Part shown: piece after piece, positions 1-64,000 of the stretch | Position numbering within the stretch: the first letter of the stretch is position 1 | Layout of the letters: every line of letters starts with the position of its first letter | NCBI GenBank assembly: GCA_015062445.1 | Contig: SUUQ01000007.1 | Coordinates: forward strand, 9,831 to 73,830 | Source: Alphaproteobacteria bacterium | GTDB taxonomy: Bacteria > Pseudomonadota > Alphaproteobacteria > Rs-D84 | DNA: 64,000 bases | Reading direction: 5' to 3' | Position numbers and translations under genes: made by a program | The notes under the pieces: generated by a model | The model's input: the letters and a program-made list of their open reading frames with translations, nothing else | Databases searched by the model: none | What the model was told of the DNA's origin: nothing

Positions 1-219
1 GATGCGCAAATTGGCGACCTGATTACAATTGCAAAACATACAACGGATTCAGGCAAGGCTATCGAGCTGCATACGTACGAAATCAAATCCTACACCGGCG
101 AAATCCAACTGCGTGTGCACGACGAGATGCACTGGGTGCTAGTCCAGGACTTACCCTCCCACCCGCAATTACCGGCAGATTTGATTGTGTCGCAAATCTT
201 ATCCCAAAAACCATATTGA
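1..219 (+). CDS. NUDIX hydrolase (MutT-like), 3' part only; truncated by window edge
   Basis: Frame 1 translates to ...IGDLITIAKH..GKAIELHTYEIKSYTGEIQLRVHDEMHWV..DL...PADLIV..., matching the C-terminal half of MutT-type proteins; TGA at 217-219. Not in the ORF track. Confidence 0.7.
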   Translation, partial: DAQIGDLITIAKHTTDSGKAIELHTYEIKSYTGEIQLRVHDEMHWVLVQDLPSHPQLPADLIVSQILSQKPY

Positions 220-267
220 TTTGTGGGGATTTATTCATTAAAGTTCATAGTGATATAACTTCAGAGG

Positions 268-855
268 TTGATTATGAAAAACTTTGCAATCATATCATGG
301 TTATTTGTTTTAACAGCATGCAGTTCATTAAACACAATGAATATCACCAAAGAACGTAATCCGAAATGTCAGAATGTGGCAGAGGTAGAAGTGTTTCAAA
401 CCTTAAATGGGTATGCTTTAGCCTCAGTGTGCGATTACAAAGGGGAGCAATTTTGTATGGGTATGACTGTTCGTGTAGATGAGATTACAGAGTTGTTGTA
501 TGATAAAAAGCGTATAAGTGCTCCAAAAGGGAAATGTATTGTTTTTAGTGATACTTATAAGTATGAAACCAAAGATGGGGATATAAAAACAGTTCCTGTT
601 TTAGGATTTGATTATGAATATGAAGCGGAAACTGAGGAAGAGAATATAACGCGTGCGGTAAATGAGTTACAAGATATCAAACAATCTTGTGTGTTATATA
701 TGGGCAAAGAATACAGGGATATGGCAGAGTCAGAAAAAGAAGAGAAGTGCGAGTGTGTTTTGACTGAGTATTTAACAGATCTTCAAAACAAGACAAAACC
801 CACAAGAAAAGCACTTGAAAAGAAATGCGGCAAGTTGCCAAAGGATTTTATTTAG
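268..855 (+). CDS. Hypothetical lipoprotein
   Basis: Signal peptide with lipobox LTA-C; Cys-rich mature part. Confidence 0.65.
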   Translation: MIMKNFAIISWLFVLTACSSLNTMNITKERNPKCQNVAEVEVFQTLNGYALASVCDYKGEQFCMGMTVRVDEITELLYDKKRISAPKGKCIVFSDTYKYETKDGDIKTVPVLGFDYEYEAETEEENITRAVNELQDIKQSCVLYMGKEYRDMAESEKEEKCECVLTEYLTDLQNKTKPTRKALEKKCGKLPKDFI

Positions 856-861
856 TAAAAA

Positions 862-2283
862 ATGAAATTCGCAATAGTTGGGAATAACAAACATCAAAAA
901 CCAACCAAAGGCGCAAAGGGTATTTGCCCTGTTTGTGGGGAAGAGGTGCTCGCTAAATGCGGTAACATAAAAGCACATTATTGGTCGCATTTGGCAGATT
1001 CAAAGTGTGTTTATAAAGGCAATAAAGGCGAGTGGCATATAGCGTGGCAAAATGAATTCCCAGATGATTGGCAGGAAGTTCTTCTGATAAACACGGAAAA
1101 TAACGAAAGGAATTTAGCAGACGTTAGGACGCCAAATGGTTTAATTCTTGAATTTCAACATTCGCATATTAAGGATGAAGAAAAAACAGCCAGGGAACTG
1201 TTTTACAAAAACATGTGCTGGGTTGTTGATGGGACAAATTGGTCTAAAATAAGGACTTATTTTGAAAATAAATATAAGGATGCATCAGAAGAAGAAATTG
1301 AAAAAAGAGTCGGAATAGATAAATATGACTATGAAATGATTTTTTCAGCTGTTTGGGCTTCATCATCTGTGCCAATTTTTTATGATTTTTATGGTCAAAA
1401 TACTTCAGAAGAACGAACAAGATGGCAAGAATATCTTTATTGCTGTTTCCCGTACAGGGATTGGGTTGGTTTTTATGCTGTGCCAATAAAAAGGCAAAAT
1501 TTTATTAAAATAGCGAGAGAAGACAGATTGCAAAAAATGATGCATGACATACAGCGCAGCATCGATAAAAAAAGTCGACAAAAACAAGAATCCATAGATA
1601 GAAAAGAGCAGAAAAGACAGAAAAGATTGCAAAAACAGAGAGAAGAAGAGCAAAAACAAAAGGAGATTACGCGACAAAATGCAAGACCAAAAGTGGCTCT
1701 ACTAAAAGGCTTCTTTGATGCCGTAAAGCAACAAAACCAGTTTGTATATCCGTTCTATGATAGGTCGGACACACTGATAGCAAAATTAAACTTTACAAAT
1801 GGTTTAAAGTGTCATTTTTTAAAAGATGTATACAATCCACAATACAAACAATATAATAGTAATGACTGGATTGAATGTACTGATAATGCGTACCTGTGTG
1901 TGGATGATGAAGATATAAAAAACTGTAATATCAGAAATTTTACATGCTGCCCAAAAGGCGGACAAAAACTAAATGATTATTATAAAAATATTTCCAAAAA
2001 TACTGTATTTTTTGCAGGAGAAATAGGGAAAGAGGGTGCAAAAAGAGCTTTTGCGGGCTTTCCTAGGGTCGTCTTTGTTGATAAGGGAAGTAAAACGATG
2101 TCGGTATTGTGCAAAAACTTCCTTAATGGCAGAGAGCAAAATAGTTTTTCTATTGTACATGTGGTATTTGTCGACGGTATTTATTATCATTATCAGTATT
2201 ATTCAACTAAACATATAGAGATATTCCTAAAGATGGTTTGCAATAATAATTCTATAACCGTTCAGGATATAAAGTTTCTATAA
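862..2283 (+). CDS. CoiA-like nuclease family protein with long C-terminal extension
   Basis: N-terminal CPxC..KC...HYWSH zinc finger, then EWHxxWQ, RxADV and LEFQHS motifs typical of CoiA-like PD-(D/E)XK proteins. Confidence 0.7.
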   Translation: MKFAIVGNNKHQKPTKGAKGICPVCGEEVLAKCGNIKAHYWSHLADSKCVYKGNKGEWHIAWQNEFPDDWQEVLLINTENNERNLADVRTPNGLILEFQHSHIKDEEKTARELFYKNMCWVVDGTNWSKIRTYFENKYKDASEEEIEKRVGIDKYDYEMIFSAVWASSSVPIFYDFYGQNTSEERTRWQEYLYCCFPYRDWVGFYAVPIKRQNFIKIAREDRLQKMMHDIQRSIDKKSRQKQESIDRKEQKRQKRLQKQREEEQKQKEITRQNARPKVALLKGFFDAVKQQNQFVYPFYDRSDTLIAKLNFTNGLKCHFLKDVYNPQYKQYNSNDWIECTDNAYLCVDDEDIKNCNIRNFTCCPKGGQKLNDYYKNISKNTVFFAGEIGKEGAKRAFAGFPRVVFVDKGSKTMSVLCKNFLNGREQNSFSIVHVVFVDGIYYHYQYYSTKHIEIFLKMVCNNNSITVQDIKFL

Positions 2284-2305
2284 TTCTTTATCCATACAAT
2301 CCTTT

Positions 2306-2333
2306 TTGACATCCTGTGAATTCGGTTTATACT
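2306..2333 (+). promoter_or_regulatory. Sigma70-type promoter of the Y-family polymerase, near-leaderless
   Basis: TTGACA (2306-2311), 16 bp, TATACT (2328-2333); ATG only 10 nt downstream and no clear SD. Confidence 0.55.
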
Positions 2334-2343
2334 GATTCCTGGA

Positions 2344-3606
2344 ATGGCGGAAAGGTTTTATCTTTGCATTGATTTAAAGAGTTTCTTTGCCTCGGTCGAA
2401 GCGGTTGACCGTGGGCTGGACCCATTTACAACAAACCTGGTGGTGGCGGACCCGTCACGGGGGCGGGGTTCGGTCTGTCTGGCGATAACGCCGGCGATGA
2501 AAGCTCTGGGGATTCGTAATCGTTGCCGGGTCTTTGAAATCCCGCGTGGGGTCGAATACATCACCGCCATGCCCCGCATGAAAAAGTATATGGAGGTATC
2601 TGCCCAGATTTACGGGATTTATCTGCGCTATATCTCGCCCGAAGACATCCATATCTATTCCATTGACGAATGCTTTATCGATATCACGCCTTACTTGAAA
2701 ATGTATAAGCGGTCGCCCAAAGAAATGGCGATAATGCTGATGGATGCTGTGCGGGATGAAACGGGCATATGCGCCACCGCCGGCATTGGCACGAACCTAT
2801 TTTTGGCCAAGGTTGCGCTGGACATCACGGCCAAGAAAGTCCCCGACCATATCGGATACTTGGATGCGGAATCGTTCCGGGAACACCTGTGGCATCATCG
2901 GCCGATAACAGACATCTGGAACATCGGGGCGGGCATTGCACGACGACTGGAAAAATACGGTGTTTATGACCTGTATGGGGTGACGCAGATGCCGGCTGAA
3001 ACCCTGTACAAAGAATTCGGCACAAATGCGGAATACCTGATTGACCATGCGAACGGCATCGAGCCATGCACGATTGCCGACATTCATAATTATCAGGCGA
3101 AATCCCACTCCCTGTCCAATGGCCAGATTCTGTTCGAAGACTATAACTTTGACGACGCGATGATTGTGATGCAGGAAATGGTGGATAACCTGGTCTTGGA
3201 ATTGGTGGAAAAGAACCTGGTGGCGGATGAAATATCACTGGCCGTGGGGTATTCACGTGATATGCGGCGGGCAAGTGGGGGCAGTCGTAAATTGCCAGCG
3301 CACACATCGTCCTATAAATCATTGGTGGCGGAATTTGTGCGCCTGTATCGGGAAACAACCGACAAACGCACGCCGATACATAAATTGACGGTTGGACTGG
3401 GGAATCTGGTCGATGCGGATACGGTGCATTTGCAACTGGATTTATTTGCGGACACAAGGGCGGACGAACGCGAAAGCAAACTGCAACACGCATTGTTGGA
3501 TATCAAGGGCAAGTTTGGCAAAAACGCCGTCCTGCGTGGCATAAATTATCACGAGAAGTCCACCGGTCGCAAACGTAATACTTTGGTTGGGGGACACAAT
3601 GGCTGA
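2344..3606 (+). CDS. Y-family translesion DNA polymerase (UmuC/DinB-like)
   Basis: CIDLKSFFASVE, YSIDECFID, TAGIGTNLFLAKVA and IWNIG motifs; C-terminal QLDLF clamp-binding motif. Confidence 0.93.
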   Translation: MAERFYLCIDLKSFFASVEAVDRGLDPFTTNLVVADPSRGRGSVCLAITPAMKALGIRNRCRVFEIPRGVEYITAMPRMKKYMEVSAQIYGIYLRYISPEDIHIYSIDECFIDITPYLKMYKRSPKEMAIMLMDAVRDETGICATAGIGTNLFLAKVALDITAKKVPDHIGYLDAESFREHLWHHRPITDIWNIGAGIARRLEKYGVYDLYGVTQMPAETLYKEFGTNAEYLIDHANGIEPCTIADIHNYQAKSHSLSNGQILFEDYNFDDAMIVMQEMVDNLVLELVEKNLVADEISLAVGYSRDMRRASGGSRKLPAHTSSYKSLVAEFVRLYRETTDKRTPIHKLTVGLGNLVDADTVHLQLDLFADTRADERESKLQHALLDIKGKFGKNAVLRGINYHEKSTGRKRNTLVGGHNG

Positions 3607-3928
3607 TAATACCGCACGTGCAAAACAGTTTATGCCTTTTGCAGCCCTGCGTGGGTACTATGCGATGGTGCTGGCTAAAAATCGGGTGGTTGAGCCACGT
3701 CGGGAATTGATTGGCGATGCGGCCGAACGGTTGTCACGGAAACTTGCGCTGGTTAAAAAGGGCATGATGGTAACGGTGCGATTTTACCGGACCGATGCCT
3801 ATGACACCATAACGGGCCTGGTTACCCGCATAGACCCCGAATACCGATACATCACCATAGTCAAAACCAAAATCCCATTTGATGACATCACCGAAGTATC
3901 CAGCCCCGAAATCCCAGATGGGGAATAG
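3599..3928 (+). CDS. YolD-like accessory protein of Y-family polymerase
   Basis: RAKQFMPFAALRGY motif; overlaps the polymerase stop; ATG at 3599. Confidence 0.8.
   Translation: MADNTARAKQFMPFAALRGYYAMVLAKNRVVEPRRELIGDAAERLSRKLALVKKGMMVTVRFYRTDAYDTITGLVTRIDPEYRYITIVKTKIPFDDITEVSSPEIPDGE
3745..3926 (+). repeat. 182-bp direct repeat, copy 1 (3' half of yolD-like gene)
   Basis: Manual alignment to 5364-5545 gives 13 mismatches in 182 bp. Confidence 0.95.
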
Positions 3929-3990
3929 AGATTGTTATAAAAAACTTTGAGTACTTTTTTGGTTTAATAAACAACCTGTTATGTTGTATC

Positions 3991-5292
3991 TTATTGCGGT
4001 TGTGCGCTAAAGAAGCTGTTGACTCTATAATGATGAGGTATGTCGCTTTTAAATATATTCCTTGTTAGCTGTATGTCTTCCACTCTTCTCGCTCTGGACA
4101 ACGCAGTGTATGTCTGGCCGGGAATCCATGCGCCACTATCTAAGTCGATTCTAACGGAATCCAAAGTTTTTCCTTGCGCCTTATGTATTGTTATGGCGTA
4201 TCCAAGTGTTAGTGGTAATTGTTCGTATGTTCCTAGTTGACACACCTCAATTTCCTTTGTTTCTGGATTTTTCTTGTAGGTGATATTTTCCCATTTTTCT
4301 CTATCTACCGTGACGTTAGTGTTGCTTGAAAATAAGTATACAATCGCATGGTCATCCGCAAGTTCTACTATTTTGCCCATGGACCCATTGCTCCAACATG
4401 TATAGCCGTCGTTGCCATTTTTACAGAATATAACTAAGGCACCCGGTTTTAGGGTGATGGATGTTGGGACGGGTAAATTTTTTATAGGCACATCCCCCAC
4501 AATTTTTCCTGTGTATGTTTTTTGGGGAGTGTCAAGCCTGTCCAAAAAGTATTTGTTTATCGCATCTGCCTTTACTTTTCTTGGCGTAATTGTAATAACA
4601 TCATCTGAGTCTGTGAAATTTGATTTCTTTTGACGATTGAAATAGCTCAGACAATCAGGGTTTCCTTTTCTCAATTTATCTAGTTCGTTGATGAATTCTG
4701 CGGAGTTCTGACGGTAATTTTTTGTAAACACTACAGAAATAAACTTTGCTCTTTTATATGCATGGGAATCAAAGCAATAAAAAGAATTTTTATCTTGGCC
4801 ATAATCTCTTCGGAATTGATGTAGCGCCTCGTCTTGAATGACAGGGGGTAACTGATAGAGGTCGCCAATGATAACGACTTGCATTCCCCCAAAAGGGCGA
4901 TTGTCTTTTCTTGCTCTACGTGCCAAATAATCCATCGCGTCAAGCAAGTTTGGGTTAACCATAGAGATTTCATCTATTAAAATTACATCAAAATGTCTTA
5001 TACTATCGTCCCTTTGGGTGCTGTGCATAACACGAGATTTTAGTGCTTCAGGTTCAAAATATGGTACAGGAGGCAATCTAAAACCTTTGTGAATTGTTTC
5101 TCCTTTTATATTTAGTGCAGCCATGCCAGTTGGACATAAACACCATATTTTCTTTTTTGAATTTGCTCTCAGATACTCAACAAATACTGATTTTCCGGTC
5201 CCCGCTGCTCCTTGGATAAAAACATTAGAATCCGTACGTTCAATTAAATTAAACGCATACATCTGATTGTCGTCCAACATGTACTGTTGCAT
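3991..5292 (-). CDS. PIF1/RecD-like SF1B DNA helicase
   Basis: GAAGTGKS, PTGMAALNI, ILIDEISMV, GDLYQLPPV, YAITIHKAQGKT, YTALSRAR; likely start ATG 5292 behind SD AAGGAGG. Confidence 0.9.
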   Translation of the reverse strand: MQQYMLDDNQMYAFNLIERTDSNVFIQGAAGTGKSVFVEYLRANSKKKIWCLCPTGMAALNIKGETIHKGFRLPPVPYFEPEALKSRVMHSTQRDDSIRHFDVILIDEISMVNPNLLDAMDYLARRARKDNRPFGGMQVVIIGDLYQLPPVIQDEALHQFRRDYGQDKNSFYCFDSHAYKRAKFISVVFTKNYRQNSAEFINELDKLRKGNPDCLSYFNRQKKSNFTDSDDVITITPRKVKADAINKYFLDRLDTPQKTYTGKIVGDVPIKNLPVPTSITLKPGALVIFCKNGNDGYTCWSNGSMGKIVELADDHAIVYLFSSNTNVTVDREKWENITYKKNPETKEIEVCQLGTYEQLPLTLGYAITIHKAQGKTLDSVRIDLDSGAWIPGQTYTALSRARRVEDIQLTRNIFKSDIPHHYRVNSFFSAQPQ

Positions 5293-5363
5293 ACAAGCCT
5301 CCTTGTTACGAATACAATATAGGACAAAAAAAGAAAATGTCAAGTCTGTCCTCTTGGTTTGTG

Positions 5364-5547
5364 TGCGCTGGTTAAAAAAGGCATGATGATAACGGTGCGA
5401 TTTTACCGGACCGATGCATACGAAACCATAACTGGCCTGGTCACCCGCATAGACCCCGAATACCGATACATCACCATAGTCAAAACCAAAGTTCCCTTTG
5501 ACGATATTACCGAAGTATCCAGCCCCGAAATCCCAGATGGGGAATGA
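5364..5547 (+). pseudogene. Second copy of yolD 3' half (direct repeat copy 2), lacking the 5' part
   Basis: About 93% identical to 3745-3926; no upstream yolD sequence. Confidence 0.9.
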
Positions 5548-5552
5548 AAAAC

Positions 5553-5604
5553 TAGCGATATATTCAACATATCGCTAACTTTTACCCAAAATATAGCGAT
5601 ATGT
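5553..5604. promoter_or_regulatory. Three TAGCGATAT half-sites (forward, reverse, forward) upstream of the SNF2/type III operon; putative operator
   Basis: tagcgatat-N7-atatcgcta (5553-5577) and acatatcgcta-N16-tagcgatatgt (5567-5604). Confidence 0.5.
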
Positions 5605-5697
5605 GATGTGTTGTTTGCCAAAGAAAAGGAGAAAAAATCCTAATATTTGTAGATTTTTATTGAATTTTATTTTAGTATATTGAAAAAGGTTTATTTT

Positions 5698-8600
5698 ATG
5701 GCTTTGTTCAATAATAAAATTCAATCGTTTGATAATATTAACAATCGTCTGGTTGATGATTTGAAGGCGGAAATTAAAAAGCATTCCAAGTTATCCATAG
5801 CGGCAGCTTGTTTTTCAATATATGCATATCAAGATTTAAAGAAACAGTTGGAATCTGTTGATGAACTGCGCTTTATTTTTACGTCACCAACCTTCCTAGG
5901 GGCAAATAATAGTAAAGAACAGCGTGAATTCTATATACCACGTTTGGAACGTGAACAGAGTCTGTATGGGACAGAATTTGAATTACGTTTGCGCAACCAA
6001 ATGACCCAGAAAGCCATATCCAAGGAATGCGCCGAATGGATTAGAAACAAAGTTCAGTTTAAGTCAAACAAGACAAATCGTCTGATTCAGCCCTTTATTA
6101 ATATTGATGATAAATATACTTATTTGGGAATTAACGGCTTTACGACAACAGATTTGGGAACAGAAAAAGGCAATGCGCTGGCGATGTTTATAAATCGTCT
6201 TGAGGCAGAAAACAGCAAACAGTATCTTAATCTGTTTAATGAAATCTGGAATAATTCGGAACAGCTGGAAGACGTTAAGCAAAAGATTTTAGAGCATATC
6301 GAAACAATTTATGCAGAAAATGCCCCAGAATACATTTACATGGTCACCTTGTATAATATTTTCAAAGAATTTTTGAATGATATTTCAGATGACGTTTTGC
6401 CAAATGAGGCAACAGGATTTAAACAAAGTGAAATTTGGAACAAGTTGTACACATTCCAAAAAGACGCGGCACGTGACATTATACATAAACTGGAAAAGTT
6501 TAATGGGTGTATATTGGCTGACTCGGTTGGGTTGGGTAAAACGTTTACTGCGCTGGCGGTTATTAAATACTATGAATGTCGTAACAAGAGTGTCTTGGTG
6601 TTGTGCCCAAAGAAGTTACAAGATAACTGGACAACGTTCCGTGAAAATTATTTAAACAATCCTGTGGCCAAAGACAGATTGCGTTATGATGTTCTGTATC
6701 ATACAGACTTGTCTCGTGAACGTGGTTTATCTGGCAGTATAGATTTGGGTAAAATCAACTGGGGTAATTATGATTTGGTCGTAATTGATGAAAGCCATAA
6801 TTTCAGAAACGGTGGAAAAACGACCGTAGATGAAGATGGTATTGAATCTTACAATCGCTATAATCAGTTAATGGAAAAGGTTATCAAAGCCGGGGTTAAG
6901 ACCAAGGTTTTGATGTTATCTGCAACACCGGTGAATAATCGTTTTGTTGATTTGAAGTATCAGCTGGAATTGGCATACGAAGGCGCCGAAGATGAAATTA
7001 ACGACAAGCTGAATACTAAAAAAGGTTTAACAACGATATTCAATAACGCCCAGCGTGCATTTAATGATTGGAGTAAGTTGCCAGAAGAAGAACGTACAAC
7101 AGAAGCGCTGTTGGGGCGTTTGGATCAAGATTTCTTTGAAGTATTGGATTCTGTTACAATAGCACGCAGCCGCAAGCATATTGAAAAAAGTTATAATATG
7201 GCTGAAATCGGCAAGTTCCCAACCCGTCTGGACCCAGATAACAGATATCCTGCCATTACGTTGGATGAGTCATTGGGGCTAAATTATGATGATATCTTTT
7301 CTAAATTGGAACAGTTGTATCTGAGTGTTTATTCGCCTTCTAAGTTTATTTTTCCAAGCAAATTGGAAAAGTATGAAAAAAAGTATGGGAAAAAGGCAGG
7401 CAAGGGTATTTCGCTGACGGGACGTGAAATGGGGACCCGTAAATTGATGGCAATCAATTTGATGAAACGTTTGGAAAGTTCCTGGTATTCCTTTAATGAA
7501 ACCGCTAAATCGATTGCAACTAAGATAGACAGCGCAATATCTGCCATAGAACAATTTAAAAAAGCAAAATCAGCCCGTGGATTTAAGTTTAGCATCTTTG
7601 GTATTGCCGAGGACGAGGAAGATATTGATACAACCTATGGCGATTACAGTATCGATTTTAACGATATGGATTATGAAACCTGGCTGAAAGAACTGCAAAG
7701 CGACCAGGAAGTGTTCGCCGAAATTCTGCGTTTGTTCGGTCAGATGACCCCAGAACTTGATAATAAGTTGAATGAATTAAAGGCGATTATCAGACATAAA
7801 ATAGAAAATCCATTAAATGCAGACAATAAAAAGGTTTTGATATTTACCGCTTGGGCAGATACCGCACGATATTTGTATGACAACCTGTCTGAATATTTGC
7901 GTGAAGAATTTGGATTAAATACAGGTGTTGTCACGGGTGATATATCGACCAGTGATTCAACGATAAAACGTAATGGAGACAAGGGCAAGTTTGATTTTAA
8001 TGAATTGCTGACCATGTTCTCGCCAGTATCCAAAGATCGTGATAAGTTAAACAATATACCGTCTGGTGACATAGATGTTCTGATTGGTACGGACTGTATC
8101 AGCGAAGGTCAAAACCTGCAGGACTGTGATTATATGGTAAACTTTGATATCCATTGGAATCCGGTTCGTATTGTTCAGCGCTTTGGACGTATTGACCGTA
8201 TCGGCAGTCGTAACGACAAAATCCAAATGGTCAATTTCTGGCCAGAACGTGAATTGGATAAATATATCGACCTGACAAACCGTGTTCAAAACCGCATGGT
8301 TGGTGTTGCGGTTGCAGGGGCCGGTATAAACGTTATTGGTCAAGACCAGGAATTACAATATCGCAAGGCACAATTAGAAAAAATCCGTAAAGAAACCCCA
8401 GATTTAGAAGATATGAACACCGGGGTGAATATCATGGATTTGGGGCTGAATGAATTTAGGTTAGAGGTTGTAGATTATCGTAAATCGCATCCTGAAATAG
8501 AAACGGCGGCCCGTGGTCTGCACGCGGTTGTTGCAGCGACGCCAGATATGCCTGCTGGGACCATTTTTGTCCTGCGTAATGTGAATAATGGCGACAAGAT

Positions 8601-8952
8601 TGACAAGCAAAATCGTCTGCATCCGTTCTATATGGTGTACCTATCCGAAAACGGCGATGTTGTCTGTGATCATTTAAGTGCCAAAAAGCTGTTGGATATC
8701 ATGGGGCGCCTGTGCAAGGGACAAACGGCACCAAACAAATCCCTGTGCAAGGCATTTAATACAGAAACCAAAGACGGAATGGATATGCGGCATTATTCAG
8801 ATATGCTGAATAAATCTATCCAGACGATTATAAACGTCAAAGAAGAAACAGATGTTAACAGTATATTCAGTTTTGGTGGTTCAACACTTGGGGTAAATAA
8901 TATCCGTGGATTGGATGACTTTGAACTGATTTGCTTTGTGGTGGTAAAATAA
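5698..8952 (+). CDS. SNF2-family helicase with N-terminal degenerate PLD-like domain
   Basis: LADSVGLGKTF, VVIDESHNFRN, LMLSATPVNN, TDCISEGQNLQ and QRFGRIDRIG motifs; N-terminal SIAAACFSIYAY/FIFTSP region; no HxKxxxxD seen. Likely start ATG 5698. Confidence 0.88.
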   Translation: MALFNNKIQSFDNINNRLVDDLKAEIKKHSKLSIAAACFSIYAYQDLKKQLESVDELRFIFTSPTFLGANNSKEQREFYIPRLEREQSLYGTEFELRLRNQMTQKAISKECAEWIRNKVQFKSNKTNRLIQPFINIDDKYTYLGINGFTTTDLGTEKGNALAMFINRLEAENSKQYLNLFNEIWNNSEQLEDVKQKILEHIETIYAENAPEYIYMVTLYNIFKEFLNDISDDVLPNEATGFKQSEIWNKLYTFQKDAARDIIHKLEKFNGCILADSVGLGKTFTALAVIKYYECRNKSVLVLCPKKLQDNWTTFRENYLNNPVAKDRLRYDVLYHTDLSRERGLSGSIDLGKINWGNYDLVVIDESHNFRNGGKTTVDEDGIESYNRYNQLMEKVIKAGVKTKVLMLSATPVNNRFVDLKYQLELAYEGAEDEINDKLNTKKGLTTIFNNAQRAFNDWSKLPEEERTTEALLGRLDQDFFEVLDSVTIARSRKHIEKSYNMAEIGKFPTRLDPDNRYPAITLDESLGLNYDDIFSKLEQLYLSVYSPSKFIFPSKLEKYEKKYGKKAGKGISLTGREMGTRKLMAINLMKRLESSWYSFNETAKSIATKIDSAISAIEQFKKAKSARGFKFSIFGIAEDEEDIDTTYGDYSIDFNDMDYETWLKELQSDQEVFAEILRLFGQMTPELDNKLNELKAIIRHKIENPLNADNKKVLIFTAWADTARYLYDNLSEYLREEFGLNTGVVTGDISTSDSTIKRNGDKGKFDFNELLTMFSPVSKDRDKLNNIPSGDIDVLIGTDCISEGQNLQDCDYMVNFDIHWNPVRIVQRFGRIDRIGSRNDKIQMVNFWPERELDKYIDLTNRVQNRMVGVAVAGAGINVIGQDQELQYRKAQLEKIRKETPDLEDMNTGVNIMDLGLNEFRLEVVDYRKSHPEIETAARGLHAVVAATPDMPAGTIFVLRNVNNGDKIDKQNRLHPFYMVYLSENGDVVCDHLSAKKLLDIMGRLCKGQTAPNKSLCKAFNTETKDGMDMRHYSDMLNKSIQTIINVKEETDVNSIFSFGGSTLGVNNIRGLDDFELICFVVVK

Positions 8953-9590
8953 TGAATTGGCCAAAAACGACCGAAATCGGTAAATTTTTAGCAAAAGAAC
9001 GCTTTTACAGTCACGATGCTGTGTCTGGTGCCTTGAAACAAGCGCTGGTTGAAGATGTTGAAAAAATCACAATATCGCATCGTCTGGCACGTGATACATT
9101 GAATGTTGATGCAGGGACCGAGTTCCCGGAAATTTTGGTGCTGAATATCAAGTTAAGACAAAGCAAGGTAAATGAAAAACTGCTGGATGCGCTGGACAAG
9201 TCAATTCGTTCGGGCTATGTGTTGTTTGTACTAGAATATAACGAAAAAGAATGTGCATCTATTTCACACAAGACCGTAAATGCCAAGGAATGCTGTACAA
9301 TTGATAAACGCTGGACTACGGATTGGATAAATAAGGTAGATGTAGAATTACGTGGAACGACCCTTGATGCAATATACGCAGGCCTAATAGAACAAGTGTC
9401 ACAGGGGCGCGTAGCATCCGGTGCCTCAGGATTGGCAGATGCGGTAAATCGTGATATCGAACGTGCAAAATTAGAAAAACAAATCGCAGAATTAAACCAA
9501 AAATTGCGCAATACAGATCAACTAAATAAAAAGTTTGAAATCAAAGATAAAATTCGTACACTAGAGCAGAAGGTAAAGGAGCTGTCATGA
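8952..9590 (+). CDS. DUF4391 family protein
   Basis: Size, position between SNF2 helicase and type III mod, and C-terminal LEKQIAEL..K......Q.NKKFEI coiled coil; TAATG overlap with the upstream gene. Confidence 0.75.
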   Translation: MNWPKTTEIGKFLAKERFYSHDAVSGALKQALVEDVEKITISHRLARDTLNVDAGTEFPEILVLNIKLRQSKVNEKLLDALDKSIRSGYVLFVLEYNEKECASISHKTVNAKECCTIDKRWTTDWINKVDVELRGTTLDAIYAGLIEQVSQGRVASGASGLADAVNRDIERAKLEKQIAELNQKLRNTDQLNKKFEIKDKIRTLEQKVKELS

Positions 9591-11407
9591 TTGAAAAATT
9601 GAAACTGGAACAAAATCCAATGTCCCCAGTATTAGAAACATTGAAACAGGTTTGTCCTGGTGCTATTAATGAAGATGGAACTGTGGATTTTGATGTTTTA
9701 AAAACGGAATTGTCGGACAGTATAACCGAAGGAAAACGCGAAAGATATGAATTCGATTGGGTTGGTAAAGAAAATGCCAAGCGCGAGTATAAACGTAAAA
9801 TCAGAAAAACATTACGTCCAGTTGTGGCGGATTCTAAAAATTGGGAAACAACCAAAAATCTGTATATCGAAGGCGACAACCTGGATGCGTTGAAATTATT
9901 GCAAAAATCATACCTGCGCAAGGTTAAAATGATTTATATCGATCCTCCGTATAACACGGGAAATGATTTTGTGTATTGCGATGATTTTGCCGAAGACTGC
10001 AAAGAATATTTGGATAAAAAGGAAGTGTGTGATACAGATGGTAATCGTTTGTTTGTTAATAAACGCGATACGGGACATTATCATTCAAACTGGTGCAATA
10101 TGATGTATCCGCGCCTGAAGATGGCACGTGATTTATTAACAAATGACGGTGTTATTTTTATTTCAATTGATGACCACGAAGTTGCCAATTTGAAAAAAAT
10201 TTGTGATGAGATTTTTGGCAACGAGAGATTTGTTGGTATGTTAATTTGGAAAACCAAGACCGCTGCAAAGGGGGTGCCGACAAAAAATATGTTAGTTACC
10301 AACCATGATTATATATTGGTATACCAGGGCAAATCACAATTTAGATTTAATGGCGAAGACAGAGATGTTAGTAAATTCAGTAACCCAGATAATGACCCAA
10401 GGGGTGCATGGAAGGCAGACAACATGAAATCAACTGTGTCAACAAATGTTTTTTCTATAACAGATCCCAATACTGGGAATGTGTTTACAAAAAATTGGGC
10501 TTTTTCTAAAGAATCAATAGACAAAATGATCGCTGAAAACAAGATAATATGGCCTTCCTCTTCAGATGGTACACCAAGACAAAAAAGATTTATGAACGAA
10601 ATGACCAATGATACAACACCTTTACGAAGTCTTATCGGGGAATTTCAATCAGAAACCGCCACAAATAAATTAAAAGAGTTATTTGGTGGAAAAAAATTAT
10701 TTGATTTTCCAAAACACGTAGATTTAATAAAGTTACTGGTTAAGCAAGCGACAGAAGCCGATTCTTTAATACTTGATTTCTTTTCAGGTTCTGCGACGAC
10801 TGCCCATGCAATTATGCAACTAAATGCGGATGATGCAGGAACCAGAAAATACATAATGGTTCAGTTCCCAGAAATCCTCGAAGAGAATTCCGAAGCTTTT
10901 AAGGAGGGGTATACAAATTTGTGCGAAATCGGTAAAGAACGTATCCGTCGTGCCGGTGAAAAAATAAAGGCAGAAACCCCAGATAAAGATCTGGACATAG
11001 GATTCCGTGTTTTACGTGTCGATTCAAGTAATATGAAAGACGTTTATTACAAGCCTTCTGAAACGTCCCAGACAGGATTGCTGGATGCTGTAGATAACAT
11101 TAAAAATGACAGAACTGATATGGATTTGCTTTTTGGTGTTATGATTGATTGTGGCTTGCCACTGGATATGCCAATTGAAACCAAGGAAGTAAATGGCAAA
11201 AAGTATTATGTGGTAAATGGCAGTGATGCTTTGGTTGCGTGTTTTGAAGAAAATATTTCAGAAGATTTAATTCGTGAAATCGCAAGCCATAAGCCAATGT
11301 GCGCCGTTTTCAAGGACTCTTCATTTGCCGAAGCCAAGGACAAGGTAAATGTTTCAGAAATCTTCAAAAGCATATGTGGCGATGATAAAGCCCTGAAAAT
11401 ATTGTAA
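9587..11407 (+). CDS. mod: Type III restriction-modification methyltransferase (Mod)
   Basis: IEGDNLDALKLL, IYIDPPYNTG and ILDFFSGSATT motifs; ATGA overlap. Confidence 0.93.
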   Translation: MIEKLKLEQNPMSPVLETLKQVCPGAINEDGTVDFDVLKTELSDSITEGKRERYEFDWVGKENAKREYKRKIRKTLRPVVADSKNWETTKNLYIEGDNLDALKLLQKSYLRKVKMIYIDPPYNTGNDFVYCDDFAEDCKEYLDKKEVCDTDGNRLFVNKRDTGHYHSNWCNMMYPRLKMARDLLTNDGVIFISIDDHEVANLKKICDEIFGNERFVGMLIWKTKTAAKGVPTKNMLVTNHDYILVYQGKSQFRFNGEDRDVSKFSNPDNDPRGAWKADNMKSTVSTNVFSITDPNTGNVFTKNWAFSKESIDKMIAENKIIWPSSSDGTPRQKRFMNEMTNDTTPLRSLIGEFQSETATNKLKELFGGKKLFDFPKHVDLIKLLVKQATEADSLILDFFSGSATTAHAIMQLNADDAGTRKYIMVQFPEILEENSEAFKEGYTNLCEIGKERIRRAGEKIKAETPDKDLDIGFRVLRVDSSNMKDVYYKPSETSQTGLLDAVDNIKNDRTDMDLLFGVMIDCGLPLDMPIETKEVNGKKYYVVNGSDALVACFEENISEDLIREIASHKPMCAVFKDSSFAEAKDKVNVSEIFKSICGDDKALKIL

Positions 11408-11425
11408 TACGAGGGGGATTTTCAG

Positions 11426-14400
11426 ATGGCAAATGTTGTTCAAAGATATAAACACCAGCAGTTTCAAACAGATGCTTGTAACGCTATTTGTAATGTATTC
11501 ATAGGTCAACCAAACGTAGGGGCTGAAATATATAAAATGGATCCAGGTAACTCTGGTGCACAAACCTTATTGATTGAGTCAAATGATGCGTATAAAAATC
11601 ATAGGATAGAAATTTCTGAAAGCCAGCTCAAGGATAATATCAGAAAAGAACAGATAAAAAACGGCATCAAACCAATTGATGAAATTGCAGGGTATGAACC
11701 TAAAAAAGAACTTAATTTGTCGGTTGAAATGGAAACGGGTACTGGTAAAACATACGTGTATATCAAGACAATTCATGAACTGCACAAACGTTATGGTTGG
11801 ACCAAATTCATCATAGTTGTACCTTCTATCGCTATACGTGAAGGAACTTACCATTCTTTCATGACGACAGAAAAACATTTTAATATGGAATATAGCGACA
11901 CATTGAAATTTTTCATTTATAATTCTGCACATTTACAGGAAGTAGAAGATTTTGCAACTGATGAAAACATCCAGGTAATGATTATAAATGCCCAGGCGTT
12001 TGCAACGAATAATGCGGACAGCAGGATTTTTACCGCTAAACAAGCAGAAAAGTTCAAGGGGCGCAGTCCTATTGAAGTTATTGCAGAAACAAATCCCATT
12101 ATTATTTTAGATGAACCGCAGTCAACCAGCGGTACAGCAACAGTAAAAAAACTGCATGATTTTAACCCTTTGTTTATATTGCGTTATTCTGCTACACATC
12201 GTGATGAATATAATATGCTGTATAGATTGGATTCAATAGATGCTTATAACCAGAATCTGGTTAAAAAGATCGCGGTTAAAGGTATTGCTGTGCGTGGAAA
12301 TACAGCAACAAATGGATATGTATATGTTTCGAAAATAGATGTAAGACCTGGCAAAGATCCAACCGTTTGGCTGGAAATAGATCATCAGGGTGCTAATCGC
12401 TTGACCAGAAAAATTATGCGCTTTGAAGAAAAGGACGATTTGTATGTAAAATCAGGCAAGCTTGCAGAATATCAGGACCGCTGGGTTGTCAGCTTTATCA
12501 ATGGATTTGATAAAACGGTAACTTTTACAAACGGGATTATTCTGGCCGAAGGTAAATCTGTTGGTGATATGAACGAAGATCAGTTACGCAGAGTACAAAT
12601 ACGCGAAACTATTCGTACACATTTAGAGAAAGAAGAAACATTGTTTAATAAAAATATCAAGGTGTTATCACTATTCTTTATTGATGAGGTTGCTAAGTAT
12701 CGTCCAGATAACAACGAGAACGGTCTGTACAAGCAGATGTTTGAAGAAGAATATCAGTTTGCTATGGATAGGCGATTGGAATTGCTGGGGCTGAACCCTG
12801 AATATGAAGAGTTTTTAAAACAGACACATCCTGACACATGTAATGAAGGGTATTTTTCAAAGGATAAGAAAGGCAAACTAAAGGATACTAATGGCGCTTC
12901 CGATGCGGATAGAGATTCGTATGATTTAATTATGAAAAACAAAGAGCGCTTATTGTCATTTGATGAACCCGTTCGTTTCATTTTCTCGCATTCTGCATTG
13001 AAAGAAGGGTGGGATAATACAAATGTATTTCAGATTTGTGCATTGAAAAATACCGACAGCAACACAACTACTCGTCGTCAAGAGCTGGGGCGTGGGATGC
13101 GTTTGTGTGTCAACCAAAACGGTGAACGTATGGACGAGGCCGAGGTTGGTGAAAATGTTCACAAAATAAATGTGTTAACTGTCATTGCTTCTGAAAGCTA
13201 TGAGCAATTTGCAGCAGCATTACAGGATGAGTACAAAAAGGCCACAGAAGGTCGTTTGCAAAAGATTTCAGAAGATATGTTTGTTGGTAAGATTGTGACA
13301 TTTAATGACCAAGAACATAAGATAACTAAAGAAGAAGCTGGTGATATTGTGTACCATTTCACGGTTCAGCAATATATCGATAAAAACAGACAGTTGACTA
13401 GTAAATACTATGAAGCAGTAAAAAACGATACTTTTGTTGCACCAGAAGGTTTTAAGACGTCAGAAATCACCAGCTTAGCTGACAGAACAACGATTAAAAT
13501 TACTGATGCTGGCAGAAAAAGAGTACCGCAAAAGTTGAACAGAAAGAATTTTGAAAAAGCAGAATTTCAGGAACTATGGAATTTAATAAATCAGAAATCT
13601 TTCTATACTGTTGACTTTAAAACCGAAGAGTTGGTAGATAAGGCAATAAAGTCATTAGACGCTAAATTGCAGGTTACCCCCCTAATAGTTGAAATATCGA
13701 ACTCTGGTCTAAAAAGCATCTCGGATAATGCTGATTTAAATATGGCTAAGGGCAAGACCAGCATAGAACGAATTGAAGTAGCGGAAATAACCCAACCGTT
13801 TGACCTGATTGGTGAAATCGCAAGGGAAACGGCTTTAACTAGAAAAGCTGTTGCGCAAATACTGACAGGTATTCGTGCGGATGTCTTTGATAAGTTTAAG
13901 GCCAATCCCCAAGAATTTATTAAAAATGCAATTGATTTGATAAATGAAGCAAAAGCTATTTCGGTAATAGAGCATATAGAATATAATCCATTGGAAGAAC
14001 GATTTAGTACAGATATATTTACAAAACATGAACTAAATGTCCTGGAAGATAAATCTATAGAAACTCCAAATCACAATATCTATGAACGCGTTGTTTATGA
14101 TTCCAATATAGAAAGAGATATGGCAAAAGAGTTAGAGTGCCAGGAAGATGTGAGTGTTTATACCAAACTGCCAAATGACTTTTATATTAGCACCCCAATG
14201 GGAAAATATCATCCGGATTGGGCCATAGTCTTCAAGGCGGGAAATGTTAAACATATTTACTTTGTTGCAGAAACCAAGGGCGTCCCTCCAGAAGAATTAG
14301 AAATAAGTCTGAAGGATATAGAAAAGGCAAAAATCAGGTGCGCAAAAAAGCATTTTGCCAAAATAAGTAGCGACAAAGTGAAGTATGATGTCGTTAATAA

Positions 14401-14434
14401 CTATGAAAATTTATTAAAAATAGTTATGAGCTAA
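11426..14434 (+). CDS. res: Type III restriction endonuclease (Res)
   Basis: EMETGTGKTY, IILDEPQ, FSHSALKEGWD, QELGRGMRL; C-terminal PD...ETK nuclease motif. Confidence 0.93.
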   Translation: MANVVQRYKHQQFQTDACNAICNVFIGQPNVGAEIYKMDPGNSGAQTLLIESNDAYKNHRIEISESQLKDNIRKEQIKNGIKPIDEIAGYEPKKELNLSVEMETGTGKTYVYIKTIHELHKRYGWTKFIIVVPSIAIREGTYHSFMTTEKHFNMEYSDTLKFFIYNSAHLQEVEDFATDENIQVMIINAQAFATNNADSRIFTAKQAEKFKGRSPIEVIAETNPIIILDEPQSTSGTATVKKLHDFNPLFILRYSATHRDEYNMLYRLDSIDAYNQNLVKKIAVKGIAVRGNTATNGYVYVSKIDVRPGKDPTVWLEIDHQGANRLTRKIMRFEEKDDLYVKSGKLAEYQDRWVVSFINGFDKTVTFTNGIILAEGKSVGDMNEDQLRRVQIRETIRTHLEKEETLFNKNIKVLSLFFIDEVAKYRPDNNENGLYKQMFEEEYQFAMDRRLELLGLNPEYEEFLKQTHPDTCNEGYFSKDKKGKLKDTNGASDADRDSYDLIMKNKERLLSFDEPVRFIFSHSALKEGWDNTNVFQICALKNTDSNTTTRRQELGRGMRLCVNQNGERMDEAEVGENVHKINVLTVIASESYEQFAAALQDEYKKATEGRLQKISEDMFVGKIVTFNDQEHKITKEEAGDIVYHFTVQQYIDKNRQLTSKYYEAVKNDTFVAPEGFKTSEITSLADRTTIKITDAGRKRVPQKLNRKNFEKAEFQELWNLINQKSFYTVDFKTEELVDKAIKSLDAKLQVTPLIVEISNSGLKSISDNADLNMAKGKTSIERIEVAEITQPFDLIGEIARETALTRKAVAQILTGIRADVFDKFKANPQEFIKNAIDLINEAKAISVIEHIEYNPLEERFSTDIFTKHELNVLEDKSIETPNHNIYERVVYDSNIERDMAKELECQEDVSVYTKLPNDFYISTPMGKYHPDWAIVFKAGNVKHIYFVAETKGVPPEELEISLKDIEKAKIRCAKKHFAKISSDKVKYDVVNNYENLLKIVMS

Positions 14435-14487
14435 AAGGGTAATAATATGTACTACACGTCAGTAACTGATATGCATAGAAAATAAAA

Positions 14488-14511
14488 AAAAGGTGCCATT
14501 TGGCACCTTTT
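14488..14511. terminator. Bidirectional intrinsic terminator
   Basis: aaaaggtgcc-attt-ggcacctttt between convergent genes. Confidence 0.75.
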
Positions 14512-14893
14512 ACTTTTGGGTATATGACCCTGTGAGTTCAAAGCCTGATTTTAGGACCTTGAGAAAGAAATGCTTTCGATTAGAACTGCTTGGAACAAGA
14601 TGAAGTCTGATGCGGTGGCCAGGCCCAACATTTAATTTTTGTAACTCTTCTACTGCATTATAAAATGATTTAACTGTGCCAAGATTAATGATGCATTCGA
14701 CAGACATATAGGCAGGAATAGTAACGGCAGTTTCCAGACCAGATTCTTTATGAATTGAATACAGCGAAATTGTGCTTTCATTGCGATTTGTCTCGATACG
14801 TAATTTATTCAACTTGGTGTGCATCCAAAACTTTTTGACCTTTGTTATTTCTTCTAAAAAGTCTTGCGCTTCAAAGACGATAAATGGTGGCAT
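14510..14893 (-). CDS. Hypothetical protein (127 aa)
   Basis: Open frame 9 nt downstream of the ARH gene on the same strand; no recognised motif. Confidence 0.5.
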   Translation of the reverse strand: MPPFIVFEAQDFLEEITKVKKFWMHTKLNKLRIETNRNESTISLYSIHKESGLETAVTIPAYMSVECIINLGTVKSFYNAVEELQKLNVGPGHRIRLHLVPSSSNRKHFFLKVLKSGFELTGSYTQK

Positions 14894-14902
14894 GGTATAC
14901 CG

Positions 14903-15685
14903 TTATTTTGTTTCACACAGTTCAATAATCTCCAACAAATCGTCGGGGATATAGGTTTTGGCCTGGTCGATTAGTTCGGGTGGAATGCCGTAATAGGCCT
15001 CGGCGACGGAGCCTGTGATTGCGGCGATTGTATCGCTGTCGCCACCTATTGATATCGCATTGCGGATTGCGTCTTCAAAGTCCGTTGACTCAAAAAAACA
15101 TTGCAGGGCGGGCGGTACCGTTCCCTGGCACGAAGAATCCCAGTCATAGTATTCCTGTAAATCCGCCAAGCAGTCGCATGTCGGGTAATAGTTGTTGCGG
15201 ATGTATTCGGCTATGTCGTCTTTGCTGTGGCCGTTGCGTGCCATGAATATAGCAACGGCAACCGCCTCGGCGCCCTTGATGCCTTCGATATGGTTGTGTG
15301 TCGGGGATGTGACCAGGTATGACAGGCGTTTGACTTCTGCGATATTTTCGCCAAACCACCCGGCGGCAGATACTCGCATCGCCGCCCCATTGCCCCAGCT
15401 GTTATACGGACCCATAGTCGGGTCATTCAGCCATTCCAAAAACATACCGCCATATCCTTTGTTCGGATATGCCTTGCCAACAACTCGCATAGTGTCGGCT
15501 GTGATTTGGCTCAGGTCGCCACCTTGCTCATGCCATTGTTTGATTGCGCTGGCCACTGCTATGGACATACAAGAATCATCCGTGATATAGCAACGGTCGG
15601 TCATAAAAGGGAAGTTCTTGGACCGGATATTTGCAAATTCATAAACAGACCCGGCAATGTCGCCAATAATCGCACCAAACAGCAT
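14903..15685 (-). CDS. ADP-ribosylglycohydrolase (DraG/ARH family)
   Basis: GAIIGDIAGS, TDDS, SWGNGAAMR, CQGTVP and GGDSDTIAAITG motifs; SD AAGGAG. Confidence 0.92.
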   Translation of the reverse strand: MLFGAIIGDIAGSVYEFANIRSKNFPFMTDRCYITDDSCMSIAVASAIKQWHEQGGDLSQITADTMRVVGKAYPNKGYGGMFLEWLNDPTMGPYNSWGNGAAMRVSAAGWFGENIAEVKRLSYLVTSPTHNHIEGIKGAEAVAVAIFMARNGHSKDDIAEYIRNNYYPTCDCLADLQEYYDWDSSCQGTVPPALQCFFESTDFEDAIRNAISIGGDSDTIAAITGSVAEAYYGIPPELIDQAKTYIPDDLLEIIELCETK

Positions 15686-15888
15686 AGTTTTCTCCTTTTA
15701 TGTCACTTTAGGACATGTAGCCCAAATGTCAACTGGTTAGTTTGATTCACTCAACCTTTATCCCGGTGATTAGTTCGCGTTGGCGGGATTGGGGTGGAAT
15801 TGCACGCCCCGAATAAAATAAAACCCATCCGCCCTGAGGCAAAGCTATGATTGGCACAAAAATCAAAAGAGCAGGAAAACCCAATGAG

Positions 15889-15912
15889 AAAACGCACCAA
15901 ATGGTGCGTTTT
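15889..15912. terminator. Intrinsic terminator after tRNA-Thr; near-identical copy at 17487-17510
   Basis: aaaacgcacc-aaat-ggtgcgtttt. Confidence 0.75.
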
Positions 15913-15917
15913 AATTC

Positions 15918-15993
15918 TGGTGCCGGTTGTCGGACTTGAACCAACGACCTACTGATTACAAATCAGCCGCTCTACCAGCTGAGCTAAACCGGC
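15918..15993 (-). tRNA. tRNA-Thr (TGT)
   Basis: Reverse complement GCCGGTTTAGCTCAGCTGGTAGAGCGGCTGATT-TGT-AATCAGTAGGTCGTTGGTTCAAGTCCGACAACCGGCACCA; 76 nt with encoded CCA. Confidence 0.97.
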
Positions 15994-16081
15994 AATGCCA
16001 ACCAATTATACATATCTGGAACGCAAACGCAAGCAAAAAATCATAAAACATGTGTCCAGGGGTAAAAATCATTTATGGTAT

Positions 16082-16110
16082 TTGATTTTTTTCATTTTTT
16101 GGTGTAGTAT
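16082..16110 (+). promoter_or_regulatory. Sigma70 promoter of RNA leader A
   Basis: TTGATT, 17 bp, TG-TAGTAT (extended -10). Confidence 0.7.
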
Positions 16111-16116
16111 ATAGTC

Positions 16117-16295
16117 TGACATAGCGGTTGCTGTGTTGGGCGTCGAAACCCGTTTAATGCGTTGTGTCCGCGGGGACAAAAAACACCTTCAACTGATTGG
16201 TTGGAGGGTGGTGATATACAAAAATAAGCCCGCTATTTTCAACGCATTATAGTTTCGAACCTCCAACCACCTGCCTGTGTACGGTGGTTTTTTGT
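16117..16295 (+). ncRNA. Structured attenuator/antisense leader, copy A (C4/CI-like layout)
   Basis: Two 5' hairpins; tcgaaac (16143-49) pairs with gtttcga (16252-58); taatgcgttg (16155-64) pairs with caacgcatta (16240-49); ggttggagg (16199-207) pairs with cctccaacc (16260-68); terminator aaccacc/ggtggtt plus U-tract. Confidence 0.7.
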
Positions 16296-16297
16296 TT

Positions 16298-16393
16298 GTG
16301 TACATACAAGCATACCCGGGTGTGGCAATAACAGTGTTGGGTCTGTCGTTTGTTGTATGGCCAATTGTTATTGTTTTAACAAAGAATTCATGA
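16298..16393 (+). CDS. Possible 31-aa single-transmembrane peptide
   Basis: GTG start; MYIQAYPGVAITVLGLSFVVWPIVIVLTKNS; possible SD GGTGG lies in the terminator 3' arm. Below ORF-track cutoff. Confidence 0.35.
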   Translation: MYIQAYPGVAITVLGLSFVVWPIVIVLTKNS

Positions 16394-16426
16394 TACGATA
16401 ACCTGTGTCAAAAAAAAGAAAACAAG

Positions 16427-17482
16427 ATGACAAAAGAAAAAGAAGTTGCAAAAAAACAAAACTATATGACATTTGAAGAAATGGCCAAGGTTTTTTTGAA
16501 AGAAAAAATTAACATAAGACAGGGAGAGCTTGGTAGTCTATATCACGATCTGGTTTACAAAAGAGAGTTACCAAGAAGTTATTGGTCCTATACATATTGT
16601 TCCGAGGAGGAGAAAATGCTTCTTGACCAGGTGTTTGGTGTCCATCAAGATTTGCAAAATCCAGATGCAAAAAAATTCTTGGAAAATCTTCAAATTATTA
16701 TTGGTTCCAGATTTGCTGTAAATCCATTTCGGGCAGAGATAGATTATATTATAGTCAAACCAGAACAAATGGCGGATGTGTTCTTGAAACTGGCTGATAC
16801 CGAGATAAAGGATGAAAAGATTAAGTATGATGCCCTGAAATATTTAACAGGCAGTAATGTTTTGAAAAAAAGAAAAGACCTGTGGGCAAAAATATTAAAA
16901 AATCCAAATTCGGTAACATACGATTATAAATTGGCAATAATGGCACTTGATAAAGCCGATCCAGATTTGAAAAAGATATATTCCGCAATGGAGAAAAAGG
17001 TAAAAGTAACAATTGTCAATGAAAGTGAAAACAGATTGCCAGATTTTGATAAATTGAACTATACCAAGGTGCACTTGCATGATGCGGCAAAGTATATTGA
17101 TGCAGATCTGGGGGCGCAGGTAGAGGCAATGTATTTTGGCAATGACGGTGCGGAATTGGAAGAATTCCTGGCCCAGGTTGAAAAGTCGTCCAGTCTGAAA
17201 ATTACAGAACTGACTGCCCAGGTTGAAGGGCTGAATAAGCAGCTGAAGACCACAGAAAACCAGCTGAAACAGACGGCGGGCGAACTGGAAAAGGCGCAGG
17301 CCGAAAATCAAAAGCTGGCCAATGCCAACGAAAAACAGGCAGATAAATTAAACATGGAAAAAAAGTACGTCAAGCAACTGTTGAATGCGGCCGAAGAGTT
17401 GCGTATCGGTATTGGCAGTCGTGGTATCAGAAATATGCGTAAAGTTATGAACTATGTCCAGCAGGCACAGCAAACTAGATAA
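16427..17482 (+). CDS. Hypothetical protein with C-terminal coiled coil
   Basis: 351-aa ORF; heptad-rich last third; followed by a terminator. Confidence 0.75.
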   Translation: MTKEKEVAKKQNYMTFEEMAKVFLKEKINIRQGELGSLYHDLVYKRELPRSYWSYTYCSEEEKMLLDQVFGVHQDLQNPDAKKFLENLQIIIGSRFAVNPFRAEIDYIIVKPEQMADVFLKLADTEIKDEKIKYDALKYLTGSNVLKKRKDLWAKILKNPNSVTYDYKLAIMALDKADPDLKKIYSAMEKKVKVTIVNESENRLPDFDKLNYTKVHLHDAAKYIDADLGAQVEAMYFGNDGAELEEFLAQVEKSSSLKITELTAQVEGLNKQLKTTENQLKQTAGELEKAQAENQKLANANEKQADKLNMEKKYVKQLLNAAEELRIGIGSRGIRNMRKVMNYVQQAQQTR

Positions 17483-17486
17483 GTCA

Positions 17487-17510
17487 AAAACGCACCAAAC
17501 GGTGCGTTTT
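17487..17510. terminator. Intrinsic terminator
   Basis: aaaacgcacc-aaac-ggtgcgtttt followed by more Ts. Confidence 0.75.
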
Positions 17511-17589
17511 TTGTTTGTTTTTGCTGGGGCTGGTTTGAAATTTGATATAAATCCCTTGCCTTTGGAAATATTTGGGGCAAAATAGGGGC

Positions 17590-18849
17590 ATGACAAAAGT
17601 AAAATTACCAGAATTGTTGGCGCCGGCGGGTACGCTGGATGCCTTTCAAACCGCCATTTTATATGGTGCAGATGCAATTTATGCGGGGCTGCCGGGGTTT
17701 TCTATGCGGGCCCGTGCGAAAATAGATGTTGATGGGGTAAAGCAGGGCATAGAACTGGCCCATGCCGCCGGCAAGAAAGTCTATTTGGCATTTAACCTGT
17801 TTGCGCACGATCACGAATATGCCAACATGCCCCGTGTGGCCGAGGTGATTAAATATCTGGCCCCCGATGCACTGATTGTGTCTGACCCAGGTATCGTTAT
17901 GTGGGTACGTGAAAACTTTCCAGATATGCCGATACACATTTCGACACAGGCGAACATTTGTTCGGCCAAGACGGTAAAGTTCTGGCAAAATGCGGGGGCA
18001 AAACTGTGTGTCCTTGCGCGCGAGGTTTCGCACGCCGAATTCAAAAACATCAGAACAGAATGTCCCGATATTGGTCTGGAGATATTTGTTCACGGTGCAA
18101 TGTGCATGTCGTATTCGGGGCGATGCCTGCTGTCGAATTTCATAACAGGCCGTCCGGCAAATCGTGGTGCATGCGCGCAACTGTGCCGTTGGAAATACGA
18201 TGTAATTCTGCGTGAACGTGAATCAGGGCTGGAAATGCCAGTGACGGAAGACGAACGTGGTGCCTATATCATGAATTCGCGTGACTTGTGCCTGATGCCA
18301 CGATTGGCGGATGTGATATCGGCAAATCCCGACAGTCTGAAAATCGAAGGTCGTAATCGTTCTGAATACTATGTTGGGTCTGTTGTTCATGCGTACCGCT
18401 GTGCGATGGATGCGTATGCGGCGAATCCGGAAAATTTTGACCCTGCACCCTTTATGGATTGTTTGAATCGGTTGGAAAGCCGTGGGTATACAACTGCGTT
18501 CTTTGATGGGCCACTGGGGCCCAGTGCACATAACTATGAAACCACACGCAGTACATCTGACTGGCATGCGGCAGGTGTGATAACGGCGACAGATGATGAA
18601 AATATAACGTTCGAGTTACGTAATGAAACGCGGGCAGGGGATGAAATAACATTTATTTTACCAGGGACGATGGATTCTGTGACGGTAAAATTGCCCAAAT
18701 TAATAAATGCGAAAAGTGGCGAAACGGTTGAAAAACTGGCCGCCGGTATGGGGAACAGTATTTTAATTCCACGCAAATGGCTGGGGGATACACACAGGGA
18801 AAAATTTGTTCCCTATGTTTTGGCATACAAGCCCAAAAAACGTATATAA
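17590..18849 (+). CDS. trhP: Peptidase U32 family protein (tRNA 5-hydroxyuridine synthesis, TrhP/YegQ-like)
   Basis: PELLAPAG, EIFVHGAMCMSYSGRCLLS, NRGACAQLCRW and DSLKIEGR motifs. Confidence 0.85.
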   Translation: MTKVKLPELLAPAGTLDAFQTAILYGADAIYAGLPGFSMRARAKIDVDGVKQGIELAHAAGKKVYLAFNLFAHDHEYANMPRVAEVIKYLAPDALIVSDPGIVMWVRENFPDMPIHISTQANICSAKTVKFWQNAGAKLCVLAREVSHAEFKNIRTECPDIGLEIFVHGAMCMSYSGRCLLSNFITGRPANRGACAQLCRWKYDVILRERESGLEMPVTEDERGAYIMNSRDLCLMPRLADVISANPDSLKIEGRNRSEYYVGSVVHAYRCAMDAYAANPENFDPAPFMDCLNRLESRGYTTAFFDGPLGPSAHNYETTRSTSDWHAAGVITATDDENITFELRNETRAGDEITFILPGTMDSVTVKLPKLINAKSGETVEKLAAGMGNSILIPRKWLGDTHREKFVPYVLAYKPKKRI

Positions 18850-18918
18850 CCATATCCCCGCAGTTGCGGGGTTTTGTTTGCCCTTTTGTGATGATTGTGA
18901 TATAATTACACAACAGGG

Positions 18919-19872
18919 ATGCCAGAGATGAAAAATAGATTTTGCTTACTTATTGTTTTTAGTGTGTTTTTACCTCACTCTCCCGCAGCTGCAAATGTCT
19001 TGCCACTGAATGATGCACTGCGTGCCACATATACCGCATGCGTTGGCATTGATGATGAATTAGCCGACCTGAAAACAATGGCCGGTATAAATACCGCAAT
19101 TACATCTGTTGGAACGGCGACCGGTGTTGGTGCAACTGTGACGGGGTTGGTCAAGGCCGACAAAGACAAGCAAATCGAAATAAAACTGGAAAAACTGCGC
19201 GAAATAGAACAAAAAAATCCAGGCCTACAATCCACAGATGCTGAATGGGATAATTTTGAATCCGGCCTGAAAACAGAACTGGCCAATGCAAAAAAAGAGG
19301 TTGAAAAATATCAGGCAGAAATTGAAAAACTGAATCAGCAATCAAAAAATTTGGGCAATTGGCGTACTGGCCTGATGGCTGGTGCAACCGCAACCAATGC
19401 GGCTGGTGCAATTATTGCCGGCACGAATAAAGTAGATGCCGACCTGCAAACCCAAATAAACAATTGTATCGGCAGTGTCAAAACACTGCAAAATTCTATG
19501 ATGCAGGCACGTATAAATGGCGAAGATGTGTCCGAGGCAGAAACAATCGCATCCGCCTGTGGCGAATACGAATATGTCGATGTGTCCAAGATAAATAATC
19601 GTGCCAAAGGTGCTTTTGTATCATCCACCGTTGGTGCGGCGACCGGGTTGGCCGGAACAATTACATCCGCCACAGCCAATTCAAACAAAATACGCGGTGC
19701 CCAGGGTGATGCGGCACAACAGAAAGAAAAAAATCTGAATACTGCATCAAATGTGTTGGCGGGTGCAACAACTGTGGCTTCGGCAACGGCAACTGTATTC
19801 AACGCAACACAGATATCCGCAATAAAAAAAGTGGCCGCAGTCGCCGAAAAATGTACGGGGGTATTGAAATGA
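18919..19872 (+). CDS. Secreted Ala/Thr/Gly-rich helical protein with coiled coil
   Basis: Signal peptide; four small-residue hydrophobic segments; ATGA overlap with the next gene. Confidence 0.7.
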   Translation: MPEMKNRFCLLIVFSVFLPHSPAAANVLPLNDALRATYTACVGIDDELADLKTMAGINTAITSVGTATGVGATVTGLVKADKDKQIEIKLEKLREIEQKNPGLQSTDAEWDNFESGLKTELANAKKEVEKYQAEIEKLNQQSKNLGNWRTGLMAGATATNAAGAIIAGTNKVDADLQTQINNCIGSVKTLQNSMMQARINGEDVSEAETIASACGEYEYVDVSKINNRAKGAFVSSTVGAATGLAGTITSATANSNKIRGAQGDAAQQKEKNLNTASNVLAGATTVASATATVFNATQISAIKKVAAVAEKCTGVLK

Positions 19873-22800
19873 AGAAATCTCTGATTGCATTTTTGTGTAC
19901 ATTTATTGCGTTACCTGCGGTGGCTGATAATCATATCAAATTCAAGGCATCCGCAATCGAAGATACGATAAATACAATGGTGCCTGAAACACATCGCGCG
20001 TCCGCAGCAGACGAATATCAAAAACAGATGGATTCAACCACCGGTAAAATATCTGTTCTGGGTATTTACAAGGTTTGTGCGGCCGCCGGGTTCGATATAA
20101 ATAATACAAATGGATATAACGGTTGTCGCCTGTTTATAAATACAATCGCAGAAAAATCTGGTTTTGGCTCTGGCAGCGCAAACCAACAAAATTGCAGAAC
20201 CAAATTCAATGGCATTTGGACTGTGACCACTGATGGCACAGAACAATGTGTCGGCAAAGATGGCCATAAATTGGTGTACAGTGCATCGTGCCATGGTGGT
20301 GATGGAAAATGTATACGTGATTTTGCATCCCTGCAGACCCAGGTACCCACCGCCAAAGAATTTATTTATGCATATGGGAAAAAACACGAAATCGCATTTA
20401 CGTGCTCTAATGAAAAAGTAGACATTAAAAAAATTGGCGACGACTACATAAAATGCAGTGCGGGTGGCGTGGCATATGAATTTCAATTTGACGATTTGAA
20501 TCAGGACCCGGGGCAAACCGCGGTTGAATCTGAAAATACGGCCCTGTGTGAAATGTTTGGTGGTAAAATTGTAAAACATCCGGACAGCAGTATTGAAAAA
20601 CAATGGCAATCGTGCGAAGTATCAAGGGAAATTTGCAATGGCCCACTACATAATTTGGCAATAAAAATCGGTCACAATGTTATGTACCAGGGATACTGCC
20701 GCCTGTCACGCACAGTAAAAGAAACATCGGTCGTTGGTCTAAAAACATTACCGGGTGTGGACAGTCGTGTGTTTTATAACACCGGCGCCCAAATGCGTGC
20801 CGGCATGGCCAAGGAACAAACCGAAGAATATTTGCGCACAAAATTCCCAAATGAAACATATATAAACTGTGACCCAAATCCAAAAATATTGAATGAGGGC
20901 TTTGGAGTTGACCAGGACTATGTCATGACCTGTACCGTTGGCAGTAAACAGGTTGATTTTATATTCCACGACCTGACCGAGGGGAATGATGGACGTGCCG
21001 CAACCGGCATGGATGCAATGCAGTGTATAATCAGTGGTGGTACATTCAAGGGCGAATCCTGCCGTGGTCCAACCCAAGAGGAATGCGATGCCTTGGATGC
21101 GGCATTGCGTGCCAAGGGCTCATCTGAGGGTGCAGAGTGGGATGACGATGTTCGTGCATGTATTATGGGCAACGCAATGAAGACCTATAAACGCGATGTT
21201 GCAACGGGATACATTGTTGGTGCTGTTGTCATTGTTGGTGGTGCCATAGTAGCCATAGGCACTGGTGGCGCAGCAGTACCAATTATCGTTAGTGGAGCCG
21301 AAATGCTGGTAACAGATCTTGCAATCACTTACGCCATTGATGCAAACCATAGACGGTTGAGCAAACAAGCCGCTAGTAGATATATTGACTTTGTAGCAGA
21401 TGCATCTGAATGTAAGGACGAGCCATGTGCATTAAAAGTATTAAAGAAACATTATGCAACATTATCAGGAGTTATGAATGATTTAAACAAAGGCGACCAA
21501 GCTGTTGTTGATTATGTAATGGATGAACTTTTAGGTTTGATAAAAACAGAATATGTCGCTTGCGGTAAAAATGATAAAGGACAGATTGTCGTTGCCACAG
21601 CAGCAGAATGTGCGATGAAGAAATCAACATTACGAGCAATAGACTATATAGACAAGGTATCAGAACCGGTGCTTATTATAGCAAGCGTTGCATATAACCC
21701 AGGTTACGTAACCGCCAGATTTACAAAACTAAAAAACCTTAGCAAACTTGCAAAAGTTGATGATGTTATGGATGTAGCGCATATGTCAACTACAGATAGA
21801 AAGTTTTTTGAGGCATACGAAAAGTATGGTAAACGTAGCCAGACTCCTGAAGAATTTAAAGCCATGTTTGGTGGAGATTATGCTAAGTTAGAAGAAACAA
21901 TAAAAAGAGAGGGTTGGATTGCACTTGATGAAATGAGTTCGATATCACAAAAAAGTATCGACAAATTACAAGAAGAATACAATCAAATCAATCGTCAAAT
22001 AGACGATATGTTTAGTCCTGGTAGCTATAATGAAGCCACTGGTACATTTACAGATCCTAACGCTCAGAAACGTTTTGAGGAATTAGTACAAAAACGACAC
22101 GATGTTCATAATCGGTTCATGAACGAAAGAACTGCTTTTGAGACCCCTGGACAATTTGAAAATTATTCAATACCACAAGAGCAAAAAATGGCTCTTTTAA
22201 ATGTGAGGTGGGAGGCTGAAACCAAATTGCAGGAAGCAAAAAAGAACGTTCTTGATAATAACCCTGTATGGAAAGAAATCGAGGAGATTGTGGATGCAGA
22301 ATATAAGAGCGGTAAAATACCTGCTGAGAAATATATTACACGTTGGGATGAAGTTGCTAAAGCTCGCGGAACATCCAGAGAATCTTACATGGATGCTGTC
22401 GAGTCCGCGCAAAGTACTGTAAGGAAAGAATACAACACAAAAATTATACCACAAGTAGCAAAGCTGGATAATAAAGATTTTGTTGTTGCAGAACGTGTTC
22501 AATTATATTCTGAAATTGTAGACAAAGACCCAGAATTACGTCGTATGGCAACAAGATTCGATAAATTGACAGATGAAGAAAAGCTCGCCTTTGGTCAAAA
22601 AATAATGAACAAGAGTGGCGATTATACACAGGCTAGTAAATATCAACTAAAAAGCACATCACAGTGGGATGCTGAGCATGTTGGGGAGAGTCGTGATTTT
22701 ATAGGATTACATTCCAGTAATGAAAAAACGATATATGTAGATTTGAAAGAAGAAGGCAGTTCATTACCAGAATTTATGAATACGCTTGCTCATGAAGACG

Positions 22801-23093
22801 GACACAGAATTGATAGAACTAGCGGGAATATGGGAATGTTAGGACGAGAACAGGCTAGTCTTAGTCATACTACATATTCAAATAAATGGAATGAGGGATA
22901 TAAGTTCACATTAGATGAACAAAGTTCTTACGCTATTGGTGATGCTGTTGAACAAGATTTCAACCGATTGCAAGACTACCGTTTTACAACAGCTCATAAA
23001 TTCGGCAAAAGTGATGCAAATTATATCGATAATATCGCAGCAGAGGCTGCTGCTGTAATGGCAGTAGGCATAGGAGTAGCGGAATTAGAATAA
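19869..23093 (+). CDS. Large secreted protein: Cys-rich N-half, hydrophobic hairpin, C-terminal HExxH metallopeptidase-like domain
   Basis: MKKSLIAF signal peptide; IVGAVVIVGGAIVAIGTGGAAVPIIV; LAHEDGH near the C-terminus. Confidence 0.75.
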   Translation: MKKSLIAFLCTFIALPAVADNHIKFKASAIEDTINTMVPETHRASAADEYQKQMDSTTGKISVLGIYKVCAAAGFDINNTNGYNGCRLFINTIAEKSGFGSGSANQQNCRTKFNGIWTVTTDGTEQCVGKDGHKLVYSASCHGGDGKCIRDFASLQTQVPTAKEFIYAYGKKHEIAFTCSNEKVDIKKIGDDYIKCSAGGVAYEFQFDDLNQDPGQTAVESENTALCEMFGGKIVKHPDSSIEKQWQSCEVSREICNGPLHNLAIKIGHNVMYQGYCRLSRTVKETSVVGLKTLPGVDSRVFYNTGAQMRAGMAKEQTEEYLRTKFPNETYINCDPNPKILNEGFGVDQDYVMTCTVGSKQVDFIFHDLTEGNDGRAATGMDAMQCIISGGTFKGESCRGPTQEECDALDAALRAKGSSEGAEWDDDVRACIMGNAMKTYKRDVATGYIVGAVVIVGGAIVAIGTGGAAVPIIVSGAEMLVTDLAITYAIDANHRRLSKQAASRYIDFVADASECKDEPCALKVLKKHYATLSGVMNDLNKGDQAVVDYVMDELLGLIKTEYVACGKNDKGQIVVATAAECAMKKSTLRAIDYIDKVSEPVLIIASVAYNPGYVTARFTKLKNLSKLAKVDDVMDVAHMSTTDRKFFEAYEKYGKRSQTPEEFKAMFGGDYAKLEETIKREGWIALDEMSSISQKSIDKLQEEYNQINRQIDDMFSPGSYNEATGTFTDPNAQKRFEELVQKRHDVHNRFMNERTAFETPGQFENYSIPQEQKMALLNVRWEAETKLQEAKKNVLDNNPVWKEIEEIVDAEYKSGKIPAEKYITRWDEVAKARGTSRESYMDAVESAQSTVRKEYNTKIIPQVAKLDNKDFVVAERVQLYSEIVDKDPELRRMATRFDKLTDEEKLAFGQKIMNKSGDYTQASKYQLKSTSQWDAEHVGESRDFIGLHSSNEKTIYVDLKEEGSSLPEFMNTLAHEDGHRIDRTSGNMGMLGREQASLSHTTYSNKWNEGYKFTLDEQSSYAIGDAVEQDFNRLQDYRFTTAHKFGKSDANYIDNIAAEAAAVMAVGIGVAELE

Positions 23094-23106
23094 CAATAAC
23101 AACTAA

Positions 23107-23143
23107 AAAGGACGATAAGGACCCAGGGTCCTTATCGTCCTTT
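23107..23143. repeat. Perfect 37-bp palindrome (18-bp arms, 1-nt centre)
   Basis: aaaggacgataaggaccc-a-gggtccttatcgtccttt. Confidence 0.95.
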
Positions 23144-23156
23144 ACTAACCAAAATT

Positions 23157-23182
23157 AAAACCGCCCGAATGGGCGGGGTTTT
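23157..23182. terminator. Bidirectional terminator
   Basis: aaaaccgccc-gaat-gggcggggtttt between convergent genes. Confidence 0.7.
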
Positions 23183-23717
23183 ATTTTTCACGTTCGCGTT
23201 CGTGTTGGCGTTCGCGTTCCAGTGTGCGGCTGTTAAATATTTCACGAAACTGTGGTGCTGGTGATGGGCTGACCGGTGTCTGTGGTGTGCCGGGGGCCCA
23301 GTCCATAATTTTTCGGCGAATTATGTCCATGCCATTTTGAATCTTGGTATTGGCATCTTCGGTCCAGGCGGCACGCTTTTCGGGTGGGCAATTGATATAT
23401 TCGTTCGTGTGTGCAACCGAAGTCATTTTGATTTTCATTTTGCGAATATGTTCAAATGTTGCATACCGAACATAGTTCGTTGCCATATTATTTACAGGTA
23501 TTGAAAATATCGCATCCCGCAGTGCATCCATTGCCGCCAACCATGCCGCCCCCAGTGTTCCGCCATCCAGCCATTTCAGCAGTGACAGCCCCGAATACAG
23601 AACGCCTATGGCGTTGTCTATGATTTGCTTGTCTGCGTCTGTCAGTTGGCACGCATCAAATTCTGCGGCCGATTGTCCCGACAGCATTGCCAACGTTTTT
23701 TCAAATTCTATGTCCAT
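23181..23717 (-). CDS. Hypothetical protein with charged C-terminal tail (ERERQHEREREK)
   Basis: 178-aa ORF with SD-like AAGGA. Confidence 0.7.
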   Translation of the reverse strand: MDIEFEKTLAMLSGQSAAEFDACQLTDADKQIIDNAIGVLYSGLSLLKWLDGGTLGAAWLAAMDALRDAIFSIPVNNMATNYVRYATFEHIRKMKIKMTSVAHTNEYINCPPEKRAAWTEDANTKIQNGMDIIRRKIMDWAPGTPQTPVSPSPAPQFREIFNSRTLERERQHEREREK

Positions 23718-23741
23718 TTTTTATATTTCCTTGGTTTATTA

Positions 23742-24752
23742 TTATGCCGCGTTTTGGAATTGCTGACCGATAATCCACATTTGCATACGTTTCTGCATTT
23801 TGATTTGCAGTTGTGCATGTTGTGCAATAACCTTTTGTTCTGCCTGTGCCAGGGCTGCTTTTTTCTGAGGTATTGACAGCGCAGATTTTTCTTTATCTGC
23901 GGTCATGACCGGAATTTCAGATTGCTTTTTTGTATCACGCAGTGTTGGAAATGCACCAGATTTTGCCTGTGGTTGCACAGCGGGCCGGGGTGTATATTGC
24001 ACATCCGGTTTTTGTTGAGTTGCCTGGGCCAGTTGTGCCTGCGCGACCAGATTTAATTGTGGCTGCGGCATTTGTTGCTGTTGCTGCTGTTTTTGCAGTG
24101 CGGCCATCTGTTCAGGTTGCACCATCTGTTGTGGCGATTTTTCTGGTATTGACAGTGCAGATTTTTCTTTATCTGCGGTCATGACCGGAATTTCAGATTG
24201 CTTTTTTGTATCACGCAGTGTTGGAAACGCACCAGATTTTGCCTGTGGCTGCACAGCGGGCTGGGCTGCATGTTGTGTATCTGTCTTCTGTTGTTGTTGC
24301 ATGGCAACCATTTGTTCGGCCCGGTCATTATACTGTGCCAGGATAATATTAATGGTGTCCATCGCAGTGCGAATCATATTTGTGCCATGTTCACGAATCT
24401 GTTTTGCTTCGTTTTGATTTGGATTAATCGCTTTGTCACGATTTTTGTGTGTCATGATTACTTGGGACCAGTATGGTTTATGTGCGGCAAATACATTTTT
24501 CAGATACTGTGCCGCCGGGTTTTTATCATTTTTTGTTTTGATAAATGAATCGCATTGCCCCAGTGCGGTTTGCCATGCCCGCCCCAGCGAGTGTTTATTC
24601 GTCCAGTTAACCCATGTGAATCCTGTGAACAGTTTCATATATGCATCGGCCAGCATTTTTCTGTCATCCTTGCTGACACGTTTTTGTATTTCTGGGGTCA
24701 GTTTTATCATAAATTTTTGTTGTAAATCTGCGATGTTTGTTTGTGTTGTCAT
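23742..24752 (-). CDS. Hypothetical Gln-rich protein with internal 39-aa duplication
   Basis: 336-aa ORF; PAVQPQAKSGAFPTLRDTKKQSEIPVMTADKEKSALSIP occurs twice. Confidence 0.75.
   Translation of the reverse strand: MTTQTNIADLQQKFMIKLTPEIQKRVSKDDRKMLADAYMKLFTGFTWVNWTNKHSLGRAWQTALGQCDSFIKTKNDKNPAAQYLKNVFAAHKPYWSQVIMTHKNRDKAINPNQNEAKQIREHGTNMIRTAMDTINIILAQYNDRAEQMVAMQQQQKTDTQHAAQPAVQPQAKSGAFPTLRDTKKQSEIPVMTADKEKSALSIPEKSPQQMVQPEQMAALQKQQQQQQMPQPQLNLVAQAQLAQATQQKPDVQYTPRPAVQPQAKSGAFPTLRDTKKQSEIPVMTADKEKSALSIPQKKAALAQAEQKVIAQHAQLQIKMQKRMQMWIIGQQFQNAA
23869..24261. repeat. 117-bp intragenic direct repeat (23869-23985 and 24145-24261)
   Basis: Near-identical copies 276 bp apart. Confidence 0.9.
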
Positions 24753-25002
24753 GATTGAACCTCTTGATTAAAATACTGGGGTCCATCCCACAGCAATTTT
24801 ATATAGGTCGCCTGTCATATATTTTCAAGGGGCTGTTGTCAAGAAAATTTATTTTTTGACATATGTCCTATTCTGGTGCAAGAATACAGATGTTCATATC
24901 GCAACAACATACTGTTGCCAACAATGGGCGGTATGGGTATGGACCCGCATCTTGCCAATAATGGGGGTGTGGCATTTCATCGAAAACCAAGGAGTTAAAC
25001 AG

Positions 25003-25995
25003 ATGAAAAAAACATTAAGTGCAGCAGTTGCATTGTCGATTTTCGCGGCACCTGCGATTGCGGCCAACCTGGAAAATCCATTGTACATGCCAAAACAGGG
25101 TACTGGATATTCCAAAACATCTGCGGGTGTAATGTACAAAATCGCAGATGATTCAGATGCACATGTTACCAAGAATCATGATGGCGCAACAGAATTTCCA
25201 ATCTGGCGTGTTCACGAAGAATTGGGATACGGTATTTTGGACAACCTGGAAGCGTACGCGAAATTCGGTTATACCCATGACGGCGACATTGATCGCAAGG
25301 GTATGCACCTGGGCCGTGCCGGTTTGAAATACCGTGCCATTGACACAGACACAGGTTGGGTGTGGGACCTGTATGCAGATGCCCAGTTGGGCGGAATCAG
25401 TGAAATGTCTGGTTCGTATACTGCAACCGGTTTCAATTATGATAATTATTCGAATGGTCGCTGGGGATTCCACGTTGGAACCCAGGTGGGCAAAGCATGG
25501 TCTAAATTCAGCATGGCTGGATTCGTAGAAGTTTTGCGTACATTCGGCAACGATAATAACAAAATTGATATTTCTCAATCACCATTGGCCGGTTTGTCGG
25601 CATTGGGGATGCCTATGGAAATTTCAGTCGATTTGAAATCAACGACCGAAGTTAATGTAGGTTTGAAAATGTTCTATCAGTTGGATGATCGTTGGTCATT
25701 CGGTGGTGGTCTGACATACAAACATCACGCAGACAATGGCGTAGAAGGTTTGGCAACAGATGTTCCGAATCACCCGATGATTGCTGGTACAGTTGCGACC
25801 CTGGAATCCCAGTTGGCCGATATGAACGATGGGTTTGACGAATACGTTGTTAATTTGACAGCGGCATATCAAATGACCGATATAACCCAGGTTGCGGTTT
25901 ACGGTGAATACACATTTGATACTGCACATGCCCAGTCTCAGAATGGTACCGATGTCAAGGCCGAATTGGGTGTTCGTTTGAACGTTCAGTTCTAG
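25003..25995 (+). CDS. Outer-membrane beta-barrel protein
   Basis: Signal peptide MKKTLSAAVALSIFAAPAIA; alternating beta-strands; terminal GVRLNVQF (BAM signal). Confidence 0.8.
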   Translation: MKKTLSAAVALSIFAAPAIAANLENPLYMPKQGTGYSKTSAGVMYKIADDSDAHVTKNHDGATEFPIWRVHEELGYGILDNLEAYAKFGYTHDGDIDRKGMHLGRAGLKYRAIDTDTGWVWDLYADAQLGGISEMSGSYTATGFNYDNYSNGRWGFHVGTQVGKAWSKFSMAGFVEVLRTFGNDNNKIDISQSPLAGLSALGMPMEISVDLKSTTEVNVGLKMFYQLDDRWSFGGGLTYKHHADNGVEGLATDVPNHPMIAGTVATLESQLADMNDGFDEYVVNLTAAYQMTDITQVAVYGEYTFDTAHAQSQNGTDVKAELGVRLNVQF

Positions 25996-26134
25996 GATCG
26001 GACAATAAAGCAAAATAAAAAATAAACATATATTGGACAAAGTCCCGCCCCACATGGGCGGGATTTTTATATCTGATTACTTGCACAGTTGTTCAGAAAA
26101 TGATATAATAAACCAAAAGAAATATGGGAAAGGC

Positions 26135-27226
26135 ATGAAAAAGACAAGCATTTCTGCCGTGTTGACTGGTATACTGTTGGGGCTGCCGATGGCGGCTGGT
26201 GCTGCGTATCCAACGTATCCGACATACCAGACGGCCGCAATGAACGGGCAGCAGATGTATATGCCCGCCGTAAATAATCCTGCTGTTATGGGGAATGGGG
26301 GTGTGTCTTATGGCAATGTTGCTGCGGCCCAGCCGACACGTATAACTGGTGCGTTGCCACGTGTGGGCTCGTCCCAGACAACTGCCGGGCGCCAGTATTA
26401 TCAACCCGCCGACTATGACAGACTGGCGGACAGTGGTCTGTACGTTGGGCTGTCTGTTGCATATACTGCTTCATTGATGGGAGCGATGTCGTCCGACTAT
26501 ACTGGCGAAGAAGATGCATATACTGTGCCTGGTGCATTTCAAAGTGCTGATTTTGAATCAGACACCATGATACCGCTGCAGGTTTCTGTTGGTGCGGCAT
26601 TAAACAATGATGTTCGTGTTGATTTTTCATATTTGCGTTATTCTGGGTTATCATATCCCAAAACGGTTCAGACTGCTGATGGTGCCGGTGGCTTTGTCGA
26701 GGCCCAGGTTGATGGCGGTGCGATTACGACAAACACGGCGATGTTAAATGTGTACTATAATATCGACACGTTCACGGGGTATTTGGCGGGTGGTGCGTTG
26801 CGTCCATACATTGGGGCGGGTGTTGGTATATCGTTAAACACGATTTCAGACTATGTTGTATACGATAACACATTTTATTCTGTGATGGATCCTGCGTATG
26901 CGCCTGCGGGTAAATTGACGGGTATATCTGACATTTATGCATACCACAATGGTGGCACGTCCGAGCAATTGGCATTCATGCTGGAAGGTGGTCTGACCAC
27001 AGAATTGCAGGGCGGAATTAAACTGGATTTCTTTATTCGCTATGCCAATTTGGGCAAGGTTAAAAATTCAGGCAGCATCGTTTTAAGCCAGATTGAATGG
27101 CTGGGCGATGGCGCCGGGGGCGAGTACGAGGCACCATACGACAGTGTATTCCACTATACCAACTGGTACGAGAGTGGCCGTCTGGGTATGGTTGATGCAG
27201 GTATTCGATTAAGATTACAGTTTTAA
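26135..27226 (+). CDS. Outer-membrane beta-barrel protein (opacity/OmpA-like barrel) with low-complexity N-region
   Basis: Signal peptide; VRVDFSY, RPYIGAGVG motifs; terminal AGIRLRLQF. Confidence 0.8.
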   Translation: MKKTSISAVLTGILLGLPMAAGAAYPTYPTYQTAAMNGQQMYMPAVNNPAVMGNGGVSYGNVAAAQPTRITGALPRVGSSQTTAGRQYYQPADYDRLADSGLYVGLSVAYTASLMGAMSSDYTGEEDAYTVPGAFQSADFESDTMIPLQVSVGAALNNDVRVDFSYLRYSGLSYPKTVQTADGAGGFVEAQVDGGAITTNTAMLNVYYNIDTFTGYLAGGALRPYIGAGVGISLNTISDYVVYDNTFYSVMDPAYAPAGKLTGISDIYAYHNGGTSEQLAFMLEGGLTTELQGGIKLDFFIRYANLGKVKNSGSIVLSQIEWLGDGAGGEYEAPYDSVFHYTNWYESGRLGMVDAGIRLRLQF

Positions 27227-27289
27227 CGTTATAGAACACCGGGCATTTGCCCGGTTGTGCTGATTTATATCTTGGGGATGAAAAAAGGG

Positions 27290-28930
27290 ATGAGAAACAC
27301 AAAATCAATATTGTTTTATTCGTTATTGGCGACATTGGTTCCATGTGTTGCGATGGCGGGTATCCGTGTTGGCAATCTGTCACGTTCGAATGCGGCGGGC
27401 TATCAACAGGTGAACCAGGCACGTTTTCAGGCGGACCAGGCCACCCAGGCGGCTGCAGAAACTGCGGCGGCTGCTGCGGTTCCCCAGGGGGGTGAAAATG
27501 GTGCATTGGTGGCCAGTTCACAGACGGAATCCGGTCAGATGTCACGTTGTTCAATGATTTATCCCAACGGTGAATTTTCCTGGTCCCGTCCCACGGTCGG
27601 GCATGGTATCGGCGGTGCGTCGACCTGTACTGCAGTTGTTGAAATGCGTGCGATTGGTGCGGGCGAAAACGGGGCGGATTTGGTTGTTGCCCGTGCGAAT
27701 TTGGCGGCTGGCGACAGTGTTCGTTGCAACATATCAGACTTTTCAGAAATGACCTGGCTGCCTGCTGCGGGTGAAATTGAATTTCCTGCGGATAACGAAC
27801 CGACCATGGATGATGTTATAACCACTATGAACCGTGAACAGAAACAAAATGCCGGTCTAAAGATTGCGGCGGGGGCCGTTATTGGTGGTCTGGGCGGCAA
27901 CATGGCGGGCAAGAATGAACCTGGCAAAGATGGTTTGCTGGGCGGTGGCAAGGCCAAAACCAACAGTACGATTATTGGCGCCCTGGGGGGTGCGGCTTTG
28001 ATGGCGGGCAATGCCTACACGGGCAAGGTTGCCGGTGATGTGATTTTATCGACTGGTGTGAATGCGGCGGCGGGTGCAGTTATGGGCAACATTGTTGCCA
28101 GTGGTGATTCTGTAATGCGGATTGAACCGTGCACGGTTGATGAGAAGGATACAACATGCCTGTGGGGCTTTGTTGAAAAGACAAAAGCATTGGAAAATGG
28201 CGAAGTCGCATATGTATCTGCCACAAATATAAATAATTTTCTTGTTTGTAAACGTGATGAATCAGATGAGGATCGTGAAATTTGTTCTGCGGCAAATCTG
28301 ACCCGTGCAGTTGTCGAAGAATATGAAAACGAAAAAAGCAAATCAGATAAACAACCCATGGAATTGTCTGATATGCTGCAAGAGAGCTTTGGCAAAGTTA
28401 CCAAGCGTTATTGCTATTCCGACAACAAAATGCAGGAAAGCAGCACCTGTGACAAAGATATGTATATCAAACTGAAATCTGCTGTCTATGTGACAAATCG
28501 TATTGCGGCGATGCTGGTTGGTGTTGCGGACAAAGGCAGTGGCTGGAAACGTGCTGATTGGTCTGATTTGAAACAGCGCTATTCTGGTGCACAGATTGTT
28601 GGTCGTGCTGGTTCTGGCACTGCGACAAATTTGCCGACCAAGCCCGACATAAATGATTTTCGTCCTGCATACCTTGATGCATCAGATGGCGGTGTTGTTG
28701 ACATTTCGAACAAGGCCCGTCTAAAAGGCACCTTGACCGGTGCCGGTGTTGGTGCGGGGATGGGTGCGTTTGTTGGATACCAGGGTGCCCAAAGTGACAT
28801 TGAAGAACGTTGGGTAACGGCGGTGCGTGAATACAAAGACAGTCTGGGCAAGGTTTATTGTGCAACAGGGACCCGATTCTTGTCCCAGTATAACGACACG
28901 ATAATAATTCCTGCGATGCCAGCAGAATAA
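27290..28930 (+). CDS. Secreted protein with glycine-zipper segments
   Basis: Signal peptide; AAGAVIGGLGG, IIGALGGAALMAG, GAGVGAGMGAFVG; many Cys. Confidence 0.7.
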   Translation: MRNTKSILFYSLLATLVPCVAMAGIRVGNLSRSNAAGYQQVNQARFQADQATQAAAETAAAAAVPQGGENGALVASSQTESGQMSRCSMIYPNGEFSWSRPTVGHGIGGASTCTAVVEMRAIGAGENGADLVVARANLAAGDSVRCNISDFSEMTWLPAAGEIEFPADNEPTMDDVITTMNREQKQNAGLKIAAGAVIGGLGGNMAGKNEPGKDGLLGGGKAKTNSTIIGALGGAALMAGNAYTGKVAGDVILSTGVNAAAGAVMGNIVASGDSVMRIEPCTVDEKDTTCLWGFVEKTKALENGEVAYVSATNINNFLVCKRDESDEDREICSAANLTRAVVEEYENEKSKSDKQPMELSDMLQESFGKVTKRYCYSDNKMQESSTCDKDMYIKLKSAVYVTNRIAAMLVGVADKGSGWKRADWSDLKQRYSGAQIVGRAGSGTATNLPTKPDINDFRPAYLDASDGGVVDISNKARLKGTLTGAGVGAGMGAFVGYQGAQSDIEERWVTAVREYKDSLGKVYCATGTRFLSQYNDTIIIPAMPAE

Positions 28931-28954
28931 AATGTCCCCCGATTGGGGGATTTT

Positions 28955-29173
28955 TTAATTTCGCCGTTTACACAAAATCATTGTTAACCCATTTGTCATA
29001 ATGCGTTCAACAATCTTTTCTGGCATCAGCATTTTACCATTTTCAATTCGTATCAAATCACGATGAGATACCCCCAGCATGTTTGCGCATTGACATCTTT
29101 TCAGGTTCAACGTATTGCGTGCATGTCGCAGGTAATGACCAAAGTATTTGGTGTCTACTAAAACAACTGCCAT
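28955..29173 (-). CDS. XRE/Cro-like helix-turn-helix protein, copy 1 (72 aa)
   Basis: FGHYLRHARNTLNLKRCQCANMLGVSHRDLIRIENGK; SD GGAGG. Confidence 0.85.
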   Translation of the reverse strand: MAVVLVDTKYFGHYLRHARNTLNLKRCQCANMLGVSHRDLIRIENGKMLMPEKIVERIMTNGLTMILCKRRN

Positions 29174-29194
29174 TTTTATCCTCCATGTTTTTTG

Positions 29195-29372
29195 ATTAAC
29201 AAAAAACCGCCAATGATAAACAAAAGCGGTTGGAGGTTAAAGACTATTCGAATAGATAGTGCTGTTTATTTATATATATCACAGCCCCCCAACCAATGTT
29301 GGAGATAATGTTTATGTCATCCCTGACAATTCGAACGGGTCTTTACACCCCACACCGTTTTTTTCAGTGCCA
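29195..29372 (-). ncRNA. Structured attenuator/antisense leader, copy B
   Basis: On the minus strand taaagac pairs with gtcttta, ttcgaat with attcgaa, ggttggggg with cctccaacc; terminator aaccgc/gcggtt plus U-tract just before the HTH SD. Confidence 0.72.
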
Positions 29373-29679
29373 ACAAATTATACCTGATACTTTTCTTAGA
29401 TTCAAATAAATTATTCATTGCTGTATTTATTTTCAAAAAATCCCCCGATTGGGGGATTTTTTTATTTCGCCGTTTACATAAAATCATTGTTAACCCATTT
29501 GTCATAATGCGTTCAACAATCTTTTCCGGCATCAGCATTTTACCGTTTTCAATTCGTATCAAATCACGATGAGACACCCCCAGCATGTTTGCACATTGGC
29601 ATCTTTTCAGGTTCAAAGTATTGCGTGCATGTCGCAGGTAATGACCAAAGTATTTGGTGTCTACTAAAACAACTGCCAT
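29317..29679 (-). CDS. XRE/Cro-like HTH protein, copy 2; stop codon lost, 48-aa read-through extension
   Basis: First 72 aa identical to copy 1; TAA replaced by AAA. Confidence 0.8.
   Translation of the reverse strand: MAVVLVDTKYFGHYLRHARNTLNLKRCQCANMLGVSHRDLIRIENGKMLMPEKIVERIMTNGLTMILCKRRNKKIPQSGDFLKINTAMNNLFESKKSIRYNLLALKKTVWGVKTRSNCQG
29377..29405 (-). promoter_or_regulatory. Sigma70 promoter of leader B
   Basis: TTGAAT, 17 bp, TATAAT. Confidence 0.8.
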
Positions 29680-29699
29680 TTTTATCCTCCATGTTTTTT

Positions 29700-29866
29700 G
29701 ATTAACAAAAAACCGCCAATGATAAACAAAAGCGGTTGGAGGTTAAAGACTACAAGTAAGAGTAGTGTTGCTTATTCAACATATTCACAACCCTCCAACC
29801 ATCCTGGTCGGAGAAATTTATACTTACTTTCGGGTCTTTACACCCCACACCGTTTTTTCAGTGCCA
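29700..29866 (-). ncRNA. Structured attenuator/antisense leader, copy C
   Basis: On the minus strand taaagac pairs with gtcttta, aagtaag with cttactt, ggttggagg with cctccaacc; same terminator as copy B. Confidence 0.72.
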
Positions 29867-29870
29867 ACAA

Positions 29871-29899
29871 ATTATACCTGACACTTTTCTTAGATTCAA
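29871..29899 (-). promoter_or_regulatory. Sigma70 promoter of leader C
   Basis: TTGAAT, 17 bp, TATAAT. Confidence 0.8.
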
Positions 29900-29954
29900 A
29901 TAAATTATTCATCGCTGTATTTATTTTCAAAAAATCCCCCAGACGGGGGATTTT

Positions 29955-31316
29955 TTAACCGTTTACAATTTCCAGTATTCTGTTTTTTACATCTGAAATT
30001 GCGATTCTTTCTTGCTCCATCGTATCACGGTGCCGCAGGGTTACGGTATTATCTTCCATTGTTTGATGGTCGACAGTGATACATACCGGTGTACCGATTT
30101 CATCATGTCTGCGATAGTTTTTACCGATATTTCCCGAATTTTCCAGTTCAATTCGTCCGATACCCAATTTACGCAGGTCGCCCACAATACCGTTTGAAAT
30201 TTCCAACAGTTCTGGCACGTTTCGGGCCAGTGGTATAACTGCGGCCTTGACCGGTGACAACTGTGGTTTCAGTTTTAACACCGTACGTGATTTTCCATCC
30301 CCCAGGTCTTCTTCCTCATACGCCTCTATCATGACTGCCAGCATGGCACGATTGACCCCCATTGCAGTTTCGATAACGTACGGGATAAAGTTTTCACCAC
30401 TTTGTGGGTCAGAATATGACAGTTTTGTTGTACTGTCTTTATTTTCCAGAACGTTTGCATTGATTTTGAAATCTTTTTGTCCCTTGGTATGCGACCCCAG
30501 GTCAAAGTCCTGGCGGTTATGAATACCTTCGACTTCGTCAAAACCATCTGGGAATGCATATTCGATGTCCACTGCGGCCTTGGCATAGTGCGCCAATTTT
30601 TCATGTGGCATAAAGCGTAATTTGTCGGCTGGTATCCCCAGAACATCAATCCACCATGCCATACGTTGTTCCATCCACATCTGGTGGAATTTTTCGTCAT
30701 CGGCGGGGTTAACAAAGTACTGCATTTCTGCCTGTTCAAATTCCCGCATACGGAACACAAATCCACGTGGCGAAATTTCGTTACGGAATGCCTTGCCGAT
30801 TTGTGCGATACCGAACGGCAGTTTATGTGGTTTTGCATCCAACACGTTTTTAAAGTTCGTATATGTTGTTGTTGCGGTTTCTGGTCGCAGATATGCATTA
30901 ATTGCCCCATCTGCAGTTGCCCCGATGGACAGTCCCATCATCAATTGGTACGCACGTGGTTCTGTGATGTCTGTGCTGCCACAGTTATCACATTTTGTTT
31001 GGTCACGCATTTTATCCTGACGCATACGTGCCCCACATTTTTTACATTCGACCAGTGGGTCTGAAAAACCAGCTTCGTGTCCAGAATATTTCCACAACAG
31101 GCGGTTTGAAATCAGTGCCGCATCCAGTCCTTCGATATCATCACGTGAATAAATCATGGCATTCCACCATGCGTTTCGGATATTTTTCATCAGTTCCACG
31201 CCATACGGTCCAAAGTCGTATGCGCCACCCAATCCGCCGTAAATTTCAGAACCTGTGAAAATAAATCCGCGTCTTTTACAAAGTGCGACAATATCATTAA
31301 CTGTTTTTGCTGGCAT
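29955..31316 (-). CDS. glyQS: Glycine--tRNA ligase, homodimeric (alpha2) type
   Basis: LCKRRGFIF.GSEIYGG, YLRPETA, QIGKAFRNEI.PR, FRMREFEQ and GNIGKNYRRHDEIGTP motifs. Confidence 0.95.
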   Translation of the reverse strand: MPAKTVNDIVALCKRRGFIFTGSEIYGGLGGAYDFGPYGVELMKNIRNAWWNAMIYSRDDIEGLDAALISNRLLWKYSGHEAGFSDPLVECKKCGARMRQDKMRDQTKCDNCGSTDITEPRAYQLMMGLSIGATADGAINAYLRPETATTTYTNFKNVLDAKPHKLPFGIAQIGKAFRNEISPRGFVFRMREFEQAEMQYFVNPADDEKFHQMWMEQRMAWWIDVLGIPADKLRFMPHEKLAHYAKAAVDIEYAFPDGFDEVEGIHNRQDFDLGSHTKGQKDFKINANVLENKDSTTKLSYSDPQSGENFIPYVIETAMGVNRAMLAVMIEAYEEEDLGDGKSRTVLKLKPQLSPVKAAVIPLARNVPELLEISNGIVGDLRKLGIGRIELENSGNIGKNYRRHDEIGTPVCITVDHQTMEDNTVTLRHRDTMEQERIAISDVKNRILEIVNG

Positions 31317-31432
31317 ATTAAACCCCCAATATTATTATTCGGTTATATATTAAACTGATTTTAGTATTTTGCAAGTGTGGAAATAGTTATTGTAAAAAAA
31401 AACCGCCACATTGGCGGTTATATTTTTTCTGA

Positions 31433-31612
31433 TTACATATCTGGTGTAATCGCCCCCATTGGGCAAACAGACGCACATGTTCCGCACGAAATACATTTTG
31501 ATTTATCGATTATGTACTTTCCATCTGGCCCTTGCGAGATTGCGCCCACAGGGCACATACCCGCACATGTTCCACAGCCGATGCATTTTGTTGGATCAAT
31601 TTTGTATGCCAT
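31433..31612 (-). CDS. 2x[4Fe-4S] ferredoxin (59 aa)
   Basis: MAYKIDPTKCIGCGTCAGMCPVGAISQGPDGKYIIDKSKCISCGTCASVCPMGAITPDM; two CxxCxxCxxxCP motifs; SD AGGAG. Below ORF-track cutoff. Confidence 0.95.
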   Translation of the reverse strand: MAYKIDPTKCIGCGTCAGMCPVGAISQGPDGKYIIDKSKCISCGTCASVCPMGAITPDM

Positions 31613-31644
31613 TTTATTTTTTCTCCTGTTTTATTATTTTTGAT

Positions 31645-32346
31645 TTAGTCACGGTTCAGCAAGCTTAACACATATTGGAACATTGCGACAAATGAAATAT
31701 ACAAATGCAATGCCCCCAGTACTGCCAACTGGTTTTTTTGTCTGTCATCACCCAGTACAGCATATGCGTGTTTCAAATTCTGCATATCATATGCTGTAAA
31801 CAGTGCAAATATTAATACACCAACCAGGCAAACGATTGTTCCAAATGCGCCCCCCATTATTGCCGGCCAGAAAAATGAAGCAATTCCAACCAGTATTAAA
31901 CCAATCATACCGATAAACAAGAACGTCCCCAAGAACGACAGGTTTTTAACTGTCTTGTATCCGAACAGTGCCATACATGCGAACATAACCGCTGCGATAA
32001 TAAATGCCGCCAGTATTGTAAATGGATTATTTGTAATCGCAACCAGCAACAGTGGTGTCATTGTAATACCAATCAATACTGCATACAGTGCCAGCAGCCA
32101 TGCCGCCGAACTGGGTTTCATACTAAATACCCGCACCTGGGCCCATATTGACAGTGCCAGCCCGCCGAACAACAGTACATAGTACAGCCCCGACAGTCCA
32201 TTTGCTGTAAACAGCACCGTCCACAGCGGTGTTGCCATTGTTAAAAACGATGCGACTGCGGTCAGTCCTACCGCCCCGAACATCAGCGCAAAGATACGCT
32301 TCAAATATAAATCAATACCATTATTATTTAGTTTTTTTACAGTCAT
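31645..32346 (-). CDS. Bax inhibitor-1/YccA family membrane protein
   Basis: Seven hydrophobic helices; FALFTAYDMQNLK and ALHLYISFV motifs. Confidence 0.88.
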   Translation of the reverse strand: MTVKKLNNNGIDLYLKRIFALMFGAVGLTAVASFLTMATPLWTVLFTANGLSGLYYVLLFGGLALSIWAQVRVFSMKPSSAAWLLALYAVLIGITMTPLLLVAITNNPFTILAAFIIAAVMFACMALFGYKTVKNLSFLGTFLFIGMIGLILVGIASFFWPAIMGGAFGTIVCLVGVLIFALFTAYDMQNLKHAYAVLGDDRQKNQLAVLGALHLYISFVAMFQYVLSLLNRD

Positions 32347-32421
32347 TGTCAGATTTCTCCTTGTTATTCAGAAAAAATATAATACAATGACCTGGCAATT
32401 TCAAGACCAAAAGGATTAAAT

Positions 32422-32637
32422 ATGCCAACATTACATCAGTCACACGTTACCCACCAGATTAAACAGCGCGGTGCAAAACCTGATTTGCGTACTGCACCAT
32501 CAAAGTCAACGGTAAATGCTGATATTAAAAAAATGCTGGCAGATGCAGAACAGCGATTGAAAACAGAAACTGATCCCGCCAAGGTTGCGAAATTAAATCA
32601 AATAATCTCTAATCTCAGTGCACATATAAAAGGATAA
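32422..32637 (+). CDS. Small hypothetical protein
   Basis: 71-aa ORF with SD-like AAGGA. Confidence 0.55.
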   Translation: MPTLHQSHVTHQIKQRGAKPDLRTAPSKSTVNADIKKMLADAEQRLKTETDPAKVAKLNQIISNLSAHIKG

Positions 32638-32640
32638 AAA

Positions 32641-32901
32641 ATGGTAAATGGATATCAACCATACACGATTGCTGCATGTCGTCAGTTAACAAATGCAGAA
32701 TGTAAAAACGCAACAGAAACATTGGCTGGTGCTGCAACACGCAGAATCGCATTAATTGGTTTGCATGGCAAACTGAATGAATTGCAGAAACGACACGAAC
32801 AAGAACTGTGTAAAACAAAACCAGATGTGAAATTGATTAAACGTATCGAAGAAAAAATTACTGCTATTACAAATACATTAAACAACTGCAAAATCAGATA
32901 A
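32641..32901 (+). CDS. Small hypothetical helical protein
   Basis: 86-aa ORF in operon position before lgt. Confidence 0.55.
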   Translation: MVNGYQPYTIAACRQLTNAECKNATETLAGAATRRIALIGLHGKLNELQKRHEQELCKTKPDVKLIKRIEEKITAITNTLNNCKIR

Positions 32902-32912
32902 TATAAACATAC

Positions 32913-33710
32913 ATGTCTATAACGATTAATCCGATATCACCGGTTGCGTTTTCAGTATTTGGTTTGGATGTGCGCTGGTATGCGCTGGCATACGTTGCGG
33001 CATTTGTGGTTGGGTATTGGCTGTTTTGTCGTCTGATGCGTCGGCAAGACAGCATGATACACCTGACCAAAGCGCAAATGGACGATTTGTTAACTGCGGT
33101 GATTGTTGGTGTGATATTGGGTGGTCGTTTGGGGTATGTTTTGTTTTACGATTTGGGGTATTTTTTATCGCATCCGTTGGAAATATTTGCGGTTTGGCAT
33201 GGCGGGATGAGTTTTCATGGTGGTCTGATTGGTGTGATTGCATCAATATTCATCTTTGCCCGCCGCAAGCATGTAAACGCATGGTCTGTTCTGGATTTGA
33301 TGTCAGTTGTTGCCCCGATTGGTCTGTTTTTTGGTCGCATTGCAAACTTTATAAATCGTGAAGTTATGGGGCGCCCCACAGACGTTCCATGGGCGGTTGT
33401 TTTCAGTGGCGATACCCCAATTCCCCGCCACCCCAGCCCATTATACGAAGCCGCCACCGAAGGTGTTGTATTGTTTGTCATAATGTATTGCCTGTACCGT
33501 TATACGGGGCTACGCAGGCATCCAGGGGCCTTGGGTGGGATAATGGGCATGTGCTATGCGGTATTTCGCATGTTTTGCGAGATGTTCCGTGCCCCTGATG
33601 TCCAGATTGGATTTTTGACATCTTGGGGTCTGACGATGGGTCAGTTATTATCGCTTGTAATGTTTTTATGTGGATTGGGAATTTTTGTATTTGCAATTCG
33701 CAAAAAATAA
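32913..33710 (+). CDS. lgt: Prolipoprotein diacylglyceryl transferase
   Basis: VRWYALAY, GGRLGYVLFY, HGGMSFHGG, GRIANFIN.E..GR and RHPSPLYE motifs. Confidence 0.96.
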   Translation: MSITINPISPVAFSVFGLDVRWYALAYVAAFVVGYWLFCRLMRRQDSMIHLTKAQMDDLLTAVIVGVILGGRLGYVLFYDLGYFLSHPLEIFAVWHGGMSFHGGLIGVIASIFIFARRKHVNAWSVLDLMSVVAPIGLFFGRIANFINREVMGRPTDVPWAVVFSGDTPIPRHPSPLYEAATEGVVLFVIMYCLYRYTGLRRHPGALGGIMGMCYAVFRMFCEMFRAPDVQIGFLTSWGLTMGQLLSLVMFLCGLGIFVFAIRKK

Positions 33711-33735
33711 TGTACAATACCTGCCGTTGACACTA

Positions 33736-33813
33736 AACAAAACCGCAGGTTGAAAGACCGGCGGGAAATAGAGTTTAGGATGGTTGGCAGAGCGGTCGAA
33801 TGCGGCGGTCTTG
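33736..33813 (+). repeat. 78-bp direct repeat: leader plus 5' half of tRNA-Ser, ending in the anticodon loop
   Basis: Matches 33891-33968 apart from a few leader bases; tRNA part 33778-33813 identical up to CTTG. Confidence 0.93.
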
Positions 33814-33932
33814 CATACGAGTAAGTAAGGCAAACGCAGTGTGGCCGAACGCTAACGAGTGGTGAGCAGCACCGCCAGGTGCGGTCAGCGAACAAAACCG
33901 TAGGTTGAAAGACCGGCGGGAAATGAAGTTTA

Positions 33933-34022
33933 GGATGGTTGGCAGAGCGGTCGAATGCGGCGGTCTTGAAAACCGTTGTGGGGGCAACTCCACCGGGGGT
34001 TCGAATCCCTCACCATCCGCCA
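33933..34022 (+). tRNA. tRNA-Ser (TGA)
   Basis: GGATGGTTGGCAGAGCGGTCGAATGCGGCGGTCT-TGA-AAACCGT...long variable arm...GGTTCGAATCCCTCACCATCCGCCA; 90 nt. Confidence 0.96.
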
Positions 34023-34064
34023 TAAAAATCAAATCGGCTTTATGCCGATTTTATTTTGTAATTA

Positions 34065-34081
34065 TGGACCAATTTTGTCCA
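34065..34081. promoter_or_regulatory. Putative operator TGGAC-N7-GTCCA, copy 1
   Basis: tggaccaattttgtcc is identical to 38642-38657; lies upstream of the island operon. Confidence 0.65.
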
Positions 34082-34126
34082 TTTTGTTCCCTATACTGTA
34101 TTGTGAAATAACAAACAGGATAGAAA

Positions 34127-34480
34127 ATGAGAGCAAAAAATTTAAAGTTTACTTATAAAAATGTATGTAATTTTATTGCATGGTTAACCCAGTATTATCG
34201 CAACAAGTATCAAAATGCACCCATGGCGGAACTGGATGGTATGCCCATTGATAAAATTGCCCAGGAACGTTGGGATTCTGTTATGGGAAACACTCGGTTT
34301 ATTTTGGGTGTAACGGGCGAAACTGATTTGGCAAATCCAGCGAAAAAACAGTTATGGTTAAATTTCGAAGAATATGTTCGTGATTCTGACGGCGATGACT
34401 GGGCATTATCCCAAGATGCCGAACCAATCCCCGCCGAATTATTTAATCAGTACATCAACAGTTGTGCATTTGCAGGATAA
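34127..34480 (+). CDS. Hypothetical protein, first gene of island operon
   Basis: 117-aa ORF, SD AGGA. Confidence 0.65.
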   Translation: MRAKNLKFTYKNVCNFIAWLTQYYRNKYQNAPMAELDGMPIDKIAQERWDSVMGNTRFILGVTGETDLANPAKKQLWLNFEEYVRDSDGDDWALSQDAEPIPAELFNQYINSCAFAG

Positions 34481-34494
34481 AATTGGGGTGCAGT

Positions 34495-35745
34495 ATGAAT
34501 ATATGTGTACATCGTGGTACGAACGAGATTGGTGGTAATTGTATAGAATTGGCGACTGCGTCCAGCCGAATTTTGTTGGATGTTGGTTTGCCTTTGTCAT
34601 CCATGGTTGATAACAAACCATTGGATGAATATCGGGTGCCCGTATCGGGGCTGTATGTGGACCAGTCCCCAGATATCGATGCGATATTTATAACGCACGG
34701 GCACCCCGACCATTATGGATTGTTGCCGCTGATAAATCCAAAAATTCCAGTTTACATGACGCGTGCAGTCCGTCAGACACTGTTGCAGATTCAGCCCCTG
34801 TTGCCGGGTGATTTTGATATATCGCACTTAGATATTCGTGAAATTGTCCCCGGTCATCCAGTTCAGGTTGGTGATTTTACAGTTATTGCCCATTTGGTTG
34901 ATCATGCACCTGCATCTGTGTCGTATGAAATATCAGACGGCAAAACCCGTATTGTCTATACGGGGGACATTCGTTTTCATGCGACCATGGCACGTTCATC
35001 GTGGCGATTGGCATCGGCTGCGAAAAATCCGGATTATTTGATTGTCGAAGGTACCCGTTTATCACGCACAGATGACGTTGTCAATGAACGGTATCAGACC
35101 GAAGACGCGGTCTGTGCTGGCATAACAGACCTGTTGCGTGATTCTGGCAAATTGGCATACATCAGTATGTCATCCCAGAACCTGGACAGATTATGTTCTG
35201 TAATCCGTGCATGTTGTCGCACAGGGCGCACATTTGTGATTGACCCATATACGGCGGCACTGTTGGATATATATCATGACTGTTTTCCGTCTGTGCCGAA
35301 TCTGGACATGTTAAAGAACGTTAGAATTTATTACGGCATCAGTGACACAATTGCCGAAAAAATGAAATCTGCCGGCATATTTTATCGGCATAAATTGCAC
35401 AAAATTTCTGCAGATGAAATCCTGGACAATCCGGGGCAGTATGTGATTAAATATAACTGGCGGTTATCAGATTGGTTGGTACGCAATGGTGTGACGGATT
35501 ATAACTTTATTTATTCAATGTGGTACGGCTATATGCACCAGCAGGACACCTGGGCCCCCCACATGGATAAATTGGTTCAGATTCACACATCCGGCCACGC
35601 ATCGCGTGATGCACTGGCCAAGTTTGTTCGGCGAATTGCCCCGAAACAAATTATTCCGGTACACACCGAATGCAAGGACGATTTTGAATCAGTATTTGGT
35701 GTACCATCACTGGTATTGGACGACAATGAAGTACAAAGGTTATAA
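34495..35745 (+). CDS. MBL-fold/beta-CASP metallohydrolase (RNase J-like)
   Basis: HRGTNEIGG, THGHPDHYG, VDHAP, YTGDIRFH, HTSGHA and IIPVHTE motifs. Confidence 0.9.
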   Translation: MNICVHRGTNEIGGNCIELATASSRILLDVGLPLSSMVDNKPLDEYRVPVSGLYVDQSPDIDAIFITHGHPDHYGLLPLINPKIPVYMTRAVRQTLLQIQPLLPGDFDISHLDIREIVPGHPVQVGDFTVIAHLVDHAPASVSYEISDGKTRIVYTGDIRFHATMARSSWRLASAAKNPDYLIVEGTRLSRTDDVVNERYQTEDAVCAGITDLLRDSGKLAYISMSSQNLDRLCSVIRACCRTGRTFVIDPYTAALLDIYHDCFPSVPNLDMLKNVRIYYGISDTIAEKMKSAGIFYRHKLHKISADEILDNPGQYVIKYNWRLSDWLVRNGVTDYNFIYSMWYGYMHQQDTWAPHMDKLVQIHTSGHASRDALAKFVRRIAPKQIIPVHTECKDDFESVFGVPSLVLDDNEVQRL

Positions 35746-35747
35746 CA

Positions 35748-36758
35748 ATGACACGATTTTTTAATGATAAAATGTTTGACAGATTAACAGGCGGCGATTT
35801 ACATCCGATGGTTCATGCCTTGCAAGATTTGCCCCAGTTGGTATTTATTCCCCGTGGTGGCTATGCGACAATTTATTACAAGGCGGCACGTTTATTCGAG
35901 ATAAAATCTGGTTTACGTAAGTGTAAGTGGATGTTTGGCATTACGAAAAAATATTGTGATAATGCAAAATTATTAGATCTGGACTGGTTTACCAAATGTA
36001 AGACCGATTTAGATTCAAAAGAACAGGACAAGTACAGGTTTAATCTGGATTTATCAAAATGTGATTATGATTTTTGGTATCGTTTTTTTGTCTGCATGAT
36101 GTGCGGTGTAAACATGCATCGTCTGCAGCATCGTGATGCAGAAAAAGAAATTCAACAACGAATAATGACAGAAAACAACACCGCCAGTATCAAAGAACCC
36201 ACAGATTATTTGGTTTTGGATATGGAATATCAGCAGCCCGGTGATCGTTCATACGGTCGTTTTGACATGGTTGCACTGCGGTGGCCTGGACACATGCGGA
36301 AAAATCCCGATTATCAACCTGAATTGGCATTGATAGAGGTTAAACATGGCTCTGGTGCACTGGCGGGTGCATCAGGCATGCAGGACCATTTGAACAAGAT
36401 AGATTGTTTCCGTCCAGATAAGAAATTTTATGATGGTCTGGACAAGATGCTGAACCAGATGCATCAATTGGGGTTGATAAAACTGCATTCCAAGATAAAA
36501 AAACCTATCAAGGTAAATCGTAAAGCAAAAAAACAGTTTATTTTTGCACTGGGTAATTACAGTCAAAAATCACATGAATTGCACAACATCGTAAAACAGA
36601 TGCAGGAACCAAAAAACTATCAGTTGCGTTTTGTGACTTCGTCGTTTATTGGGTATGGTCTGTACGAAGATGGCATGATGACATTGCCCCAGTTCCGTGA
36701 TTTATTGGCGGTATATGATTCTGCCACAGACTGTGGGAATCAGTCGCAGGGGGCATAA
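35748..36758 (+). CDS. Putative PD-(D/E)XK-family nuclease
   Basis: DMEY...GRFDMVAL...LALIEVKHG matches the E..D..ExK catalytic spacing. Confidence 0.6.
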   Translation: MTRFFNDKMFDRLTGGDLHPMVHALQDLPQLVFIPRGGYATIYYKAARLFEIKSGLRKCKWMFGITKKYCDNAKLLDLDWFTKCKTDLDSKEQDKYRFNLDLSKCDYDFWYRFFVCMMCGVNMHRLQHRDAEKEIQQRIMTENNTASIKEPTDYLVLDMEYQQPGDRSYGRFDMVALRWPGHMRKNPDYQPELALIEVKHGSGALAGASGMQDHLNKIDCFRPDKKFYDGLDKMLNQMHQLGLIKLHSKIKKPIKVNRKAKKQFIFALGNYSQKSHELHNIVKQMQEPKNYQLRFVTSSFIGYGLYEDGMMTLPQFRDLLAVYDSATDCGNQSQGA

Positions 36759-36759
36759 A

Positions 36760-37680
36760 ATGGCACAGATTCTGTTAACAGACGTTATGCACGGGTTATC
36801 ACAGGACGCGTTTAATGCACGTTTTCCTGGGTATCGCCGCAAATTGCGTTTCAGCAAACCGTGGGACGACGTCGCACCCGATGGCACAGTTGTCCACCGT
36901 GATCCGCATGAAATGTATCGCACAGGCGATGCCGAGTTTTTACCATCTATCTTAACGGTTGGCGATGGAGCCCAGCGGCGTGTTGTTGAAAATGACATCA
37001 CGTTTCAGTTTATTGAAATCCGCCCACACAAATGGTTGTTTGTTGGTGCATATAAAACAATTGACCTGAACGGGGTTGGCATAAATCCATACACTAAAAA
37101 GTCATATCCCTATGCCAACGCAGAATACTTAAAGGAATTTGATTGTTTTGCGGGTCGTGTGGTTGTTGACTTTACCAATTCGCCCCAGCGTTTTTACTAT
37201 ACCAGTGCCGACATAATTGACCGGATTGTTGTATCCGAAGTTCTGTCGGACACATATCTGGAATTATCAGATGATTTTCCGGGCTATGACCGTGTATCTC
37301 GTGATTACAGGGCATTATCGGTCTGTATGACCAAACCTGATTGGAAAAATGCCTTGTCGGGTGTTTATGGTGTCTATGTTATAACAGACGGTGCCACCGG
37401 TCGGCAGTATGTTGGATCTGCCTATGGTGAAAATGGTGTTTATGGTCGCTGGTCTGTATATTTGGCAAATGGCTATGACGACAGTGACAAAGACTATCCG
37501 AACAAGCGGTTAAAAGAATTAGTAAAAAAACACGGCATGGATTATGTTCGTGAAAACTTTACCTATACATTGATAGAGATTTTTCCGAAAAATGACGTTG
37601 GTCGTGAACGTGCATTGGCCCGTGAATCCTACTGGAAAGAAGTTTTACAAACACGTCAATTCGGTTATAATGATAACTAA
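36760..37680 (+). CDS. GIY-YIG nuclease (C-terminal domain)
   Basis: GVYVITD..TGRQYVGSAYG..G..GRW..Y and RESYWKEVL.TRQFGYNDN. Confidence 0.88.
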   Translation: MAQILLTDVMHGLSQDAFNARFPGYRRKLRFSKPWDDVAPDGTVVHRDPHEMYRTGDAEFLPSILTVGDGAQRRVVENDITFQFIEIRPHKWLFVGAYKTIDLNGVGINPYTKKSYPYANAEYLKEFDCFAGRVVVDFTNSPQRFYYTSADIIDRIVVSEVLSDTYLELSDDFPGYDRVSRDYRALSVCMTKPDWKNALSGVYGVYVITDGATGRQYVGSAYGENGVYGRWSVYLANGYDDSDKDYPNKRLKELVKKHGMDYVRENFTYTLIEIFPKNDVGRERALARESYWKEVLQTRQFGYNDN

Positions 37681-37686
37681 ATAAAC

Positions 37687-38076
37687 ATGATAAAAAAAAG
37701 GAATCATAAAATGTCTTGGCTGAAACGAAATAAATGGTTGGTTATAATTTGTACATTAATTGTTTGTATGTTTGGGGCATATTTTGGTATGCGTTCACGA
37801 ATTTCGCATATTGCAAATACGGTTTGTCTGGTTCAGTACGATGATATGTTATCTGACATGTCGACCACGGCAGAAATTGCAATCCTGTTACAGGACGGCC
37901 GTGATGCATTTTGTGATTGTTATGTTTCAGGGCTGATGCCGCATTGGCATCGCTATGCATTTATGTCCATTGAAACGATGGTGCCAGCAATGATATCTGA
38001 CGGTGCCGAACCATCTTATTCATGTTTGGATGTTTTTGCTGACATTGTGTATGGGGCAGGGGGCCAGGGTAAATGA
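37687..38076 (+). CDS. Hypothetical protein with N-terminal membrane anchor
   Basis: WLVIICTLIVCMFGAYFG segment. Confidence 0.55.
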   Translation: MIKKRNHKMSWLKRNKWLVIICTLIVCMFGAYFGMRSRISHIANTVCLVQYDDMLSDMSTTAEIAILLQDGRDAFCDCYVSGLMPHWHRYAFMSIETMVPAMISDGAEPSYSCLDVFADIVYGAGGQGK

Positions 38077-38612
38077 GCGAATCTGAAATAACAGAACTTC
38101 AGAAATTATTGGTGTCTGCGCATTCGATAAACTCTGGCTATGGTCGCTGGGATTCTGCCGCATGGGTTGTAAATATGACCGACCCCGATGTTGTTCTGCC
38201 TGGGGAAATTTGGCGTCCCCACCCGGACTTTGCCGATATTTATGTCAGCAGTTATGGTCGCATCAGGTTGGGTGATGATAAAATCGTCCCCCAGGTCGAA
38301 GCAACACGTTCATGGTTTGATGGCATTATTGCGGCATTGCCGATAAATAAAGACCTATTAGATCGATATGATATTGGATACGCGTGTGTTTGTATAAATG
38401 GCAAATGGAAATTGGTCTATGAATTGGTTGCCCAGACATTTATTGGCCCCCGTCCTGCGGGTGCAATAATTCATCACAAATCGAACGATGGCTGGGACAA
38501 TCGTCCTGAAAATCTGGTCTATGTATCCGCCGATGCACATCGTGAAATTCATCGACAGCGCGGCAGGAATTGCCCTGATTACATGCCCAACGTTTATATG
38601 GCGACAAAATAA
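38073..38612 (+). CDS. NUMOD4-HNH endonuclease
   Basis: EIWRP...YVSSYGRIR (NUMOD4); LVAQTFIG...IHHKSNDGWDNRPENL (HNH). Confidence 0.85.
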   Translation: MSESEITELQKLLVSAHSINSGYGRWDSAAWVVNMTDPDVVLPGEIWRPHPDFADIYVSSYGRIRLGDDKIVPQVEATRSWFDGIIAALPINKDLLDRYDIGYACVCINGKWKLVYELVAQTFIGPRPAGAIIHHKSNDGWDNRPENLVYVSADAHREIHRQRGRNCPDYMPNVYMATK

Positions 38613-38641
38613 AACCACAAAAATCAGTTGCGTTTTGCATT

Positions 38642-38657
38642 TGGACCAATTTTGTCC
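38642..38657. promoter_or_regulatory. Putative operator, copy 2, overlapping a TTGTCC-16bp-TATAAT promoter
   Basis: Identical 16-mer to 34065-34080; TATAAT at 38674-38679. Confidence 0.65.
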
Positions 38658-38711
38658 GAACTGTTTCCTATATTATAATCAGAAACAAACCATTAACCCC
38701 AGGAATTATAA

Positions 38712-40775
38712 ATGAAACATAACGCGACAATTGCATACTATATAAACAACTTGGCATCGGCGAAGCTGCCGCAAAAGGCCGCAAACAGTTTACTGGACTT
38801 TGCCGAAGGTGTATCCACAGAATTGCTTGGCTATGACCTGTGTGAGCATTGGGGGCTCAGTCCTGATAAAAAGGTTCGCCGTGGTCGTATTCGTATACCG
38901 GTTGATACATCAGATGCGGGAAATACCTCGGACGTTCCCTGCACCCGCAGTATCAAGAAACTGCGTGACATTATGTCAGGTCTGTTGGTGATTGACATTT
39001 GTTCACCTGGTATTGATAAATGCATGGACAGTTTGACCAACCTGTTTGGATTAAATGAAACAGAACGCCGCCTGGTCCAGTTATTTGCAGACAACGTTCG
39101 TGATTCCCAGGTTCGTGCCCTGATACAAGACGTTATGTGTGACAATTTTCGTTACAGAACGTGTCTGGACCTGTACAATCTGGACATGATTGCCGCCATG
39201 TGTGGTCTGTCGTATGCTGCGGTCAATCGTGCGTTGGACCCAGATGGTTTGCTGGTTCGTGCGGGCATATTGGCGATTGACGACAGTGATGGCGAAATAA
39301 CATTAAATCGCTTTATATCCCGTCATCTGACAGATGGTATTACCAGTGTTCCTGAACTAAAGCGTGCCTTATTGGGCAAACCGCACACCGCGGACAAGGG
39401 GCTGGACTTTTCCCATGTTTCAGACAAATACGATTATATTAAATCGCTGATAAAAAATGCCGTTTCATTATATGTCCCCGGTATAAACATACTGATTTAC
39501 GGTGCGACCGGCACGGGCAAGACCGCCATGGCAAAGCACATTGTATCATCGTTGGGGTACGACCTGTATGGTCTGAACACATCGAACAAATGTCGCCAGG
39601 AAAAGAATATAAACCAGTCGTACCTGATGCATGCCCAGCGTATTTTATCCAGCGACTACAGGTCTGTCATCATGCTGGACGAAGCCGAAGACATCTTTCG
39701 CTATAATCCATATTCATCGAATGCCACGTCCAAGTTGTCTTTGAATCAGATGTTGGAACGCAATGCTCGGCCTGTGATATGGCTGACCAACGATATCACG
39801 TGTATCGATCCTGCATATTTACGTCGTTTTACATATTGCTGTGAATTGCCATCACCATCCAGCCAGGTCAAGACCCAAATCTGGTCTGGTATATGTCGCC
39901 GTCACAAATACAAAATATCGGACACAGAATTAAAATCACTGGCGGACAAATACGATGTTGTCCCTGGGGTTATTGACACAGCGGTGCGTGCGGCATGTAT
40001 GACGGGCGATTCTGGTGCGATTGTTCGTACATTGGAATCATATTGTATGGCGACCACGGGCCATATTCCTGTATCGACATCGAATAACATTGTGCCATTT
40101 GACACACGTTTATTGAACACGGACCTGGACATGGAAAAATTGGCCACCCAGATTCAGAATGGCAAATGCCAGAATTTTTCGTTGTGTTTGTATGGTGCAT
40201 CTGGTACGGGCAAATCTGCCTATGCCCGATATCTGGCAGATAAACTGGGGCTGCGTATTATTCAGAAACGTGCCAGTGACCTGCAGGACAAATACGTTGG
40301 CGAAACAGAAAAGCGCATTGCCGCTGCCTTTCGTGAAGCTGCCGAGCAAGGCGCCATATTGGTCTTTGACGAAGCGGACAGTTTTTTGCGTGACAGAACA
40401 CATGCCCGTGCCCAGTGGGAAGTTTCCGCCGTCAACGAAATGCTGACCCAAATGGAAAGCACGAATGTTCCATTTATTTGTACAACCAACCTGATGAACG
40501 ACATTGATCGTGCGGCCCTTCGCCGATTCCTGTTCAAGGTAAAGTATGATTACATGACCATTCCCCAGGTTGTATTGGCATTTTCTGATTTCTTTGATTT
40601 AACGGTATCGGAATCAGACGTTCGCAATTTAACTCATCTGACCCCCGGGGATTTTGCGGTTGTCAAACGTCGTGCAGATATAATGGGCACCACAGACACA
40701 TCAGAACTGATAAACATGCTGTCATCAGAAATGGCGGCCAAGAATATCCGCAATGCCAATCGCATTGGTTTTTAA
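38712..40775 (+). CDS. Tandem AAA+ ATPase (two AAA domains)
   Basis: GATGTGKT/IMLDEAED/LRRF and GASGTGKS/LVFDEADS/ALRRF; ends ..RIGF. Confidence 0.9.
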   Translation: MKHNATIAYYINNLASAKLPQKAANSLLDFAEGVSTELLGYDLCEHWGLSPDKKVRRGRIRIPVDTSDAGNTSDVPCTRSIKKLRDIMSGLLVIDICSPGIDKCMDSLTNLFGLNETERRLVQLFADNVRDSQVRALIQDVMCDNFRYRTCLDLYNLDMIAAMCGLSYAAVNRALDPDGLLVRAGILAIDDSDGEITLNRFISRHLTDGITSVPELKRALLGKPHTADKGLDFSHVSDKYDYIKSLIKNAVSLYVPGINILIYGATGTGKTAMAKHIVSSLGYDLYGLNTSNKCRQEKNINQSYLMHAQRILSSDYRSVIMLDEAEDIFRYNPYSSNATSKLSLNQMLERNARPVIWLTNDITCIDPAYLRRFTYCCELPSPSSQVKTQIWSGICRRHKYKISDTELKSLADKYDVVPGVIDTAVRAACMTGDSGAIVRTLESYCMATTGHIPVSTSNNIVPFDTRLLNTDLDMEKLATQIQNGKCQNFSLCLYGASGTGKSAYARYLADKLGLRIIQKRASDLQDKYVGETEKRIAAAFREAAEQGAILVFDEADSFLRDRTHARAQWEVSAVNEMLTQMESTNVPFICTTNLMNDIDRAALRRFLFKVKYDYMTIPQVVLAFSDFFDLTVSESDVRNLTHLTPGDFAVVKRRADIMGTTDTSELINMLSSEMAAKNIRNANRIGF

Positions 40776-40776
40776 C

Positions 40777-40807
40777 AAAAAACAGTGTCATTTGACACTG
40801 TTTTTTT
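40777..40807. terminator. Bidirectional terminator
   Basis: aaaaaacagtgtca-tt-tgacactgtttttt between convergent genes. Confidence 0.8.
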
Positions 40808-41384
40808 AATTTGAGCTTTTCGCACCTGCCTTGACCAGCATTTTATGCAGTCGTTTTGTCGGTGCCAAATCCAGCGGTGTTTTTCCATCTTTGTTTTTCA
40901 CGTTCAGTTTTGCCCCGCAATTAATCAAGAACTGTACTTTTTCATTACTTTTGGCTGCCACTGCATCATGCAGTGGTGTATTTCCCAATTTATTTCGCCG
41001 ATTTATATCTGCGCCTGCATCGACCAGTATTTGCAGTGTTTCCACGTCCCACTGCCAAAAAATTGCATTATTTCCAACCTTGTTAACATGTGTTGCATCC
41101 GCCCCCGCATCCAGCAGCAGTTTTGCAATATCTGGCCCCATTGACATAAACAGCGGTGTTGCCCCTGTAAAGTCCTGGATATTAACATTTGCCCCATTTT
41201 CAATCAGTATTTTTGCCACCGCCACATCATGCACCATGGTCAGTGGCACCAGTTTCGCAGGTGTTCGTGCATTAACATCTGCCCCATTTGCAATCAGTTC
41301 TTTTATCTGTTCGATATCTGGGTGCAGCGACCATGCCGATTCACACAGTTCTTTATTCAGTTTATTCTGTCTTTTTGACACCAT
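40806..41384 (-). CDS. Ankyrin-repeat protein
   Basis: Repeated GADVN/GxTPL(H) motifs. Confidence 0.9.
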   Translation of the reverse strand: MVSKRQNKLNKELCESAWSLHPDIEQIKELIANGADVNARTPAKLVPLTMVHDVAVAKILIENGANVNIQDFTGATPLFMSMGPDIAKLLLDAGADATHVNKVGNNAIFWQWDVETLQILVDAGADINRRNKLGNTPLHDAVAAKSNEKVQFLINCGAKLNVKNKDGKTPLDLAPTKRLHKMLVKAGAKSSN

Positions 41385-42441
41385 TGCATGAATCCTTGAT
41401 TGTTTCCGAACAATTTTTCAACAGTTCTTGATACGTGTCTATTAATTCCTGTGGGGCCAGTGGCACCATTTCACCACTCCACTGGAATATATGATGTGCC
41501 ATTGCCACCATTCCGCCGGCCCGGAATTTTATTGTCAAGCTGCCGTCTTGTTCATTTTCTGTAATTTCCTGGGTTGGGTGAAATTTGTATTTTTTTGCGG
41601 CGGCGGCGATTTTTGGACTGGCCCACCAAACGACATCTTGGATATTATTATCGCTGAACACACCAAAGAACTGTTTTGCATATTCCTGTACGGTCTGTGC
41701 ATTATCCCTGGTAAAGTATTTTCCTGTACGCTTCAGGTTTGTAATATTTTCCAAAATGTACTTGATTGGTGTTTCGGCCATTTCGCCATTATCCCACATT
41801 TCGCACGACACCAGATATGCATTTGAATCCCCGTACATCAGTCCCAATGGGCACACAACATGTTCTTTGACAGTACCGTCTTTTTTTGGATATGAAAACT
41901 TAACGATTTCTTGTTTATATGCGGCATCGGCCAGTGTTTCACGCACATCATCAGACACGTTAATTGTTGCCTGGGGCCCGACATAAACATACACAGATTC
42001 TGGTTTAACCTCGATTTCATCCATTGTGTTTCGATATTCACGATTTGTTCGGCTGACATTTTTTGCGTGTTTATCAAATCGGGATTTCAGTTTTTCATAC
42101 AGCAGCATCAGTGGTTCTGAAATATCTTTGTTTCCGGCCATCTTGATTGCTGTTTTTAATGCCCTCAGTTCGCCATCTTCAATTGTATCTGGGATATCAT
42201 TAACTTCCAGATACCATTTACCTGTTATTTCTTCGCACCAGCACGCATTTTTACCGTATTGCTTTTGCAGTGATTCGATAAATCGATTGACGGTTTTCGT
42301 ATGTGCCATATCACGGCCTGGCACCGCCAACAACGTCTGCATTTCTTGCTTGGTTAAACCTGTTGTCCGCAATTTATTTATAATCTGCAAATGTTCGTAC
42401 TTTTTTTTATGGTCATTTCGTCCGCTGGTCATATTTATCAC
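41362..42441 (-). CDS. WYL-domain transcriptional regulator (wHTH-WYL-WCX)
   Basis: N-terminal HTH (TKTVNRFIESL); VCPLGLMY...AYLVS; QFFGVF; KFHPTQEI..DGSLTIKF; LAPQEL. Confidence 0.87.
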   Translation of the reverse strand: MINMTSGRNDHKKKYEHLQIINKLRTTGLTKQEMQTLLAVPGRDMAHTKTVNRFIESLQKQYGKNACWCEEITGKWYLEVNDIPDTIEDGELRALKTAIKMAGNKDISEPLMLLYEKLKSRFDKHAKNVSRTNREYRNTMDEIEVKPESVYVYVGPQATINVSDDVRETLADAAYKQEIVKFSYPKKDGTVKEHVVCPLGLMYGDSNAYLVSCEMWDNGEMAETPIKYILENITNLKRTGKYFTRDNAQTVQEYAKQFFGVFSDNNIQDVVWWASPKIAAAAKKYKFHPTQEITENEQDGSLTIKFRAGGMVAMAHHIFQWSGEMVPLAPQELIDTYQELLKNCSETIKDSCNGVKKTE

Positions 42442-42452
42442 CTTTGTGTACG

Positions 42453-42842
42453 TTATTCTGTTGCCCCATGTTCGGTCAGTAATTTTCTGATTGTGGCATT
42501 TTCGTTATCTGTCGCATATTGCAGTGGTGTTTGCCCGTACTTGTTTTTTGCCATCACATCTGCCCCATGTTCAATCAGTACTTTTACAATTTCGTCTTCT
42601 TCGTTTGCTGCGGCACTATGCAGTGGTGTATGACCCAGATTATCCTGTGCGTTAACGTCCGCCCCATTTTCAATCAGTGTCTTTGCAATATTGACATATC
42701 CATTACATGCCGCAGCATGCAATGGTGTCATGAACAGATTTGTCCGTGCGTTAACATTCGCCCCATTGGCGATACACCGTTTAACAATGTCTAAATCGCT
42801 GTTTTCGATTGCTGTAAATAATTGTGCGTCTAAATCCTGCAT
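42453..42842 (-). CDS. Ankyrin-repeat protein
   Basis: TPLHAAA, GHTPLHSAA and GQTPLQYA repeats. Confidence 0.92.
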   Translation of the reverse strand: MQDLDAQLFTAIENSDLDIVKRCIANGANVNARTNLFMTPLHAAACNGYVNIAKTLIENGADVNAQDNLGHTPLHSAAANEEDEIVKVLIEHGADVMAKNKYGQTPLQYATDNENATIRKLLTEHGATE

Positions 42843-42947
42843 TATTAATCCCCATGGTTTAATTATTATTGTCCCACATTATATGGTGATTTTATTCACG
42901 AATTTCAAGCGGTTGCGACAAAAAAATCCCCATGAAAAATCATGGGG

Positions 42948-43649
42948 TTATTCACGCCAAATGACCGATGAAAACATGCCGTCAATCCGTTCTCGCAATG
43001 CCGCATCATCAAAGAACTGATTGCGTTCTGCGGCATTTGTTTTGTTGTTATCGTCTTCGTGATGTGGGGTATATTTTTGAACCGCTATTTTTTTCACCCC
43101 ACGCCCCGCCAACAAATCCGCAATCGCCCCCAGGTCATCTTTACTAACAAATCTTGGGTCGCATGTGATTCTGACTTCGAAATCTTTGCCGGTTTGTTGC
43201 CATATATCTAAGCTGCGAATCATGTTGTTATACGCAATGTTTTGTCCGGTTAAATCGGGATATTTTTCTTGTGTTGCCTTGAAATCCAGGCCAATCCAGT
43301 CAATATATTCTGCCGCCCGTGCCAGTGTATCTGGATAGAATCCATTTGTATGCAGGCCGATTTTGAATCCCAATGCACGAACACGTTTCATATATTCGAT
43401 TGTTGCATCGCCCTGCATCAGTGCTTCACCCCCTGAAAACACCACCGCTTCCAGCCGGTTTACACGTTTTTCCATCCACTGCAGCACCAGTTCTGGGTCA
43501 TATTCACCATCCCCGGGCGATAATAAATGGGGGTTGGAACAGTACGCACACCGCAACGGACATCCGACCAAGAACAAAACTGCCGCCAGTTTTCCTGGAA
43601 AGTCAATTGTTGTGAACGGAACCAACCCCCCGATTTGAATTTCACGCAT
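42948..43649 (-). CDS. nrdG: Anaerobic ribonucleotide reductase activating radical-SAM protein
   Basis: DFPGKLAAVLFLVGCPLRCAYCSNP; VVFSGGE. Confidence 0.92.
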   Translation of the reverse strand: MREIQIGGLVPFTTIDFPGKLAAVLFLVGCPLRCAYCSNPHLLSPGDGEYDPELVLQWMEKRVNRLEAVVFSGGEALMQGDATIEYMKRVRALGFKIGLHTNGFYPDTLARAAEYIDWIGLDFKATQEKYPDLTGQNIAYNNMIRSLDIWQQTGKDFEVRITCDPRFVSKDDLGAIADLLAGRGVKKIAVQKYTPHHEDDNNKTNAAERNQFFDDAALRERIDGMFSSVIWRE

Positions 43650-43654
43650 GACGA

Positions 43655-43837
43655 TTATGCTGCCCGTTTTAACAAATCACAATGACGTGCACCTGCAGAC
43701 AGACAGTTTGCTTCGGTAAAAGTTTTACGTTCACTGAATTCTGAATATTTACCGATGTTAAAGTTTTTCACAGGGCGAATAAATCCCATTGAACGTGAAA
43801 AAATTTCGCATGGTGTTCTGTTGCAGTTTGTTGTCAT
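43655..43837 (-). CDS. Stand-alone NrdD C-terminal glycyl-radical peptide (60 aa)
   Basis: RTPCEIFSRSMGFIRPVKNFNIGKYSEF.ER; own SD AAGGAG before ATG 43837. Confidence 0.8.
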   Translation of the reverse strand: MTTNCNRTPCEIFSRSMGFIRPVKNFNIGKYSEFSERKTFTEANCLSAGARHCDLLKRAA

Positions 43838-43878
43838 ATCTTTCTCCTTCCCTTGTTTTTTTGTTTGTGATTTTTTTT

Positions 43879-45918
43879 TTATTGTTGTTCGTTTGTGTCC
43901 TGGTTTGCGGCCATTTCTGCATCGCACTTTGGACAGAATTCATGTTTGCCCGGCAGATATCCATGCTTTGGACAGATTGAAAATGTTGGTGTCAGTGTCA
44001 TATATGGCACCTTGTAGTTTTCAAATATTGTCCGCACGATTTTCTGTGCTGCATCTCCGCTGGATACAGGTTCACCCATATACAGGTGCAACATTGTCCC
44101 GCCTGTATATTTACGTTGCAGTTCTTCCTGGTGTTCCAGTGCGACAAACGGGTCATCTGTAAAGTTCACTGGCAACTGTGTTGAATTCGTATAGTATGGC
44201 GCATCCGGTGTACCTGCAGTGATAATATCTGGAAAGTTTTTGACGTCGGTCTTGGCAAACCGATATGAACAACCTTCGGCTGGTGTTGCCTCCAGATTAT
44301 ACAGGTTTCCGGTCTGTTCCTGGAATGTGGCCAGGTTTTCACGGATAAAGTCCATTACATCCAGTACTAATTTTTTACCCATTGGTGATGCGATATTTTC
44401 ACGATCGCCCGTAAAGTTGCGCACCATTTCATTCGCACCATTTACACCGATTGTAGAAAAGTGGTGATTCCAATCGCCCAAATATCTGCGGGTAAATGGG
44501 TACAACCCACGTTCCATATTTTTCGAGATAATTTTACGTTTAATTTCCAATGCATCACGCCCCAAATCCAGTAACCGCTTCAGTTCTGTGAACAGTCCTT
44601 CACGATTTCCACGATGGATATAACCCAACCGTGCCAGGTTAATTGTGATAACACCGATTGAACCGGTCTTTTCTGCTGAACCAAACAATCCGCCACCACG
44701 TTTTAATAATTCACGCACGTCCAAACGCAACCGACAGCACATAGAACGCACGTCTGTTGGATTCAAGTCAGAATTCAGAAAGTTTTGGAAATTTGGAATT
44801 CCATACTTTGCTGCCAATTCAAACAGTGGTTTTACATTTGGGTGTTCCCATGGGAAATCAGGTGTGATGTTGTATGTTGGAATTGGGAACGTAAACGGCC
44901 GCCCCAGTGCATCACCTTCGGTCATGACCTCCAAGAATGCCTTGTTAATCAAATCCATTTCTGCCTGCAAATCACCATATGTAAAGTCAACCTGTTGTTT
45001 GCCGATAAACGGACGTTGGTTGCGCAGGTCCACTGGGCATGTCCAGTCGAATGTAAAGTTAATAAATGGTGTCTGTGTTCCCCACCGACATGGCACTGCA
45101 CAATTAAAGATTAACGTCTGCATTGCGTTTTTCACATCTGCATAGCTCAGGTTATCGATTCTGACGTATGGTGCCAAATACGTATCCACGGATGAAAATG
45201 CCTGTGCACCTGCAAATTCGTTCTGCAACGTCCCCAGGAAATTAACCATATGCGAAATCGCCGTCGCCATGTGTCGTGCAGGTTCACATTGCAGATATCC
45301 ATCTACCCCGTTAAATCCTTCGTACAACAGTTCACGCAGTGACCATCCTGCACAATAACCGGTCAGCCACCCCAAATCATGCACGTGAATTGCGGCTGTC
45401 TTATGTGCCTCAGCAACGGCCCGCGGATACAGGTTCAGCCAATATTCCGCGGTAACACGTTCACTGGTACGCAAAATCAGGCCACCGATGGAATAGCCCA
45501 CATTTGCATTTTCTTTGATACGCCAGTTTGAACCACCAACGTATCCTTCGATAACTTCGACTGCATCAACCATTGATTCGCGAATTTCAGTACGTTTTTG
45601 ACGATAAATAATATATGCTTCTGCTGTTTTATATGCCTTGTTATCCATCAAGGTTTGAATAACGGTGTCTTGGATTGCTTCGACTGTTGGTGTTTTATCT
45701 GCGAATTTAGTGTCCAGTCTTTTTAATACATCTTGTGTTATTTTCACAACCTCTACATCAGAAATTTCTGTTGTGACTGCCACGGCCTTTTTGATTGCTT
45801 CGTAAATCTTTTTAACATCAAATGGCACAGTTTCACCGCTGCGTTTTTGTACTGCAACCAGGTGTGTGGTCAGTGTTGGTGTGATTTGAATTTTAATTTC
45901 ATTTTGTGTTTCCGACAT
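43879..45918 (-). CDS. nrdD: Class III anaerobic ribonucleoside-triphosphate reductase, large part with ATP cone
   Basis: VQKRSGE ATP cone; IHVHDL, MCCRL, GSIGVITINL, EATPAEG and KYTGGT motifs; ends after the CxxC..CxxC zinc site. Confidence 0.94.
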   Translation of the reverse strand: MSETQNEIKIQITPTLTTHLVAVQKRSGETVPFDVKKIYEAIKKAVAVTTEISDVEVVKITQDVLKRLDTKFADKTPTVEAIQDTVIQTLMDNKAYKTAEAYIIYRQKRTEIRESMVDAVEVIEGYVGGSNWRIKENANVGYSIGGLILRTSERVTAEYWLNLYPRAVAEAHKTAAIHVHDLGWLTGYCAGWSLRELLYEGFNGVDGYLQCEPARHMATAISHMVNFLGTLQNEFAGAQAFSSVDTYLAPYVRIDNLSYADVKNAMQTLIFNCAVPCRWGTQTPFINFTFDWTCPVDLRNQRPFIGKQQVDFTYGDLQAEMDLINKAFLEVMTEGDALGRPFTFPIPTYNITPDFPWEHPNVKPLFELAAKYGIPNFQNFLNSDLNPTDVRSMCCRLRLDVRELLKRGGGLFGSAEKTGSIGVITINLARLGYIHRGNREGLFTELKRLLDLGRDALEIKRKIISKNMERGLYPFTRRYLGDWNHHFSTIGVNGANEMVRNFTGDRENIASPMGKKLVLDVMDFIRENLATFQEQTGNLYNLEATPAEGCSYRFAKTDVKNFPDIITAGTPDAPYYTNSTQLPVNFTDDPFVALEHQEELQRKYTGGTMLHLYMGEPVSSGDAAQKIVRTIFENYKVPYMTLTPTFSICPKHGYLPGKHEFCPKCDAEMAANQDTNEQQ

Positions 45919-45943
45919 TTTAATAACTCCCATTCTTGTAAAA

Positions 45944-45992
45944 ACACAACATATAGTGGTTGTTTGTTTGGTTTAATAACAATATATAGTTT
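45944..45992. promoter_or_regulatory. Tandem NrdR boxes upstream of nrdD
   Basis: acaCaacatataGtgg (45944-59) and taaCaatatataGttt (45977-92) fit the acaCwAtATaTwGtg consensus. Confidence 0.75.
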
Positions 45993-46173
45993 TATAAAAA
46001 ATGTATCAACTATGAAAAGTAAAAAAAAAATTATTTTTTGCTTTACTTTTGAAAAAGGGGATTTTCTGCATGTCCCAGCATGAAAACAGAATCGGTACAT
46101 TTACACCAATACATATTTTGTATCAACAAAACATCATTTTTTCCATGGGAAGTGATTCGGATTTTCTAAAAAA

Positions 46174-46221
46174 ACACAAAATATAGTTATGAAAAATATA
46201 ATTTATATCTATATATTGTAT
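46174..46221. promoter_or_regulatory. Second pair of NrdR-box-like sites
   Basis: acaCaaaatataGtta (46174-89) and tatCtatatattGtat (46206-21), 32 bp apart. Confidence 0.55.
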
Positions 46222-46355
46222 TGTTCAGAATCGCCTGTTCGGAAATTGTTAATACATTATTAGGTTGTTTTTCCTGTGAAATATGTCTATATTGTCCATA
46301 TCGTGATTATGGTGATCACGGTACAGTATAATAAATAACTATCTAGGATATTATT

Positions 46356-47942
46356 ATGATAAAAAACATATACGAAATGCTGCAGGACGTATGTTCCCGT
46401 AACAAAGACAGTATTTTCTTTGTACGTCAGAACGAAACCTATGCAGAATTACTAAAACGTGTAAAACAACGTGCCGTCTTATTGGCGCAACGTTTTGGAA
46501 TTAAAAAGGGCGACACAGTTGCATTATTATCTGGCAACACACCTGACTTTGTGCGGTCATACTTTGCGATTACATCCATTGGTGCCCGTGCATTGATGTT
46601 GGATACTGGGTTAAACACCACGGAACACATCAACATGATGAAACGTACGGATTGTAAACTGGCGCTGGCCCAGAATTCCCTGTTTATCGAAAATGCACCA
46701 TGTGAAATGTTTGACATTGAAAACATTGATGACACAGACGAAAACGAATTTGTTATGGCGGACACCCAACGTTCTGAAATTGCCCAGTTATCATTTACAT
46801 CTGGTTCAACTGGTAACCCCAAAGTGGTGGGGCTGACGCACGAAAATTTGATATCGCTGTGTGACGGCGCCCAGTTTTATGCAGATGTGATACACCCGGG
46901 CTATACATTTTATGGTTTTTTGCCACTGTATCATATATATGGTGTCGTGATTAATATTATTGTACCTGTTGCGCTGCAGGGCAAATTGTTGTTGCAACCT
47001 GTCTTAAAACCCCAGGAATTTATCAAAGACTTTAAACAGTACAAACCAGAAGTTATCCCTGCAGTCCCCCGTATATGGGAGGTTTTCTATAAAAAGATTG
47101 TGGATTCTGCCCGTGAAAAGCATGTTTGGACATTGATGCGTATAATTGTATCGATGCGGCATATTTTGCGTGCGATTGGTCTGGGCAAATTGGTTGACAA
47201 GGTCACCAAACCTGTCCACGATGCCTTTGGTGGCAATACCAAGGTTTTGGTATCTGCCGGTGCAACGTTAAAGCCATCAATTCGCAAATTCTATGAAAGC
47301 ATGGGCTTTGTGGTTGGTGACTGTTATGGTTTGACCGAAACGACAGGACCTGCGAATTTTAACTTTGCGTTTCGCCGTGCCAATGGTTCAATGTACTATG
47401 CGGGGCCATTATTGGGCAACGAAATCCAGATTCATAATCCTGATAAAAAGGGTGTTGGTGAAATTTGGGTACGTGGCAACATGGTAATGCCTGGGTATTT
47501 GGATAACGACACCGCCAATGCCGAGGCCTTTGAACAGGGCTGGTTCAAGACGGGTGATATCGGTTGTCTGGACAAATACGGTCGCTTAACGGTCAAGGGA
47601 CGTCAGAAACAGGTTATTGTCTTGGACAGTGGCAAGAATGTCTATCCTGACGAACTGGAAGATTTGTATCTGCAAAACGATGAAATCCTGAATGCTGCGG
47701 TTTTCGAATACGTTATCAAAGGCAAAACAGTTCCTTTTGCTGTGTTCCAGGTAAAGCCCGGCACAACAGTTGAACGTGTGGCATTTTTGTTAAAGAAATC
47801 GAATGTGCAGATTGCCCAGTACAAATGGGTTAGACACTTTGCGATTACCGAAGAAGAATTGCCATCAACATCTGCGAAAAAGGTTAAACACTTTGCCGTT
47901 CGTGACATGTTGGATAACGGCGCATTTACCCGTGCAGAATAA
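46356..47942 (+). CDS. Long-chain fatty acid--CoA ligase (AMP-binding)
   Basis: SFTSGSTGNPK, YGLTET, WFKTGDIG and GKNVYPDELE motifs. Confidence 0.9.
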   Translation: MIKNIYEMLQDVCSRNKDSIFFVRQNETYAELLKRVKQRAVLLAQRFGIKKGDTVALLSGNTPDFVRSYFAITSIGARALMLDTGLNTTEHINMMKRTDCKLALAQNSLFIENAPCEMFDIENIDDTDENEFVMADTQRSEIAQLSFTSGSTGNPKVVGLTHENLISLCDGAQFYADVIHPGYTFYGFLPLYHIYGVVINIIVPVALQGKLLLQPVLKPQEFIKDFKQYKPEVIPAVPRIWEVFYKKIVDSAREKHVWTLMRIIVSMRHILRAIGLGKLVDKVTKPVHDAFGGNTKVLVSAGATLKPSIRKFYESMGFVVGDCYGLTETTGPANFNFAFRRANGSMYYAGPLLGNEIQIHNPDKKGVGEIWVRGNMVMPGYLDNDTANAEAFEQGWFKTGDIGCLDKYGRLTVKGRQKQVIVLDSGKNVYPDELEDLYLQNDEILNAAVFEYVIKGKTVPFAVFQVKPGTTVERVAFLLKKSNVQIAQYKWVRHFAITEEELPSTSAKKVKHFAVRDMLDNGAFTRAE

Positions 47943-48073
47943 TCATTTTCTGTTGGTGCCTAGAGCAGTGGTGCAGGGGGGGGCATGTTGCCCCCCGTGC
48001 TTATTTTATACAACATATTGACAATTGGTTATTTTGTACTATATTTACAATGTTGGGTGAATGAAGCAAAGGT

Positions 48074-48646
48074 GTGAAACAGATGGTACGGCAAAACAAA
48101 CAAACATTAGAATATATATACCGGACGTTAAAGCCGCTGGTGGATTCTGCAGCTGCCAAATTACAGGCCCGCATCGAGGCCGGCAAGCAGGCCAAGCAGG
48201 AACAAGGTATTCTGTATCGCCAGATATCGGACCTGCAGCTTTATATAATGAACAATCGATACGATCGTGAAAGTGTTCGTGATGCTGAACGTGATATTCA
48301 GGATTACGAGCATCAGTCACAGGGCATCATGAATAAAATTAATCATGCCAGTGCTGCCGTACAACAGATGTCATATGTGTCTGAATTTTATAAAAGATAT
48401 AACCAGATAGTTGTTGGACCAGAACTGGAATCGCTGCGTGCAGAACGTGACAGCATATCTGACAAAATGGATAAATTATCGGAATTAATTTTTGCATGCG
48501 ATGTGAATATGGATGCATCAGAACGCAGTCCAGATATTGTCGCCCAATCCGCCCATGACCTGTTGCAATATGAACAAGAATATGCTGAATTGGCCGGCCG
48601 CCTGGCGCAGGTCAGTTCAGAAATCAAGAAACGGGGCAGTAAATAA
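48074..48646 (+). CDS. Hypothetical coiled-coil protein
   Basis: 190-aa helical ORF. Confidence 0.65.
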   Translation: MKQMVRQNKQTLEYIYRTLKPLVDSAAAKLQARIEAGKQAKQEQGILYRQISDLQLYIMNNRYDRESVRDAERDIQDYEHQSQGIMNKINHASAAVQQMSYVSEFYKRYNQIVVGPELESLRAERDSISDKMDKLSELIFACDVNMDASERSPDIVAQSAHDLLQYEQEYAELAGRLAQVSSEIKKRGSK

Positions 48647-48648
48647 AA

Positions 48649-49896
48649 TTATTTACACACCACAACATACGGTGGTCTGGATTTTTCCGTATCAACAACT
48701 TGTTCAAACTGTGCACAGTCCATACAGTTAAATTTTCGATTTTGTGAATATTGTGACCCGATTGGCACATTTATTCCTGTGACAGCATCAACATTTTTTA
48801 CATACTCGGCATTTGGGAATCCGAAAAAGAATGCCCGTGTTGGTCCGCTGCATTCTGCGGTTGGTCCGGGATAGCATTTTGCATCATCAATTCTGCTGGG
48901 GTCTGGCAGACATTTTGTTTCGCATGTTTCTGGGTCGACAATCATGCGTTCACAATCTGTGCATGGCGATTGGGGGATTCGCAGCGTTGTTCCCAATGCA
49001 CCAGTCAGTGCCCCATATTTAATATTGCTGCACTTTTTAATATTTTTATCCAGTGTTGGATCAATTACGCATTCCCATTCCAGTGTGTTATAATTTAACC
49101 GTGCCACCATATTTGCAGGGCATTGTTTATCAGGGAATGGTGCGACACATTCCCACACGCTGTCGACCAATATTGCGGTCATATCGCCCCCGCACAGTGG
49201 TTTTCTGGATTCATCAGGCACACACTCGAACAGATCAGAATCCCATACCATGTCGCCCCCACAATTTGTTTTTGTGTTAAATCCGACACATTGCCATCGT
49301 CCAAACTTATATGTTTTTGCGGTACCTGCTGGGCAAACAATATCTGGTTCGATTGTTATATTTACCTGGGTTCCAGCGTCTGGGATTTCATATTGTGTCA
49401 TATACACCAGTTGCCCATCCGTCAGTTGCATTTTTTCAACAATTGCATCTGGGACTGTACGCTTGGTTGCGGTTCCACCTGCCATAATTTTATTGTTTTG
49501 GAATATTCCGAACGTTCCTGCGTCTGCGAAATATGTTTCCAGTATTTCCATCATATTATTATGATTGTGTTCGTCCAGTACCCCTGTGGCGGTTATGATA
49601 TAACTGTACGTTGGCTTTCTATTTTTTGTGACATCGCACTTGGTAATTTTCAGTTTACTGTCCAGACAGACGAAATCGCTGATGATTTGACTTTGTTCAA
49701 CACAAATATCATTAAATTCAGTTCCATTTATCTGTGCATTATGAACAGCTGTTGCGCACTGCGCGATTGTGCGCAGGTCTGCCTGATTAATTGCATATTC
49801 TGTTTCATGTTTTTGTACAGATTGACTGGGGCTGTCCATCATATAATAACCCGCCATAAACAGTGCAAATAAAATCATGATAAAAATATTCATCAT
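48649..49896 (-). CDS. Membrane-anchored Cys-rich protein, possibly pilin/PilV-like
   Basis: N-terminal hydrophobic helix followed by a long amphipathic helix; four C..M/T..(W/F)xCV repeats. Confidence 0.6.
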   Translation of the reverse strand: MMNIFIMILFALFMAGYYMMDSPSQSVQKHETEYAINQADLRTIAQCATAVHNAQINGTEFNDICVEQSQIISDFVCLDSKLKITKCDVTKNRKPTYSYIITATGVLDEHNHNNMMEILETYFADAGTFGIFQNNKIMAGGTATKRTVPDAIVEKMQLTDGQLVYMTQYEIPDAGTQVNITIEPDIVCPAGTAKTYKFGRWQCVGFNTKTNCGGDMVWDSDLFECVPDESRKPLCGGDMTAILVDSVWECVAPFPDKQCPANMVARLNYNTLEWECVIDPTLDKNIKKCSNIKYGALTGALGTTLRIPQSPCTDCERMIVDPETCETKCLPDPSRIDDAKCYPGPTAECSGPTRAFFFGFPNAEYVKNVDAVTGINVPIGSQYSQNRKFNCMDCAQFEQVVDTEKSRPPYVVVCK

Positions 49897-49967
49897 TCCC
49901 CCTTGCGATTTATAAAAAGTCTAGGTAATATAACAATAAAATGCAACAGGAAATATAGGGCACCGCC

Positions 49968-50456
49968 ATGAAAAAATTTTTACTATATTTAATTTTATTG
50001 TGTACATGCGCATGTGGTTTTCGTCCGATGTTTTCTGGGACAGACACCGACATTTATGTTGCACCAATCAGTGGTATTAACGGCATAGACCTGCGCAATT
50101 CGCTGTGGTCTGAATTTGGTGGCCAGTATGGACCAGATGCGACATATCGCCTGGATGTAAAACTGGAAACACCTGTCACCCAGTACAAGGCACTGGAACA
50201 AACCGGGGATGCCACCTGGCAAGAAATTGTATTAACTGCGACCTATGTGCTGTCCTATGGCGACACAGAAATTGCCACCGGCACAGCCAGTGCATCAGAA
50301 TCATATACATTTGTTCGCTATTTGGTTGCATCCAACGCGTCATATAATAATGCGGTACAAAATACAATACGTGTTTTGGCGGAAAAAATCAGCACACGTG
50401 TGATAACAGAAACATATAAACATTCACATTCAACACAATTGGACACCCAGAAATAA
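49968..50456 (+). CDS. lptE: LPS-assembly lipoprotein LptE-like
   Basis: Lipobox followed by CGFRPM; directly upstream of holA. Confidence 0.7.
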   Translation: MKKFLLYLILLCTCACGFRPMFSGTDTDIYVAPISGINGIDLRNSLWSEFGGQYGPDATYRLDVKLETPVTQYKALEQTGDATWQEIVLTATYVLSYGDTEIATGTASASESYTFVRYLVASNASYNNAVQNTIRVLAEKISTRVITETYKHSHSTQLDTQK

Positions 50457-51445
50457 TGAAATGGAAAGATGCAGATTTTAAGGGCGGTATCGAAAATATT
50501 CGTGCTGTTTTGATATATGGTCCTGATGCTGGTCAGGTTGATGAATATTGTGATTTAGCCATCAAGAAACTGGGGGTTGAGAAAGACAATCTGTTTGCGC
50601 TGGATTCTGACGAATTGCGTGAAAAGCAAGATGCCCTGTTTGCCGAGGCCTGTACCCCGTCAATGTTTGGTGGTCGTAAAATGGTCATGATATCAAACGC
50701 TGGCGATGCCTCGGCCAAGCAGATTGCAGAATTGGTTGAACATTCAGGACTGTGTGCGACTGTTGTTGTTGCAGCGGGTGATTTGCGTTCTGGTGGGGGC
50801 TTGCGTTCTATGTTCGAAGGTGCGGACAATATGGCGGCATTGGCATGTTATACAGACGATGCGAAAACCCTGGCAACACTGATACGAAATGAATTGTCTG
50901 CGGCCGCGGGTATTCAGCAAATCACACCTGATGCCATGGCATATATGACATCACACCTGGGCGGTGATCGTGGCATAACGCGTGGATTTTTAACCAAGAT
51001 TGCCCTGTATGTCGATGACAAGCATATTGTTGAATTATCTGATGTTGAAAAATGTTTACCAGATACAGGCGCATCGGACATTGATGATTTTTTATATTCG
51101 TTAACTGCGGGTCATATTCAGCAGACCATGATGGCTCTGGACAGATTATTGTATGATAACAAAGAATCAAATATGTTGGTTCGTATGCTGATTATACACT
51201 TCAAAAAGATTCAGAACGCAGTTGTCAATGGCCAGGTTCCACGCCTGTTTTGGAAGGTAGAAGATAAATTCAAAATGGCGATACGCATCTGGTCAGAATC
51301 AGAAATCACAGGTGTTTTAGTTCGTCTGAATGAACTGGAACGTCAACTGCGAACAACAGGCATGCCGGCCGAGATATTATTGCGTGATTTCGCATTAAAA
51401 TTATCTGTCCGTGCGGCTAAATTGGCGATAAAACGAAGGAATTAA
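50456..51445 (+). CDS. holA: DNA polymerase III delta subunit
   Basis: LIYGPDAG, SMFGGRK and LGGDRG motifs. Confidence 0.88.
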   Translation: MKWKDADFKGGIENIRAVLIYGPDAGQVDEYCDLAIKKLGVEKDNLFALDSDELREKQDALFAEACTPSMFGGRKMVMISNAGDASAKQIAELVEHSGLCATVVVAAGDLRSGGGLRSMFEGADNMAALACYTDDAKTLATLIRNELSAAAGIQQITPDAMAYMTSHLGGDRGITRGFLTKIALYVDDKHIVELSDVEKCLPDTGASDIDDFLYSLTAGHIQQTMMALDRLLYDNKESNMLVRMLIIHFKKIQNAVVNGQVPRLFWKVEDKFKMAIRIWSESEITGVLVRLNELERQLRTTGMPAEILLRDFALKLSVRAAKLAIKRRN

Positions 51446-51447
51446 AA

Positions 51448-52209
51448 ATGCTTGCATCTGTATATGCCCCAAAAGATTTCAAACGTCTGCGTGCGGCTGG
51501 CGATATTGTTGCCCGCTGTTTTGATTTTATATCCCCACACATCCGTGCGGGCATATCCACGGGCCAGATTGACAGATTGGTTGCCCAGTTTTTGCGTGAA
51601 AATGGCGCCCAGTCATCTGATTTAGGGTACCAAGGATATCCTAAGCATATTTGTACATCTGTAAATGATGTGATTGTTCATGGCATCCCCAGTGATGACT
51701 GTATACTAAAAGACGGTGATATCGTAAATGTTGATTTGACTGCCCAATACAAAGGGTTTCATGGTGATGCATCACGTATGTTTATGATTGGTAATGTCTC
51801 GCCCCAGGCCCGTAAACTGGTCCAGGTTTGCCAAGATGCCTTGCATGCGGCGATATCTGTATGTGCCCCTGGGGTACCACTGTCAGAAATCGGCAAAACA
51901 ATCGAAGCGGTTGTATTGCCACATGGCTTTTCTATATCCCGTGATTTTGTTGGTCATGGCATTGGCAAGGTCATGCATGATGATCCGCAAATATACCATT
52001 TTTACGATAAACGTTGGGATCGTGTCAAGATGGTTCCTGGGCTGGTGTTTACGATTGAACCAATGATAAACACTGGTTCGCCAGAATGTAAAATTGATGC
52101 AGATGGTTGGACGGCCCGTACGGTTGACGGTGGTTTATCTGCCCAGTGGGAACACACAATCGGCATTACCGAAGATGGTGCAATAATATTTACAGAAAAG
52201 ATGGTTTAA
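51448..52209 (+). CDS. map: Methionine aminopeptidase type I
   Basis: CTSVNDVIVHGIP, GFHGDASRMF, GHGIG, FTIEPMIN and AQWEHT motifs. Confidence 0.96.
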   Translation: MLASVYAPKDFKRLRAAGDIVARCFDFISPHIRAGISTGQIDRLVAQFLRENGAQSSDLGYQGYPKHICTSVNDVIVHGIPSDDCILKDGDIVNVDLTAQYKGFHGDASRMFMIGNVSPQARKLVQVCQDALHAAISVCAPGVPLSEIGKTIEAVVLPHGFSISRDFVGHGIGKVMHDDPQIYHFYDKRWDRVKMVPGLVFTIEPMINTGSPECKIDADGWTARTVDGGLSAQWEHTIGITEDGAIIFTEKMV

Positions 52210-52214
52210 TCCAA

Positions 52215-52919
52215 ATGGCACAACCAGATTCGCTATTTCATACTGGCCATCGTCAGCGGCTAAAGGAAAAATTTCTGGATGGCAAGTTAACAGAAACCGA
52301 ACAGCTAGAATTGTTGTTAACCTATGCAATACCACGTCGTGATGTTCGGGTTTTGTCACGTCAGTTAATTGAACGATTTGGCAATGTCTATGGTGTATTG
52401 CATGCTCCATATTCAGAATTAACATCGATACCTGGTGTTGGCCACAGTGTTGCTGTATTGTTAAAGTTATTTCATGAATTGATGCTGGTTTCGTTTCATA
52501 ATCGTGCCGAGCGGGGTAAATATTTATCTGACCCAAAGTTTCGTGTTGAATATTGTCGTACCTTGCTGGCGAACAAACCTGTCGAAGAAATTCATGTTTT
52601 ATACCTGGGGCCGGATTATAAATTATTACAAGAAGAAACGCACAGTCGTGGAACGATTAATGAAACAGCCATGTATGTGCGAGAGATTGCACATCGTGCA
52701 ATGAATTTGCGTGCAGTGCATGTTTTATTGGCGCATAATCACCCTATGTCCAACAACAAATTTTCTCAGCCAGATATTGAAATGACCAATGCCCTGGATG
52801 CTGCACTGACGGTATTCGGCATCCAGCTGTTGGATCATTTACTGGTCACATCCAATGGTGTTGTGCATTCGTTTCGTGAAACGGTATGGTTAGACTCTGC
52901 GTCATTTTTCAATAAATAA
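52215..52919 (+). CDS. radC: RadC (JAB-domain) protein
   Basis: GHRQRLKEKF, LELLLTY, LAHNHP and LLDHLLV motifs. Confidence 0.9.
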   Translation: MAQPDSLFHTGHRQRLKEKFLDGKLTETEQLELLLTYAIPRRDVRVLSRQLIERFGNVYGVLHAPYSELTSIPGVGHSVAVLLKLFHELMLVSFHNRAERGKYLSDPKFRVEYCRTLLANKPVEEIHVLYLGPDYKLLQEETHSRGTINETAMYVREIAHRAMNLRAVHVLLAHNHPMSNNKFSQPDIEMTNALDAALTVFGIQLLDHLLVTSNGVVHSFRETVWLDSASFFNK

Positions 52920-53525
52920 ACTCGTCACATCGCACACAACCCCGACCTGTTTTGTTTCTTGCGTGGCCATTTGATTGTTCTTCATCTGATAGATAGTTTT
53001 TGTTGCCATTGTTGGTGTATCCCATGATTCTGCCCATGGACGTGAAATTTTGACTGCGTGAAATTTTGGCTGAAATACGAATTGTATTTTCTGCAGTGCA
53101 CATTCTGCCCCATTTGTTGTTCTGAATCCTGGTGGGGTTATATTGTGCCATGTACCATTTTCGCGCATCAGTTCGATAACGTATTCGTCCCAGAAATGAC
53201 TGGTGCCGGTTTCGTGTCGGATTCGCCTGATACGGTCAATTCGTCCATCATTGTTTATATCACGGTTAAATACCTCTGTTTTTGTTATGCCACTGCCTGT
53301 TTCATCGGGGGCATCATGTGTCTGGCTGTTTGGTTGCCCCAGTCCATCTGTAAAAAAATGTTGTGTTTTCTGGGCAGATTGTACCTGTGGTGTATCTGTT
53401 CCATGGGCATTGACATCTGTATACGTACGTTTTTGCCACAACAAATACCCCAGTATTACAATTGCAACAACCAGTCCCCCTGTAATTATATTTACGAATA
53501 AATTTCCGTTTTTCAGACTCATATC
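52902..53525 (-). CDS. Membrane-anchored hypothetical protein
   Basis: TM helix FVNIITGGLVVAIVILGYLLW; DINNDGRID EF-hand-like loop. Confidence 0.65.
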   Translation of the reverse strand, partial: DMSLKNGNLFVNIITGGLVVAIVILGYLLWQKRTYTDVNAHGTDTPQVQSAQKTQHFFTDGLGQPNSQTHDAPDETGSGITKTEVFNRDINNDGRIDRIRRIRHETGTSHFWDEYVIELMRENGTWHNITPPGFRTTNGAECALQKIQFVFQPKFHAVKISRPWAESWDTPTMATKTIYQMKNNQMATQETKQVGVVCDVTSLFIEK

Positions 53526-53526
53526 T

Positions 53527-54558
53527 TTACATCCTTTCAATGGTACCGACTTTCCATCCTTCGATTTTTTTGATTGCGTGCGCAACCCTTGTCAGTTCAT
53601 CGGGGGTCAGTTCTGCCATTCGTTTATTTATTGACAGTCCTGTTAATTTTTCAATCTTTCTGTGATACTCAGACGTGTTATTTTCAGATGGTGGTGCATA
53701 TCTGCTGATTGCCCCAGCCACGGTCAGTTTATTATAACTGTCGCTGCGTAACAGTGCCTCGATTGCATACATGCCGATTTCTTCGGATGGGAAAACGGCG
53801 AATCCGCCGGCCTGACCGATTGCGCCGACACGTCGTGTAAATTCAGAATATCTGATATTCCCAGGGTTGTTATTCCGCCACGATCGATATCCCCCCGTCT
53901 TTTTTATTTTTGTACCATTTTTCAGTGTATAGATTACATCCTTGCCTGATTCTTGGGCGCTGACAGGTATGCTGCTGGCATTTGTCTGTGTTGGTGTGCG
54001 TGTATCATGCTTTGTCTGTTCTGGCGTCATTGTGTCGGTTTGCCGGGGCTGTTCAGGCGGTGTTGTATTGGTCGTTTGCCGGGGCTGTTCAGATGGTGTT
54101 GTATTGGTTGGGGGTGTTTTTGTAACGATTCCAGAATCATAAATATCAATATTTTCATACAGTTCTGCATTTTCGTTGATAAATTCAATGCCACGTTTAT
54201 CCAGAATTTCTTGAATATCTGCGATTGACACTTTTATTGTTTTGCATCCAATTGCGAACAGGTTTCCACCATATACCAGGTTTAATATCGGTCCGCTGAT
54301 TGTCAGTATTCCAAAAATCAGCACCAGGTTTTTCAGATTTGAAAAGTAATCATTTTTTGCCCCCCGTAACAGCGAAACTGCCCATCCGAACAGCATCACC
54401 CCCGTCAGCACAGCGATAATCACCCATGCGTATTCGATAAATGTTTCAAAGCTGCGTAAAATGCATGACGGATCTTCTGCATAGACAAATTCTGCATCTG
54501 CACGCAGTCCGTGAAAACCGGAATTTTGTAACAGTCTAAGAATTGTGTCTGTGTTCAT
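53527..54558 (-). CDS. Membrane protein: pilin-like hairpin, Pro/Thr linker, phage-type lysozyme-like domain
   Basis: Two TM helices; C-terminal SWRNNNPGNIR...GFAVF...AISRYAPPSENNT motif. Confidence 0.7.
   Translation of the reverse strand: MNTDTILRLLQNSGFHGLRADAEFVYAEDPSCILRSFETFIEYAWVIIAVLTGVMLFGWAVSLLRGAKNDYFSNLKNLVLIFGILTISGPILNLVYGGNLFAIGCKTIKVSIADIQEILDKRGIEFINENAELYENIDIYDSGIVTKTPPTNTTPSEQPRQTTNTTPPEQPRQTDTMTPEQTKHDTRTPTQTNASSIPVSAQESGKDVIYTLKNGTKIKKTGGYRSWRNNNPGNIRYSEFTRRVGAIGQAGGFAVFPSEEIGMYAIEALLRSDSYNKLTVAGAISRYAPPSENNTSEYHRKIEKLTGLSINKRMAELTPDELTRVAHAIKKIEGWKVGTIERM
54038..54107. repeat. 36-bp tandem repeat in the linker (TNTTPxEQPRQT)
   Basis: Copies at 54038-54071 and 54074-54107. 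Confidence 0.85.
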
Positions 54559-54567
54559 ACAGTATCA

Positions 54568-55668
54568 TTATATATCTTGCTTGTTCGATGGCTTGGTTGG
54601 AAAGAATTCTGGTATCGAAATTTCGTCGTCGTTCGCAGCGATGCCTGCCCAACTGAACAGCCCCCCCATACCTGCATCATCTCGTTTTTGTTTCGAGAAG
54701 GGCAATATGTGCTTCAGTTTTCCAATTTTGCCATGTGATTCAGATTTGGTTTCTGTGACAATTTTATCTTGTTTTTGTGCAAATTCAGATGCCAACTTTG
54801 CCAGTGTTTCATCTGTATCATCGCCCAAAAAAGGTGTTACATCATCGGGTGATATAATTGGGTCAGAAATAACATTTTCATCATCTGCGTTAACTGTATC
54901 GTGTAAATCTTCACGTAATGGTTTCATGCTTTCCAGTAGTTGTTCCAGTGTTTTTTCAACTGGCATTTCTGGTGCTTCGTCTGAAATCATGTCACCGATT
55001 GTAACCGGCTGCGCATCAGTTATTGTGTCATCATCAGTTTCTGCTGGGATTAATTGTGTGTCAATATTCAAATCGAATATCTGAACGTCATCACGGACCT
55101 CTGTCTGAACATTTTTATCGGTATCTGTTTCTGGTTTAACATCAACCGTGGCTACTTGTTCGGTTTCGTTGACAGAATCTTCCCCTGTCTCCTTGTCTGT
55201 TGACACATCTGTGCTTGATGGTTCTTGCTGTGAAACTTCATCGTCTTGCACCGACAGAATTGATAAAATTGGGATAACCTTGTCTGCTGGTTCTGCTGGG
55301 GCATCCTGTTTGATATCTGAATCCGTTATATTCGGTTGTTCGCTGATTATGGTTTCTGGCACATCATCATCGGTATTGCTTTCTGTGTCATCGACTGTTG
55401 TATCTGCATCACAGTTAATGATATCCAATTCTTCATTTACAGTCGTCTGTATATCTTCCACGATTGCTTCTGTTACACAGGGGGCTGTGTTTTGTACGGT
55501 ACTCTGTACTTCTGGTACATCAATTGCACAATCGTTATCCACCGGCACCCCGAACAGAATTGTATCCTTGTCCAGTCGCAGTGCACTGCGTACTTCGTCA
55601 AAAGCTGCCCGAATTTGTGTCATTTCAAAGACTTCGTTTCCAGAAATATAGATGATTTTTGTTTTCAT
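54568..55668 (-). CDS. Hypothetical acidic low-complexity protein
   Basis: Asp/Glu/Thr-rich centre; folded-looking ends. Confidence 0.75.
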   Translation of the reverse strand: MKTKIIYISGNEVFEMTQIRAAFDEVRSALRLDKDTILFGVPVDNDCAIDVPEVQSTVQNTAPCVTEAIVEDIQTTVNEELDIINCDADTTVDDTESNTDDDVPETIISEQPNITDSDIKQDAPAEPADKVIPILSILSVQDDEVSQQEPSSTDVSTDKETGEDSVNETEQVATVDVKPETDTDKNVQTEVRDDVQIFDLNIDTQLIPAETDDDTITDAQPVTIGDMISDEAPEMPVEKTLEQLLESMKPLREDLHDTVNADDENVISDPIISPDDVTPFLGDDTDETLAKLASEFAQKQDKIVTETKSESHGKIGKLKHILPFSKQKRDDAGMGGLFSWAGIAANDDEISIPEFFPTKPSNKQDI

Positions 55669-55751
55669 GTAATTTAACCCCCGCACTATGATGGCACATT
55701 ATATCACATTTTCCGGTTGAACGCACATAAAAAATATCTTAATATACAAAT

Positions 55752-55964
55752 ATGGCAGATATAAAACAGCAAATCTTTCAAGAGCTAACCCACCTAGAAG
55801 AGGCGGCTGCCCGTTTGCGTGGCACAGCCATCACAGCTGGTAAACAAACAGATCTAGAGGTTGCAATTCTGACCGAACAGGTTCGTTCGCTGCGGGACAA
55901 GAATGCCCGTGCATCTGACATGATTAACCAGTCTTTATCCATACTAAAGAAGTTAAAGAAATGA
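55752..55964 (+). CDS. Small coiled-coil protein upstream of zapA (ZapB/DUF4164-like)
   Basis: Heptad pattern; ATGA overlap with zapA. Confidence 0.6.
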   Translation: MADIKQQIFQELTHLEEAAARLRGTAITAGKQTDLEVAILTEQVRSLRDKNARASDMINQSLSILKKLKK

Positions 55965-56239
55965 GTGTTGTTTCCATACCAATTGTTAACAATAATTATC
56001 AAATGGGCTGCGAAGACGGCCAGGAACAACGTCTGGCGGAATTGGGGAAAATGGTTGATGCCCGTGCCCGTCAAATATTGGACAAGATTGGCCCATTGCC
56101 TGAAAATTCACTATTGGCAACGTTGTGCATCGTCCTTGCGGACGAAGTTCGCAATCGTCCTGCCGTCCTGGCGACAGAATCTGATTTAAAAGAAATTTTG
56201 GCCCGCATACGCCAAATCCGCAACAAGATTTCACAGTAA
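55961..56239 (+). CDS. zapA: Cell division protein ZapA
   Basis: YQMGCEDGQEQRLAELGKMVDARA...LLATLCIVLADE. Confidence 0.85.
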   Translation: MSVVSIPIVNNNYQMGCEDGQEQRLAELGKMVDARARQILDKIGPLPENSLLATLCIVLADEVRNRPAVLATESDLKEILARIRQIRNKISQ

Positions 56240-56263
56240 AAATCCCCCGAATATGGGGATTTT

Positions 56264-57348
56264 TTATAATGTATTTTGATTCGCCTTGTCTACCAATGCC
56301 CGTATTGCCAAATTATCTATATTATTAATTTGTAAATACTTTGCCCGTGCCATTTGCACCAGTATATCTTTTGGTTGGGATTGCAGTGCTGGTGCCTTTG
56401 GGGTGGCATTGTTTATAAAATTAACCAGTTCATCTGTTGGCATTTTCTGGATTTTTTTCAGTTCTTTGCCATATTCTGCGACTGCGATTTTTTTAGTATC
56501 TGCCGCAAAAACATTTGACATGTCATATGTTTTGAACAGGTCACCGATATTTTCACGATTATGTCCTGCATAGATATGTTTTCCATTTTCGTTTTGGATA
56601 AATCTGTCCTTTACAACATATCCCCGCCCCAGGTACATGATTGCATGGAATTTATTTTTGCTGCCCCGATATCTGGGCACAATCAGAATTGTCCCTGGGG
56701 TTAAGTCGTCTGCGCAGTGATGTGTTTTTGCAAATTGTGCTGCCACAGTTTGTTTTATTGAATCTGGTGTTATTGCATATACTTTGTTGCGGCCCAGATA
56801 TTTTTCCAACGCCGCCTGGTACTGTTGCCGTGATTCATACAAGATTCCTTCACGGATGCAGTTTTTATATTCTGCGGACTTATACTTTTCACGCATGTTT
56901 GTTTTGAATTGGGCACATGCAGTCCTGGCACCATTTGGGATAATTGTAATTGTATCACCCATTTGTTTTAATGCCCGCTTCAGCTGCGTATGTTGTCCCC
57001 ACAGACAGTGCTGGCCAATTGGCGCCCCTGGCAATTCCTGGCGAACAGCGGCAGAATATCCATGTTTCCCCAGCAGGGGCTTTAATTTTTTTTGTGCCGT
57101 CAGCATATTGTCAATATACATGTTGCACATTTTTTGTGCCTTGATATTCAGATACAGTTCATCTACATATTGTTCTTGTTGTTTTGGGGTCCAGTATGGT
57201 ATTTCCATGTTCCACGAGACATTTATTTCTGAACCAGGTTTTGCATTTTCATAATTTTTTTCATGTTCATTTTTTGCATTAGTTGCCCCAGATGGCATCA
57301 ACAGTGTCATTGCACAAACGATATATGTATTCATCCACTTTTTTATCA
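56264..57348 (-). CDS. Secreted hypothetical protein
   Basis: Probable signal peptide from MIKKWMN; Cys-containing mature part. Confidence 0.65.
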
Positions 57349-57693
57349 TGTTTTTCCTTTTGCAATCAAACAGCCCCGCCTGCACCTGCCCCAGTGCAGT
57401 GACTGTATATATTTTTTTATTTGATTGGTTCATCGCAGAACATTTCAAAACTGCGACGTACATTCAAACATTGCATGCAAACAATGTTCCGACTTGCCAT
57501 TGCATAATACCTATTACCGGCAGCCCGCCCTGTCACCAGGGAACCAAAATTTCCACATAAATATATATCATTTTATGTTAAATCTGTCAAGGGGCACAGA
57601 TTCTTACTGTTATTTTTTTTCATATTAAACGCATGGGGCGATTGAAATTTTTGTGTTGTTATTTTTTTTGAAATGTTCTAAATTTCAAACATC

Positions 57694-59925
57694 ATGGGAA
57701 AAGAAATTATTGAAAATATTGATTCACAGCAACTTTCAGACGCACTGTCGGAACGTTATTTGTCATATGCGGTCAGTACGATTGTATCACGTGCATTGCC
57801 TGATGTTCGTGACGGGTTAAAGCCGGTACATCGTCGAATTTTATATTCGATGCTGCGTCAGAAACTGGCGCCGAATGCTGCGTTTCGCAAGTGTGCGACG
57901 GTTGTTGGTGATGTGTTGGGGCACTATCACCCACATGGTGACAGTTCTGTTTATGATGCGATGGTCCGCCTGGCCCAGGATTTTTCTGTTCGTTATCCCT
58001 TGATTGATGGCCAGGGCAACTTTGGTAACATTGACGGCGACCCCCAGGCGGCATACCGTTATACAGAATCCAAGATGACGGCGGCGGCCATGTCGATTAT
58101 GGACGGTCTGGACGAAGACAGTGTTGACATGATGCCGAACTTTGATGGCACAACGGTCGAGCCGGTGGTTATGCCCGGTGCGTTTCCGAATTTGTTGGCC
58201 AATGGTGGCATGGGGATTGCTGTTGGTATGGCGACGAATATTCCGACCCATAATGTGGCCGAGGTTTGCGATGCCTTGAACCTGGTTGTTGACAATCCAG
58301 ATGCGACCACATCCCAGATAATGAAAAAGCTGGTTGGGCCAGATTTTCCGACTGGCGGTATATTGATTGACAGCTTTGACACCATTGTAAAGAATTATGA
58401 CACGGGCCGTGGGGCATTTCGTATTCGTGCCCGCTGGGAAATCGAAAATTTGGAACGTGGCGGCTGGCAGGTTGTAATAACAGAAATTCCATATGGCTTG
58501 GTAAAGTCAAAGTTGGTTGAACAGATTGCATCCCTGATTGATGGTAAAAAGTTACCATTGGTTGATGACATTATTGATGAATCGACCACAGATGTTCGGA
58601 TTGTGATTACACCAAAGTCCCGCAATATTCCTGCGGACAAGATGATGGCACATCTGTTTGCGATGACGGATTTAGAATATCGCTTTAACATGAATTTTAA
58701 CGTGATTGATTCACGTGGTGCGCCCCGTGTTGTGCCGATTGGGGATGTGTTGCGTGAATTTATTGCCCATCAGTTGACGGTATTGCAGCGTCGTACACAC
58801 TGGCGTCTGAATAATATTGCCCGCCGGCTAGAGATATTGGGTGGGTTATTGGTTGTATACTTGAATCTGGACCGTGTTATCGAGATTATCCGCAACGAAG
58901 ACGATGCGAAATCGGTATTAATGGCAGAATTTAATTTGACCGAGGTTCAGGTCGAAGCGATATTAAACACCCGCCTGCGTTCACTGCGCAAATTGGAAGA
59001 GATGGAAATCAAACGTGAAGATGCGGCCCTGCGTGCGGAACAAGAACAGTTAATGGCATTGCTGGCGGATCCTGAAATCCAAAATGCTCAGTTAAAGGCA
59101 TGGTTCAACGACATTAAAAAGACATATGATAAAAAAACAAAGTTGGGACGTCGTCGTACAACCTGGGCAGAACAGACCGAAGAAATCACTGTCAATGCCG
59201 ACGAGTTTATTGAAAAAGAACCGTTGACTATAATTTTATCAACCATGGGCTGGATACGTGCGGCCAAGGGGCATCTGGACCTGAATTCACTGGATTTGAA
59301 ATTCAAAGAAGGGGACGAGTTGCACACTGCGTTCCATGCCCAGTCAACAGACAAGATAAATTTATTCGGCACATCTGGCAAGATGTTTACTTTGTCTGCG
59401 AACGAATTGCCGTCTGCCCGTGGTTTTGGTGAATCTGTTCGCATGATGGCGGATATTGCGGCGGATGAAAATATTGTTCGTGCATTTGTGCTGGATATTA
59501 ATGCGCGATATCTGTTGGTGTCACGTCATGGCAATGGGTTTATAATATCGGGTGAAAATTGCCTGGCCCAGACCCGAAATGGTAAACAGGTTATGAACAC
59601 AGAACCTGGCAATCCGGCGCACATGTGTGTGTTGGTATCTGGCGATACGGTTGCGATGTCTGGTTCAAACGATAAATTGCTGATATTTGCGGCATCTGAA
59701 ATACCTGAAATGACCCGTGGCAAAGGGGTAATATTGCAAAAGTATAATGCCGAACGCACATATGTATTGGATGTTATGTTTTTTGATGCGGCGAACGGAT
59801 TTGGTTGGACAACTGGCCGTGGTACGACCAAGATGGATGATTGGTCGCCGTGGCGTGCCAAACGTGCATCCCAGGGGCGCACAATCCCGGTCGGGTTCCC
59901 TCGCAGTGGAAAATTCAACAAATAA
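57694..59925 (+). CDS. parC: DNA topoisomerase IV subunit A
   Basis: [24 protein letters not shown] and AAYRYTE motifs; 743 aa without a GyrA-box. Confidence 0.93.
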
Positions 59926-59950
59926 AATTCGCCCGATTGGGCGGATTTTT

Positions 59951-60877
59951 TTACTTTTCAAATACACTGAATAATTCCCAGTGGTCACTGCCGACGAATT
60001 GATCAACAGGTATCAGGACGCTCAACCTGTATCCGCCCCGTTCCAGTGTATTTTTATCACGCATAAATGTACCTGGATTGCATGATACATAGATTATACG
60101 TTTTACATTGCTTTTAATAATTTCGTGGCATTGTGCATCTGCCCCCGCCCGTGGTGGGTCCATAACAATGGTGTCATAATTGTCCAGCATCCCAACCGTC
60201 AGTGGTTTTTTGAACAGGTCACGTTTTACACCGGTTCCGACAATATCGAAACCATCTGCGTTTAATTCAAATGTAAAATTCCCCAGTCCACAGAACAAAT
60301 CCGCCACTCGCTTTGCGCCTGTGGCATATTGCTTAACCAGATTGCGCAGAATGTCCGCCCCCATAACACTGGGTTGCAGAAATGCATTTGCGGGGTACTC
60401 GACATGATGTTCAGAAAAAGTAACAATTGGCATCTGTGTTTGTTTAATAATTTTACCATTCCATGTTATTCTGATGGCATCCAGTGCATCCGCTGCATTT
60501 TTGAATTCGGGGGTAAAGTAGGGAACGTTTGAATTGATTGCGATATCAATTCCATTGTCGCATTCTGTAATCAGGCATGACCCTGCGCCACACCATGGCA
60601 TCTTTGCCAGGGCGGGTAAAATCCGATTGATTCTATCTGTTGCGTTTGGACAACACTCGATTGGAATAATGTTTTTTGTTCCGGACTGAAAGAATCCGAA
60701 TGTGCCGGCCCCAAATGCCGCATCAATTCGTCTGCGAATACCCGGCATTGTCCAAACAGGTGTATCGCAATCCAGGTTCTTTGGCAACAGTTCTGATTTT
60801 TTTTGGCAATAATCCAGTGCTGTAAAATCGAACTTACAGCCCCCACATCTGCCAAAGAACGGACATGTCTTTTTCAT
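59951..60877 (-). CDS. rlmD: RNA m5U methyltransferase (RlmD/RumA family, no TRAM domain)
   Basis: CPFFGRCGGC, FLQP, DLFCGLG, DPPRAG and YVSCNP motifs. Confidence 0.8.
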   Translation of the reverse strand: MKKTCPFFGRCGGCKFDFTALDYCQKKSELLPKNLDCDTPVWTMPGIRRRIDAAFGAGTFGFFQSGTKNIIPIECCPNATDRINRILPALAKMPWCGAGSCLITECDNGIDIAINSNVPYFTPEFKNAADALDAIRITWNGKIIKQTQMPIVTFSEHHVEYPANAFLQPSVMGADILRNLVKQYATGAKRVADLFCGLGNFTFELNADGFDIVGTGVKRDLFKKPLTVGMLDNYDTIVMDPPRAGADAQCHEIIKSNVKRIIYVSCNPGTFMRDKNTLERGGYRLSVLIPVDQFVGSDHWELFSVFEK

Positions 60878-61530
60878 CAGAAACTGATGCGTGCCCCTGC
60901 ACGGAATTGGTGTGCTGCAGGTGCCAGGTCTTTGACTGCATCTGTGCCTGGGTTAAACATGTAAAAATATCTGTACCCGAAATCCAGTGCAAAGTATTCA
61001 TTAAATTCAATACCCAGACCCGCCAATGCTGCTGCCACTGGTGCGATTTTTTTATCCAGTTTTATCCCGTCATCTGCGCTGTTCCATGACAGACCCGCCC
61101 CAACACCAACGTATGGTACAATCATCTGGCTGCGGAAAATGCGATAGATATTATCGATACGTGCATCCCAAATTGCATTCAGCATGAATGTGTCGCCACT
61201 GAATGACAATGCATTCCATTCTGCATTGGTTCTTTGATAGTTTAATTCGGTTCTGAACGTGTCGAATATACGCAGTCCGACCATTGCTTCGAAACTGGAC
61301 GTATTTTTTCCATTGATGCTGACGTTGTTATCATCTGTAAAATCCTGCCACATGGTAAAGTTATACATTCCACCGACATAGAATCTGTGGTTTCGTGCGT
61401 ATGCCTCGCTGTCAAGACCGGTTGGGGTTTGCGGTGCGGGCATTTTTATTTGTTCCACACGATATGGTATTGCCGCATTTGCCACCATTGGCAACATGCA
61501 GACGATTGGTAATAAAAGTTTTGCTTTCAT
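60877..61530 (-). CDS. Outer-membrane beta-barrel protein
   Basis: Signal peptide; VPYVGVGAG; terminal AGARISF. Confidence 0.85.
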   Translation of the reverse strand: MKAKLLLPIVCMLPMVANAAIPYRVEQIKMPAPQTPTGLDSEAYARNHRFYVGGMYNFTMWQDFTDDNNVSINGKNTSSFEAMVGLRIFDTFRTELNYQRTNAEWNALSFSGDTFMLNAIWDARIDNIYRIFRSQMIVPYVGVGAGLSWNSADDGIKLDKKIAPVAAALAGLGIEFNEYFALDFGYRYFYMFNPGTDAVKDLAPAAHQFRAGARISF

Positions 61531-61553
61531 AATATTAACCCCTGTATTATTGT

Positions 61554-62330
61554 CTAGAAATTAACCCGCACAGATGCCATGATATTGCTGATATTATCAA
61601 CACCGCCGGCCCGAACATTCCAACCAAATCCATTTCCAATCATCATTTGATATTGGTATGCAACATCAATTCCAATCATATCGGTCAGCATGACATTAAA
61701 TCCAGCCGTTGCCTGTGGCACAGCAATAACAAATCCGTCTGCGCCGCCACCACCCTGAAAATCATAGACCCCCATACCTGCACCAACACCGACAAACGGC
61801 ACAAATGTTCTGCGACGTGTGATGTCGCCATTTTGCACATATCGTCTGGCCAGGTCAAAGTACAGCATTCCACTGATTGTCTGATATGTTGCCTGGCGAT
61901 TATCCAGGTCAGAAAATTTGAACGTTGATTCCTGGAAATCAATTTCTGTACGCACATACGAAGACAAATTCCACCCCAGGCCGATTTGGGTTGTATAACT
62001 GCCAGAACTTTCATAATCTGTACCGTTATATTGTGCCATATCTGTTGCGAATCCCAGGTTCAGTCCCCCACCCATACGCAGATACATAGACGTTGGGATA
62101 TACATTTGAATGTCGTCTGGTTGGACTGCCCCTTCGATTTCATAAACTTCACGTCCCAGTTCACCTGGTGCATTTGTTGGTGTGACTTCAATTGTATCTG
62201 CCGCCCCAATCAGATCCAGCCCAGTCAGTATTTCTGCCTGAAACTTTGCATCGTCATACCGTGCAGATGCATCAGTTGCCACCATCATTCCCAGCAAGAT
62301 TGCCAATCCTGAAAATTTTTTTATACTCAT
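61554..62330 (-). CDS. Outer-membrane beta-barrel protein
   Basis: Signal peptide; VRTEIDF, VPFVGVGAG; terminal SVRVNF. Confidence 0.85.
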   Translation of the reverse strand: MSIKKFSGLAILLGMMVATDASARYDDAKFQAEILTGLDLIGAADTIEVTPTNAPGELGREVYEIEGAVQPDDIQMYIPTSMYLRMGGGLNLGFATDMAQYNGTDYESSGSYTTQIGLGWNLSSYVRTEIDFQESTFKFSDLDNRQATYQTISGMLYFDLARRYVQNGDITRRRTFVPFVGVGAGMGVYDFQGGGGADGFVIAVPQATAGFNVMLTDMIGIDVAYQYQMMIGNGFGWNVRAGGVDNISNIMASVRVNF

Positions 62331-62414
62331 GTTTCACCTGTGAATTATTATCGAATAAAATTGTATCATAAATTGCGACTTGATTCCAGTCAGATTTAAT
62401 CGTACTATTACACC

Positions 62415-63254
62415 ATGTGCAAAAAGAAAACAGAAAACAAATCGGATAAGAAAATCGCCCTGATTGCGGGTGCATTGGATTTGCCGTTTTTCACACGTGA
62501 TGCACTGCGGCGTGCGGGCTGGGACGTGTTTGTGATTGGGTTGCGTGGGTTCGTAGATATGCGTCTGAATCCTGACATGGTAATTCGCCTGGGGGGTGGT
62601 GGTCGTGCGGCCCGTGCGGTTCGGCGTCGTGGGATACGTAAATTGGTATTTGTTGGTGCCCTGGGGCATCCGAATTTATCTGACGTTCGGCCTGATTTTT
62701 GGTCGTTGCGAATATTGCTGAAATTATTAAGACATCAACGGGGGTATGATTCAATGGCAGTTGCGTTAAATAAAGTTCTTGAAGGGCAGGGGTTTGAAAT
62801 TGTTGCGGCCCAGGATTTGGCGCCAGAATTGACGTTTGAAACAGCGGGGGTTCAGACACGGGCCCAGCCCAGCAAATCTGACACCAAGAATATTGAACGT
62901 GCCATAGATGTTTCGCACACCATTGGCACTGCGGACATTGGTGCATCGGTTGTTGTTGATTCCCAGGTAATTGCGGTCGAGGCGGCCGAAGGCACAGCCC
63001 GCATGCTGGAACGTGTTGTATCTATGCGCACATCGAAACGTCGTCCCAGCGGTGTTTTTGCCAAGATGACCAAACCCGGCCAGGATTTACGCATAGATAT
63101 CCCTGCGATTGGTGTTGATACAGTAAATGCGGTTGCAGATGCCAAATTGCGTGGGATTGTTGTAAATACGAAAACGTGTTTTGTTGTAAACAAACCTGCG
63201 GTTATTTCTGCTGCGAATGAACGCGGCATATTTATCCTGGCATTGGACGAATAA
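62415..63254 (+). CDS. lpxI: UDP-2,3-diacylglucosamine pyrophosphatase LpxI
   Basis: IALIAG..DLP, DIGASVVV, VEAAEGT, KMTKPGQDLRIDIPAIG motifs. Confidence 0.9.
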   Translation: MCKKKTENKSDKKIALIAGALDLPFFTRDALRRAGWDVFVIGLRGFVDMRLNPDMVIRLGGGGRAARAVRRRGIRKLVFVGALGHPNLSDVRPDFWSLRILLKLLRHQRGYDSMAVALNKVLEGQGFEIVAAQDLAPELTFETAGVQTRAQPSKSDTKNIERAIDVSHTIGTADIGASVVVDSQVIAVEAAEGTARMLERVVSMRTSKRRPSGVFAKMTKPGQDLRIDIPAIGVDTVNAVADAKLRGIVVNTKTCFVVNKPAVISAANERGIFILALDE

Positions 63255-63278
63255 AAAATCCCCCGATTGGGGGATTTT
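63253..63278. terminator. Bidirectional terminator of the GATT-loop family
   Basis: aaaaaatccccc-gatt-gggggatttt, same core as 28935 and 29441. Confidence 0.8.
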
Positions 63279-63279
63279 A

Positions 63280-63549
63280 TTATTTTGCGTCTGTTTCTTC
63301 TGGGATTACGGAAACAGTTTTACGGTCGCCGTTACCCTTTTTGAACTTCACAATACCGGCAATTTTTGCAAATATTGTGTGGTCTTTACCCATACCAACA
63401 TTCAGACCAGGGTGTACAGATGTACCACGTTGGCGAATGATGATGTTTCCTGGGATAACGCGGCTGCCGCCGGCTTTTTTAACACCTAATCTGCGTCCTG
63501 CCGAGTCGCGTCCATTGGTTGATGCGGAACCCGCTTTCTTATGTGCCAT
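63280..63549 (-). CDS. rpmA: 50S ribosomal protein L27
   Basis: [24 protein letters not shown]; IIIRQRGT. Confidence 0.97.
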
Positions 63550-63560
63550 AACTTCGCTCC

Positions 63561-63860
63561 TTAGGCTTTAATATCTGTTATTTTCAGAACAGTGATATAC
63601 TGACGATGGCCCGCTGTGCGGCGATAGTTCTGACGACGTTTCTTTTTGAACACCAAGATTTTATCAGCACGTTTCTGTTCGATTACTTCTGCGACGACCT
63701 TTGCCCCTTCTACGAATGGGGTACCGATTTTATCGCCGACCATTAATACCTGGTCAAATTCGACCGTACCTTCGGCATTCAGTTTTTCAACCTTGATAAT
63801 ATCGCCGTTTGCCACACGATATTGTTTGCCGCCGGTTTGAAAGATTGCAAAATCGCTCAT
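63561..63860 (-). CDS. rplU: 50S ribosomal protein L21
   Basis: [13 protein letters not shown]; [17 protein letters not shown]. Confidence 0.97.
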
Positions 63861-64000
63861 TTTCTTTCTCTTACTTTTGTTACTTGTTTACAATTTTTTA
63901 CGCCATTTGGCGAAAAGTTTATGCAAATTGTATGTTTTTTTATATAAAAGTCAAGTGTTTTGTAGAAGTTTTTATGCAAAACGTGTTTTTTGTGCCAAGA

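Follow-up and report, generated by a model that had tools for sequence, protein, structure and literature searches.

Three leaders in the window analyzed here, a 64,000-nt stretch of an alphaproteobacterial contig, are, to judge from their sequences, copies of a large and undescribed family of leader RNAs of about 180 nt (~170–185 nt). From structural modeling, we consider it probable that each is a promoter-to-terminator leader with two competing folds, which decide in cis on read-through into the gene behind. Both folds are backed by covariation. The bistable leader, placed ahead of genes for small XRE regulators and for proteins that are secreted or at the surface, would represent an orphan switch with >130 examples.

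A first-pass annotation of the window had described three leaders, each following a clean sigma70 promoter and carrying short complementary segments (A/A', B/B', and C/C'), and had read them as a C4/CI-like antisense code. The leaders and all of the quoted segments are present at those places in every copy. The promoter claim is good for two of the three, with TTGAAT-17-TATAAT upstream of copy 2 (29377–29405, minus strand) and copy 3 (29871–29899, minus strand); it does not extend to copy 1, because the promoter scan found only a -10-like TAGTAT/TATATA there (16105–16113, plus strand) and no -35 at scan level. The copy 1 RNA, from hairpin H1 to the terminator U-run, spans 16116–16299 on the plus strand (169.8 bits with our covariance model, R1; MFE -68.5 kcal/mol, z -4.35). 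The 5' strand of its long helix P1 (16138–16164) consists of GGG, A (tcgaaac, 16143–16149), and B (taatgcgttg, 16155–16164), and the GGG..CCC has an alternative use in a local hairpin, H2. A third version of the C motif, C'' (CTCCAAC-like), which the earlier annotation overlooked, lies just 5' of C and forms a local hairpin with it. In the MFE fold of copy 1, this predicted anti-antiterminator hairpin (16186–16208) comprises C'' (ccttcaac, 16186–16193), a loop, and C (tggttggaggg, 16198–16208). The C..C' domain that follows (16198–16268) is predicted by RNAalifold and by pair counts to be a three-way junction, built of the C/C' closing helix, hairpin P-a with a conserved GAUAU..AAUAAG loop, and hairpin P-b, whose loop contains B'; it is in this domain that the leader resembles sRNA-Xcc1 (RF02221, 34.9 bits, model positions 1–87). 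Its 3' portion (16240–16268) holds B' (caacgcatta, 16240–16249), A' (gtttcga, 16252–16258), and C' (16260–16268), and the intrinsic terminator, aaccacc / ggtggtt plus a T-run (16265–16294), folds so that its 5' arm overlaps C'.

Copies 2 and 3 lie on the minus strand and have the same order of parts in their MFE folds. Copy 2 (29195–29372, 105.1 bits) has A (taaagac) at 29345–29339, B (ttcgaat) at 29335–29329, C'' at 29304–29298, C at 29295–29285, B' at 29253–29247, A' at 29244–29238, C' at 29236–29228, and terminator arms at 29231–29226 / 29210–29205. The corresponding positions in copy 3 (29701–29867, 99.8 bits) are 29840–29834 for A (taaagac), 29829–29823 for B (aagtaag), 29813–29806 for C'', 29801–29791 for C, 29760–29754 for B', 29750–29744 for A', 29742–29734 for C', and 29737–29732 / 29716–29711 for the terminator arms. 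The motif GGTTGGRGG-N(30-60)-CCTCCAACC occurs in the window only in these three leaders (0 matches expected in shuffles), and all three are predicted to fold with energies far below those of shuffled sequence (z -3.8 to -4.5).

A pattern scan and the covariance model together recovered 134 full-length relatives (110 + 24 R1 matches). Pattern matches numbered >118, nearly all of them from MAGs of uncultured gut and rumen Alphaproteobacteria (“Candidatus Enterousia” and kin), and the leader is present several times per genome across this clade. Of 110 relatives, 91 have a -10 hexamer that ends 3–5 nt upstream of the model start, and 103 have a U-run. The statement that the elements lie outside any recognizable prophage holds for the window but not for the family, as one relative sits on a prophage-like contig. 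In a divergent subfamily (L018, L072), A, B, and the C triple are retained but the conserved P-a loop is missing. Some family members have a hairpin in place of the loop center.

In the terminator state (fold I, OFF), the 5' GGGY-A-B would pair with B'-A'-ACCU in a helix of ~20 bp, C (UGGUUGGAGGG) would be sequestered in a local hairpin by C'' (CUCCAAC), an upstream copy of its complement, and the 3' part of C' (AACC) would be left free to serve as the 5' arm of the intrinsic terminator. Across 122 distinct aligned relatives (collected with exact C and C', the alignment being fitted to the fold I model), the fold I pairing is found in 93.9% of cells, compared with 71% in shuffles and 36–49% with slid partners, and 46 of 52 pairs show double changes. 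Every central column of the A helix has been seen as AU, CG, GC, and UA. Complementarity of the segments is thus far beyond chance, and the observation that sequences differ while complementarity holds is borne out in all three copies and in the relatives. Unconstrained MFE folds of 110 members contain the A helix in 108, the B helix in 93, the C''/C hairpin in 107, and the terminator in 99.

In the antiterminator state (fold II, ON), C would instead pair with C' (CCUCCAACC), closing the three-way junction around P-a and P-b and removing the terminator's 5' arm, with A in the loop of the local GGG..CCC hairpin H2 and B' in the P-b loop. Column counts show compensated pairs here as well: H2 column 41/55 has GC 56, GU 26, and AU 23, and P-b column 318/339 has UA 75 and AU 16. 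C/C' is paired in 98%, and C'', C, and C' vary together in six natural variants, among them L051, L108, L085, L018, and L072. Fold I with the terminator lies 10.0 ± 5.1 kcal/mol below the best fold in which C/C' is enforced, and is the more stable in 105 of 110 members; we therefore infer that termination is the default and that a putative factor would be needed for read-through. Such a factor, protein or small molecule, might stabilize the junction or open C''/C, and the logic of the switch would then equal that of factor-dependent antiterminators. The only conserved sequence that dual pairing leaves unexplained is the P-a loop, GA(A)UAU..AAUAAG. As for the invariant unpaired nucleotides expected of a metabolite aptamer, this loop and an A-rich joiner are the only conserved elements free of pairing; the loop may not be the sensor, because the divergent subfamily does without it. 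The first-pass annotation had proposed that pairing of AB with B'A' blocks C/C' and causes termination. Covariation agrees that the long helix goes with the terminator and that C/C' would prevent the terminator from forming, but the direct competitor of C/C' is the C''/C hairpin together with the pairing of GGGY with ACCU of C', and not A/B alone. Because a pseudoknot could in principle accommodate both the A/B helix and C/C', mutual exclusivity is firm only for C''/C and GGGY-ACCU (each versus C/C'), for H2 versus A/A', and for P-b versus B'/A'.

In classical attenuators and antiterminators, such as the trp-type 1:2/2:3/3:4 system, PyrR, LicT/RAT, and the T-box, the antiterminator is weaker than the terminator and needs help to form. 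The leaders would resemble them in this respect, with C'', C, C', and the 3' arm of the terminator acting as regions 1–4. They differ in having no conserved leader peptide and no match to the T-box or to another Rfam family, and the classical systems have nothing that corresponds to the additional 20-bp closing helix or the two trap hairpins. Searches of Rfam, both at gathering thresholds and at E ≤ 10, returned only sub-threshold matches to sRNA-Xcc1, with no T-box and no riboswitch.

The gene behind copy 1 encodes a 351-aa coiled-coil protein of no Pfam family (16427–17482, plus strand) and is followed by a U32/TrhP-like gene (17572–18849). Behind copy 2 is a 72-aa XRE-type HTH gene (28955–29173, minus strand), and copy 3 likewise precedes an HTH gene; in both cases, the U-run ends ~25 nt before the ATG. 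Family-wide, 44 of 125 downstream genes are small XRE regulators homologous to the 72-aa gene of copy 2, and most of the others look secreted; the types comprise XRE regulators, surface repeats, ABC exporters, a methylase, a pilin, and many uncharacterized proteins. We found no common metabolic theme among them, which is unusual for a metabolite riboswitch, for which coherent gene functions would be expected. In most members, an ORF with a Shine-Dalgarno sequence begins 40–55 nt 3' of C', and this tight spacing, together with the lack of a promoter of their own, indicates that the genes depend on read-through.

The closest known relatives are RNAs of the sRNA-Xcc1 type (RF02221), of which the leader family would be an extended form, and, by layout, the Bartonella Brt RNAs. 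The prototype is an 88-nt RNA of Xanthomonas campestris (PMC2996969), and other copies lie in integron cassettes upstream of symE, in the APSE phage, in Xylella islands, and on the Bartonella plasmid pBGR3. Our family consensus aligns end to end with it, in that the C..C' domain covers model positions 1–87 and has the same GG-rich 9-bp closing helix, two internal hairpins, AUA-rich loop, and UUxGA joiner; the RNAalifold consensus gives the same three-way junction over the full model. Scores of 33.0–39.5 bits in 5 of ~19 elements scanned fall short of the gathering score of 53, and the rest gave no match at E ≤ 1. Both groups are found directly 5' of a gene, in multiple copies and sometimes in tandem arrays, and the leaders' 5' UTR position and the relative on the prophage-like contig recall the mobile or accessory DNA on which sRNA-Xcc1 is found. 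What the leader family adds is a 5' domain of ~85 nt (H1, H2/A, B, P2, and C'') and the overlapping intrinsic terminator. The sRNA-Xcc1-like copy of pBGR3, itself below the gathering score (49.5 bits), has neither, and a TATAAT stands right before its closing helix. A BLAST search of plasmids with the Rfam sRNA-Xcc1 consensus gave no match.

A second comparison is with Brt1–9, Bartonella regulatory transcripts located upstream of the XRE-family trp genes (Tu et al., 2016, PMC5387305; reviewed in PMC8070961). Brt RNAs are abundant and trp is poorly transcribed (PMC5387305). The 3' stem-loop acts as an attenuator, and its deletion from Brt1 de-represses trp1 (PMC8070961). A reporter carrying Brt1 responded to heme (PMC8070961), which makes heme a candidate ligand for the leaders. 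Like the leaders, Brt RNAs are alphaproteobacterial, ~200 nt long, multi-copy, and transcribed from their own promoter; both kinds lie 10–25 nt 5' of a small, promoterless XRE HTH gene (10–18 nt in the case of Brt), an arrangement found at copies 2 and 3. An abundant RNA next to a silent gene would be a further likeness, to which the window contributes only contigs from metatranscriptome run X25, in which the copy 2 domain is covered and the HTH gene is not. We located the pBGR3 Brt copy with the oligonucleotides of PMC5387305. Its layout is the same: a 5' hairpin, then GGGAG-UAAAAG-CCC...AAUUCUAG pairing with CUAGAAUU...CUUUUAACUCCC, and an internal CCCGGAAUUCCGGG hairpin (C''/C) followed downstream by CUCCCGGAA (C'). 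On the correct strand, however, R1 gives this copy -0.3 bits and nhmmer no match; the only R1 match was on the wrong strand and was rejected as an effect of helix symmetry. The Brt 3' hairpin, unlike the leaders' terminator, has no U-run and no overlap with C'. Given this lack of sequence or model similarity, and with the HTH proteins of the two systems sharing generic similarity only, the likeness to Brt is one of layout.

These comparisons bring sRNA-Xcc1 and Brt into one testable architecture of anti-antiterminator, antiterminator, and terminator plus a long clamp helix. A broader scenario, which we offer tentatively and regard as unlikely, is that the Xcc1-type junction serves as sensor in a novel class of factor-dependent antiterminator; that in small-genome gut Alphaproteobacteria it gained a cis-antisense 5' arm (A, B, and C'') that locks it OFF; that the locked unit multiplied until XRE regulators and secreted proteins made up a genus-wide regulon; and that the junction survives termination as a stable RNA of ~80 nt. 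If true, this would provide the first mechanism for sRNA-Xcc1 and a tie to the Bartonella Brt/Trp circuit.

Another reading, doubtful yet conceivable and in line with proposals for sRNA-Xcc1 and Brt, is that a stable small RNA is the chief product: the leader would be terminated and then trimmed to the ~80-nt C..C' junction, which would act in trans on other RNAs or titrate a protein, and control of the downstream gene would be secondary, or one of two functions of the RNA. The X25 contigs (95–100% identity) cover only 29226–29304, which is the C..C' domain of copy 2 with its copy-specific B'; over 8 kb, they include no 5' half, terminator hairpin, HTH ORF, or other genes, except for tRNA-Ser and a 63-nt piece in the glycyl-tRNA synthetase gene. 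Moreover, the 88-nt sRNA-Xcc1 was defined by Northern blot and RACE (PMC2996969), and Brt1, for which a trans role has been proposed, ranks in the top four transcripts by abundance (PMC5387305, PMC8070961). However, these are short assembler contigs of a single run, a poor measure of expression, and their ends match the borders of paralogue-shared sequence, where assembly graphs break; contigs of this kind cannot reveal RNA ends. RNA runs for copy 1 yielded only long contigs of relatives, which were uninformative. The apparent dependence of the genes on read-through also speaks against a small RNA as the main product.

We think it improbable that the device is factor-free, with transcription speed, pausing, temperature, or general RNA chaperones setting the outcome, and H2, P-b, and C''/C serving as co-transcriptional traps that time the long helix. 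Use in two alternative helices does account for nearly every conserved nucleotide, and the divergent subfamily keeps the pairing scheme only. Nevertheless, the gap of 10 kcal/mol in favor of the terminator and the early C''/C hairpin leave no obvious factor-free route to read-through, the P-a loop, which has no pairing partner, is strongly conserved, and temperature and pH shifts in Bartonella left trp transcription unchanged (PMC8070961).

The reading first proposed, a C4/CI-like code in which each copy has a private A/B and a 5' RNA that, in cis or trans, silences it and no other, now seems very improbable. The leaders have a segment that can pair with a partner on either side, upstream or downstream, a formal echo of seqA, seqB, and seqC of phage P4. 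As in C4 and P4 CI, short complementary segments in one transcript would decide between termination and expression; B is almost unique to each copy (99 distinct B in 110 members), fold II would put A into the loop of a hairpin and B' into that of P-b, a favorable arrangement for rapid antisense-type pairing, and one sRNA-Xcc1 copy of Xylella adjoins isrK and C4 (PMC12189769). Yet neither the three copies nor 16 relatives match Rfam C4 (RF01695), c4-2, or c4-a1b1, even at E ≤ 10. C4 and P4 CI use exposed loops of a processed antisense RNA (~77 nt, a', b') against targets that precede icd/ant in the immunity operon of a phage, whereas the leaders have a nested cis helix, whose stable fold pairs both partners and exposes nothing for action in trans; behind them are XRE HTH or unrelated genes in a chromosomal, non-prophage setting, with no antirepressor or lytic (ant/icd-type) gene downstream. 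The immunity specificity of C4 shifts with a few base changes, but the sequences here give no support to orthogonal addresses: copies 2 and 3 have a common A, as do 10 of 69 within-genome pairs, tandem copies in L085 have the same A and the same B, and copies of one genome cross-pair as much (8.2 of 17 columns) as copies of different genomes (8.3), leaving no signal of selection for orthogonality. Copy-specific A/B is, as the sequences indicate, a drifting, compensated closing helix of the kind that any structural closing helix shows, and needs no “address” to explain it.

Three further candidates were dismissed: leader-peptide attenuation, because inspection of the sequences revealed no conserved ORF (no conserved start codon or Shine-Dalgarno 5' of C'', and an ATG in B in some members only); recognition of C, C'', and C' by the ribosome (anti-Shine-Dalgarno) or by a common sRNA, made unlikely by their joint changes in the natural variants; and a mini-ORF in the P-a loop, because of the members with a hairpin in place of its center.

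The HTH gene behind copy 3 (29317–29679, minus strand) has lost its stop codon (TAA>AAA at 29463–29461), so that its frame extends to 120 aa and reaches into leader 2; the same 120-aa gene is also called in metagenome contigs L003 and L004.

The three leader RNAs described in the first-pass annotation (copy 1, 16116..16299, plus strand; copy 2, 29195..29372, and copy 3, 29701..29867, both minus strand) are real, and the case for them is much stronger than the sequence alone could show. Direct reading of all three found every quoted segment in place. In each copy, GGTTGG(A/G)GG (segment C) is followed 46-52 nt on by CCTCCAACC, a combination confined to these copies within the 64 kb and with none expected in shuffles. 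The folding energy of each is far below that of shuffled sequence (z -3.8 to -4.5), and they share a minimum-energy fold made up of hairpin H1 at the 5′ end, a long closing helix in which GGGY-A-B pairs with B′-A′-ACCU, a multi-branch interior and an intrinsic terminator. The annotation overlooked one element of the interior, C″: the C′ sequence occurs a second time, further upstream (ccttcaac, ctccaac and ctccgacc in the three copies), and there forms a local hairpin with C. Clean sigma70 promoters had been claimed for all three leaders; copies 2 and 3 do have one (TTGAAT-17-TATAAT upstream), whereas copy 1 has a -10-like box only. A small XRE-type HTH gene lies behind copy 2 and another behind copy 3, while copy 1 precedes a gene for a 351-aa coiled-coil protein, plus a U32/TrhP-like gene.

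Searching one-genome-per-species contigs with the pattern TGGTTGGRGGG-N35-60-AACCTCCAACC gave, at the least, more than 118 matching stretches. Among the matches listed, nearly all were in gut, rumen or termite-gut Alphaproteobacteria MAGs, often several per genome, with record labels such as "Candidatus Enterousia" and "uncultured Rickettsiales/Alphaproteobacteria", and four were in viral contigs. Three family-bearing contigs labelled Bacteroides fragilis or Muribaculaceae (L017, L103 and L027) are probably mis-binned alphaproteobacterial contigs. A covariance model made from 28 copy-1-like members returned 110 + 24 full-length matches (45-190 bits), including pattern-negative copies and one three-copy tandem array. 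A near-consensus -10 hexamer ends 3-5 nt before the model start in 91 of 110 members, a U-run closes 103 of them, and an ORF equipped with a Shine-Dalgarno sequence begins 40-55 nt after C′ in most members; this arrangement argues that the elements are autonomous promoter-to-terminator leaders.

The homologue set was gathered with exact C and C′, and its alignment was fitted to fold I, the presumptive OFF state (long helix, C″/C hairpin and terminator). Pairing holds in 93.9% of 5671 cells, versus 71% when shuffled and 36-49% once the partners are offset by 1-3 columns; two-sided changes occur in 46 of 52 pairs, with four to six pair types at each of the four central A-helix pairs and all ten B pairs. 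Unconstrained single-sequence folds recover the A helix in 108, the B helix in 93, C″/C in 107 and the terminator in 99 of the 110 members. The elements of fold II, the presumptive ON state (a three-way junction closed by C/C′, with H2 and P-b), are incompatible with fold I, yet they covary too: column 41/55 of H2 (GGG..CCC around A) holds GC 56, GU 26 and AU 23 times, and column 318/339 of P-b (CUAU..AUAG around B′) holds UA 75 and AU 16 times. C/C′ is 98% paired and almost invariant, because the search pattern fixed both segments. In five members recovered only by the covariance model (L051, L108, L085, L018 and L072), C″, C and C′ carry matching changes, as in CUCCUGA / GUCAGGAGG / CCUCCUGAC or UCCUGACC / GGUCGGGAUG / CAUCCCGACC, and this joint change argues that both alternative pairings of C are real. 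Forcing C/C′ in the predictions brings out H2 and P-b in ~68 of the 110 folds. Nearly every conserved nucleotide serves two alternative helices, the exceptions being an A-rich joiner and the loop of hairpin P-a, GA(A)UAU..AAUAAG, which an extra hairpin interrupts in some members and which a divergent subfamily lacks.

The cis-switch logic proposed in the annotation was largely right; both folds covary. Fold I with its terminator beats the best C/C′-containing fold by 10.0 +/- 5.1 kcal/mol in 105 of 110 members, and on these energies the default state should be termination; for read-through, the junction would have to be stabilised or C″/C opened by some means. The accompanying idea, that each copy is an orthogonal RNA address, is not supported. 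B hardly ever repeats from copy to copy (the 110 members carry 99 variants of it, against 38 of A), but copies 2 and 3 have the same A, as do 10 of the 69 pairs of members that come from one genome. Non-cognate partners pair at 8.2 of 17 columns when taken from one genome and at 8.3 when taken from different genomes (cognate, 14.3). We see in the A sharing, the equal cross-pairing and the tandem copies of contig L085 no sign of selection for orthogonality; the variation in A and B looks like that of a drifting structural helix, and the stable fold is predicted to leave nothing exposed for action in trans. In that tandem array (L085:2333-3020, minus), three family members precede one 195-aa gene, and the first two have identical A and B.

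Rfam 15 holds no family for this leader RNA. The only recurrent match was to sRNA-Xcc1 (RF02221), in five elements at 33-39.5 bits versus a gathering score of 53, and its model aligns over its full length with the C..C′ junction, which suggests that the family element is a new, extended variant of this kind of RNA. sRNA-Xcc1, an RNA 88 nt long in X. campestris (PMC2996969), precedes symE in integron cassettes (bioRxiv 10.1101/2025.06.18.660453); a Xylella island contains it five times in tandem, and a Xylella prophage has it beside isrK and C4 (PMC12189769). In the APSE phage, an ORF6N gene is downstream of it. The Bartonella plasmid pBGR3 bears a sub-threshold RF02221 match (L132 25880-25967, minus; 49.5 bits), away from its Brt copy and, unlike the window family, directly behind TATAAT without any 5′ domain. 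A YdcK-type beta-solenoid gene starts 40 nt after it.

The Brt copy of pBGR3, which we placed via the oligonucleotides of the Brt paper, has an XRE gene just downstream, and its predicted fold repeats the family layout: a 5′ hairpin, then GGGAG-UAAAAG-CCC and AAUUCUAG paired with CUAGAAUU and CUUUUAACUCCC, a CCCGGAAUUCCGGG hairpin in the interior, and CUCCCGGAA further downstream. On the correct strand it received no score from the family covariance model or sequence profile; the likeness is therefore one of layout, with common descent not shown. In Bartonella, Brt RNAs are abundant while the XRE regulator genes behind them (trp) are silent, trp1 is de-repressed when the 3′ stem-loop is deleted, neither temperature nor pH has an effect, and one Brt reporter responds to haem. 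These experiments fit the proposed switch, and by analogy the family element is predicted to work like the Brt attenuators. The suggested kinship with phage C4/CI RNAs is not supported: the C4, c4-2 and c4-a1b1 models gave no match even at E<=10.

In the gut metatranscriptome run X25, contigs at 95-100% identity cover 29226-29304, the C..C′ domain of copy 2 (~80 nt) with its private B′. The other pieces across 8 kb were only tRNA-Ser, a 63-nt glycyl-tRNA synthetase stretch and generic tccccc...ggggga terminator hairpins, and in this one run no contig fell on the 5′ half of leader 2, its terminator hairpin or the HTH ORF. The coverage is weak evidence; it fits an abundant, stable junction RNA, and may represent a processed RNA or an assembly artefact; assembler contigs break where paralogues share sequence, and RNA ends are not definable from them. 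For copy 1, the RNA runs gave no usable information.

Homologues of the window's 72-aa XRE protein make up 44 of 125 downstream genes; the other 81 include 48 with a signal-peptide-like or membrane-like N-terminus and 18 that are cysteine-rich, and Pfam matches among downstream genes comprise surface repeats, ABC exporters, a pilin and a methylase. One relative lies on the prophage-like viral contig L129 (terminase, serine recombinase, type I restriction subunit), where it is followed by two small genes and an ADP-ribosylglycohydrolase gene (L129:7735-9703); an ADP-ribosylglycohydrolase gene and a small gene also lie next to copy 1, across tRNA-Thr (14510-15685). The divergent tRNA gene and copy-1-type leader (15921-16299) recur in other MAGs (L014:1100-1478, L032 and L083); the leader of L014 is followed by a gene for 70 aa, versus 351 aa in the window, the cargo being swapped while leader and tRNA are kept.

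A TAA>AAA change (29461-29463, minus) has removed the stop codon of the upstream HTH copy, whose ORF (29679-29317) is longer by 48 codons and crosses the bidirectional terminator and the promoter to enter leader 2. Apart from this, 7 positions distinguish the two HTH genes, and every one of these differences is synonymous. The same 120-aa gene is called on metagenome contigs L003 and L004, while L001 and L002 have a single cassette. Leaders 2 and 3 also contain a promoter-like TTAACC-16-TATCAT (9/12 matches; 29213-29240 and 29719-29746, minus) whose -10 falls within the terminator loop; it could allow basal transcription of the HTH genes independently of the leader, but a match of this quality is at chance level for the region. 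Three near-identical tccccc-N4/5-ggggga bidirectional terminator hairpins (28935-28950, 29441-29456 and 29935-29950) flank both ~500-bp leader-HTH cassettes, and their sequence draws contigs of many other organisms in RNA runs.

Follow-up and report, generated by a model that had tools for sequence, protein, structure and literature searches.

Leader A, divergent from a tRNA-Thr gene, is an intact copy from a Brt-like leader family, absent from Rfam, with a terminator and an antiterminator state

Introduction

The Bartonella regulatory transcripts Brt1 to Brt9 are each encoded upstream of a trp (XRE-HTH) gene (Tu et al. 2016, PMC5387305; review PMC8070961). A Brt1 RNA of ~200 nt is abundant and the downstream trp1 is nearly silent, the abundant species being the full-length terminated RNA (PMC5387305), and deletion of the Brt1 3′ stem-loop de-represses trp1 (PMC5387305, PMC8070961). 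Expression of a reporter placed behind brt1 rises as heme falls, which is the only lead in the literature on a small ligand (PMC5387305, PMC8070961). Brt was published as unique to Bartonella and without a structural model backed by covariation (PMC5387305; PMC8070961). A second described RNA, sRNA-Xcc1 (RF02221), is a discrete 88-nt RNA of Xanthomonas (PMC2996969). It precedes symE in integron cassettes (10.1101/2025.06.18.660453) and, in APSE phages, an ORF6N gene (10.1101/2020.03.17.996009).

Here we describe leader A, a predicted RNA leader within a window of 64,000 nucleotides (64 kb), the window being the whole stretch of DNA that was analysed. We report that the Brt design recurs in more than 100 copies in uncultured gut Alphaproteobacteria and in viral contigs, with both of its alternative folds backed by compensatory changes.

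Results and discussion

Leader A carries a weak promoter, a series of named pairing segments and an intrinsic terminator

The features of leader A and its surroundings are as follows.

15918-15993, − strand: tRNA-Thr(UGU), identified by ARAGORN and Rfam
16082-16110, + strand: predicted sigma70-type promoter, TTGATT (16082-16087), 17-nt spacer, TAGTAT (16105-16110)
about 16117-16294, + strand: leader A, a ~178-nt leader, one of three copies in the 64-kb window
16118-16137, + strand: hairpin 1 at the transcript 5′ end, from the MFE fold, GACATAGC (16118-16125), loop GGTT (16126-16129), GCTGTGTT (16130-16137)
16138-16151, + strand: hairpin 2, GGG/CCC, whose loop presents seed A, TCGAAAC (16143-16149)
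16155-16164, + strand: segment B, TAATGCGTTG, partner of B′
16165-16178, + strand: hairpin TGTCC-GCGG-GGACA, almost invariant and 100% paired in the leader-A-like subgroup
16186-16194, + strand: antiC, CCTTCAACT, partner of C in fold 1, the terminating fold
16199-16268, + strand: core three-way junction of fold 2, made of C, P2, P3, A′ and C′
16199-16207, + strand: C, GGTTGGAGG
16208-16231, + strand: P2, with an A/U-rich loop
16232-16236 and 16249-16253, + strand: P3, GCTAT and ATAGT, with B′ in and beyond its loop
16240-16249, + strand: B′, CAACGCATTA, a 10-bp perfect complement of B
16252-16258, + strand: A′, GTTTCGA
16260-16268, + strand: C′, CCTCCAACC
16265-16294, + strand: intrinsic terminator, AACCACC (16265-16271), 11-nt loop, GGTGGTT (16283-16289), T6
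16295-17482, + strand: cargo slot of leader A, a 130-nt spacer and then a 351-aa orphan ORF (16427-17482)
16298 (GTG), + strand, within the 130-nt spacer: putative 31-aa hydrophobic ORF, a possible ORF

Since tRNA-Thr(UGU) lies on the − strand, leader A is divergent from it, as a preliminary description of the locus had claimed. Direct reading of the sequence located the leader elements which that description had listed where it had placed them, with the exception of an "extended −10". A promoter-like −10 is indeed present, but it is not a canonical extended −10, because its TG lies at −14/−13, one position off. The promoter is weak: it matches the consensus at 8 of 12 positions and was not called by a consensus promoter scan, which counts against reading leader A as an attenuator. 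In the alignment of 121 family members, the −10 of leader A coincides with the TATAAT column, which hardly varies and lies 7 nt ahead of hairpin 1. Transcription of leader A is predicted to start near 16117, and we infer that its transcripts begin and end at the predicted positions.

The hairpin 1 stem was found throughout the family alignment with varying sequence, and the GGTT loop, which had been singled out as a mark of leader A, is present but belongs to a loop whose sequence is not conserved. Similarly, the TGTCC/GGACA hairpin exists, but it is not the "extra" element it was taken for, as most family members carry one (TGTCA/TGACA in leader B). The minimum free energy of leader A is −68.5 kcal/mol (z = −4.7), and none of 200 shuffled sequences folded equally well. 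Its 3′ end has the GC-rich stem (7 bp) and the U-run (T6) of an intrinsic terminator, and the first 4 of the 7 nt in the terminator 5′ arm belong to C′.

The leader family is widespread in gut Alphaproteobacteria

A strict pattern search of contigs, with one genome per species, retrieved at least 120 stretches, nearly all of them from Candidatus Enterousia or from gut or rumen Alphaproteobacteria MAGs and often with several copies per genome; in total, Candidatus Enterousia and related gut Alphaproteobacteria MAGs hold more than 120 copies of the leader family. Its hosts are small-genome gut bacteria. The strain with leader A is found in gut samples of sheep, goat or deer, and DNA runs X1-X6 contain 95-98% of the words sampled from the window. 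A pattern scan of viral contigs yielded 4 true relatives. After filtering, 121 distinct full-length copies were left for the family statistics. A covariance model built on the core (R1) recovered from the window leader A and two other copies only, which can be aligned with leader A and precede 72-aa XRE genes:

29178-29404, − strand: leader B
29684-29910, − strand: leader C

For these three copies, R1 scored 64-84 bits in the sense and 21-27 bits in the antisense orientation (leader A, 64.3 versus 23.7), and it also picked up additional, more divergent copies in the loci of relatives. At gathering thresholds, Rfam returned only the two tRNAs and no match to the leader. We assign leader A, as an intact copy, to a Brt-like family of two-state leaders, terminator or antiterminator, for which Rfam has no entry.

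Covariation shows that two alternative folds are selected

Two folds are readable in the family. Fold 1 is one long composite hairpin of A:A′, B:B′ and antiC:C. Fold 2 is formed by C:C′, which closes a three-way junction with P2 and P3; hairpin 2 is formed in fold 2 and open in fold 1. In 120 model-aligned copies, 95.3% of the fold-2 cells were paired and 17 of 20 pairs carried double changes, counts that lean towards the R1 structure because the alignment was fitted to the structure of the model; none of 500 shuffles was as good, and slid controls reached 27-63% paired.

For fold 1, A:A′ links the hairpin-2 loop to the 7 nt immediately before C′. Among 121 sequences, all seven A:A′ pairs showed compensatory changes and 95% of cells were paired, one of the pairs being AU in 48 copies, CG in 44, UA in 10 and GC in 6. 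Cognate pairing was better than non-cognate pairing in 118 of 121 copies for A/A′ and in 100 of 117 for B/B′. In 18 leader-A-like sequences, double changes were found at 8 of the 10 B:B′ pairs, and the whole of fold 1 (A:A′, B:B′, the GUCC hairpin, antiC:C and P2) was 95.1% paired with 15 double-change pairs, which none of 500 shuffles matched (slid controls, 37-47%). The antiC:C helix was 93-100% paired, its one-sided changes being only C-to-U (G:U). In divergent copies, antiC, C and C′ co-varied: ctcctgaac / GTCAGGAGG / CCTCCTGAC in L118 and ccttctgcc / GGCAGGAGG / CCTCCTGCC in L061, and in L071 and L042 the three segments were likewise altered jointly relative to the GGTTGGAGG-type C. This joint alteration indicated that both pairings of C are selected. 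The P2 loop GAWAU...AAUAAG is nearly invariant in sequence. Thus, the view of leader A as a genuine RNA switch holds: C:antiC and C:C′ are both selected, and C′ overlaps the terminator 5′ arm.

The same counts bear on whether the conserved element acts as DNA. Three copies of CTCCAAC/GTTGGAG could serve as half-sites of an XRE operator or as an attC-like cassette recombination site, given the strong sequence conservation of this motif, the XRE regulators that are the commonest cargo, the location of sRNA-Xcc1 in integron cassettes (10.1101/2025.06.18.660453) and the differing positions that cassettes occupy around tRNA-Thr. However, substitutions are strand-specific, with C-to-U opposite G giving G:U and never A·C, and this restriction of one-sided changes points to an RNA of the + (leader) strand rather than to DNA. 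The large sense/antisense asymmetry of the R1 scores, an antiC-to-C spacing that ranges from about 3 to 14 nt and the constant co-orientation of promoter, terminator and gene also speak for an RNA, leaving a DNA-level element extremely improbable.

The two folds exclude each other, and the terminator overlaps C′

Fold 1 and fold 2 are mutually exclusive. In 114 of 117 copies, the best B:B′ duplex either reaches right up to the 3′ strand of P3 or extends into it, so P3 and B:B′ cannot coexist, and A:A′ consumes nearly the entire 8-nt loop of hairpin 2 together with the first C of its stem. A single static fold, in which the three-way junction and A:A′ and B:B′ pseudoknots would coexist with P3 and only antiC/C/C′ would switch, can be drawn on paper, because the C:C′ helix encloses A′ but not A. 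Yet B:B′ reaches or invades P3 in nearly every copy, no linker is available to cross a helix of 7-10 bp, the 7-bp A:A′ takes up the hairpin-2 stem base and loop just described, and all fold-1 helices nest with antiC:C free of knots. The pseudoknot reading was rejected on these steric grounds, and a static fold is very unlikely.

A U-tailed terminator with a perfect stem was found in 111 of 121 copies, and in 103 of these 111 its 5′ arm starts 3-4 nt inside C′. Furthermore, 104 of 121 copies have an RCC/RCU tail 3′ of C′, whose bases also form part of the terminator. Since fold 1 leaves C′ free, the intrinsic terminator can form in this fold. The predicted energies up to C′ were −57.4 kcal/mol for fold 1 and −48.3 kcal/mol for fold 2 in leader A, and this stability advantage of 9 kcal/mol suggested that termination is the default. 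The family means were −50.5 versus −46.1 kcal/mol, fold 1 being more stable in 91 of 121 copies, and in leaders B and C the two folds were nearly balanced. The three leaders that precede ABC transporters lack a terminator, so the expression platform varies within the family.

The succession antiC/C/C′/terminator has the classical 1:2 / 2:3 / 3:4 attenuator design, differing from it in the lack of a conserved leader ORF. Ribosome-mediated attenuation of the trp leader-peptide type would assign these segments to regions 1-4, and its topology is formally identical. A suitably placed ATG ORF occurs, however, in only 48 of 121 copies and without a Shine-Dalgarno (SD) sequence, and region 1 itself lies within conserved helices. 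Leader-peptide attenuation was rejected for want of a conserved leader ORF and is hardly conceivable here.

Segments A and B probably act as structural helices

The preliminary description had ascribed to leader A "its own specificity", and the data did not bear this out: both A/A′ and B/B′ are intramolecular pairings whose variation consists of ordinary compensatory changes, and no cognate target was found. Within 150 nt past C′, cognate segments paired better than non-cognate ones in 61 of 115 cases, which equals chance, with duplex energies of −11.39 (cognate) and −11.42 (non-cognate). In the 64-kb window, 16 extra B-like sites were found versus 37 expected. Among orthologous leaders, B/B′ was altered by stepwise compensatory changes, and leaders B and C, 97% identical elsewhere, have entirely different B/B′ pairs. 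Because the partners lie in one molecule, are nested and change by compensatory steps, A/A′ and B/B′ are best regarded as structural helices.

Copy-specific A and B segments might instead form an address code, by which terminated leader RNAs would act in trans on leaders still being transcribed from their own locus, so that every cassette would have a private and perhaps bistable switch. The far greater variability of A/A′ and B/B′ relative to the remaining leader, with leaders B and C as the sharpest contrast, would fit such a code, as would the placement of B′ and A in hairpin loops in fold 2, like those of kissing antisense RNAs. We give it little credence: the partners in the same molecule nest into one hairpin, intramolecular pairing accounts for all the covariation, and orthologous leaders show nothing beyond ordinary compensatory steps in B/B′.

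Leader A and Bartonella Brt share one architecture

The Brt comparison set consisted of the pBGR3 copy, which lies upstream of an HTH gene, and four further Bartonella plasmid copies. Brt and the leader family are both alphaproteobacterial and multi-copy. In each, an RNA of ~180-200 nt, predicted in the case of the leader family, has a promoter of its own and sits right in front of a gene, and termination or attenuation sets its 3′ end. Folding of pBGR3 and alignment of the five plasmid copies showed that the architecture is shared: the Brt elements follow the order of the family, with hairpin 1, hairpin 2 with the A loop, B, a GUCC..GGAC-type hairpin, antiC, C, P2, P3 with the B′ loop, A′ and C′. 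A:A′ of Brt occurs in the compensatory variants UAAAAG/CUUUUA, AAUAAAG/CUUUAUU and AGUAAAG/CUUUACU, B:B′ also covaries, and the plasmid copies have a P3 of CUGA/UCAG with B′ in the loop. The same pairings are readable in Brt itself, the controller of a Bartonella adhesin regulator.

The two groups differ in several respects. The C motif is UUCCGGGAG in Brt and GGUUGGAGG in the leader family, and the P2 loop differs as well. In the Brt plasmid copies, C′ and A′ pair with the SD region, whereas the leader family has a U-tailed terminator instead. Brt always precedes trp, whereas the cargo of the leader family is mostly non-regulator; an XRE-HTH gene lies immediately downstream of leaders B and C and among about 30 of 105 cargos, but not of leader A, which precedes an orphan. 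Brt profile similarity was low: on pBGR3, with filters off, the best scores of R1 and R2 were 11.1 and 10.0 bits (E about 0.5), and the best R2 match was on the wrong strand. The architecture is the same in every element, but R1 and R2 give no significant score for Brt; common descent of the leader family and Brt is likely, although the covariance models do not link the two. The published Brt1 experiments agree with the default-off attenuator that we propose for leader A.

The leader core resembles sRNA-Xcc1, phage c4 and ON-type riboswitches in part

In E-value mode, sRNA-Xcc1 was the sole Rfam match; leader A reached 34.9 bits, short of the gathering score of 53. A pair of L120 copies, of which one is divergent and has a GC-rich closing stem, scored 38.8-39.6 bits, also below 53, and the matches of family cores overall ranged over 34.9-39.6 bits with E from 2e-4 to 3e-3. 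Divergent members (L120 5302-5397 and L083 6330-6424) have Xcc1-like GC-rich closing stems. An RNAalifold consensus and pair counts found in the leader core the stem-closed fold with two inner hairpins that characterizes sRNA-Xcc1; both have 9-10 bp in the closing stem, a loop that is A/U-rich and AUACAA-like, and ACC at the start of the tail. Like the leaders, sRNA-Xcc1 precedes a cargo gene, either symE or one for an ORF6N protein, in mobile cassettes. It is, however, an 88-nt free sRNA for which neither an upstream masking half nor an overlapping terminator has been described, and it sits in integron cassettes, whereas leader A has no integron context.

The c4 RNA of P1 and P7 (RF01695) shows the same nested order of a1, b1 and a closing stem that holds b′ and a′, followed by ACC. 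Compared with the P1 annotation, A:A′ and B:B′ provide the a1/b1-type upstream complementarity to a′/b′. The 9-bp closing stem of c4 (GGUGGGGCG/CGUCCUGCC plus ACC) resembles that of the leader family (GGUUGGAGG/CCUCCAACC plus RCC), and an antiC-like segment, ACGCCC, occurs just upstream in c4. On the other hand, c4 targets a2/b2 downstream at the ribosome-binding site, whereas the 150 nt past C′ of the leaders hold no such sites; in the leader family, unlike in c4, the 3′ strand of the closing stem shares bases with an intrinsic terminator; the stem-closed form is the MFE structure of P1 c4 but the less stable form in the leader family; and leader A lacks the immunity/antirepressor context of c4. 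Rfam C4 and isrK gave no match on 15990-16450 at E up to 10, and R1 scored 6.3 bits on P1 c4. C4-type downstream targets were rejected, cognate pairing being at chance.

These likenesses raise the question of whether leader A is a c4/sRNA-Xcc1-type antisense RNA gene, from which a 70-90-nt core (C to C′) would be released, with RNase P as one candidate for the cut at the closing-stem 5′ end; the B′ loop and A′ of the mature RNA would then repress mRNA targets, much like P1 c4 at a2/b2 before icd-ant. The recurrent weak similarity of the core to sRNA-Xcc1, itself a discrete RNA (PMC2996969), the element order and the ACC/RCC-flanked closing stems held in common with P1 c4, the copies in L139 that consist of a core immediately preceded by a promoter, and a peak of metatranscriptome k-mer depth over the leader B core all lend it some weight. 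Nevertheless, k-mers shared between the many copies could account for the depth peak; cognate pairing downstream was at chance with equal energies, a2/b2-like sites were missing there, B-like sites in the window did not exceed chance, and the similarity searches with Rfam C4, isrK and R1 were negative for c4. Moreover, the core continues into an intrinsic terminator overlapping C′ and not into a ribosome-binding site, and the abundant species in Bartonella is the full-length ~200-nt RNA (PMC5387305). We consider an antisense RNA gene unlikely. A processed 70-80-nt species from leader A may nonetheless arise, by analogy with c4 and sRNA-Xcc1.

ON-type transcriptional riboswitches such as the pbuE adenine riboswitch have a junction domain whose closing helix competes with the terminator 5′ arm, as here, and in them as in the leader family covariation accompanies the conservation of domain and platform alike. 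The riboswitch-like relation between the closing helix of a conserved domain and an expression platform was thus found in the leader family. The family differs in having a complete upstream mask that pairs with three parts of the domain and in lacking a common metabolic cargo theme.

Proposed mechanism of leader A

Taken together, leader A probably acts in cis as a Brt-type transcription attenuator with two states. In the model that we propose, RNA polymerase would start near 16117 and make the ~178-nt leader. By default, the 5′ half (A of hairpin 2, B and antiC) would pair with the 3′ half (C, B′ and A′) into the long composite hairpin; C′ would be left free, the terminator (16265-16289 and the U-run) would form and transcription would stop, yielding a short structured RNA with the downstream gene off. 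A putative signal would favour the other fold, in which C:C′ closes the three-way junction with P2 and with P3 presenting B′ in its loop. Because C:C′ would sequester 4 of the 7 nt in the terminator 5′ arm, read-through into the 351-aa orphan gene, and possibly into the 31-aa ORF, is expected to follow. The stability of fold 1 in leader A, 9 kcal/mol above that of fold 2, implies that switching needs a strong effector, which weighs against the model. We would first look for the signal in a protein or a small ligand bound by the conserved core, with its nearly invariant P2 loop, and secondly in a trans RNA.

A broader reading is possible but doubtful: the core, with its three-way junction and its P2 GAWAU...AAUAAG loop and self-masked by the 5′ half, could be the sensor of a new class of riboswitch or riboregulator that answers one global host-derived cue, either a small molecule, for instance heme, or a dedicated protein, and Brt, sRNA-Xcc1 and phage c4 could be branches of the same ancient self-masked design. 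If this were true, small-genome gut Alphaproteobacteria would switch on XRE regulators and fast-evolving secreted or surface proteins in one step.

The attenuator model offers a concrete, testable mechanism, terminator versus masked three-way junction, for a widespread RNA absent from Rfam, and the trigger, once identified, would reveal how reduced-genome symbionts control their surface repertoire. Leader A itself is the smaller gain, as one intact member with its cargo swapped.

The RNA module and its cargo

The first SD-preceded ORF typically begins 40-60 nt past C′, right after the U-run, too close for a separate promoter to fit in between. A Pfam search of 105 distinct cargo proteins assigned 23 to HTH_31, 18 to HTH_19 and 14 to HTH_3 (overlapping families), XRE-type regulators making up ~30% of the set. 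The other cargo included Listeria-Bacteroides repeat proteins (6), ABC transporters (3) and a UvrD helicase (1), and the remaining proteins had no domain, many of them carrying signal peptides. Such diversity is unlike that of a classical metabolite riboswitch and counts against the attenuator reading.

In leader A, the ATG of the 351-aa orphan lies 159 nt past C′, compared with the usual 40-60 nt, and has no SD sequence. This coiled-coil ORF matched no Pfam domain and, among 5.8 billion proteins, only itself. A consensus scan of the + strand between the leader A terminator and the orphan ATG found no promoter-like site, and read-through from leader A would be what drives the orphan gene. Strain variation across 16296-16426, analysed as a coding check on the 31-aa ORF, was low.

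The closest relative of leader A, in L043, shares with it a tRNA-Thr-plus-leader block that is 90% identical up to 16298. The L043 slot then holds a different gene, encoding a 70-aa membrane protein with its ATG 46 nt past C′, and similarity to the window returns at the U32 peptidase gene 3′ of the cargo slot. L048 has its leader-cargo unit on the opposite side of tRNA-Thr. The earlier proposal that the RNA module moves independently of the HTH gene was thus confirmed by the mixed cargo census and by the swapped gene in the L043 slot. Considering the swap together with the distant, SD-less orphan ATG, leader A could be a stranded module whose original cargo has been replaced.

Leader-family members are present in RNA libraries

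The evidence from RNA runs consists of assembled (Logan) contigs of relatives, whose resemblance to the window is lost at about 16298. In metatranscriptome X31, several contigs at 90% likeness, some of them free of mismatches, cover the leader B core (29226-29304), and none at this likeness covers the leader B 5′ half or the HTH gene. At 80% likeness, longer X31 contigs from other copies span whole leaders. Members of the leader family are therefore present in RNA libraries.

Variant forms of the leader family, and Bartonella Brt copies, outside the window

Members of the Brt-like leader family that depart from the terminator-switch layout were found at loci outside the window. Those preceding ABC-transporter genes lie at the following positions:
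L016, 8409-8637
L057, 1904-2132
L131, 5389-5618

In all three, a U-tailed terminator was lacking downstream of C', the 3′ strand of the core closing stem, and the distance from C' to the start codon was 39 nt. Their expression platform probably operates at the level of translation.

Closely spaced leader cores occur at two further loci:
L083, 64-135, 284-358, 735-806 and 958-1033, minus strand: four tandem leader cores
L139, 2756-2981 and 2930-3155, minus strand: two leader cores

The L083 cores are spaced by about 220 nt, and cargo genes would not fit between them; two of the four have divergent closing stems, beginning GGGGCTGGTG and GGGGTTGGACAG. The arrangement suggests an array made up of leaders alone. 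The L139 cores are 174 nt apart and lack the entire 5′ masking half (hairpin 2, A and B), and in at least one of the two a TATAAT-like box precedes C by about 20 nt. Both are reminiscent of Xcc1-type genes for free sRNAs (sRNA-Xcc1 of Xanthomonas).

Copies of the Bartonella regulatory transcripts (Brt) were also found on plasmids:
L152, 26478-26695: Brt copy on a Bartonella plasmid
L153 to L156: Brt copies on Bartonella plasmids

The plasmid copies carry the triple motif CCCGGAA/UUCCGGGAG/CUCCCGGAA, and two long-range helices show compensatory changes among them. In these copies, the Shine-Dalgarno region of the HTH gene is predicted to pair with C'/A'. In the parts of PMC5387305 and PMC8070961 that were consulted, a two-fold model of this kind was not found for Brt.

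Genes surrounding leader A

The following features of the window flank leader A:
5680-14434: block of long ORFs upstream of leader A
11426-14434: 1002-aa ORF, the last in this block
14903-15685, minus strand: ADP-ribosylglycohydrolase gene (Pfam match)
16277-16393: putative short hydrophobic ORF (38 aa from GTG 16277; 31 aa from GTG 16298)
18919-19872: secreted protein, 317 aa

By eye only, a resemblance to type III restriction Res subunits was noted for the 1002-aa ORF; the ADP-ribosylglycohydrolase gene follows the block and adjoins tRNA-Thr. As for the putative short ORF, the GGTGG that forms part of the terminator 3′ arm lies 10 nt upstream of GTG 16298, and the 16277-16393 segment hardly varies among strains. 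Family leaders at three outside loci (L008, L110 and L117) have homologs of the 317-aa secreted protein as their direct cargo, and at L132 the leader cargo is a more distant homolog. The window gene itself is located 2.6 kb downstream of leader A and has no leader of its own.

Repeats in the window

Two kinds of repeats were identified:
28925, 29431, 56234, 59920 and 63249: terminator-like hairpin AAAATCCCCC-GATT-GGGGGATTTTTT, five copies
33736-33818 and 33891-33973: direct repeat of 83 nt, copies 94% identical

Gene units, both HTH cassettes among them, are bounded by copies of the hairpin; numerous unrelated metatranscriptome contigs were also drawn to this hairpin. The second copy of the 83-nt repeat extends into an intact tRNA-Ser(UGA) (33933-34022), such that the 5′ half of the tRNA and its upstream region are present twice, the extra fragment lying 155 nt upstream. 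Integration of an element at the tRNA may have left this duplicated fragment behind as a scar.

Follow-up and report, generated by a model that had tools for sequence, protein, structure and literature searches.

The closest described systems to the locus reported here are riboswitches and attenuator leaders (SAM-I and purine OFF riboswitches, tandem riboswitches), phage antisense immunity RNAs and the repR attenuation system of pIP501. The c4 antisense RNA of phages P1 and P7 and the CI RNA of satellite phage P4 are small structured RNAs derived from leaders; they carry complementary a/b segments and act through premature termination or blocked translation. In pIP501, repR attenuation combines the antisense RNAIII with the small HTH repressor CopR.

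The leader RNA analysed here precedes a small Xre-type HTH gene in each of two tandem units. It resembles riboswitches and attenuator leaders in its position in the 5' UTR on the strand of the gene, and in a multi-helix junction whose closing stem shares its 3' strand with a putative antiterminator, a terminator following at once. Further common features are covarying stems, a long-range tertiary pair, occasional tandem copies and the conservation of nucleotides in the junction and the loops. In contrast to riboswitches, the genes that were read behind it are mostly tiny Xre regulators, along with some secreted proteins, and not metabolic or transport genes, it has neither a known ligand nor a match in Rfam 15, and each genome has several paralogues of it, whose cores recombine. 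It has in common with c4 and CI RNAs the small structured leader, the short complementary segments and a putative termination-type control, but its segments pair inside one fold, and neither a second set of target sites nor a phage context accompanies it. As in pIP501, a leader with an intrinsic terminator stands beside a small HTH protein, giving two layers of control in one short locus; here, however, the plus strand showed no antisense promoter, the HTH gene would be the regulated gene and not an upstream co-regulator, and the context is chromosomal, among housekeeping genes, with no replication gene.

Two tandem units downstream of glyQS

The window (the whole stretch of 64,000 nucleotides that was analysed) carries two tandem units at 28929-29956, 506 and 494 bp from start to start, bounded by three C5-N4-G5 hairpins (AAAAAATCCCCC-N4-GGGGGATTTTTT) at 28929-28956, 29435-29462 and 29929-29956. 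This confirms the tandem repeat reported in the initial annotation. Both units lie downstream of glyQS (29955-31316, minus strand). In minus-strand order, each begins with a sigma-70 promoter and a leader of about 165-175 nt that ends in an intrinsic terminator; the Xre-type HTH gene follows with its ribosome-binding site, and a hairpin terminator closes the unit. The earlier description of a self-contained module holds. The features are as follows; scores are those of the leader covariance model R1.

29929..29956, unstranded: hairpin T3, AAAAAATCCCCC GUCU GGGGGAUUUUUU, a bidirectional terminator adjoining the glyQS stop codon; empty sites in relatives retain a single hairpin of this kind
29871..29899, minus: promoter of unit A, TTGAAT-17-TATAAT
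29708..29869, minus: leader RNA A, subtype I (83.8 bits, E 7e-20; fold z-score -4.5)
Within leader A: P0, 29847-29865; P1 5' strand GGGGU, 29842-29846; P3 5' strand, 29806-29814
Within leader A: A, 29834-29840, and A', 29744-29750; B, 29823-29829, and B', 29754-29760
Within leader A: GGUUGGAGG, 29792-29800; P4 hairpin, 29767-29791
29707..29742, minus: switch region of unit A; CCUCCAACC at 29734-29742 has either GGGG (P1) or GGUUGGAGG (putative antiterminator) as its partner
29707-29737, minus: terminator of leader A, AACCGC...GCGGUUUUUU, overlapped by CCUCCAACC
29461..29679, minus: HTH gene A, 72 Xre-type codons; Shine-Dalgarno sequence GGAGGA at 29685-29690; stop codon lost
29435..29462, unstranded: hairpin T2 between the units, within the extended ORF of HTH gene A
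29377..29405, minus: promoter of unit B, TTGAAT-17-TATAAT
29202..29375, minus: leader RNA B, subtype II (84.7 bits, E 4e-20; fold z-score -4.9)
Within leader B: extra hairpin P2a, 29316-29327; P4, 29261-29285; GGUUGGGGG, 29286-29294
Within leader B: A, 29339-29345, and A', 29238-29244; B, 29329-29336, and B', 29246-29253
Within leader B: CCUCCAACC, 29228-29236; terminator, 29201-29231
28955..29173, minus: HTH gene B, 72 amino acids and a stop codon; protein identical to that of gene A
28929..28956, unstranded: hairpin T1, a terminator in common with a convergent 557-aa gene (27257-28930, plus strand)
16117..16293, plus: third copy of the leader class in the window (R1 match at 16154-16292, 27.1 bits, E 1e-4)

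The minus strand is the functional one, as for the HTH genes and glyQS, because it carries the TTGAAT-17-TATAAT promoter and because the many G.U pairs of the fold would be C.A if read on the other strand. An antisense RNA from the plus strand was rejected, as that strand has no good promoter and the G.U pairs fit the minus strand only. About 7 nt separate the promoter from the leader fold that follows it. The TATAAT is kept in all Enterousia copies of the unit, and a repeat, AAATAAAT-N13-ATTTATTT, is seen at the -35 box. The junction between units A and B recurs on contigs L003, L004/L015, L006, L007 and L016, which come from separate sample records; hence the tandem is not a chimera of two strains.

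The initial annotation counted seven differences between the two HTH genes, all of them synonymous. Seven third-codon synonymous differences over the same 72 residues were indeed found, but an eighth, in the copy proximal to glyQS (gene A), changes AAT TAA to AAT AAA and removes the stop, leaving a 120-aa ORF (29679-29317). The probability that seven of seven differences are synonymous is about 2.5e-5, which supports the proposed purifying selection on the protein. The protein matches Pfam HTH_31 (E 1e-5, 26.1 bits, just below the curated cut-off of 27) and HTH_19, and Xre-type families of NCBIfam and PHROGs also match. The family profile hits Xre-type domains of the PDB (8tac DBP48, E 5e-8; PezA, 8e-5). 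Its HTH domain thus belongs, by profile, to the Xre / Cro-C1 group, and with about 72 aa the protein has the usual size of a Cro-like protein; unlike in that group at large, the family is very small (only four clusters in a word-based search), the Pfam score is below cut-off and neither a partner toxin nor phage genes adjoin. A protein-pattern scan of genome contigs for the HTH gave no match. An N-terminal LVDxKYFG is conserved and the C-terminal tail is basic (KRRK/N). A type II toxin-antitoxin system was rejected, each HTH gene being monocistronic between leader and terminator with no conserved second ORF.

A covarying closed fold in a widespread leader family

In the closed fold, a hairpin (P0) forms the 5' end, followed by a long closing stem made of P1 (GGGG:CCUC), P1' (the A/A' pair of the initial annotation) and P2 (B/B'). 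This stem surrounds a junction that contains P3 (CUCCRAC:GUUGGRG), P4, whose AU-rich loop is conserved, and in some leaders P2a. A long-range pair links the junction strand (C-R-CUAU) to the bulge between P1 and P1' (GGGG-Y-G), and the intrinsic terminator stands directly behind. No shuffled sequence was as stable as leader A or leader B in single-sequence folding (z-scores above). In the alignment fitted to the covariance model, from which the covariation counts are taken, 26 of 37 pairs changed on both sides in a compensatory manner, 94.8% of cells were paired, and the covariation score was 0.444, versus 0.144 after shuffling and at most 0.067 with partners slid. Every variant of A/A' (at least 12) and of B/B' (more than 30) was complementary. 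The long-range Y:R pair covaries as well (U-A 37, C-G 12, U.G 3, other 2); P1 showed no change on both sides, and a putative hairpin P5 (ACUAY/RUAGU) is compatible with the alignment but nearly invariant. These data demonstrate a conserved structured domain supported by covariation, as expected of a riboswitch, and the closed fold is the demonstrated part of the explanation that we favour. A conserved mini-ORF, MVGGL*, across GGUUGGRGG was discarded, since it has no start codon in L010 or in the wider family; it was put down to constraints on the RNA.

The covariance model R1 recovered 80 copies of the leader, 66 of them distinct, from Ca. Enterousia, other Alphaproteobacteria MAGs and gut metagenomes. 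In genome contigs of Ca. Enterousia and Alphaproteobacteria MAGs, a scan gave 20 loci, 2-3 copies being found in each MAG; in metagenome contigs the ungapped pattern identified 51 loci and the gapped pattern none. No Rfam 15 family matched at E up to 10 for this locus or at the gathering score for 14 related loci, apart from weak terminator-like matches. The leader is thus a widespread structured-RNA class of gut Alphaproteobacteria that is absent from Rfam 15, and three subtypes (I, II and III) are distinguished. A same-strand ORF with a Shine-Dalgarno sequence starts about 40-55 nt past CCUCCAACC in most instances with sufficient downstream sequence, which places the leader in the 5' UTR on the strand of the gene that it would control. 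The third copy in the window is one exception: it precedes, at about 160 nt past CCUCCAACC, a 351-aa coiled-coil ORF (16427-17482) and not an HTH gene, and has UCGAAAC/GUUUCGA as A/A' and 10 bp in B/B'. The downstream ORFs that were read are mostly small Xre HTH genes (8 of 9 divergent ones match Pfam HTH models). The genes associated with the leader, regulators and secreted proteins, point to no metabolite. Two loci (L059 and L046) have RNA-only tandem leader copies ahead of a gene, as in tandem riboswitches.

The initial annotation had read B/B' as a specificity address and the arrays as an immunity bank that silences incoming leaders, in the manner of the c4 and CI antisense RNAs. B/B' indeed differs between the two units while their flanks are about 97% identical, and pairing is retained with different sequences through compensatory changes (AAGUAAG/CUUACUU in unit A, GUUCGAAU/AUUCGAAU in unit B), as had been proposed. 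Moreover, B' would lie in the loop of a hairpin (ACUAY-B'-RUAGU) in the alternative fold, different B types occur in each genome sampled, and the combination of leader core and HTH allele is shuffled. However, the spacer is not fully diverged as had been stated, since 31 of 39 positions are identical over the stretch that starts with GGUUGGRGG, takes in the next hairpin and ends with CUA, and the partner of B lies in the same molecule, where B/B' is helix P2, closing the conserved multi-helix fold. P0, P1' and P4 covary likewise; the length of P2 ranges over 5-13 bp, and within a subtype the same B/B' recurs in several species. The leader or its conserved boxes were not found in 2.9 million viral contigs (searched with both motif patterns), nor in 50,697 phage records and 72,556 plasmids (searched by blastn of leader B), and the modules sit among housekeeping genes. 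Having also no match to the Rfam c4 family, the leader was rejected as a c4/CI antisense immunity RNA, B pairing with B' in a single domain. We consider an immunity bank very unlikely.

A putative switch between terminator and antiterminator

The invariant GGUUGGRGG, which forms the 3' strand of P3, would alternatively pair with the invariant CCUCCAACC. The two strands are complementary at 9 of 9 positions, and because this helix would share bases with the P1 3' strand as well as with the terminator 5' strand, it is a predicted antiterminator. Two variants changed on both sides, GGCUGGAGG/CCUCCAGCC (L077) and GGUUGGAGA/UCUCCAACC (L046); the mutually exclusive terminator/antiterminator platform of riboswitches is thus found here, with the limited support that two compensatory variants can give to a helix that is otherwise invariant. 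Forcing the antiterminator helix costs 9.3 kcal/mol on average relative to the minimum free energy. Since the closed fold is energetically favoured, most transcripts should end before the HTH gene. In metatranscriptome X25, contig depth was 11-78 over the leader and 0-5 over the HTH body, these values being assembler k-mer depths on short, strandless contigs that come partly from related species. Some signal would choose between the two folds; it might be a small molecule, the HTH protein or a further factor. Taken as modelled, the anatomy of the leader is that of a riboswitch-like attenuator.

The excess of leader over HTH body in the metatranscriptome contigs is also what a trans-acting small RNA would give. 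According to this alternative, the RNA of about 170 nt would act mainly in trans, being abundant through its own terminator, and the HTH protein would merely control or accompany it; CCUCC (which resembles an anti-Shine-Dalgarno sequence), GGAGG or the AU-rich P4 loop would target mRNAs or titrate a protein. Multi-copy, tandem small RNAs with anti-Shine-Dalgarno motifs are known in Alphaproteobacteria (AbcR1/2 and the alpha-r14 'cuckoo' RNAs). A terminated leader that accumulates could act in trans, several copies exist per genome, some of them as RNA-only tandems, and the P4 loop keeps its sequence across species in which HTH identity is only some 50-68%. Against this stand the base pairing of both CCUCC and GGAGG in the closed fold, the presence of a same-strand gene with a Shine-Dalgarno sequence at a fixed short distance in most copies with sufficient downstream sequence, the overlap of terminator and antiterminator, which is typical of cis control, and the absence of any match to an Rfam small RNA family. 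We therefore regard a mainly trans-acting role as unlikely. The reading that we hold to be reasonably probable is that each unit is a stand-alone module whose leader is a terminator/antiterminator switch ahead of the Xre HTH gene, and that the tandem arose by recombination.

A T-box leader was also considered and rejected: RF00230 gave no match at E up to 10, and the unit lies downstream and not upstream of glyQS. A T-box-like reading of UGGA/ACCGCC failed likewise, with no Rfam match and the wrong architecture.

Copy number, recombination and possible functions

As the initial annotation anticipated, the number of units is not fixed: relatives have 0, 1 or 2 at the glyQS site, although Logan contigs are so fragmented that they give no proof of copy number, and some single-unit contigs may be assembler collapses. 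Relatives with 95-96% identical GlyQS have an empty site with one hairpin only, and one of these relatives also shares the 557-aa neighbour. Nearly every Enterousia module ends in the C5-N4-G5 type of hairpin; filled sites are therefore flanked by it on both sides, and filled and empty sites differ by a unit plus a hairpin. The same hairpin occurs at position 63260 of the window, between an lpxI-like gene and rpmA. It is a generic bidirectional terminator of the lineage and a possible insertion site.

These observations could also be explained by a small mobile or selfish cassette spreading to terminator hairpins, which would be compatible with any functional reading. In line with such spreading, empty sites occur in close relatives, modules lie at many unrelated housekeeping sites with near-universal hairpin ends, direct repeats of about 100 nt flank L022 and the L013 contig closes on itself. 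However, of the marks of an integron, IS or MITE array, no recombinase or transposase was noticed when the large ORFs next to the modules were read by eye, nor a target-site duplication in passing, the hairpin is generic, and some sites are filled in two species (L017/L024, L023/L033), as in inheritance. Ordinary homologous recombination between repeats also explains the one- and two-unit states and the chimeric HTH alleles. A mobile cassette appears improbable. The earlier view that the tandem is not a fresh duplication is borne out, leader cores A and B being distinct subtypes common to other species. Under the module reading that we favour, the pair would consist of two old leader subtypes (I and II) ahead of near-identical HTH genes, and would derive from recombination among paralogous modules that homogenised the flanks and the HTH genes.

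What the leader senses can be proposed only tentatively. It is conceivable, if on balance doubtful, that it is a new riboswitch class or a protein-sensing aptamer gating small Xre regulators and some secreted proteins, that subtypes I, II and III answer different cues, and that several sensors feed one regulator as an OR gate. Reduced-genome uncultured gut lineages have been described (PMC12306168). Under the riboswitch or aptamer reading, the hosts would be reduced-genome, partner-dependent gut Alphaproteobacteria with sensors sometimes in tandem. If the switch is real, it would add a structured-RNA class that is well supported and whose regulon, almost exclusively tiny Xre regulators, is unusual. 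Screens for a ligand or a protein could then begin directly from its 66 distinct natural variants, given the clear on/off helices and the tertiary pair. The locus also illustrates that a variable segment with conserved flanks and compensatory changes can mark a normal covarying helix and not a specificity code. Finally, it is a clean natural case of modular evolution, in which recombination has reassorted leader cores and regulator genes and altered the number of units (0, 1 or 2) without loss of the fold.

Tandem units and their genes

The two units downstream of glyQS are made of direct repeats and are separated and flanked by a perfect 12+12 hairpin, AAAAAATCCCCC-N4-GGGGGATTTTTT, present in three copies (T1–T3).

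Features of the window.
28929-29956: the region holding two direct repeats, families D1 (300 nt, 97% identity, spacing 506 nt) and D2 (104 nt, 94% identity, spacing 494 nt)
28929-28956, 29435-29462 and 29929-29956: hairpins T1, T2 and T3
29955-31316, minus strand: glyQS
29679-29317, minus strand: extended ORF (120 aa) of the glyQS-proximal HTH copy, stop codon lost
29900-29930 and 29406-29435, minus strand: inverted repeat AAATAAAT-N13-ATTTATTT
about 16117-16293, plus strand: third leader copy
16427-17482: 351-aa coiled-coil ORF, not HTH, behind the third leader
15918-15993: tRNA-Thr
63246-63277: fourth hairpin, loop GAUU, between a convergent lpxI-like gene (62415-63254) and rpmA (63280-63549)

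On the minus strand, each unit consists of a promoter (TTGAAT-17-TATAAT), a leader of ~165-175 nt, an intrinsic terminator, GGAGGA, an ATG and an HTH gene. The inverted repeat overlaps the -35 box in both units and is a candidate HTH operator. The structure reported in the initial annotation is true and well described. Codon comparison confirmed that the two HTH ORFs, both on the minus strand, encode an identical 72-residue product; the seven differences within these 72 codons fall on third positions and are without exception synonymous (7/7; chance ~2.5e-5, given that ~22% of single changes are synonymous). The spacer described there as fully diverged is so in one half only: from GGUUGGRGG to CUA, 31/39 positions are identical between units.

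An eighth change had been overlooked. In unit A, the glyQS-proximal module, the stop codon is lost (AAT TAA to AAT AAA), so that the ORF continues through T2 into the leader of unit B. The 120-aa product is recorded on 8 contigs, and the allele is polymorphic, the stop being retained in contig L008. Either the mRNA of gene A is a non-stop mRNA, if T2 terminates, or ribosomes enter leader B up to its hairpin P2a; in the latter case the 5' half of leader B would be unfolded, which could promote read-through of that leader. A separate deletion variant (L014:2323-2583) joins codon 46 of the unit A HTH gene to the unit B promoter region, giving an 86-aa ORF.

A structured leader RNA class

Single-sequence folds of the two leaders gave z-scores of -4.5 and -4.9, and 0/200 shuffles were equally stable. 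A 5' hairpin, P0, is followed by a long closing stem composed of P1 (GGGGU:ACCUC), P1' (UAAAGAC:GUCUUUA, the segments initially called A/A') and P2 (B:B'). The inner junction carries hairpins P3 (CUCCRAC:GUUGGRG) and P4, with P2a in unit B. A short intrinsic terminator, AACCGC-loop-GCGGUUUUUU, lies directly behind this fold.

By word-based search, the HTH family is tiny (4 clusters among 5.8 billion proteins). In the relatives L010-L013 the leader recurred with B/B' pairs that were new and compensatory. A search with GGTGTGGGGYGTAA-N(75-105)-TTAACCTCCAACCGC retrieved 20 loci, in MAGs labelled Ca. Enterousia or "Alphaproteobacteria bacterium" and recovered from ruminant or other guts, with 2-3 loci found per MAG on separate contigs. 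Wherever the contig extended enough, the leader was followed by a 71-76-aa HTH paralogue (disrupted in L019), and the modules neighboured unrelated housekeeping genes, among them ruvC, ssb/rho, gyrB, metG, rpsF and obg.

The ungapped pattern TAGNNNTTAACCTCCAACCGC yielded 51 loci in metagenomes, on contigs whose named neighbours come from Alphaproteobacteria or Pseudomonadota MAGs; GGTTGGRGG lies upstream in 43 of the 51. These loci are more diverse in the 5' part and in the downstream genes, which include several unrelated small HTH families, signal-peptide/lipoprotein genes and a 689-aa helicase-like protein; 8/9 divergent small proteins matched Pfam HTH models. The third leader copy of the window likewise precedes a gene other than HTH; it is divergent from tRNA-Thr, and ~130 nt separate its terminator from the start codon. 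Two loci (L059:6037-6418 and L046:410-804) carry a pair of complete RNA copies in direct succession before one gene, with no ORF between them and a spacing of 35 and 74 nt respectively. This is the arrangement of tandem riboswitches.

A covariance model (R1), built on seven near-gapless sequences with a structure written by hand, gave 80 matches, 66 distinct, in 566 kb searched. In an alignment fitted to this model, and thus biased in favour of the structure, 94.8% of cells hold standard pairs, 26/37 pairs show both-sided changes, and the covariation score is 0.444, compared to 0.144 after column shuffling (0/500 reach it) and at most 0.067 with partners slid by 1-3 columns. In an independent script relying on sequence anchors alone, every variant was complementary, with at least 12 variants of A/A' and more than 30 of B/B', the latter 5-13 bp long. 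Covariation was seen in P0, P1', P2, P4 and the terminator; P1 changes were one-sided only. A mutual-information scan detected one long-range pair outside the helices, between Y of GGGG-Y-GUAA and R of C-R-CUAU (columns 46 and 374 of leader alignment A5, corresponding in unit B to window positions of roughly 29347 and 29260). It is U-A in 37 sequences, C-G in 12, U.G in 3 and other in 2, the C-G form occurring in several sequence groups. The pair looks like a tertiary contact of a junction strand with the P1/P1' bulge, suggesting a compact tertiary fold. The leader is one member of a widespread class of structured RNAs; no Rfam 15 family matched this class, and none of the papers found describes it.

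Copy number, shuffling and flanks

The A-to-B junction was seen in contigs of several separate sample records (L003, L004/L015, L006, L007 and L016). One-unit contigs also exist: two combine the A leader with an HTH gene carrying all B-type SNPs (L001, L002), and a third with an HTH gene that switches from A to B mid-gene (L005). Such contigs are expected products of unequal crossing-over between copies, and some may reflect assembler collapse. In sequencing run X8, the A core had depth 0 and the B core was present; position 29462 adjoins 29924 in one contig, and a second passes from A-type HTH into B-type B', which suggests a B-only arrangement in these data (Logan contigs, as in all runs of the analysis). 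Relatives whose GlyQS is 95-96% identical have one bidirectional hairpin alone between glyQS and a convergent gene (L090/L091 and L088/L089, positions 3862-3894); in L090/L091 this gene is the orthologue of the convergent 557-aa gene of the window. One- and two-unit contigs and empty sites together show that 0, 1 and 2 units all occur at this locus, so copy number varies. Immediately after glyQS, another relative (89% identical GlyQS) has genes for a phage head-tail connector and a terminase (L094/L095:4074-6362); the intergenic site here may be an insertion hot spot.

B/B' had been read as a variable address, the units perhaps forming a bank of immunity specificities. It is the most variable helix of the leader and otherwise behaves like the others, being variable in length and having its partner in the same molecule. 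The Enterousia set contains only about six B types, each common to several species.

B types shared between loci.
AAGUAAG: window, L017, L019, L022
UUAACAG: L026, L028, L029, L036
UACAGAUA: L013, L020, L025, L027, L034

No copy of the leader motif was found in phage, plasmid and viral-contig collections, and no evidence for trans targets of B/B' was obtained, seven-base words being too short for a statistical test. These results argue against the address reading. Leaders and HTH genes are instead shuffled as modules. The same site in two species carries different leader subtypes with HTH clades that are the same or different (L017 vs L024; L023 vs L033), in MAG CALARG one and the same HTH protein is encoded three times, each time behind a different leader subtype (L022, L031, L032), and in the species of the window either leader core is paired with either HTH SNP set. 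The combination of one HTH protein with different leaders thus recurs, kept or regenerated by recombination.

The terminator hairpin had also been suggested as a possible insertion site. The 64 kb holds four C5-N4-G5 hairpins, the fourth at the lpxI-like/rpmA junction, and in this lineage the element serves as a generic bidirectional terminator. Since empty glyQS sites retain one hairpin and nearly all Enterousia modules end in one, a filled site is hairpin-flanked on each side. This is compatible with insertion beside the hairpin or recombination through it, and is proof of neither. Many modules of other genomes are flanked by GTGGTTAGTG-like repeat runs, which follow the hairpin directly in L013, L020, L022 (both flanks), L032, L034 and L035, and are absent from the window; around the L022 module, a stretch of ~100 nt occurs on either side. 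Contig L013 (878 bp) begins and ends with the same 55 nt and is either a small circle or a tandem array whose identical 823-bp units comprise module, hairpins and GTGGTTAGTG repeats.

A putative antitermination switch

RNAalifold favoured an alternative 9-bp helix between GGUUGGRGG and CCUCCAACC. With few exceptions, the copies show no variation in either strand; in L077:1977-2147 (GGCUGGAGG/CCUCCAGCC) and L046:410-562 (GGUUGGAGA/UCUCCAACC) both are changed with pairing kept. Because this helix takes the P3 3' strand and covers the P1 3' strand and the first four terminator-stem bases, it is incompatible with the closed fold plus terminator. It would act as an antiterminator competing with them. 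Imposing it carries an average penalty of 9.3 kcal/mol, so the terminated state would be the thermodynamic default, and the leader would accordingly hold the HTH gene in a default-off state. Mutual exclusion of this kind is the layout of transcriptional OFF riboswitches and protein-controlled attenuators.

Contigs of metatranscriptome run X25 span the leader core as it occurs in a close relative. At locus L034, depth was 11-78 at the leader (7413-7574) vs 0-5 at the HTH body (7197-7358); contig depth is a poor, strandless measure, and the contrast fits frequent termination or a far more stable leader.

The two units downstream of glyQS are best read as paralogous modules, each an RNA switch plus an Xre regulator.

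Follow-up and report, generated by a model that had tools for sequence, protein, structure and literature searches.

A tRNA-Ser-bordered island with a WYL/WCX regulator carries Uzume and a candidate beta-CASP and PD-(D/E)XK-like nuclease pair for antiphage defence

Introduction

Millman et al., in 2022, reportedly described Uzume (UzuA) as a single-gene GIY-YIG defence system. A single-gene GIY-YIG description of Uzume is also given in 10.1101/2024.10.26.620412. Hachiman (HamA with the HamB helicase), Shedu (SduA) and two-component Shedu variants such as KELShedu are small systems centred on a PD-(D/E)XK-type nuclease, in which a variable N-terminal sensing part is combined with a partner enzyme. 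MBL-fold nucleases serve as immune effectors as well: the cited passages on Avs1/Avs2, HamMAB and UG9 present a trypsin–MBL effector pair (PMC12799240, 10.1101/2025.09.03.673762, PMC9226505) and give no beta-CASP/RMMBL description of its MBL, and the passage cited for Cas14 of type VII CRISPR presents it as a beta-CASP immune effector (PMC13069675). Defence operons are repressed by the wHTH–WYL–WCX proteins CapW and BrxR (PMC9122588, PMC9122601, PMC11662680), and CapW-type WYL repressors are ssDNA sensors (PMC11662680). In Gao_Iet, an IetA ATPase is paired with an IetS protease.

Here, we compare with these systems an island that lies within a 64,000-nt stretch of an alphaproteobacterial contig (SUUQ01000007.1), hereafter the window. 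We think it probable that the island is a WYL-controlled hotspot of three separable modules, namely a pair formed by an MBL nuclease and a 336-aa protein that we call PDx, Uzume together with a 129-aa protein (p129) and an HNH_3 endonuclease, and a WYL/WCX regulator with a double-AAA ATPase, and that MBL-PDx is an unnamed antiphage or antiplasmid system. In this 1-Mb genome of a gut alphaproteobacterium, a single operator would govern the several nuclease modules stacked in a WYL-controlled hotspot.

Results and discussion

The left border of the island is a tRNA-Ser(TGA) gene on the + strand (33933–34022; ARAGORN; Rfam tRNA, 56.6 bits). The first ORF starts 104 nt beyond it, and four + strand ORFs follow one another with gaps of 14, 2 and 1 nt: a 117-aa orphan (34127–34480), a beta-CASP MBL nuclease of 416 aa from its ATG (34495–35745), PDx (35748–36758) and UzuA, a GIY-YIG nuclease of 306 aa from its ATG (36760–37680). 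These coordinates agree with a preliminary description, made from the sequence, of four co-oriented genes with the same spacing, about 100 bp past the tRNA and behind a palindrome. Beyond the four genes of that description, the unit continues on the + strand with p129, which has a hydrophobic N-terminus (37687–38076), an HNH_3/NUMOD4 endonuclease of the phage homing-endonuclease type (179 aa; 38073–38612), a second operator and the double-AAA ATPase (687 aa; 38712–40775; Pfam AAA in two stretches). A perfect 14-nt inverted repeat between convergent genes (40777–40806) is a candidate bidirectional terminator. The − strand then encodes a 192-aa ankyrin-repeat protein (40806–41384; Pfam Ank, 1e-21; PADLOC PDC-M72A, 9e-22), the 359-aa WYL/WCX regulator (41362–42441) and, as the right border, a 129-aa ankyrin-repeat protein (42453–42842), after which the core genes nrdG/nrdD begin.

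The island is missing from the equivalent site in a congener, and because other genes are found there instead and the interval encodes, in addition to a known defence gene, a WYL/WCX regulator, the stretch from tRNA-Ser to nrdG (~34.0–42.8 kb) is supported as a horizontally acquired, defence-type hotspot. In one relative (L005), the 3′ end of the tRNA is duplicated immediately 5′ of the operator and resembles an att remnant. Of the antiphage operon that had been proposed, the defence-type setting is supported, but a single four-gene system is not.

Domain and motif matches place the MBL among the beta-CASP nucleases, on the RNase J/CPSF (RMMBL) branch. It matches Pfam Lactamase_B_2 (2e-16) and RMMBL PF07521 (2.6e-9; 37.4 bits against a cutoff of 21.6), the latter placing it in the RNA-metabolizing branch, and it matches RMMBL rather than DRMBL. 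As anticipated for an RNase J-like enzyme with all metal ligands, D29, H68xH70xD72H73, H137, D158, E185, H364/H368 and H390 are all present, and the MBL and beta-CASP motif residues are kept in 54–55 of 55 aligned homologues. The NCBIfam equivalogs all scored below their cutoffs (RNase J, 60.7 bits against 400; aCPSF1, 70.9 against 580; Cas14, 32.5 against 800), and PADLOC returned no match for this protein. An alternative TTG start of the MBL ORF, at 34462, is also open. In L001, a near-identical strain, the gene carries a frameshift.

The PDx family comprises at least 845 representative clusters (E ≤ 1e-3, 50% identity), and 224 loci were found among ~185,000 species genomes of bacteria and archaea. 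Across 60 sequences, D158, E197 and K199 are invariant and D173 is ~90% conserved; the N-terminal alpha/beta domain has an invariant YY within a NIYYRGG motif, and R36 is also highly conserved. The AlphaFold2 model (pLDDT 93.1, pTM 0.90) runs H131–144, E154–161, E172–178, E192–200, H225–240 and E262–269. D173 opens the strand 172–178, E197/K199 sit in the strand 192–200, and E142/N143 lie on the helix before, which places the D...(D/E)xK signature on the beta-hairpin of an alpha-beta-beta-beta-alpha-beta core in the model topology. We therefore regard PDx as a two-domain protein, with a C-terminal domain that would be PD-(D/E)XK-like by its conserved D...ExK and modelled topology and an N-terminal domain that is a putative sensor or binding domain.

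The PD-(D/E)XK label given earlier to the 336-aa gene thus holds for the motif and the model topology but not for any significant fold or family match. PDx itself was unmatched in Pfam, in PADLOC and among PDB sequences; Pfam PDDEXK_9 matched 2 of 60 members, at 0.0026; and an hhalign comparison with one HsdR N-domain aligned the ExK motifs at 2% probability. Foldseek gave nothing significant for the model, with a best E of 7.5e-3 to LAGLIDADG enzymes, an unrelated fold, and no PD-(D/E)XK-fold nuclease in the top 50. A low-confidence first model had weak, non-significant Foldseek matches to the Shedu nuclease domain and HamA, and the high-confidence model had no significant match to either. 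In PADLOC, 60 PDx relatives gave no HamA or SduA match, only scattered single weak matches.

The preliminary description had called for the MBL and 336-aa genes to co-occur elsewhere, and they do. We compared 80 PDx loci of bacteria and archaea that span many phyla. In 65 of them a homologue of the MBL is encoded on the PDx strand, directly adjacent (<150 nt) in 50, in either gene order, and in Marinospirillum minutulum the two are fused into one 763-aa protein. MBL and PDx distances correlate in a mirror-tree comparison (r = 0.62; maximum among 1000 shuffles, 0.30). In a separate sample of 401 genomes of the phylum, an MBL adjoins PDx in all five non-self carriers (5/5). By these sequence comparisons, MBL and PDx are a separable two-gene module that is widespread, co-evolving and occasionally fused.

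Set beside the small PD-(D/E)XK systems, MBL-PDx likewise joins a putative N-terminal sensing part to a partner enzyme, but the partner is a beta-CASP nuclease instead of the helicase or DNA-binding protein of Hachiman and Shedu. Trypsin–MBL modules and Cas14 offer a candidate parallel for the MBL as an immune effector; no trypsin-like protease is found among the island genes, where the conserved partner is PDx, and CRISPR or Cas7/Cas5 genes are absent from the island. Neither MBL nor PDx matched a named-system model in PADLOC-DB 2.0 (2023), and the literature covered was open-access text; a newer name for the pair may exist beyond these sources. The preliminary description, which did not recognize the combination as a named system, had given a match to one as grounds for rejecting its proposal, and the fourth gene makes such a match, to Uzume. 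Judged by its context, MBL-PDx is a promising candidate as a new antiphage system.

We infer the defence role of the pair, its division of labour, its substrates and the binding of the operators by the WYL protein. PDx would recognize and cut invader nucleic acid, leaving 5′-phosphate ends, and the beta-CASP enzyme would then degrade 5′→3′ from the ends made by PDx, or cleave transcripts. RNA- and DNA-cleaving arms, previously attributed to all four genes, are plausible for the MBL-PDx pair alone. If the pair protects against phages or plasmids, it would add a widespread defence system of bacteria and archaea, whose second protein has neither a family entry nor a recognizable solved relative, and would give an RNase J/CPSF-type beta-CASP nuclease a place in innate immunity besides that in type VII CRISPR.

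The same two proteins might instead act by abortive infection, with PDx mainly a sensor or activator and the MBL an effector that degrades host and phage RNA until growth halts. We judge this unlikely: the invariant D...ExK set suggests that PDx is itself probably catalytic, and PDx is found without an MBL beside GmrSD, Schlafen/Fic and STAND-TPR genes and within type I R-M loci, where its presence suggests that it can act as an effector by itself. What speaks for abortive infection is the position of the MBL in the RNA-metabolizing branch, with aCPSF1, RNase J and Cas14 as its best, sub-cutoff NCBIfam matches; the extra conserved N-terminal domain of PDx (YY, R36), a potential binding domain for nucleic acid or a ligand; and the presumed tight WYL-type repression, which would suggest toxic products.

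Both + strand transcription units of the island have a GGAC-N7-GTCC operator. Operator 1 (34064–34082, + strand) is the palindrome ATGGACCAATTTTGTCCAT, 5′ of the orphan, in which TTGTCC is positioned as a −35-like hexamer. Its core is found again, identical, at 38643–38657 in operator 2 (GGACCAATTTTGTCC; 38643–38679, + strand), which overlaps a promoter with TTGTCC and TATAAT 16 nt apart. The window holds three matches to GGAC-N7-GTCC against 0.32 expected, a number reached in 0 of 100 shuffles, and variants of the motif lie 5′ of cargo operons in L001, L005, L118 and L120.

The presumed repressor at both operators is the WYL/WCX protein (Pfam WYL 1.5e-5 and WCX 2.9e-8; PF13280, 25.3 bits against a cutoff of 21.8; PF25583, 34.4 against 23.9), in which Pfam detected no HTH. 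It probably represses both operons through GGAC-N7-GTCC and releases them on a signal of damage or ssDNA, a behaviour demonstrated for CapW and BrxR. It shares with those repressors the combination of WYL and WCX in one protein and a palindromic operator that overlaps the promoters of cargo operons; it differs in being longer (359 aa), in its pairing with a double-AAA ATPase and in having ankyrin-repeat genes alongside. The operator was not found in the promoter region of the regulator itself. It was also missing from the WYL–AAA intergenic region of L119/L120, where WYL homologues (39–43%) are divergent from the AAA gene, and the link between WYL protein and operator is therefore not secured.

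The double-AAA ATPase matches phrog_10401 (9.5e-94), and both of its Walker A/B sets are invariant in homologues. Its second AAA domain resembles IetA of Gao_Iet (PADLOC, 2e-29), but the NCBIfam IteA score is 96.1 bits against an equivalog cutoff of 510, the protein has two AAA domains and an N-terminal region of ~230 aa, and no IetS protease was found in the island. The ATPase adjoins MBL-PDx in 8–9 of 80 loci (~10%) and stands alone with WYL in L119/L120, and for these reasons it may be an independent system. A WYL cluster is present in 6 of the 80 PDx loci, and in Zetaproteobacteria (L020) a 359-aa WYL/WCX gene leads a WYL–AAA–MBL–PDx operon. WYL and double-AAA may thus form a portable module that recurs beside varied effectors in a general regulatory or sensor role. 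A bolder proposal, which we hold tentatively and at somewhat less than even odds, is that MBL-PDx is a new domain-crossing immune system of two genes, in which a novel PD-(D/E)XK-type endonuclease and an RNase J-type 5′→3′ nuclease would work together, either as a coupled "cut and chew" machine or as a DNA-sensing and RNA-degrading one, and that WYL and double-AAA are a portable control or sensor cassette for it and for other nuclease effectors (Uzume/HNH, DUF2779, RecB-like and YjiT/YjiV-type).

WYL regulators also control DNA-damage responses (PafBC, DriD), and beta-CASP enzymes include repair nucleases. Both facts would suit a non-immune role for the pair and the WYL–AAA module in a WYL-controlled regulon for DNA damage, repair or mobile-element maintenance, for example in processing the ends of DNA that is broken or has been transferred. 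Plasmid homologues of the AAA gene, found with WYL and beside RecB-like, DUF2779, AddAB-like and RtcB genes, that is, also repair-type functions, are consistent with such a role, and so is the frequency of housekeeping genes around the pair. We nevertheless consider it improbable. The pair is patchy (7 of 401 genomes of the phylum), crosses domains, is absent in the congener and is integrase-associated; it is found among R-M, GmrSD, DruA-like and STAND genes and, here, in an operon with Uzume, and this spread and context are more readily explained by defence cargo than by a conserved pathway of repair. Immediately around the 80 loci the genes vary: many are housekeeping genes and only a minority are known defence or mobile-element genes, so no formal defence enrichment is established. 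Gene sizes alone suggested a possible Dnd-type restriction cluster near the pair, which is a guess.

The fourth gene of the series is, on its profile matches, UzuA of the known Uzume system. It matches PADLOC PDLC03973 UzuA at 3.2e-46 (residues 75–306 against model positions 55–278 of 278), PDLC03974 at 3.7e-34 and phrog_26160 at 2.8e-34. The GIY-YIG domain assigned to it beforehand scores above the Pfam cutoff (24.4 against 22.6 bits), and its translation shows the GVY...YVG, R, E and N of a GIY-YIG nuclease. It departs from Uzume as known in that the model does not cover its first ~75 residues, that it belongs to an operon in which a nuclease pair unrelated to it comes first, and that p129 and HNH trail it, here and in L118. 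The HNH protein matches Pfam HNH_3 (2.8e-9) and, with values as low as 7e-17, HNH endonuclease families in PHROGs, and a 54% homologue occupies the matching position in L118. For p129, no family match was obtained in Pfam, PADLOC, NCBIfam or PHROGs; its homologues lie between UzuA and HNH in L118 (58%) and beside WYL–AAA in L119/L120 (24%), so that it travels with both. The orphan, a lineage-specific accessory gene, gave zero matches in the same four collections, and its sole likeness is a weak 24% match to an 85-aa gene preceding the MBL in L010.

That orphan, MBL, PDx and GIY-YIG protein form one four-component multi-nuclease defence system, as first proposed, is very improbable: the 14/2/1-nt spacing suggests translational coupling, one transcript and one operator-controlled promoter, but the full set recurs only in the near-identical strains L001–L004 (90–99%), the system that UzuA matches has been described with one gene, neither UzuA nor the orphan occurs in L005/L006 (56% PDx identity), in L010 (42%) or, like HNH and p129, in any of the 80 distant PDx loci (0/80), and the UzuA–p129–HNH–AAA block stands without MBL-PDx in L118. 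For annotation, tight coupling of four genes should not be equated with one system entry. In the window, the Uzume block is placed between PDx and operator 2; in the one comparable relative (L005/L006), the pair has an operator on either side, and operator 2 comes directly after the PDx stop codon.

Gene order and borders of the island

The island starts downstream of a tRNA-Ser(TGA) gene that ends at position 34022, and its first gene begins 104 nt further on, past an interval that holds the tRNA terminator hairpin and the palindrome ATGGACCAATTTTGTCCAT. Four co-oriented forward-strand ORFs follow with gaps of 14, 2 and 1 nt, encoding an orphan protein of 117 aa (34127–34480), a beta-CASP MBL of 416 aa (34495–35745), a PD-(D/E)XK-like protein of 336 aa, hereafter PDx (35748–36758), and the GIY-YIG protein UzuA of 306 aa (36760–37680). 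The ORFs and the 104-nt distance bear out the preliminary description of four tightly spaced genes about 100 bp past tRNA-Ser and behind a palindrome, which it had read as a single anti-phage operon. The same unit continues on the forward strand with a 129-aa gene (p129; 37687–38076) and a 179-aa HNH_3 gene (38073–38612). The operator core GGACCAATTTTGTCC recurs as an exact second copy after the HNH_3 gene, where it overlaps a TTGTCC-16-TATAAT promoter and precedes a 687-aa double-AAA ATPase gene (38712–40775, forward strand). On the reverse strand, a WYL+WCX regulator (41362–42441) lies between two ankyrin-repeat genes (40806–41384 and 42453–42842), the second of which is followed by the core genes nrdG and nrdD. 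The first ankyrin gene matches the PADLOC candidate PDC-M72A (9e-22).

The source genome measures 1.05 Mb and is 98% complete. In a congener, the same tRNA-Ser–nrdG site is occupied by an aminoacyl-tRNA synthetase, glycosyltransferases and an outer-membrane protein in place of the island, which overall is an ordinary mosaic defence hotspot. Locus L005 (1360–1650), a relative with 56% PDx identity, carries the last ~15 nt of tRNA-Ser and the terminator a second time ~230 nt further on, immediately ahead of the MBL operon's operator, as if integration at the tRNA 3′ end had left an att remnant. In the window, no further copy of this 3′ end was found to mark the island's right border. Upstream, at 33736–33818, the tRNA-Ser leader and 5′ half occur again as an orphan copy, broken in the anticodon loop and running on into a GC-rich insert of ~77 nt; half-copy and insert are also conserved in L005 (1125–1245) and are thus not a recent accident. 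A near-copy of the operator, GGACCATTTTTGTCC, lies at 8558–8572 within the 3′ part of an SNF2-type gene of another restriction island, with the next gene ~370 nt away; it may be a third WYL site or a coincidence, 0.32 such matches being expected in each window.

Identity of the encoded proteins

Gene 4 matched the PADLOC model PDLC03973 (UzuA) at 3.2e-46 over nearly the full length of the model, and its GIY-YIG domain exceeded the Pfam cutoff; by these profile matches it is UzuA, the protein of Uzume, which 10.1101/2024.10.26.620412 lists as a GIY-YIG system of one gene. Gene 2 encodes a beta-CASP MBL that carries the Pfam RMMBL domain. Its metal ligands were described beforehand as complete, and indeed each metal and beta-CASP motif residue, H68, H70 and D72 among them, is kept in 54–55 of the 55 aligned homologues. 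The protein scored far under the cutoffs of the NCBIfam models for RNase J, aCPSF1 and Cas14 and had no PADLOC match. An E. coli plasmid MBL match was rejected as a relative, being an unrelated ABC-transporter-linked hydrolase. In one strain of 93–99% identity (L001, 3264–4458), a frameshift or small deletion near residues 325–338 leaves the MBL gene in two parts of 339 and 75 aa; the pair may be decaying there, or the assembly may be in error. The orphan resembles only the small gene that precedes MBL in L010 (a locus with 42% PDx identity), and that weakly, at 24%.

Searches of Pfam, NCBIfam, PADLOC and PHROGs gave no match to PDx. When 1.84 billion representatives were scanned in full with HMMER, 845 relatives passed E ≤ 1e-3, 500 of them also E ≤ 1e-10; word-index homology search was near-blind for this family, returning 3 and 8 matches versus the 845. 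Across 60 PDx sequences, Y43, Y44, N143, D158, E197 and K199 are invariant, and D173, E160 and E142 nearly so. The AlphaFold2 model built from this alignment (pLDDT 93.1, pTM 0.90) has an N-terminal alpha/beta domain followed by a C-terminal alpha-beta-beta-beta-alpha-beta unit, with D173 at the start of the second strand and E197-x-K199 within the third; as modelled, the C-terminal arrangement is the canonical PD-(D/E)XK layout. The 60-sequence profile retrieved nothing from Pfam, PADLOC or PDB sequences, and hence no solved relative. Foldseek searches of PDB and BFVD with the model gave no significant match, and a first model from a 4-sequence alignment (pLDDT 65) gave weak matches only, so that the PD-(D/E)XK assignment derives from motif and topology.

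MBL and PDx belong together

The whole island is present again in close strains (L001–L004, 90–99% identity). L005/L006, with 56% PDx identity, have operator, MBL and PDx at the same lgt–tRNA-Ser site and lack the orphan; a second operator, GGACAGGTTTTGTCC, with a promoter and a different gene, lies directly 3′ of the PDx stop codon. At 42% identity (L010), the order is small gene, MBL, PDx. Within the phylum, PDx occurred in 7 of 401 sampled genomes, with an MBL homologue beside it in all five non-self loci examined. A species-level scan (one genome each) with an 11-sequence sub-alignment as query yielded 224 PDx loci, of which 80 were kept and analysed; these span many bacterial phyla as well as Bathyarchaeota and Nanoarchaeota. 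Co-occurrence of MBL with the 336-aa gene, which the preliminary description had proposed checking, was extensive: 65/80 loci have a co-oriented MBL homologue, which is within 150 nt in 50/80, in both gene orders, and one locus encodes an MBL–PDx fusion of 763 aa (Marinospirillum minutulum DSM 6287). Other cultured carriers of the pair are Citrifermentans bremense R1, Bradyrhizobium manausense BR 3351 and Caballeronia fortuita LMG 29320. MBL and PDx distances were correlated (r = 0.62; maximum of 1000 shuffles, 0.30).

Searching plasmids with PDx by tblastn gave no match; plasmid MBL matches have downstream partners, only one of them weakly PDx-like (L023, 6e-8). PDx genes lacking MBL close type I R-M operons or adjoin GmrSD or AAA_16/TPR (STAND-like) genes (L041, L045, L047 and L052), overlap hsdR in L041, and also occur beside Schlafen/Fic genes. 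PDx may also be a stand-alone or R-M-linked nuclease.

The Uzume block is a separate module

None of the 80 PDx loci was found to contain UzuA, HNH, p129 or the orphan. Conversely, a related alphaproteobacterial contig (L118, 5528–10058) carries the order operator, 146-aa gene, UzuA (78% identity), p129 (58%), HNH (54%) and AAA (59%), adjoining a type II R-M system and without MBL, PDx or WYL; UzuA, p129 and HNH may thus form a conserved block. Because the pair occurs elsewhere without Uzume and the Uzume block without the pair, the four-gene set is a recent juxtaposition, in which MBL and PDx are one module and Uzume (with p129 and HNH) another. The proposal of a single four-gene system therefore fell, its nuclease module surviving as MBL and PDx, with UzuA and the orphan outside it.

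An AAA ATPase identity for the gene that follows the second operator of L005/L006 gained no support: its 26 known residues mismatch the conserved AAA N-terminus, and exact-match scanning of JGI metagenomes did not turn up a longer contig. Our claim for these loci is accordingly limited to the absence of Uzume between PDx and the second operator, and an insertion of Uzume between PDx and AAA goes beyond their evidence.

The pair as a candidate defence system

Distant pair loci carry integrases, GmrSD, and a DruA-like gene with an HATPase gene; some possibly hold a Dnd-type restriction cluster, a guess from gene sizes. Nearest neighbours across the 80 loci were mixed and included WYL (four), integrase (four) and Metallophos (six) genes, transposases and methyltransferases, plus many housekeeping genes. 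This gene content is suggestive of an association of the pair with defence. Metallophos, a calcineurin-like phosphoesterase, was the commonest immediate neighbour (6 of 131 neighbours scanned, L026–L105) and may be an accessory in one clade.

No PADLOC 2.0 model matches the pair, in line with the preliminary description, which recognised no named system in the combination; gene 4 does belong to one. In searches of the open-access literature, defence MBLs appeared in three settings only, none of them an MBL–PDx pair: trypsin–MBL modules (Avs1/2, HamMAB, UG9), the 6A-MBL system and Cas14. A reading of 6A-MBL as an AAA+MBL system was rejected, since it is a ubiquitin-like system. The pair is thus an unnamed candidate for a small nuclease-based system, a type that is already familiar.

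Adjacency, fusion and co-evolution suggest that MBL and PDx act as a complex. PD-(D/E)XK cleavage products carry 5′-phosphate ends; RNase J/CPSF-type beta-CASP enzymes act as 5′-phosphate-dependent 5′→3′ exonucleases and endonucleases. In the favoured model, PDx, via its conserved N-terminal domain, would recognise and cut invader nucleic acid, and MBL would then degrade from the newly made ends. In the main alternative, PDx would be a sensor and MBL an RNA degrader, with abortive infection as the outcome.

Predicted control and the WYL–AAA module

The WYL repressor, at GGAC-N7-GTCC, would keep both operons off until released by ssDNA or damage, as has been demonstrated for CapW (PMC11662680). 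The double-AAA ATPase, in which both Walker A/B sets are invariant (Walker B glutamates E324 and E554), matched phrog_10401 (9.5e-94), and a 97%-identical copy of it is recorded at NCBI for an uncultured alphaproteobacterium; IetA was ruled out as its identity by a score of 96 bits against a cutoff of 510 and by an island without a protease. The ATPase adjoins MBL–PDx in 8–9 of the 80 loci. L020 has WYL, AAA, MBL and PDx in that order on a single strand, and a cluster of ~359-aa WYL proteins is represented at 6/80. Among closer ATPase relatives, two (L119/L120) have a divergent WYL gene alone, beside lgt, and the operator was missing from their WYL–AAA intergenic region; another (L117) adjoins a YjiT/YjiV-type helicase system. 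Plasmid homologues (L109–L116) accompany WYL genes and DUF2779, PD-(D/E)XK, TM0106 RecB-like and RtcB nucleases. From these neighbourhoods, WYL+AAA looks like a portable, hitherto undescribed module that joins different effectors and may sense, regulate or defend on its own.

Two Zetaproteobacteria loci encode a 129–138-aa protein between PDx and the AAA gene (L019, 2892–3281; L027, 5005–5418); it begins with DxDGT, resembles a HAD phosphatase on visual inspection and has no Pfam match. A Sphingobium plasmid (L114) carries an annotated “5′-nucleotidase” near the AAA gene.
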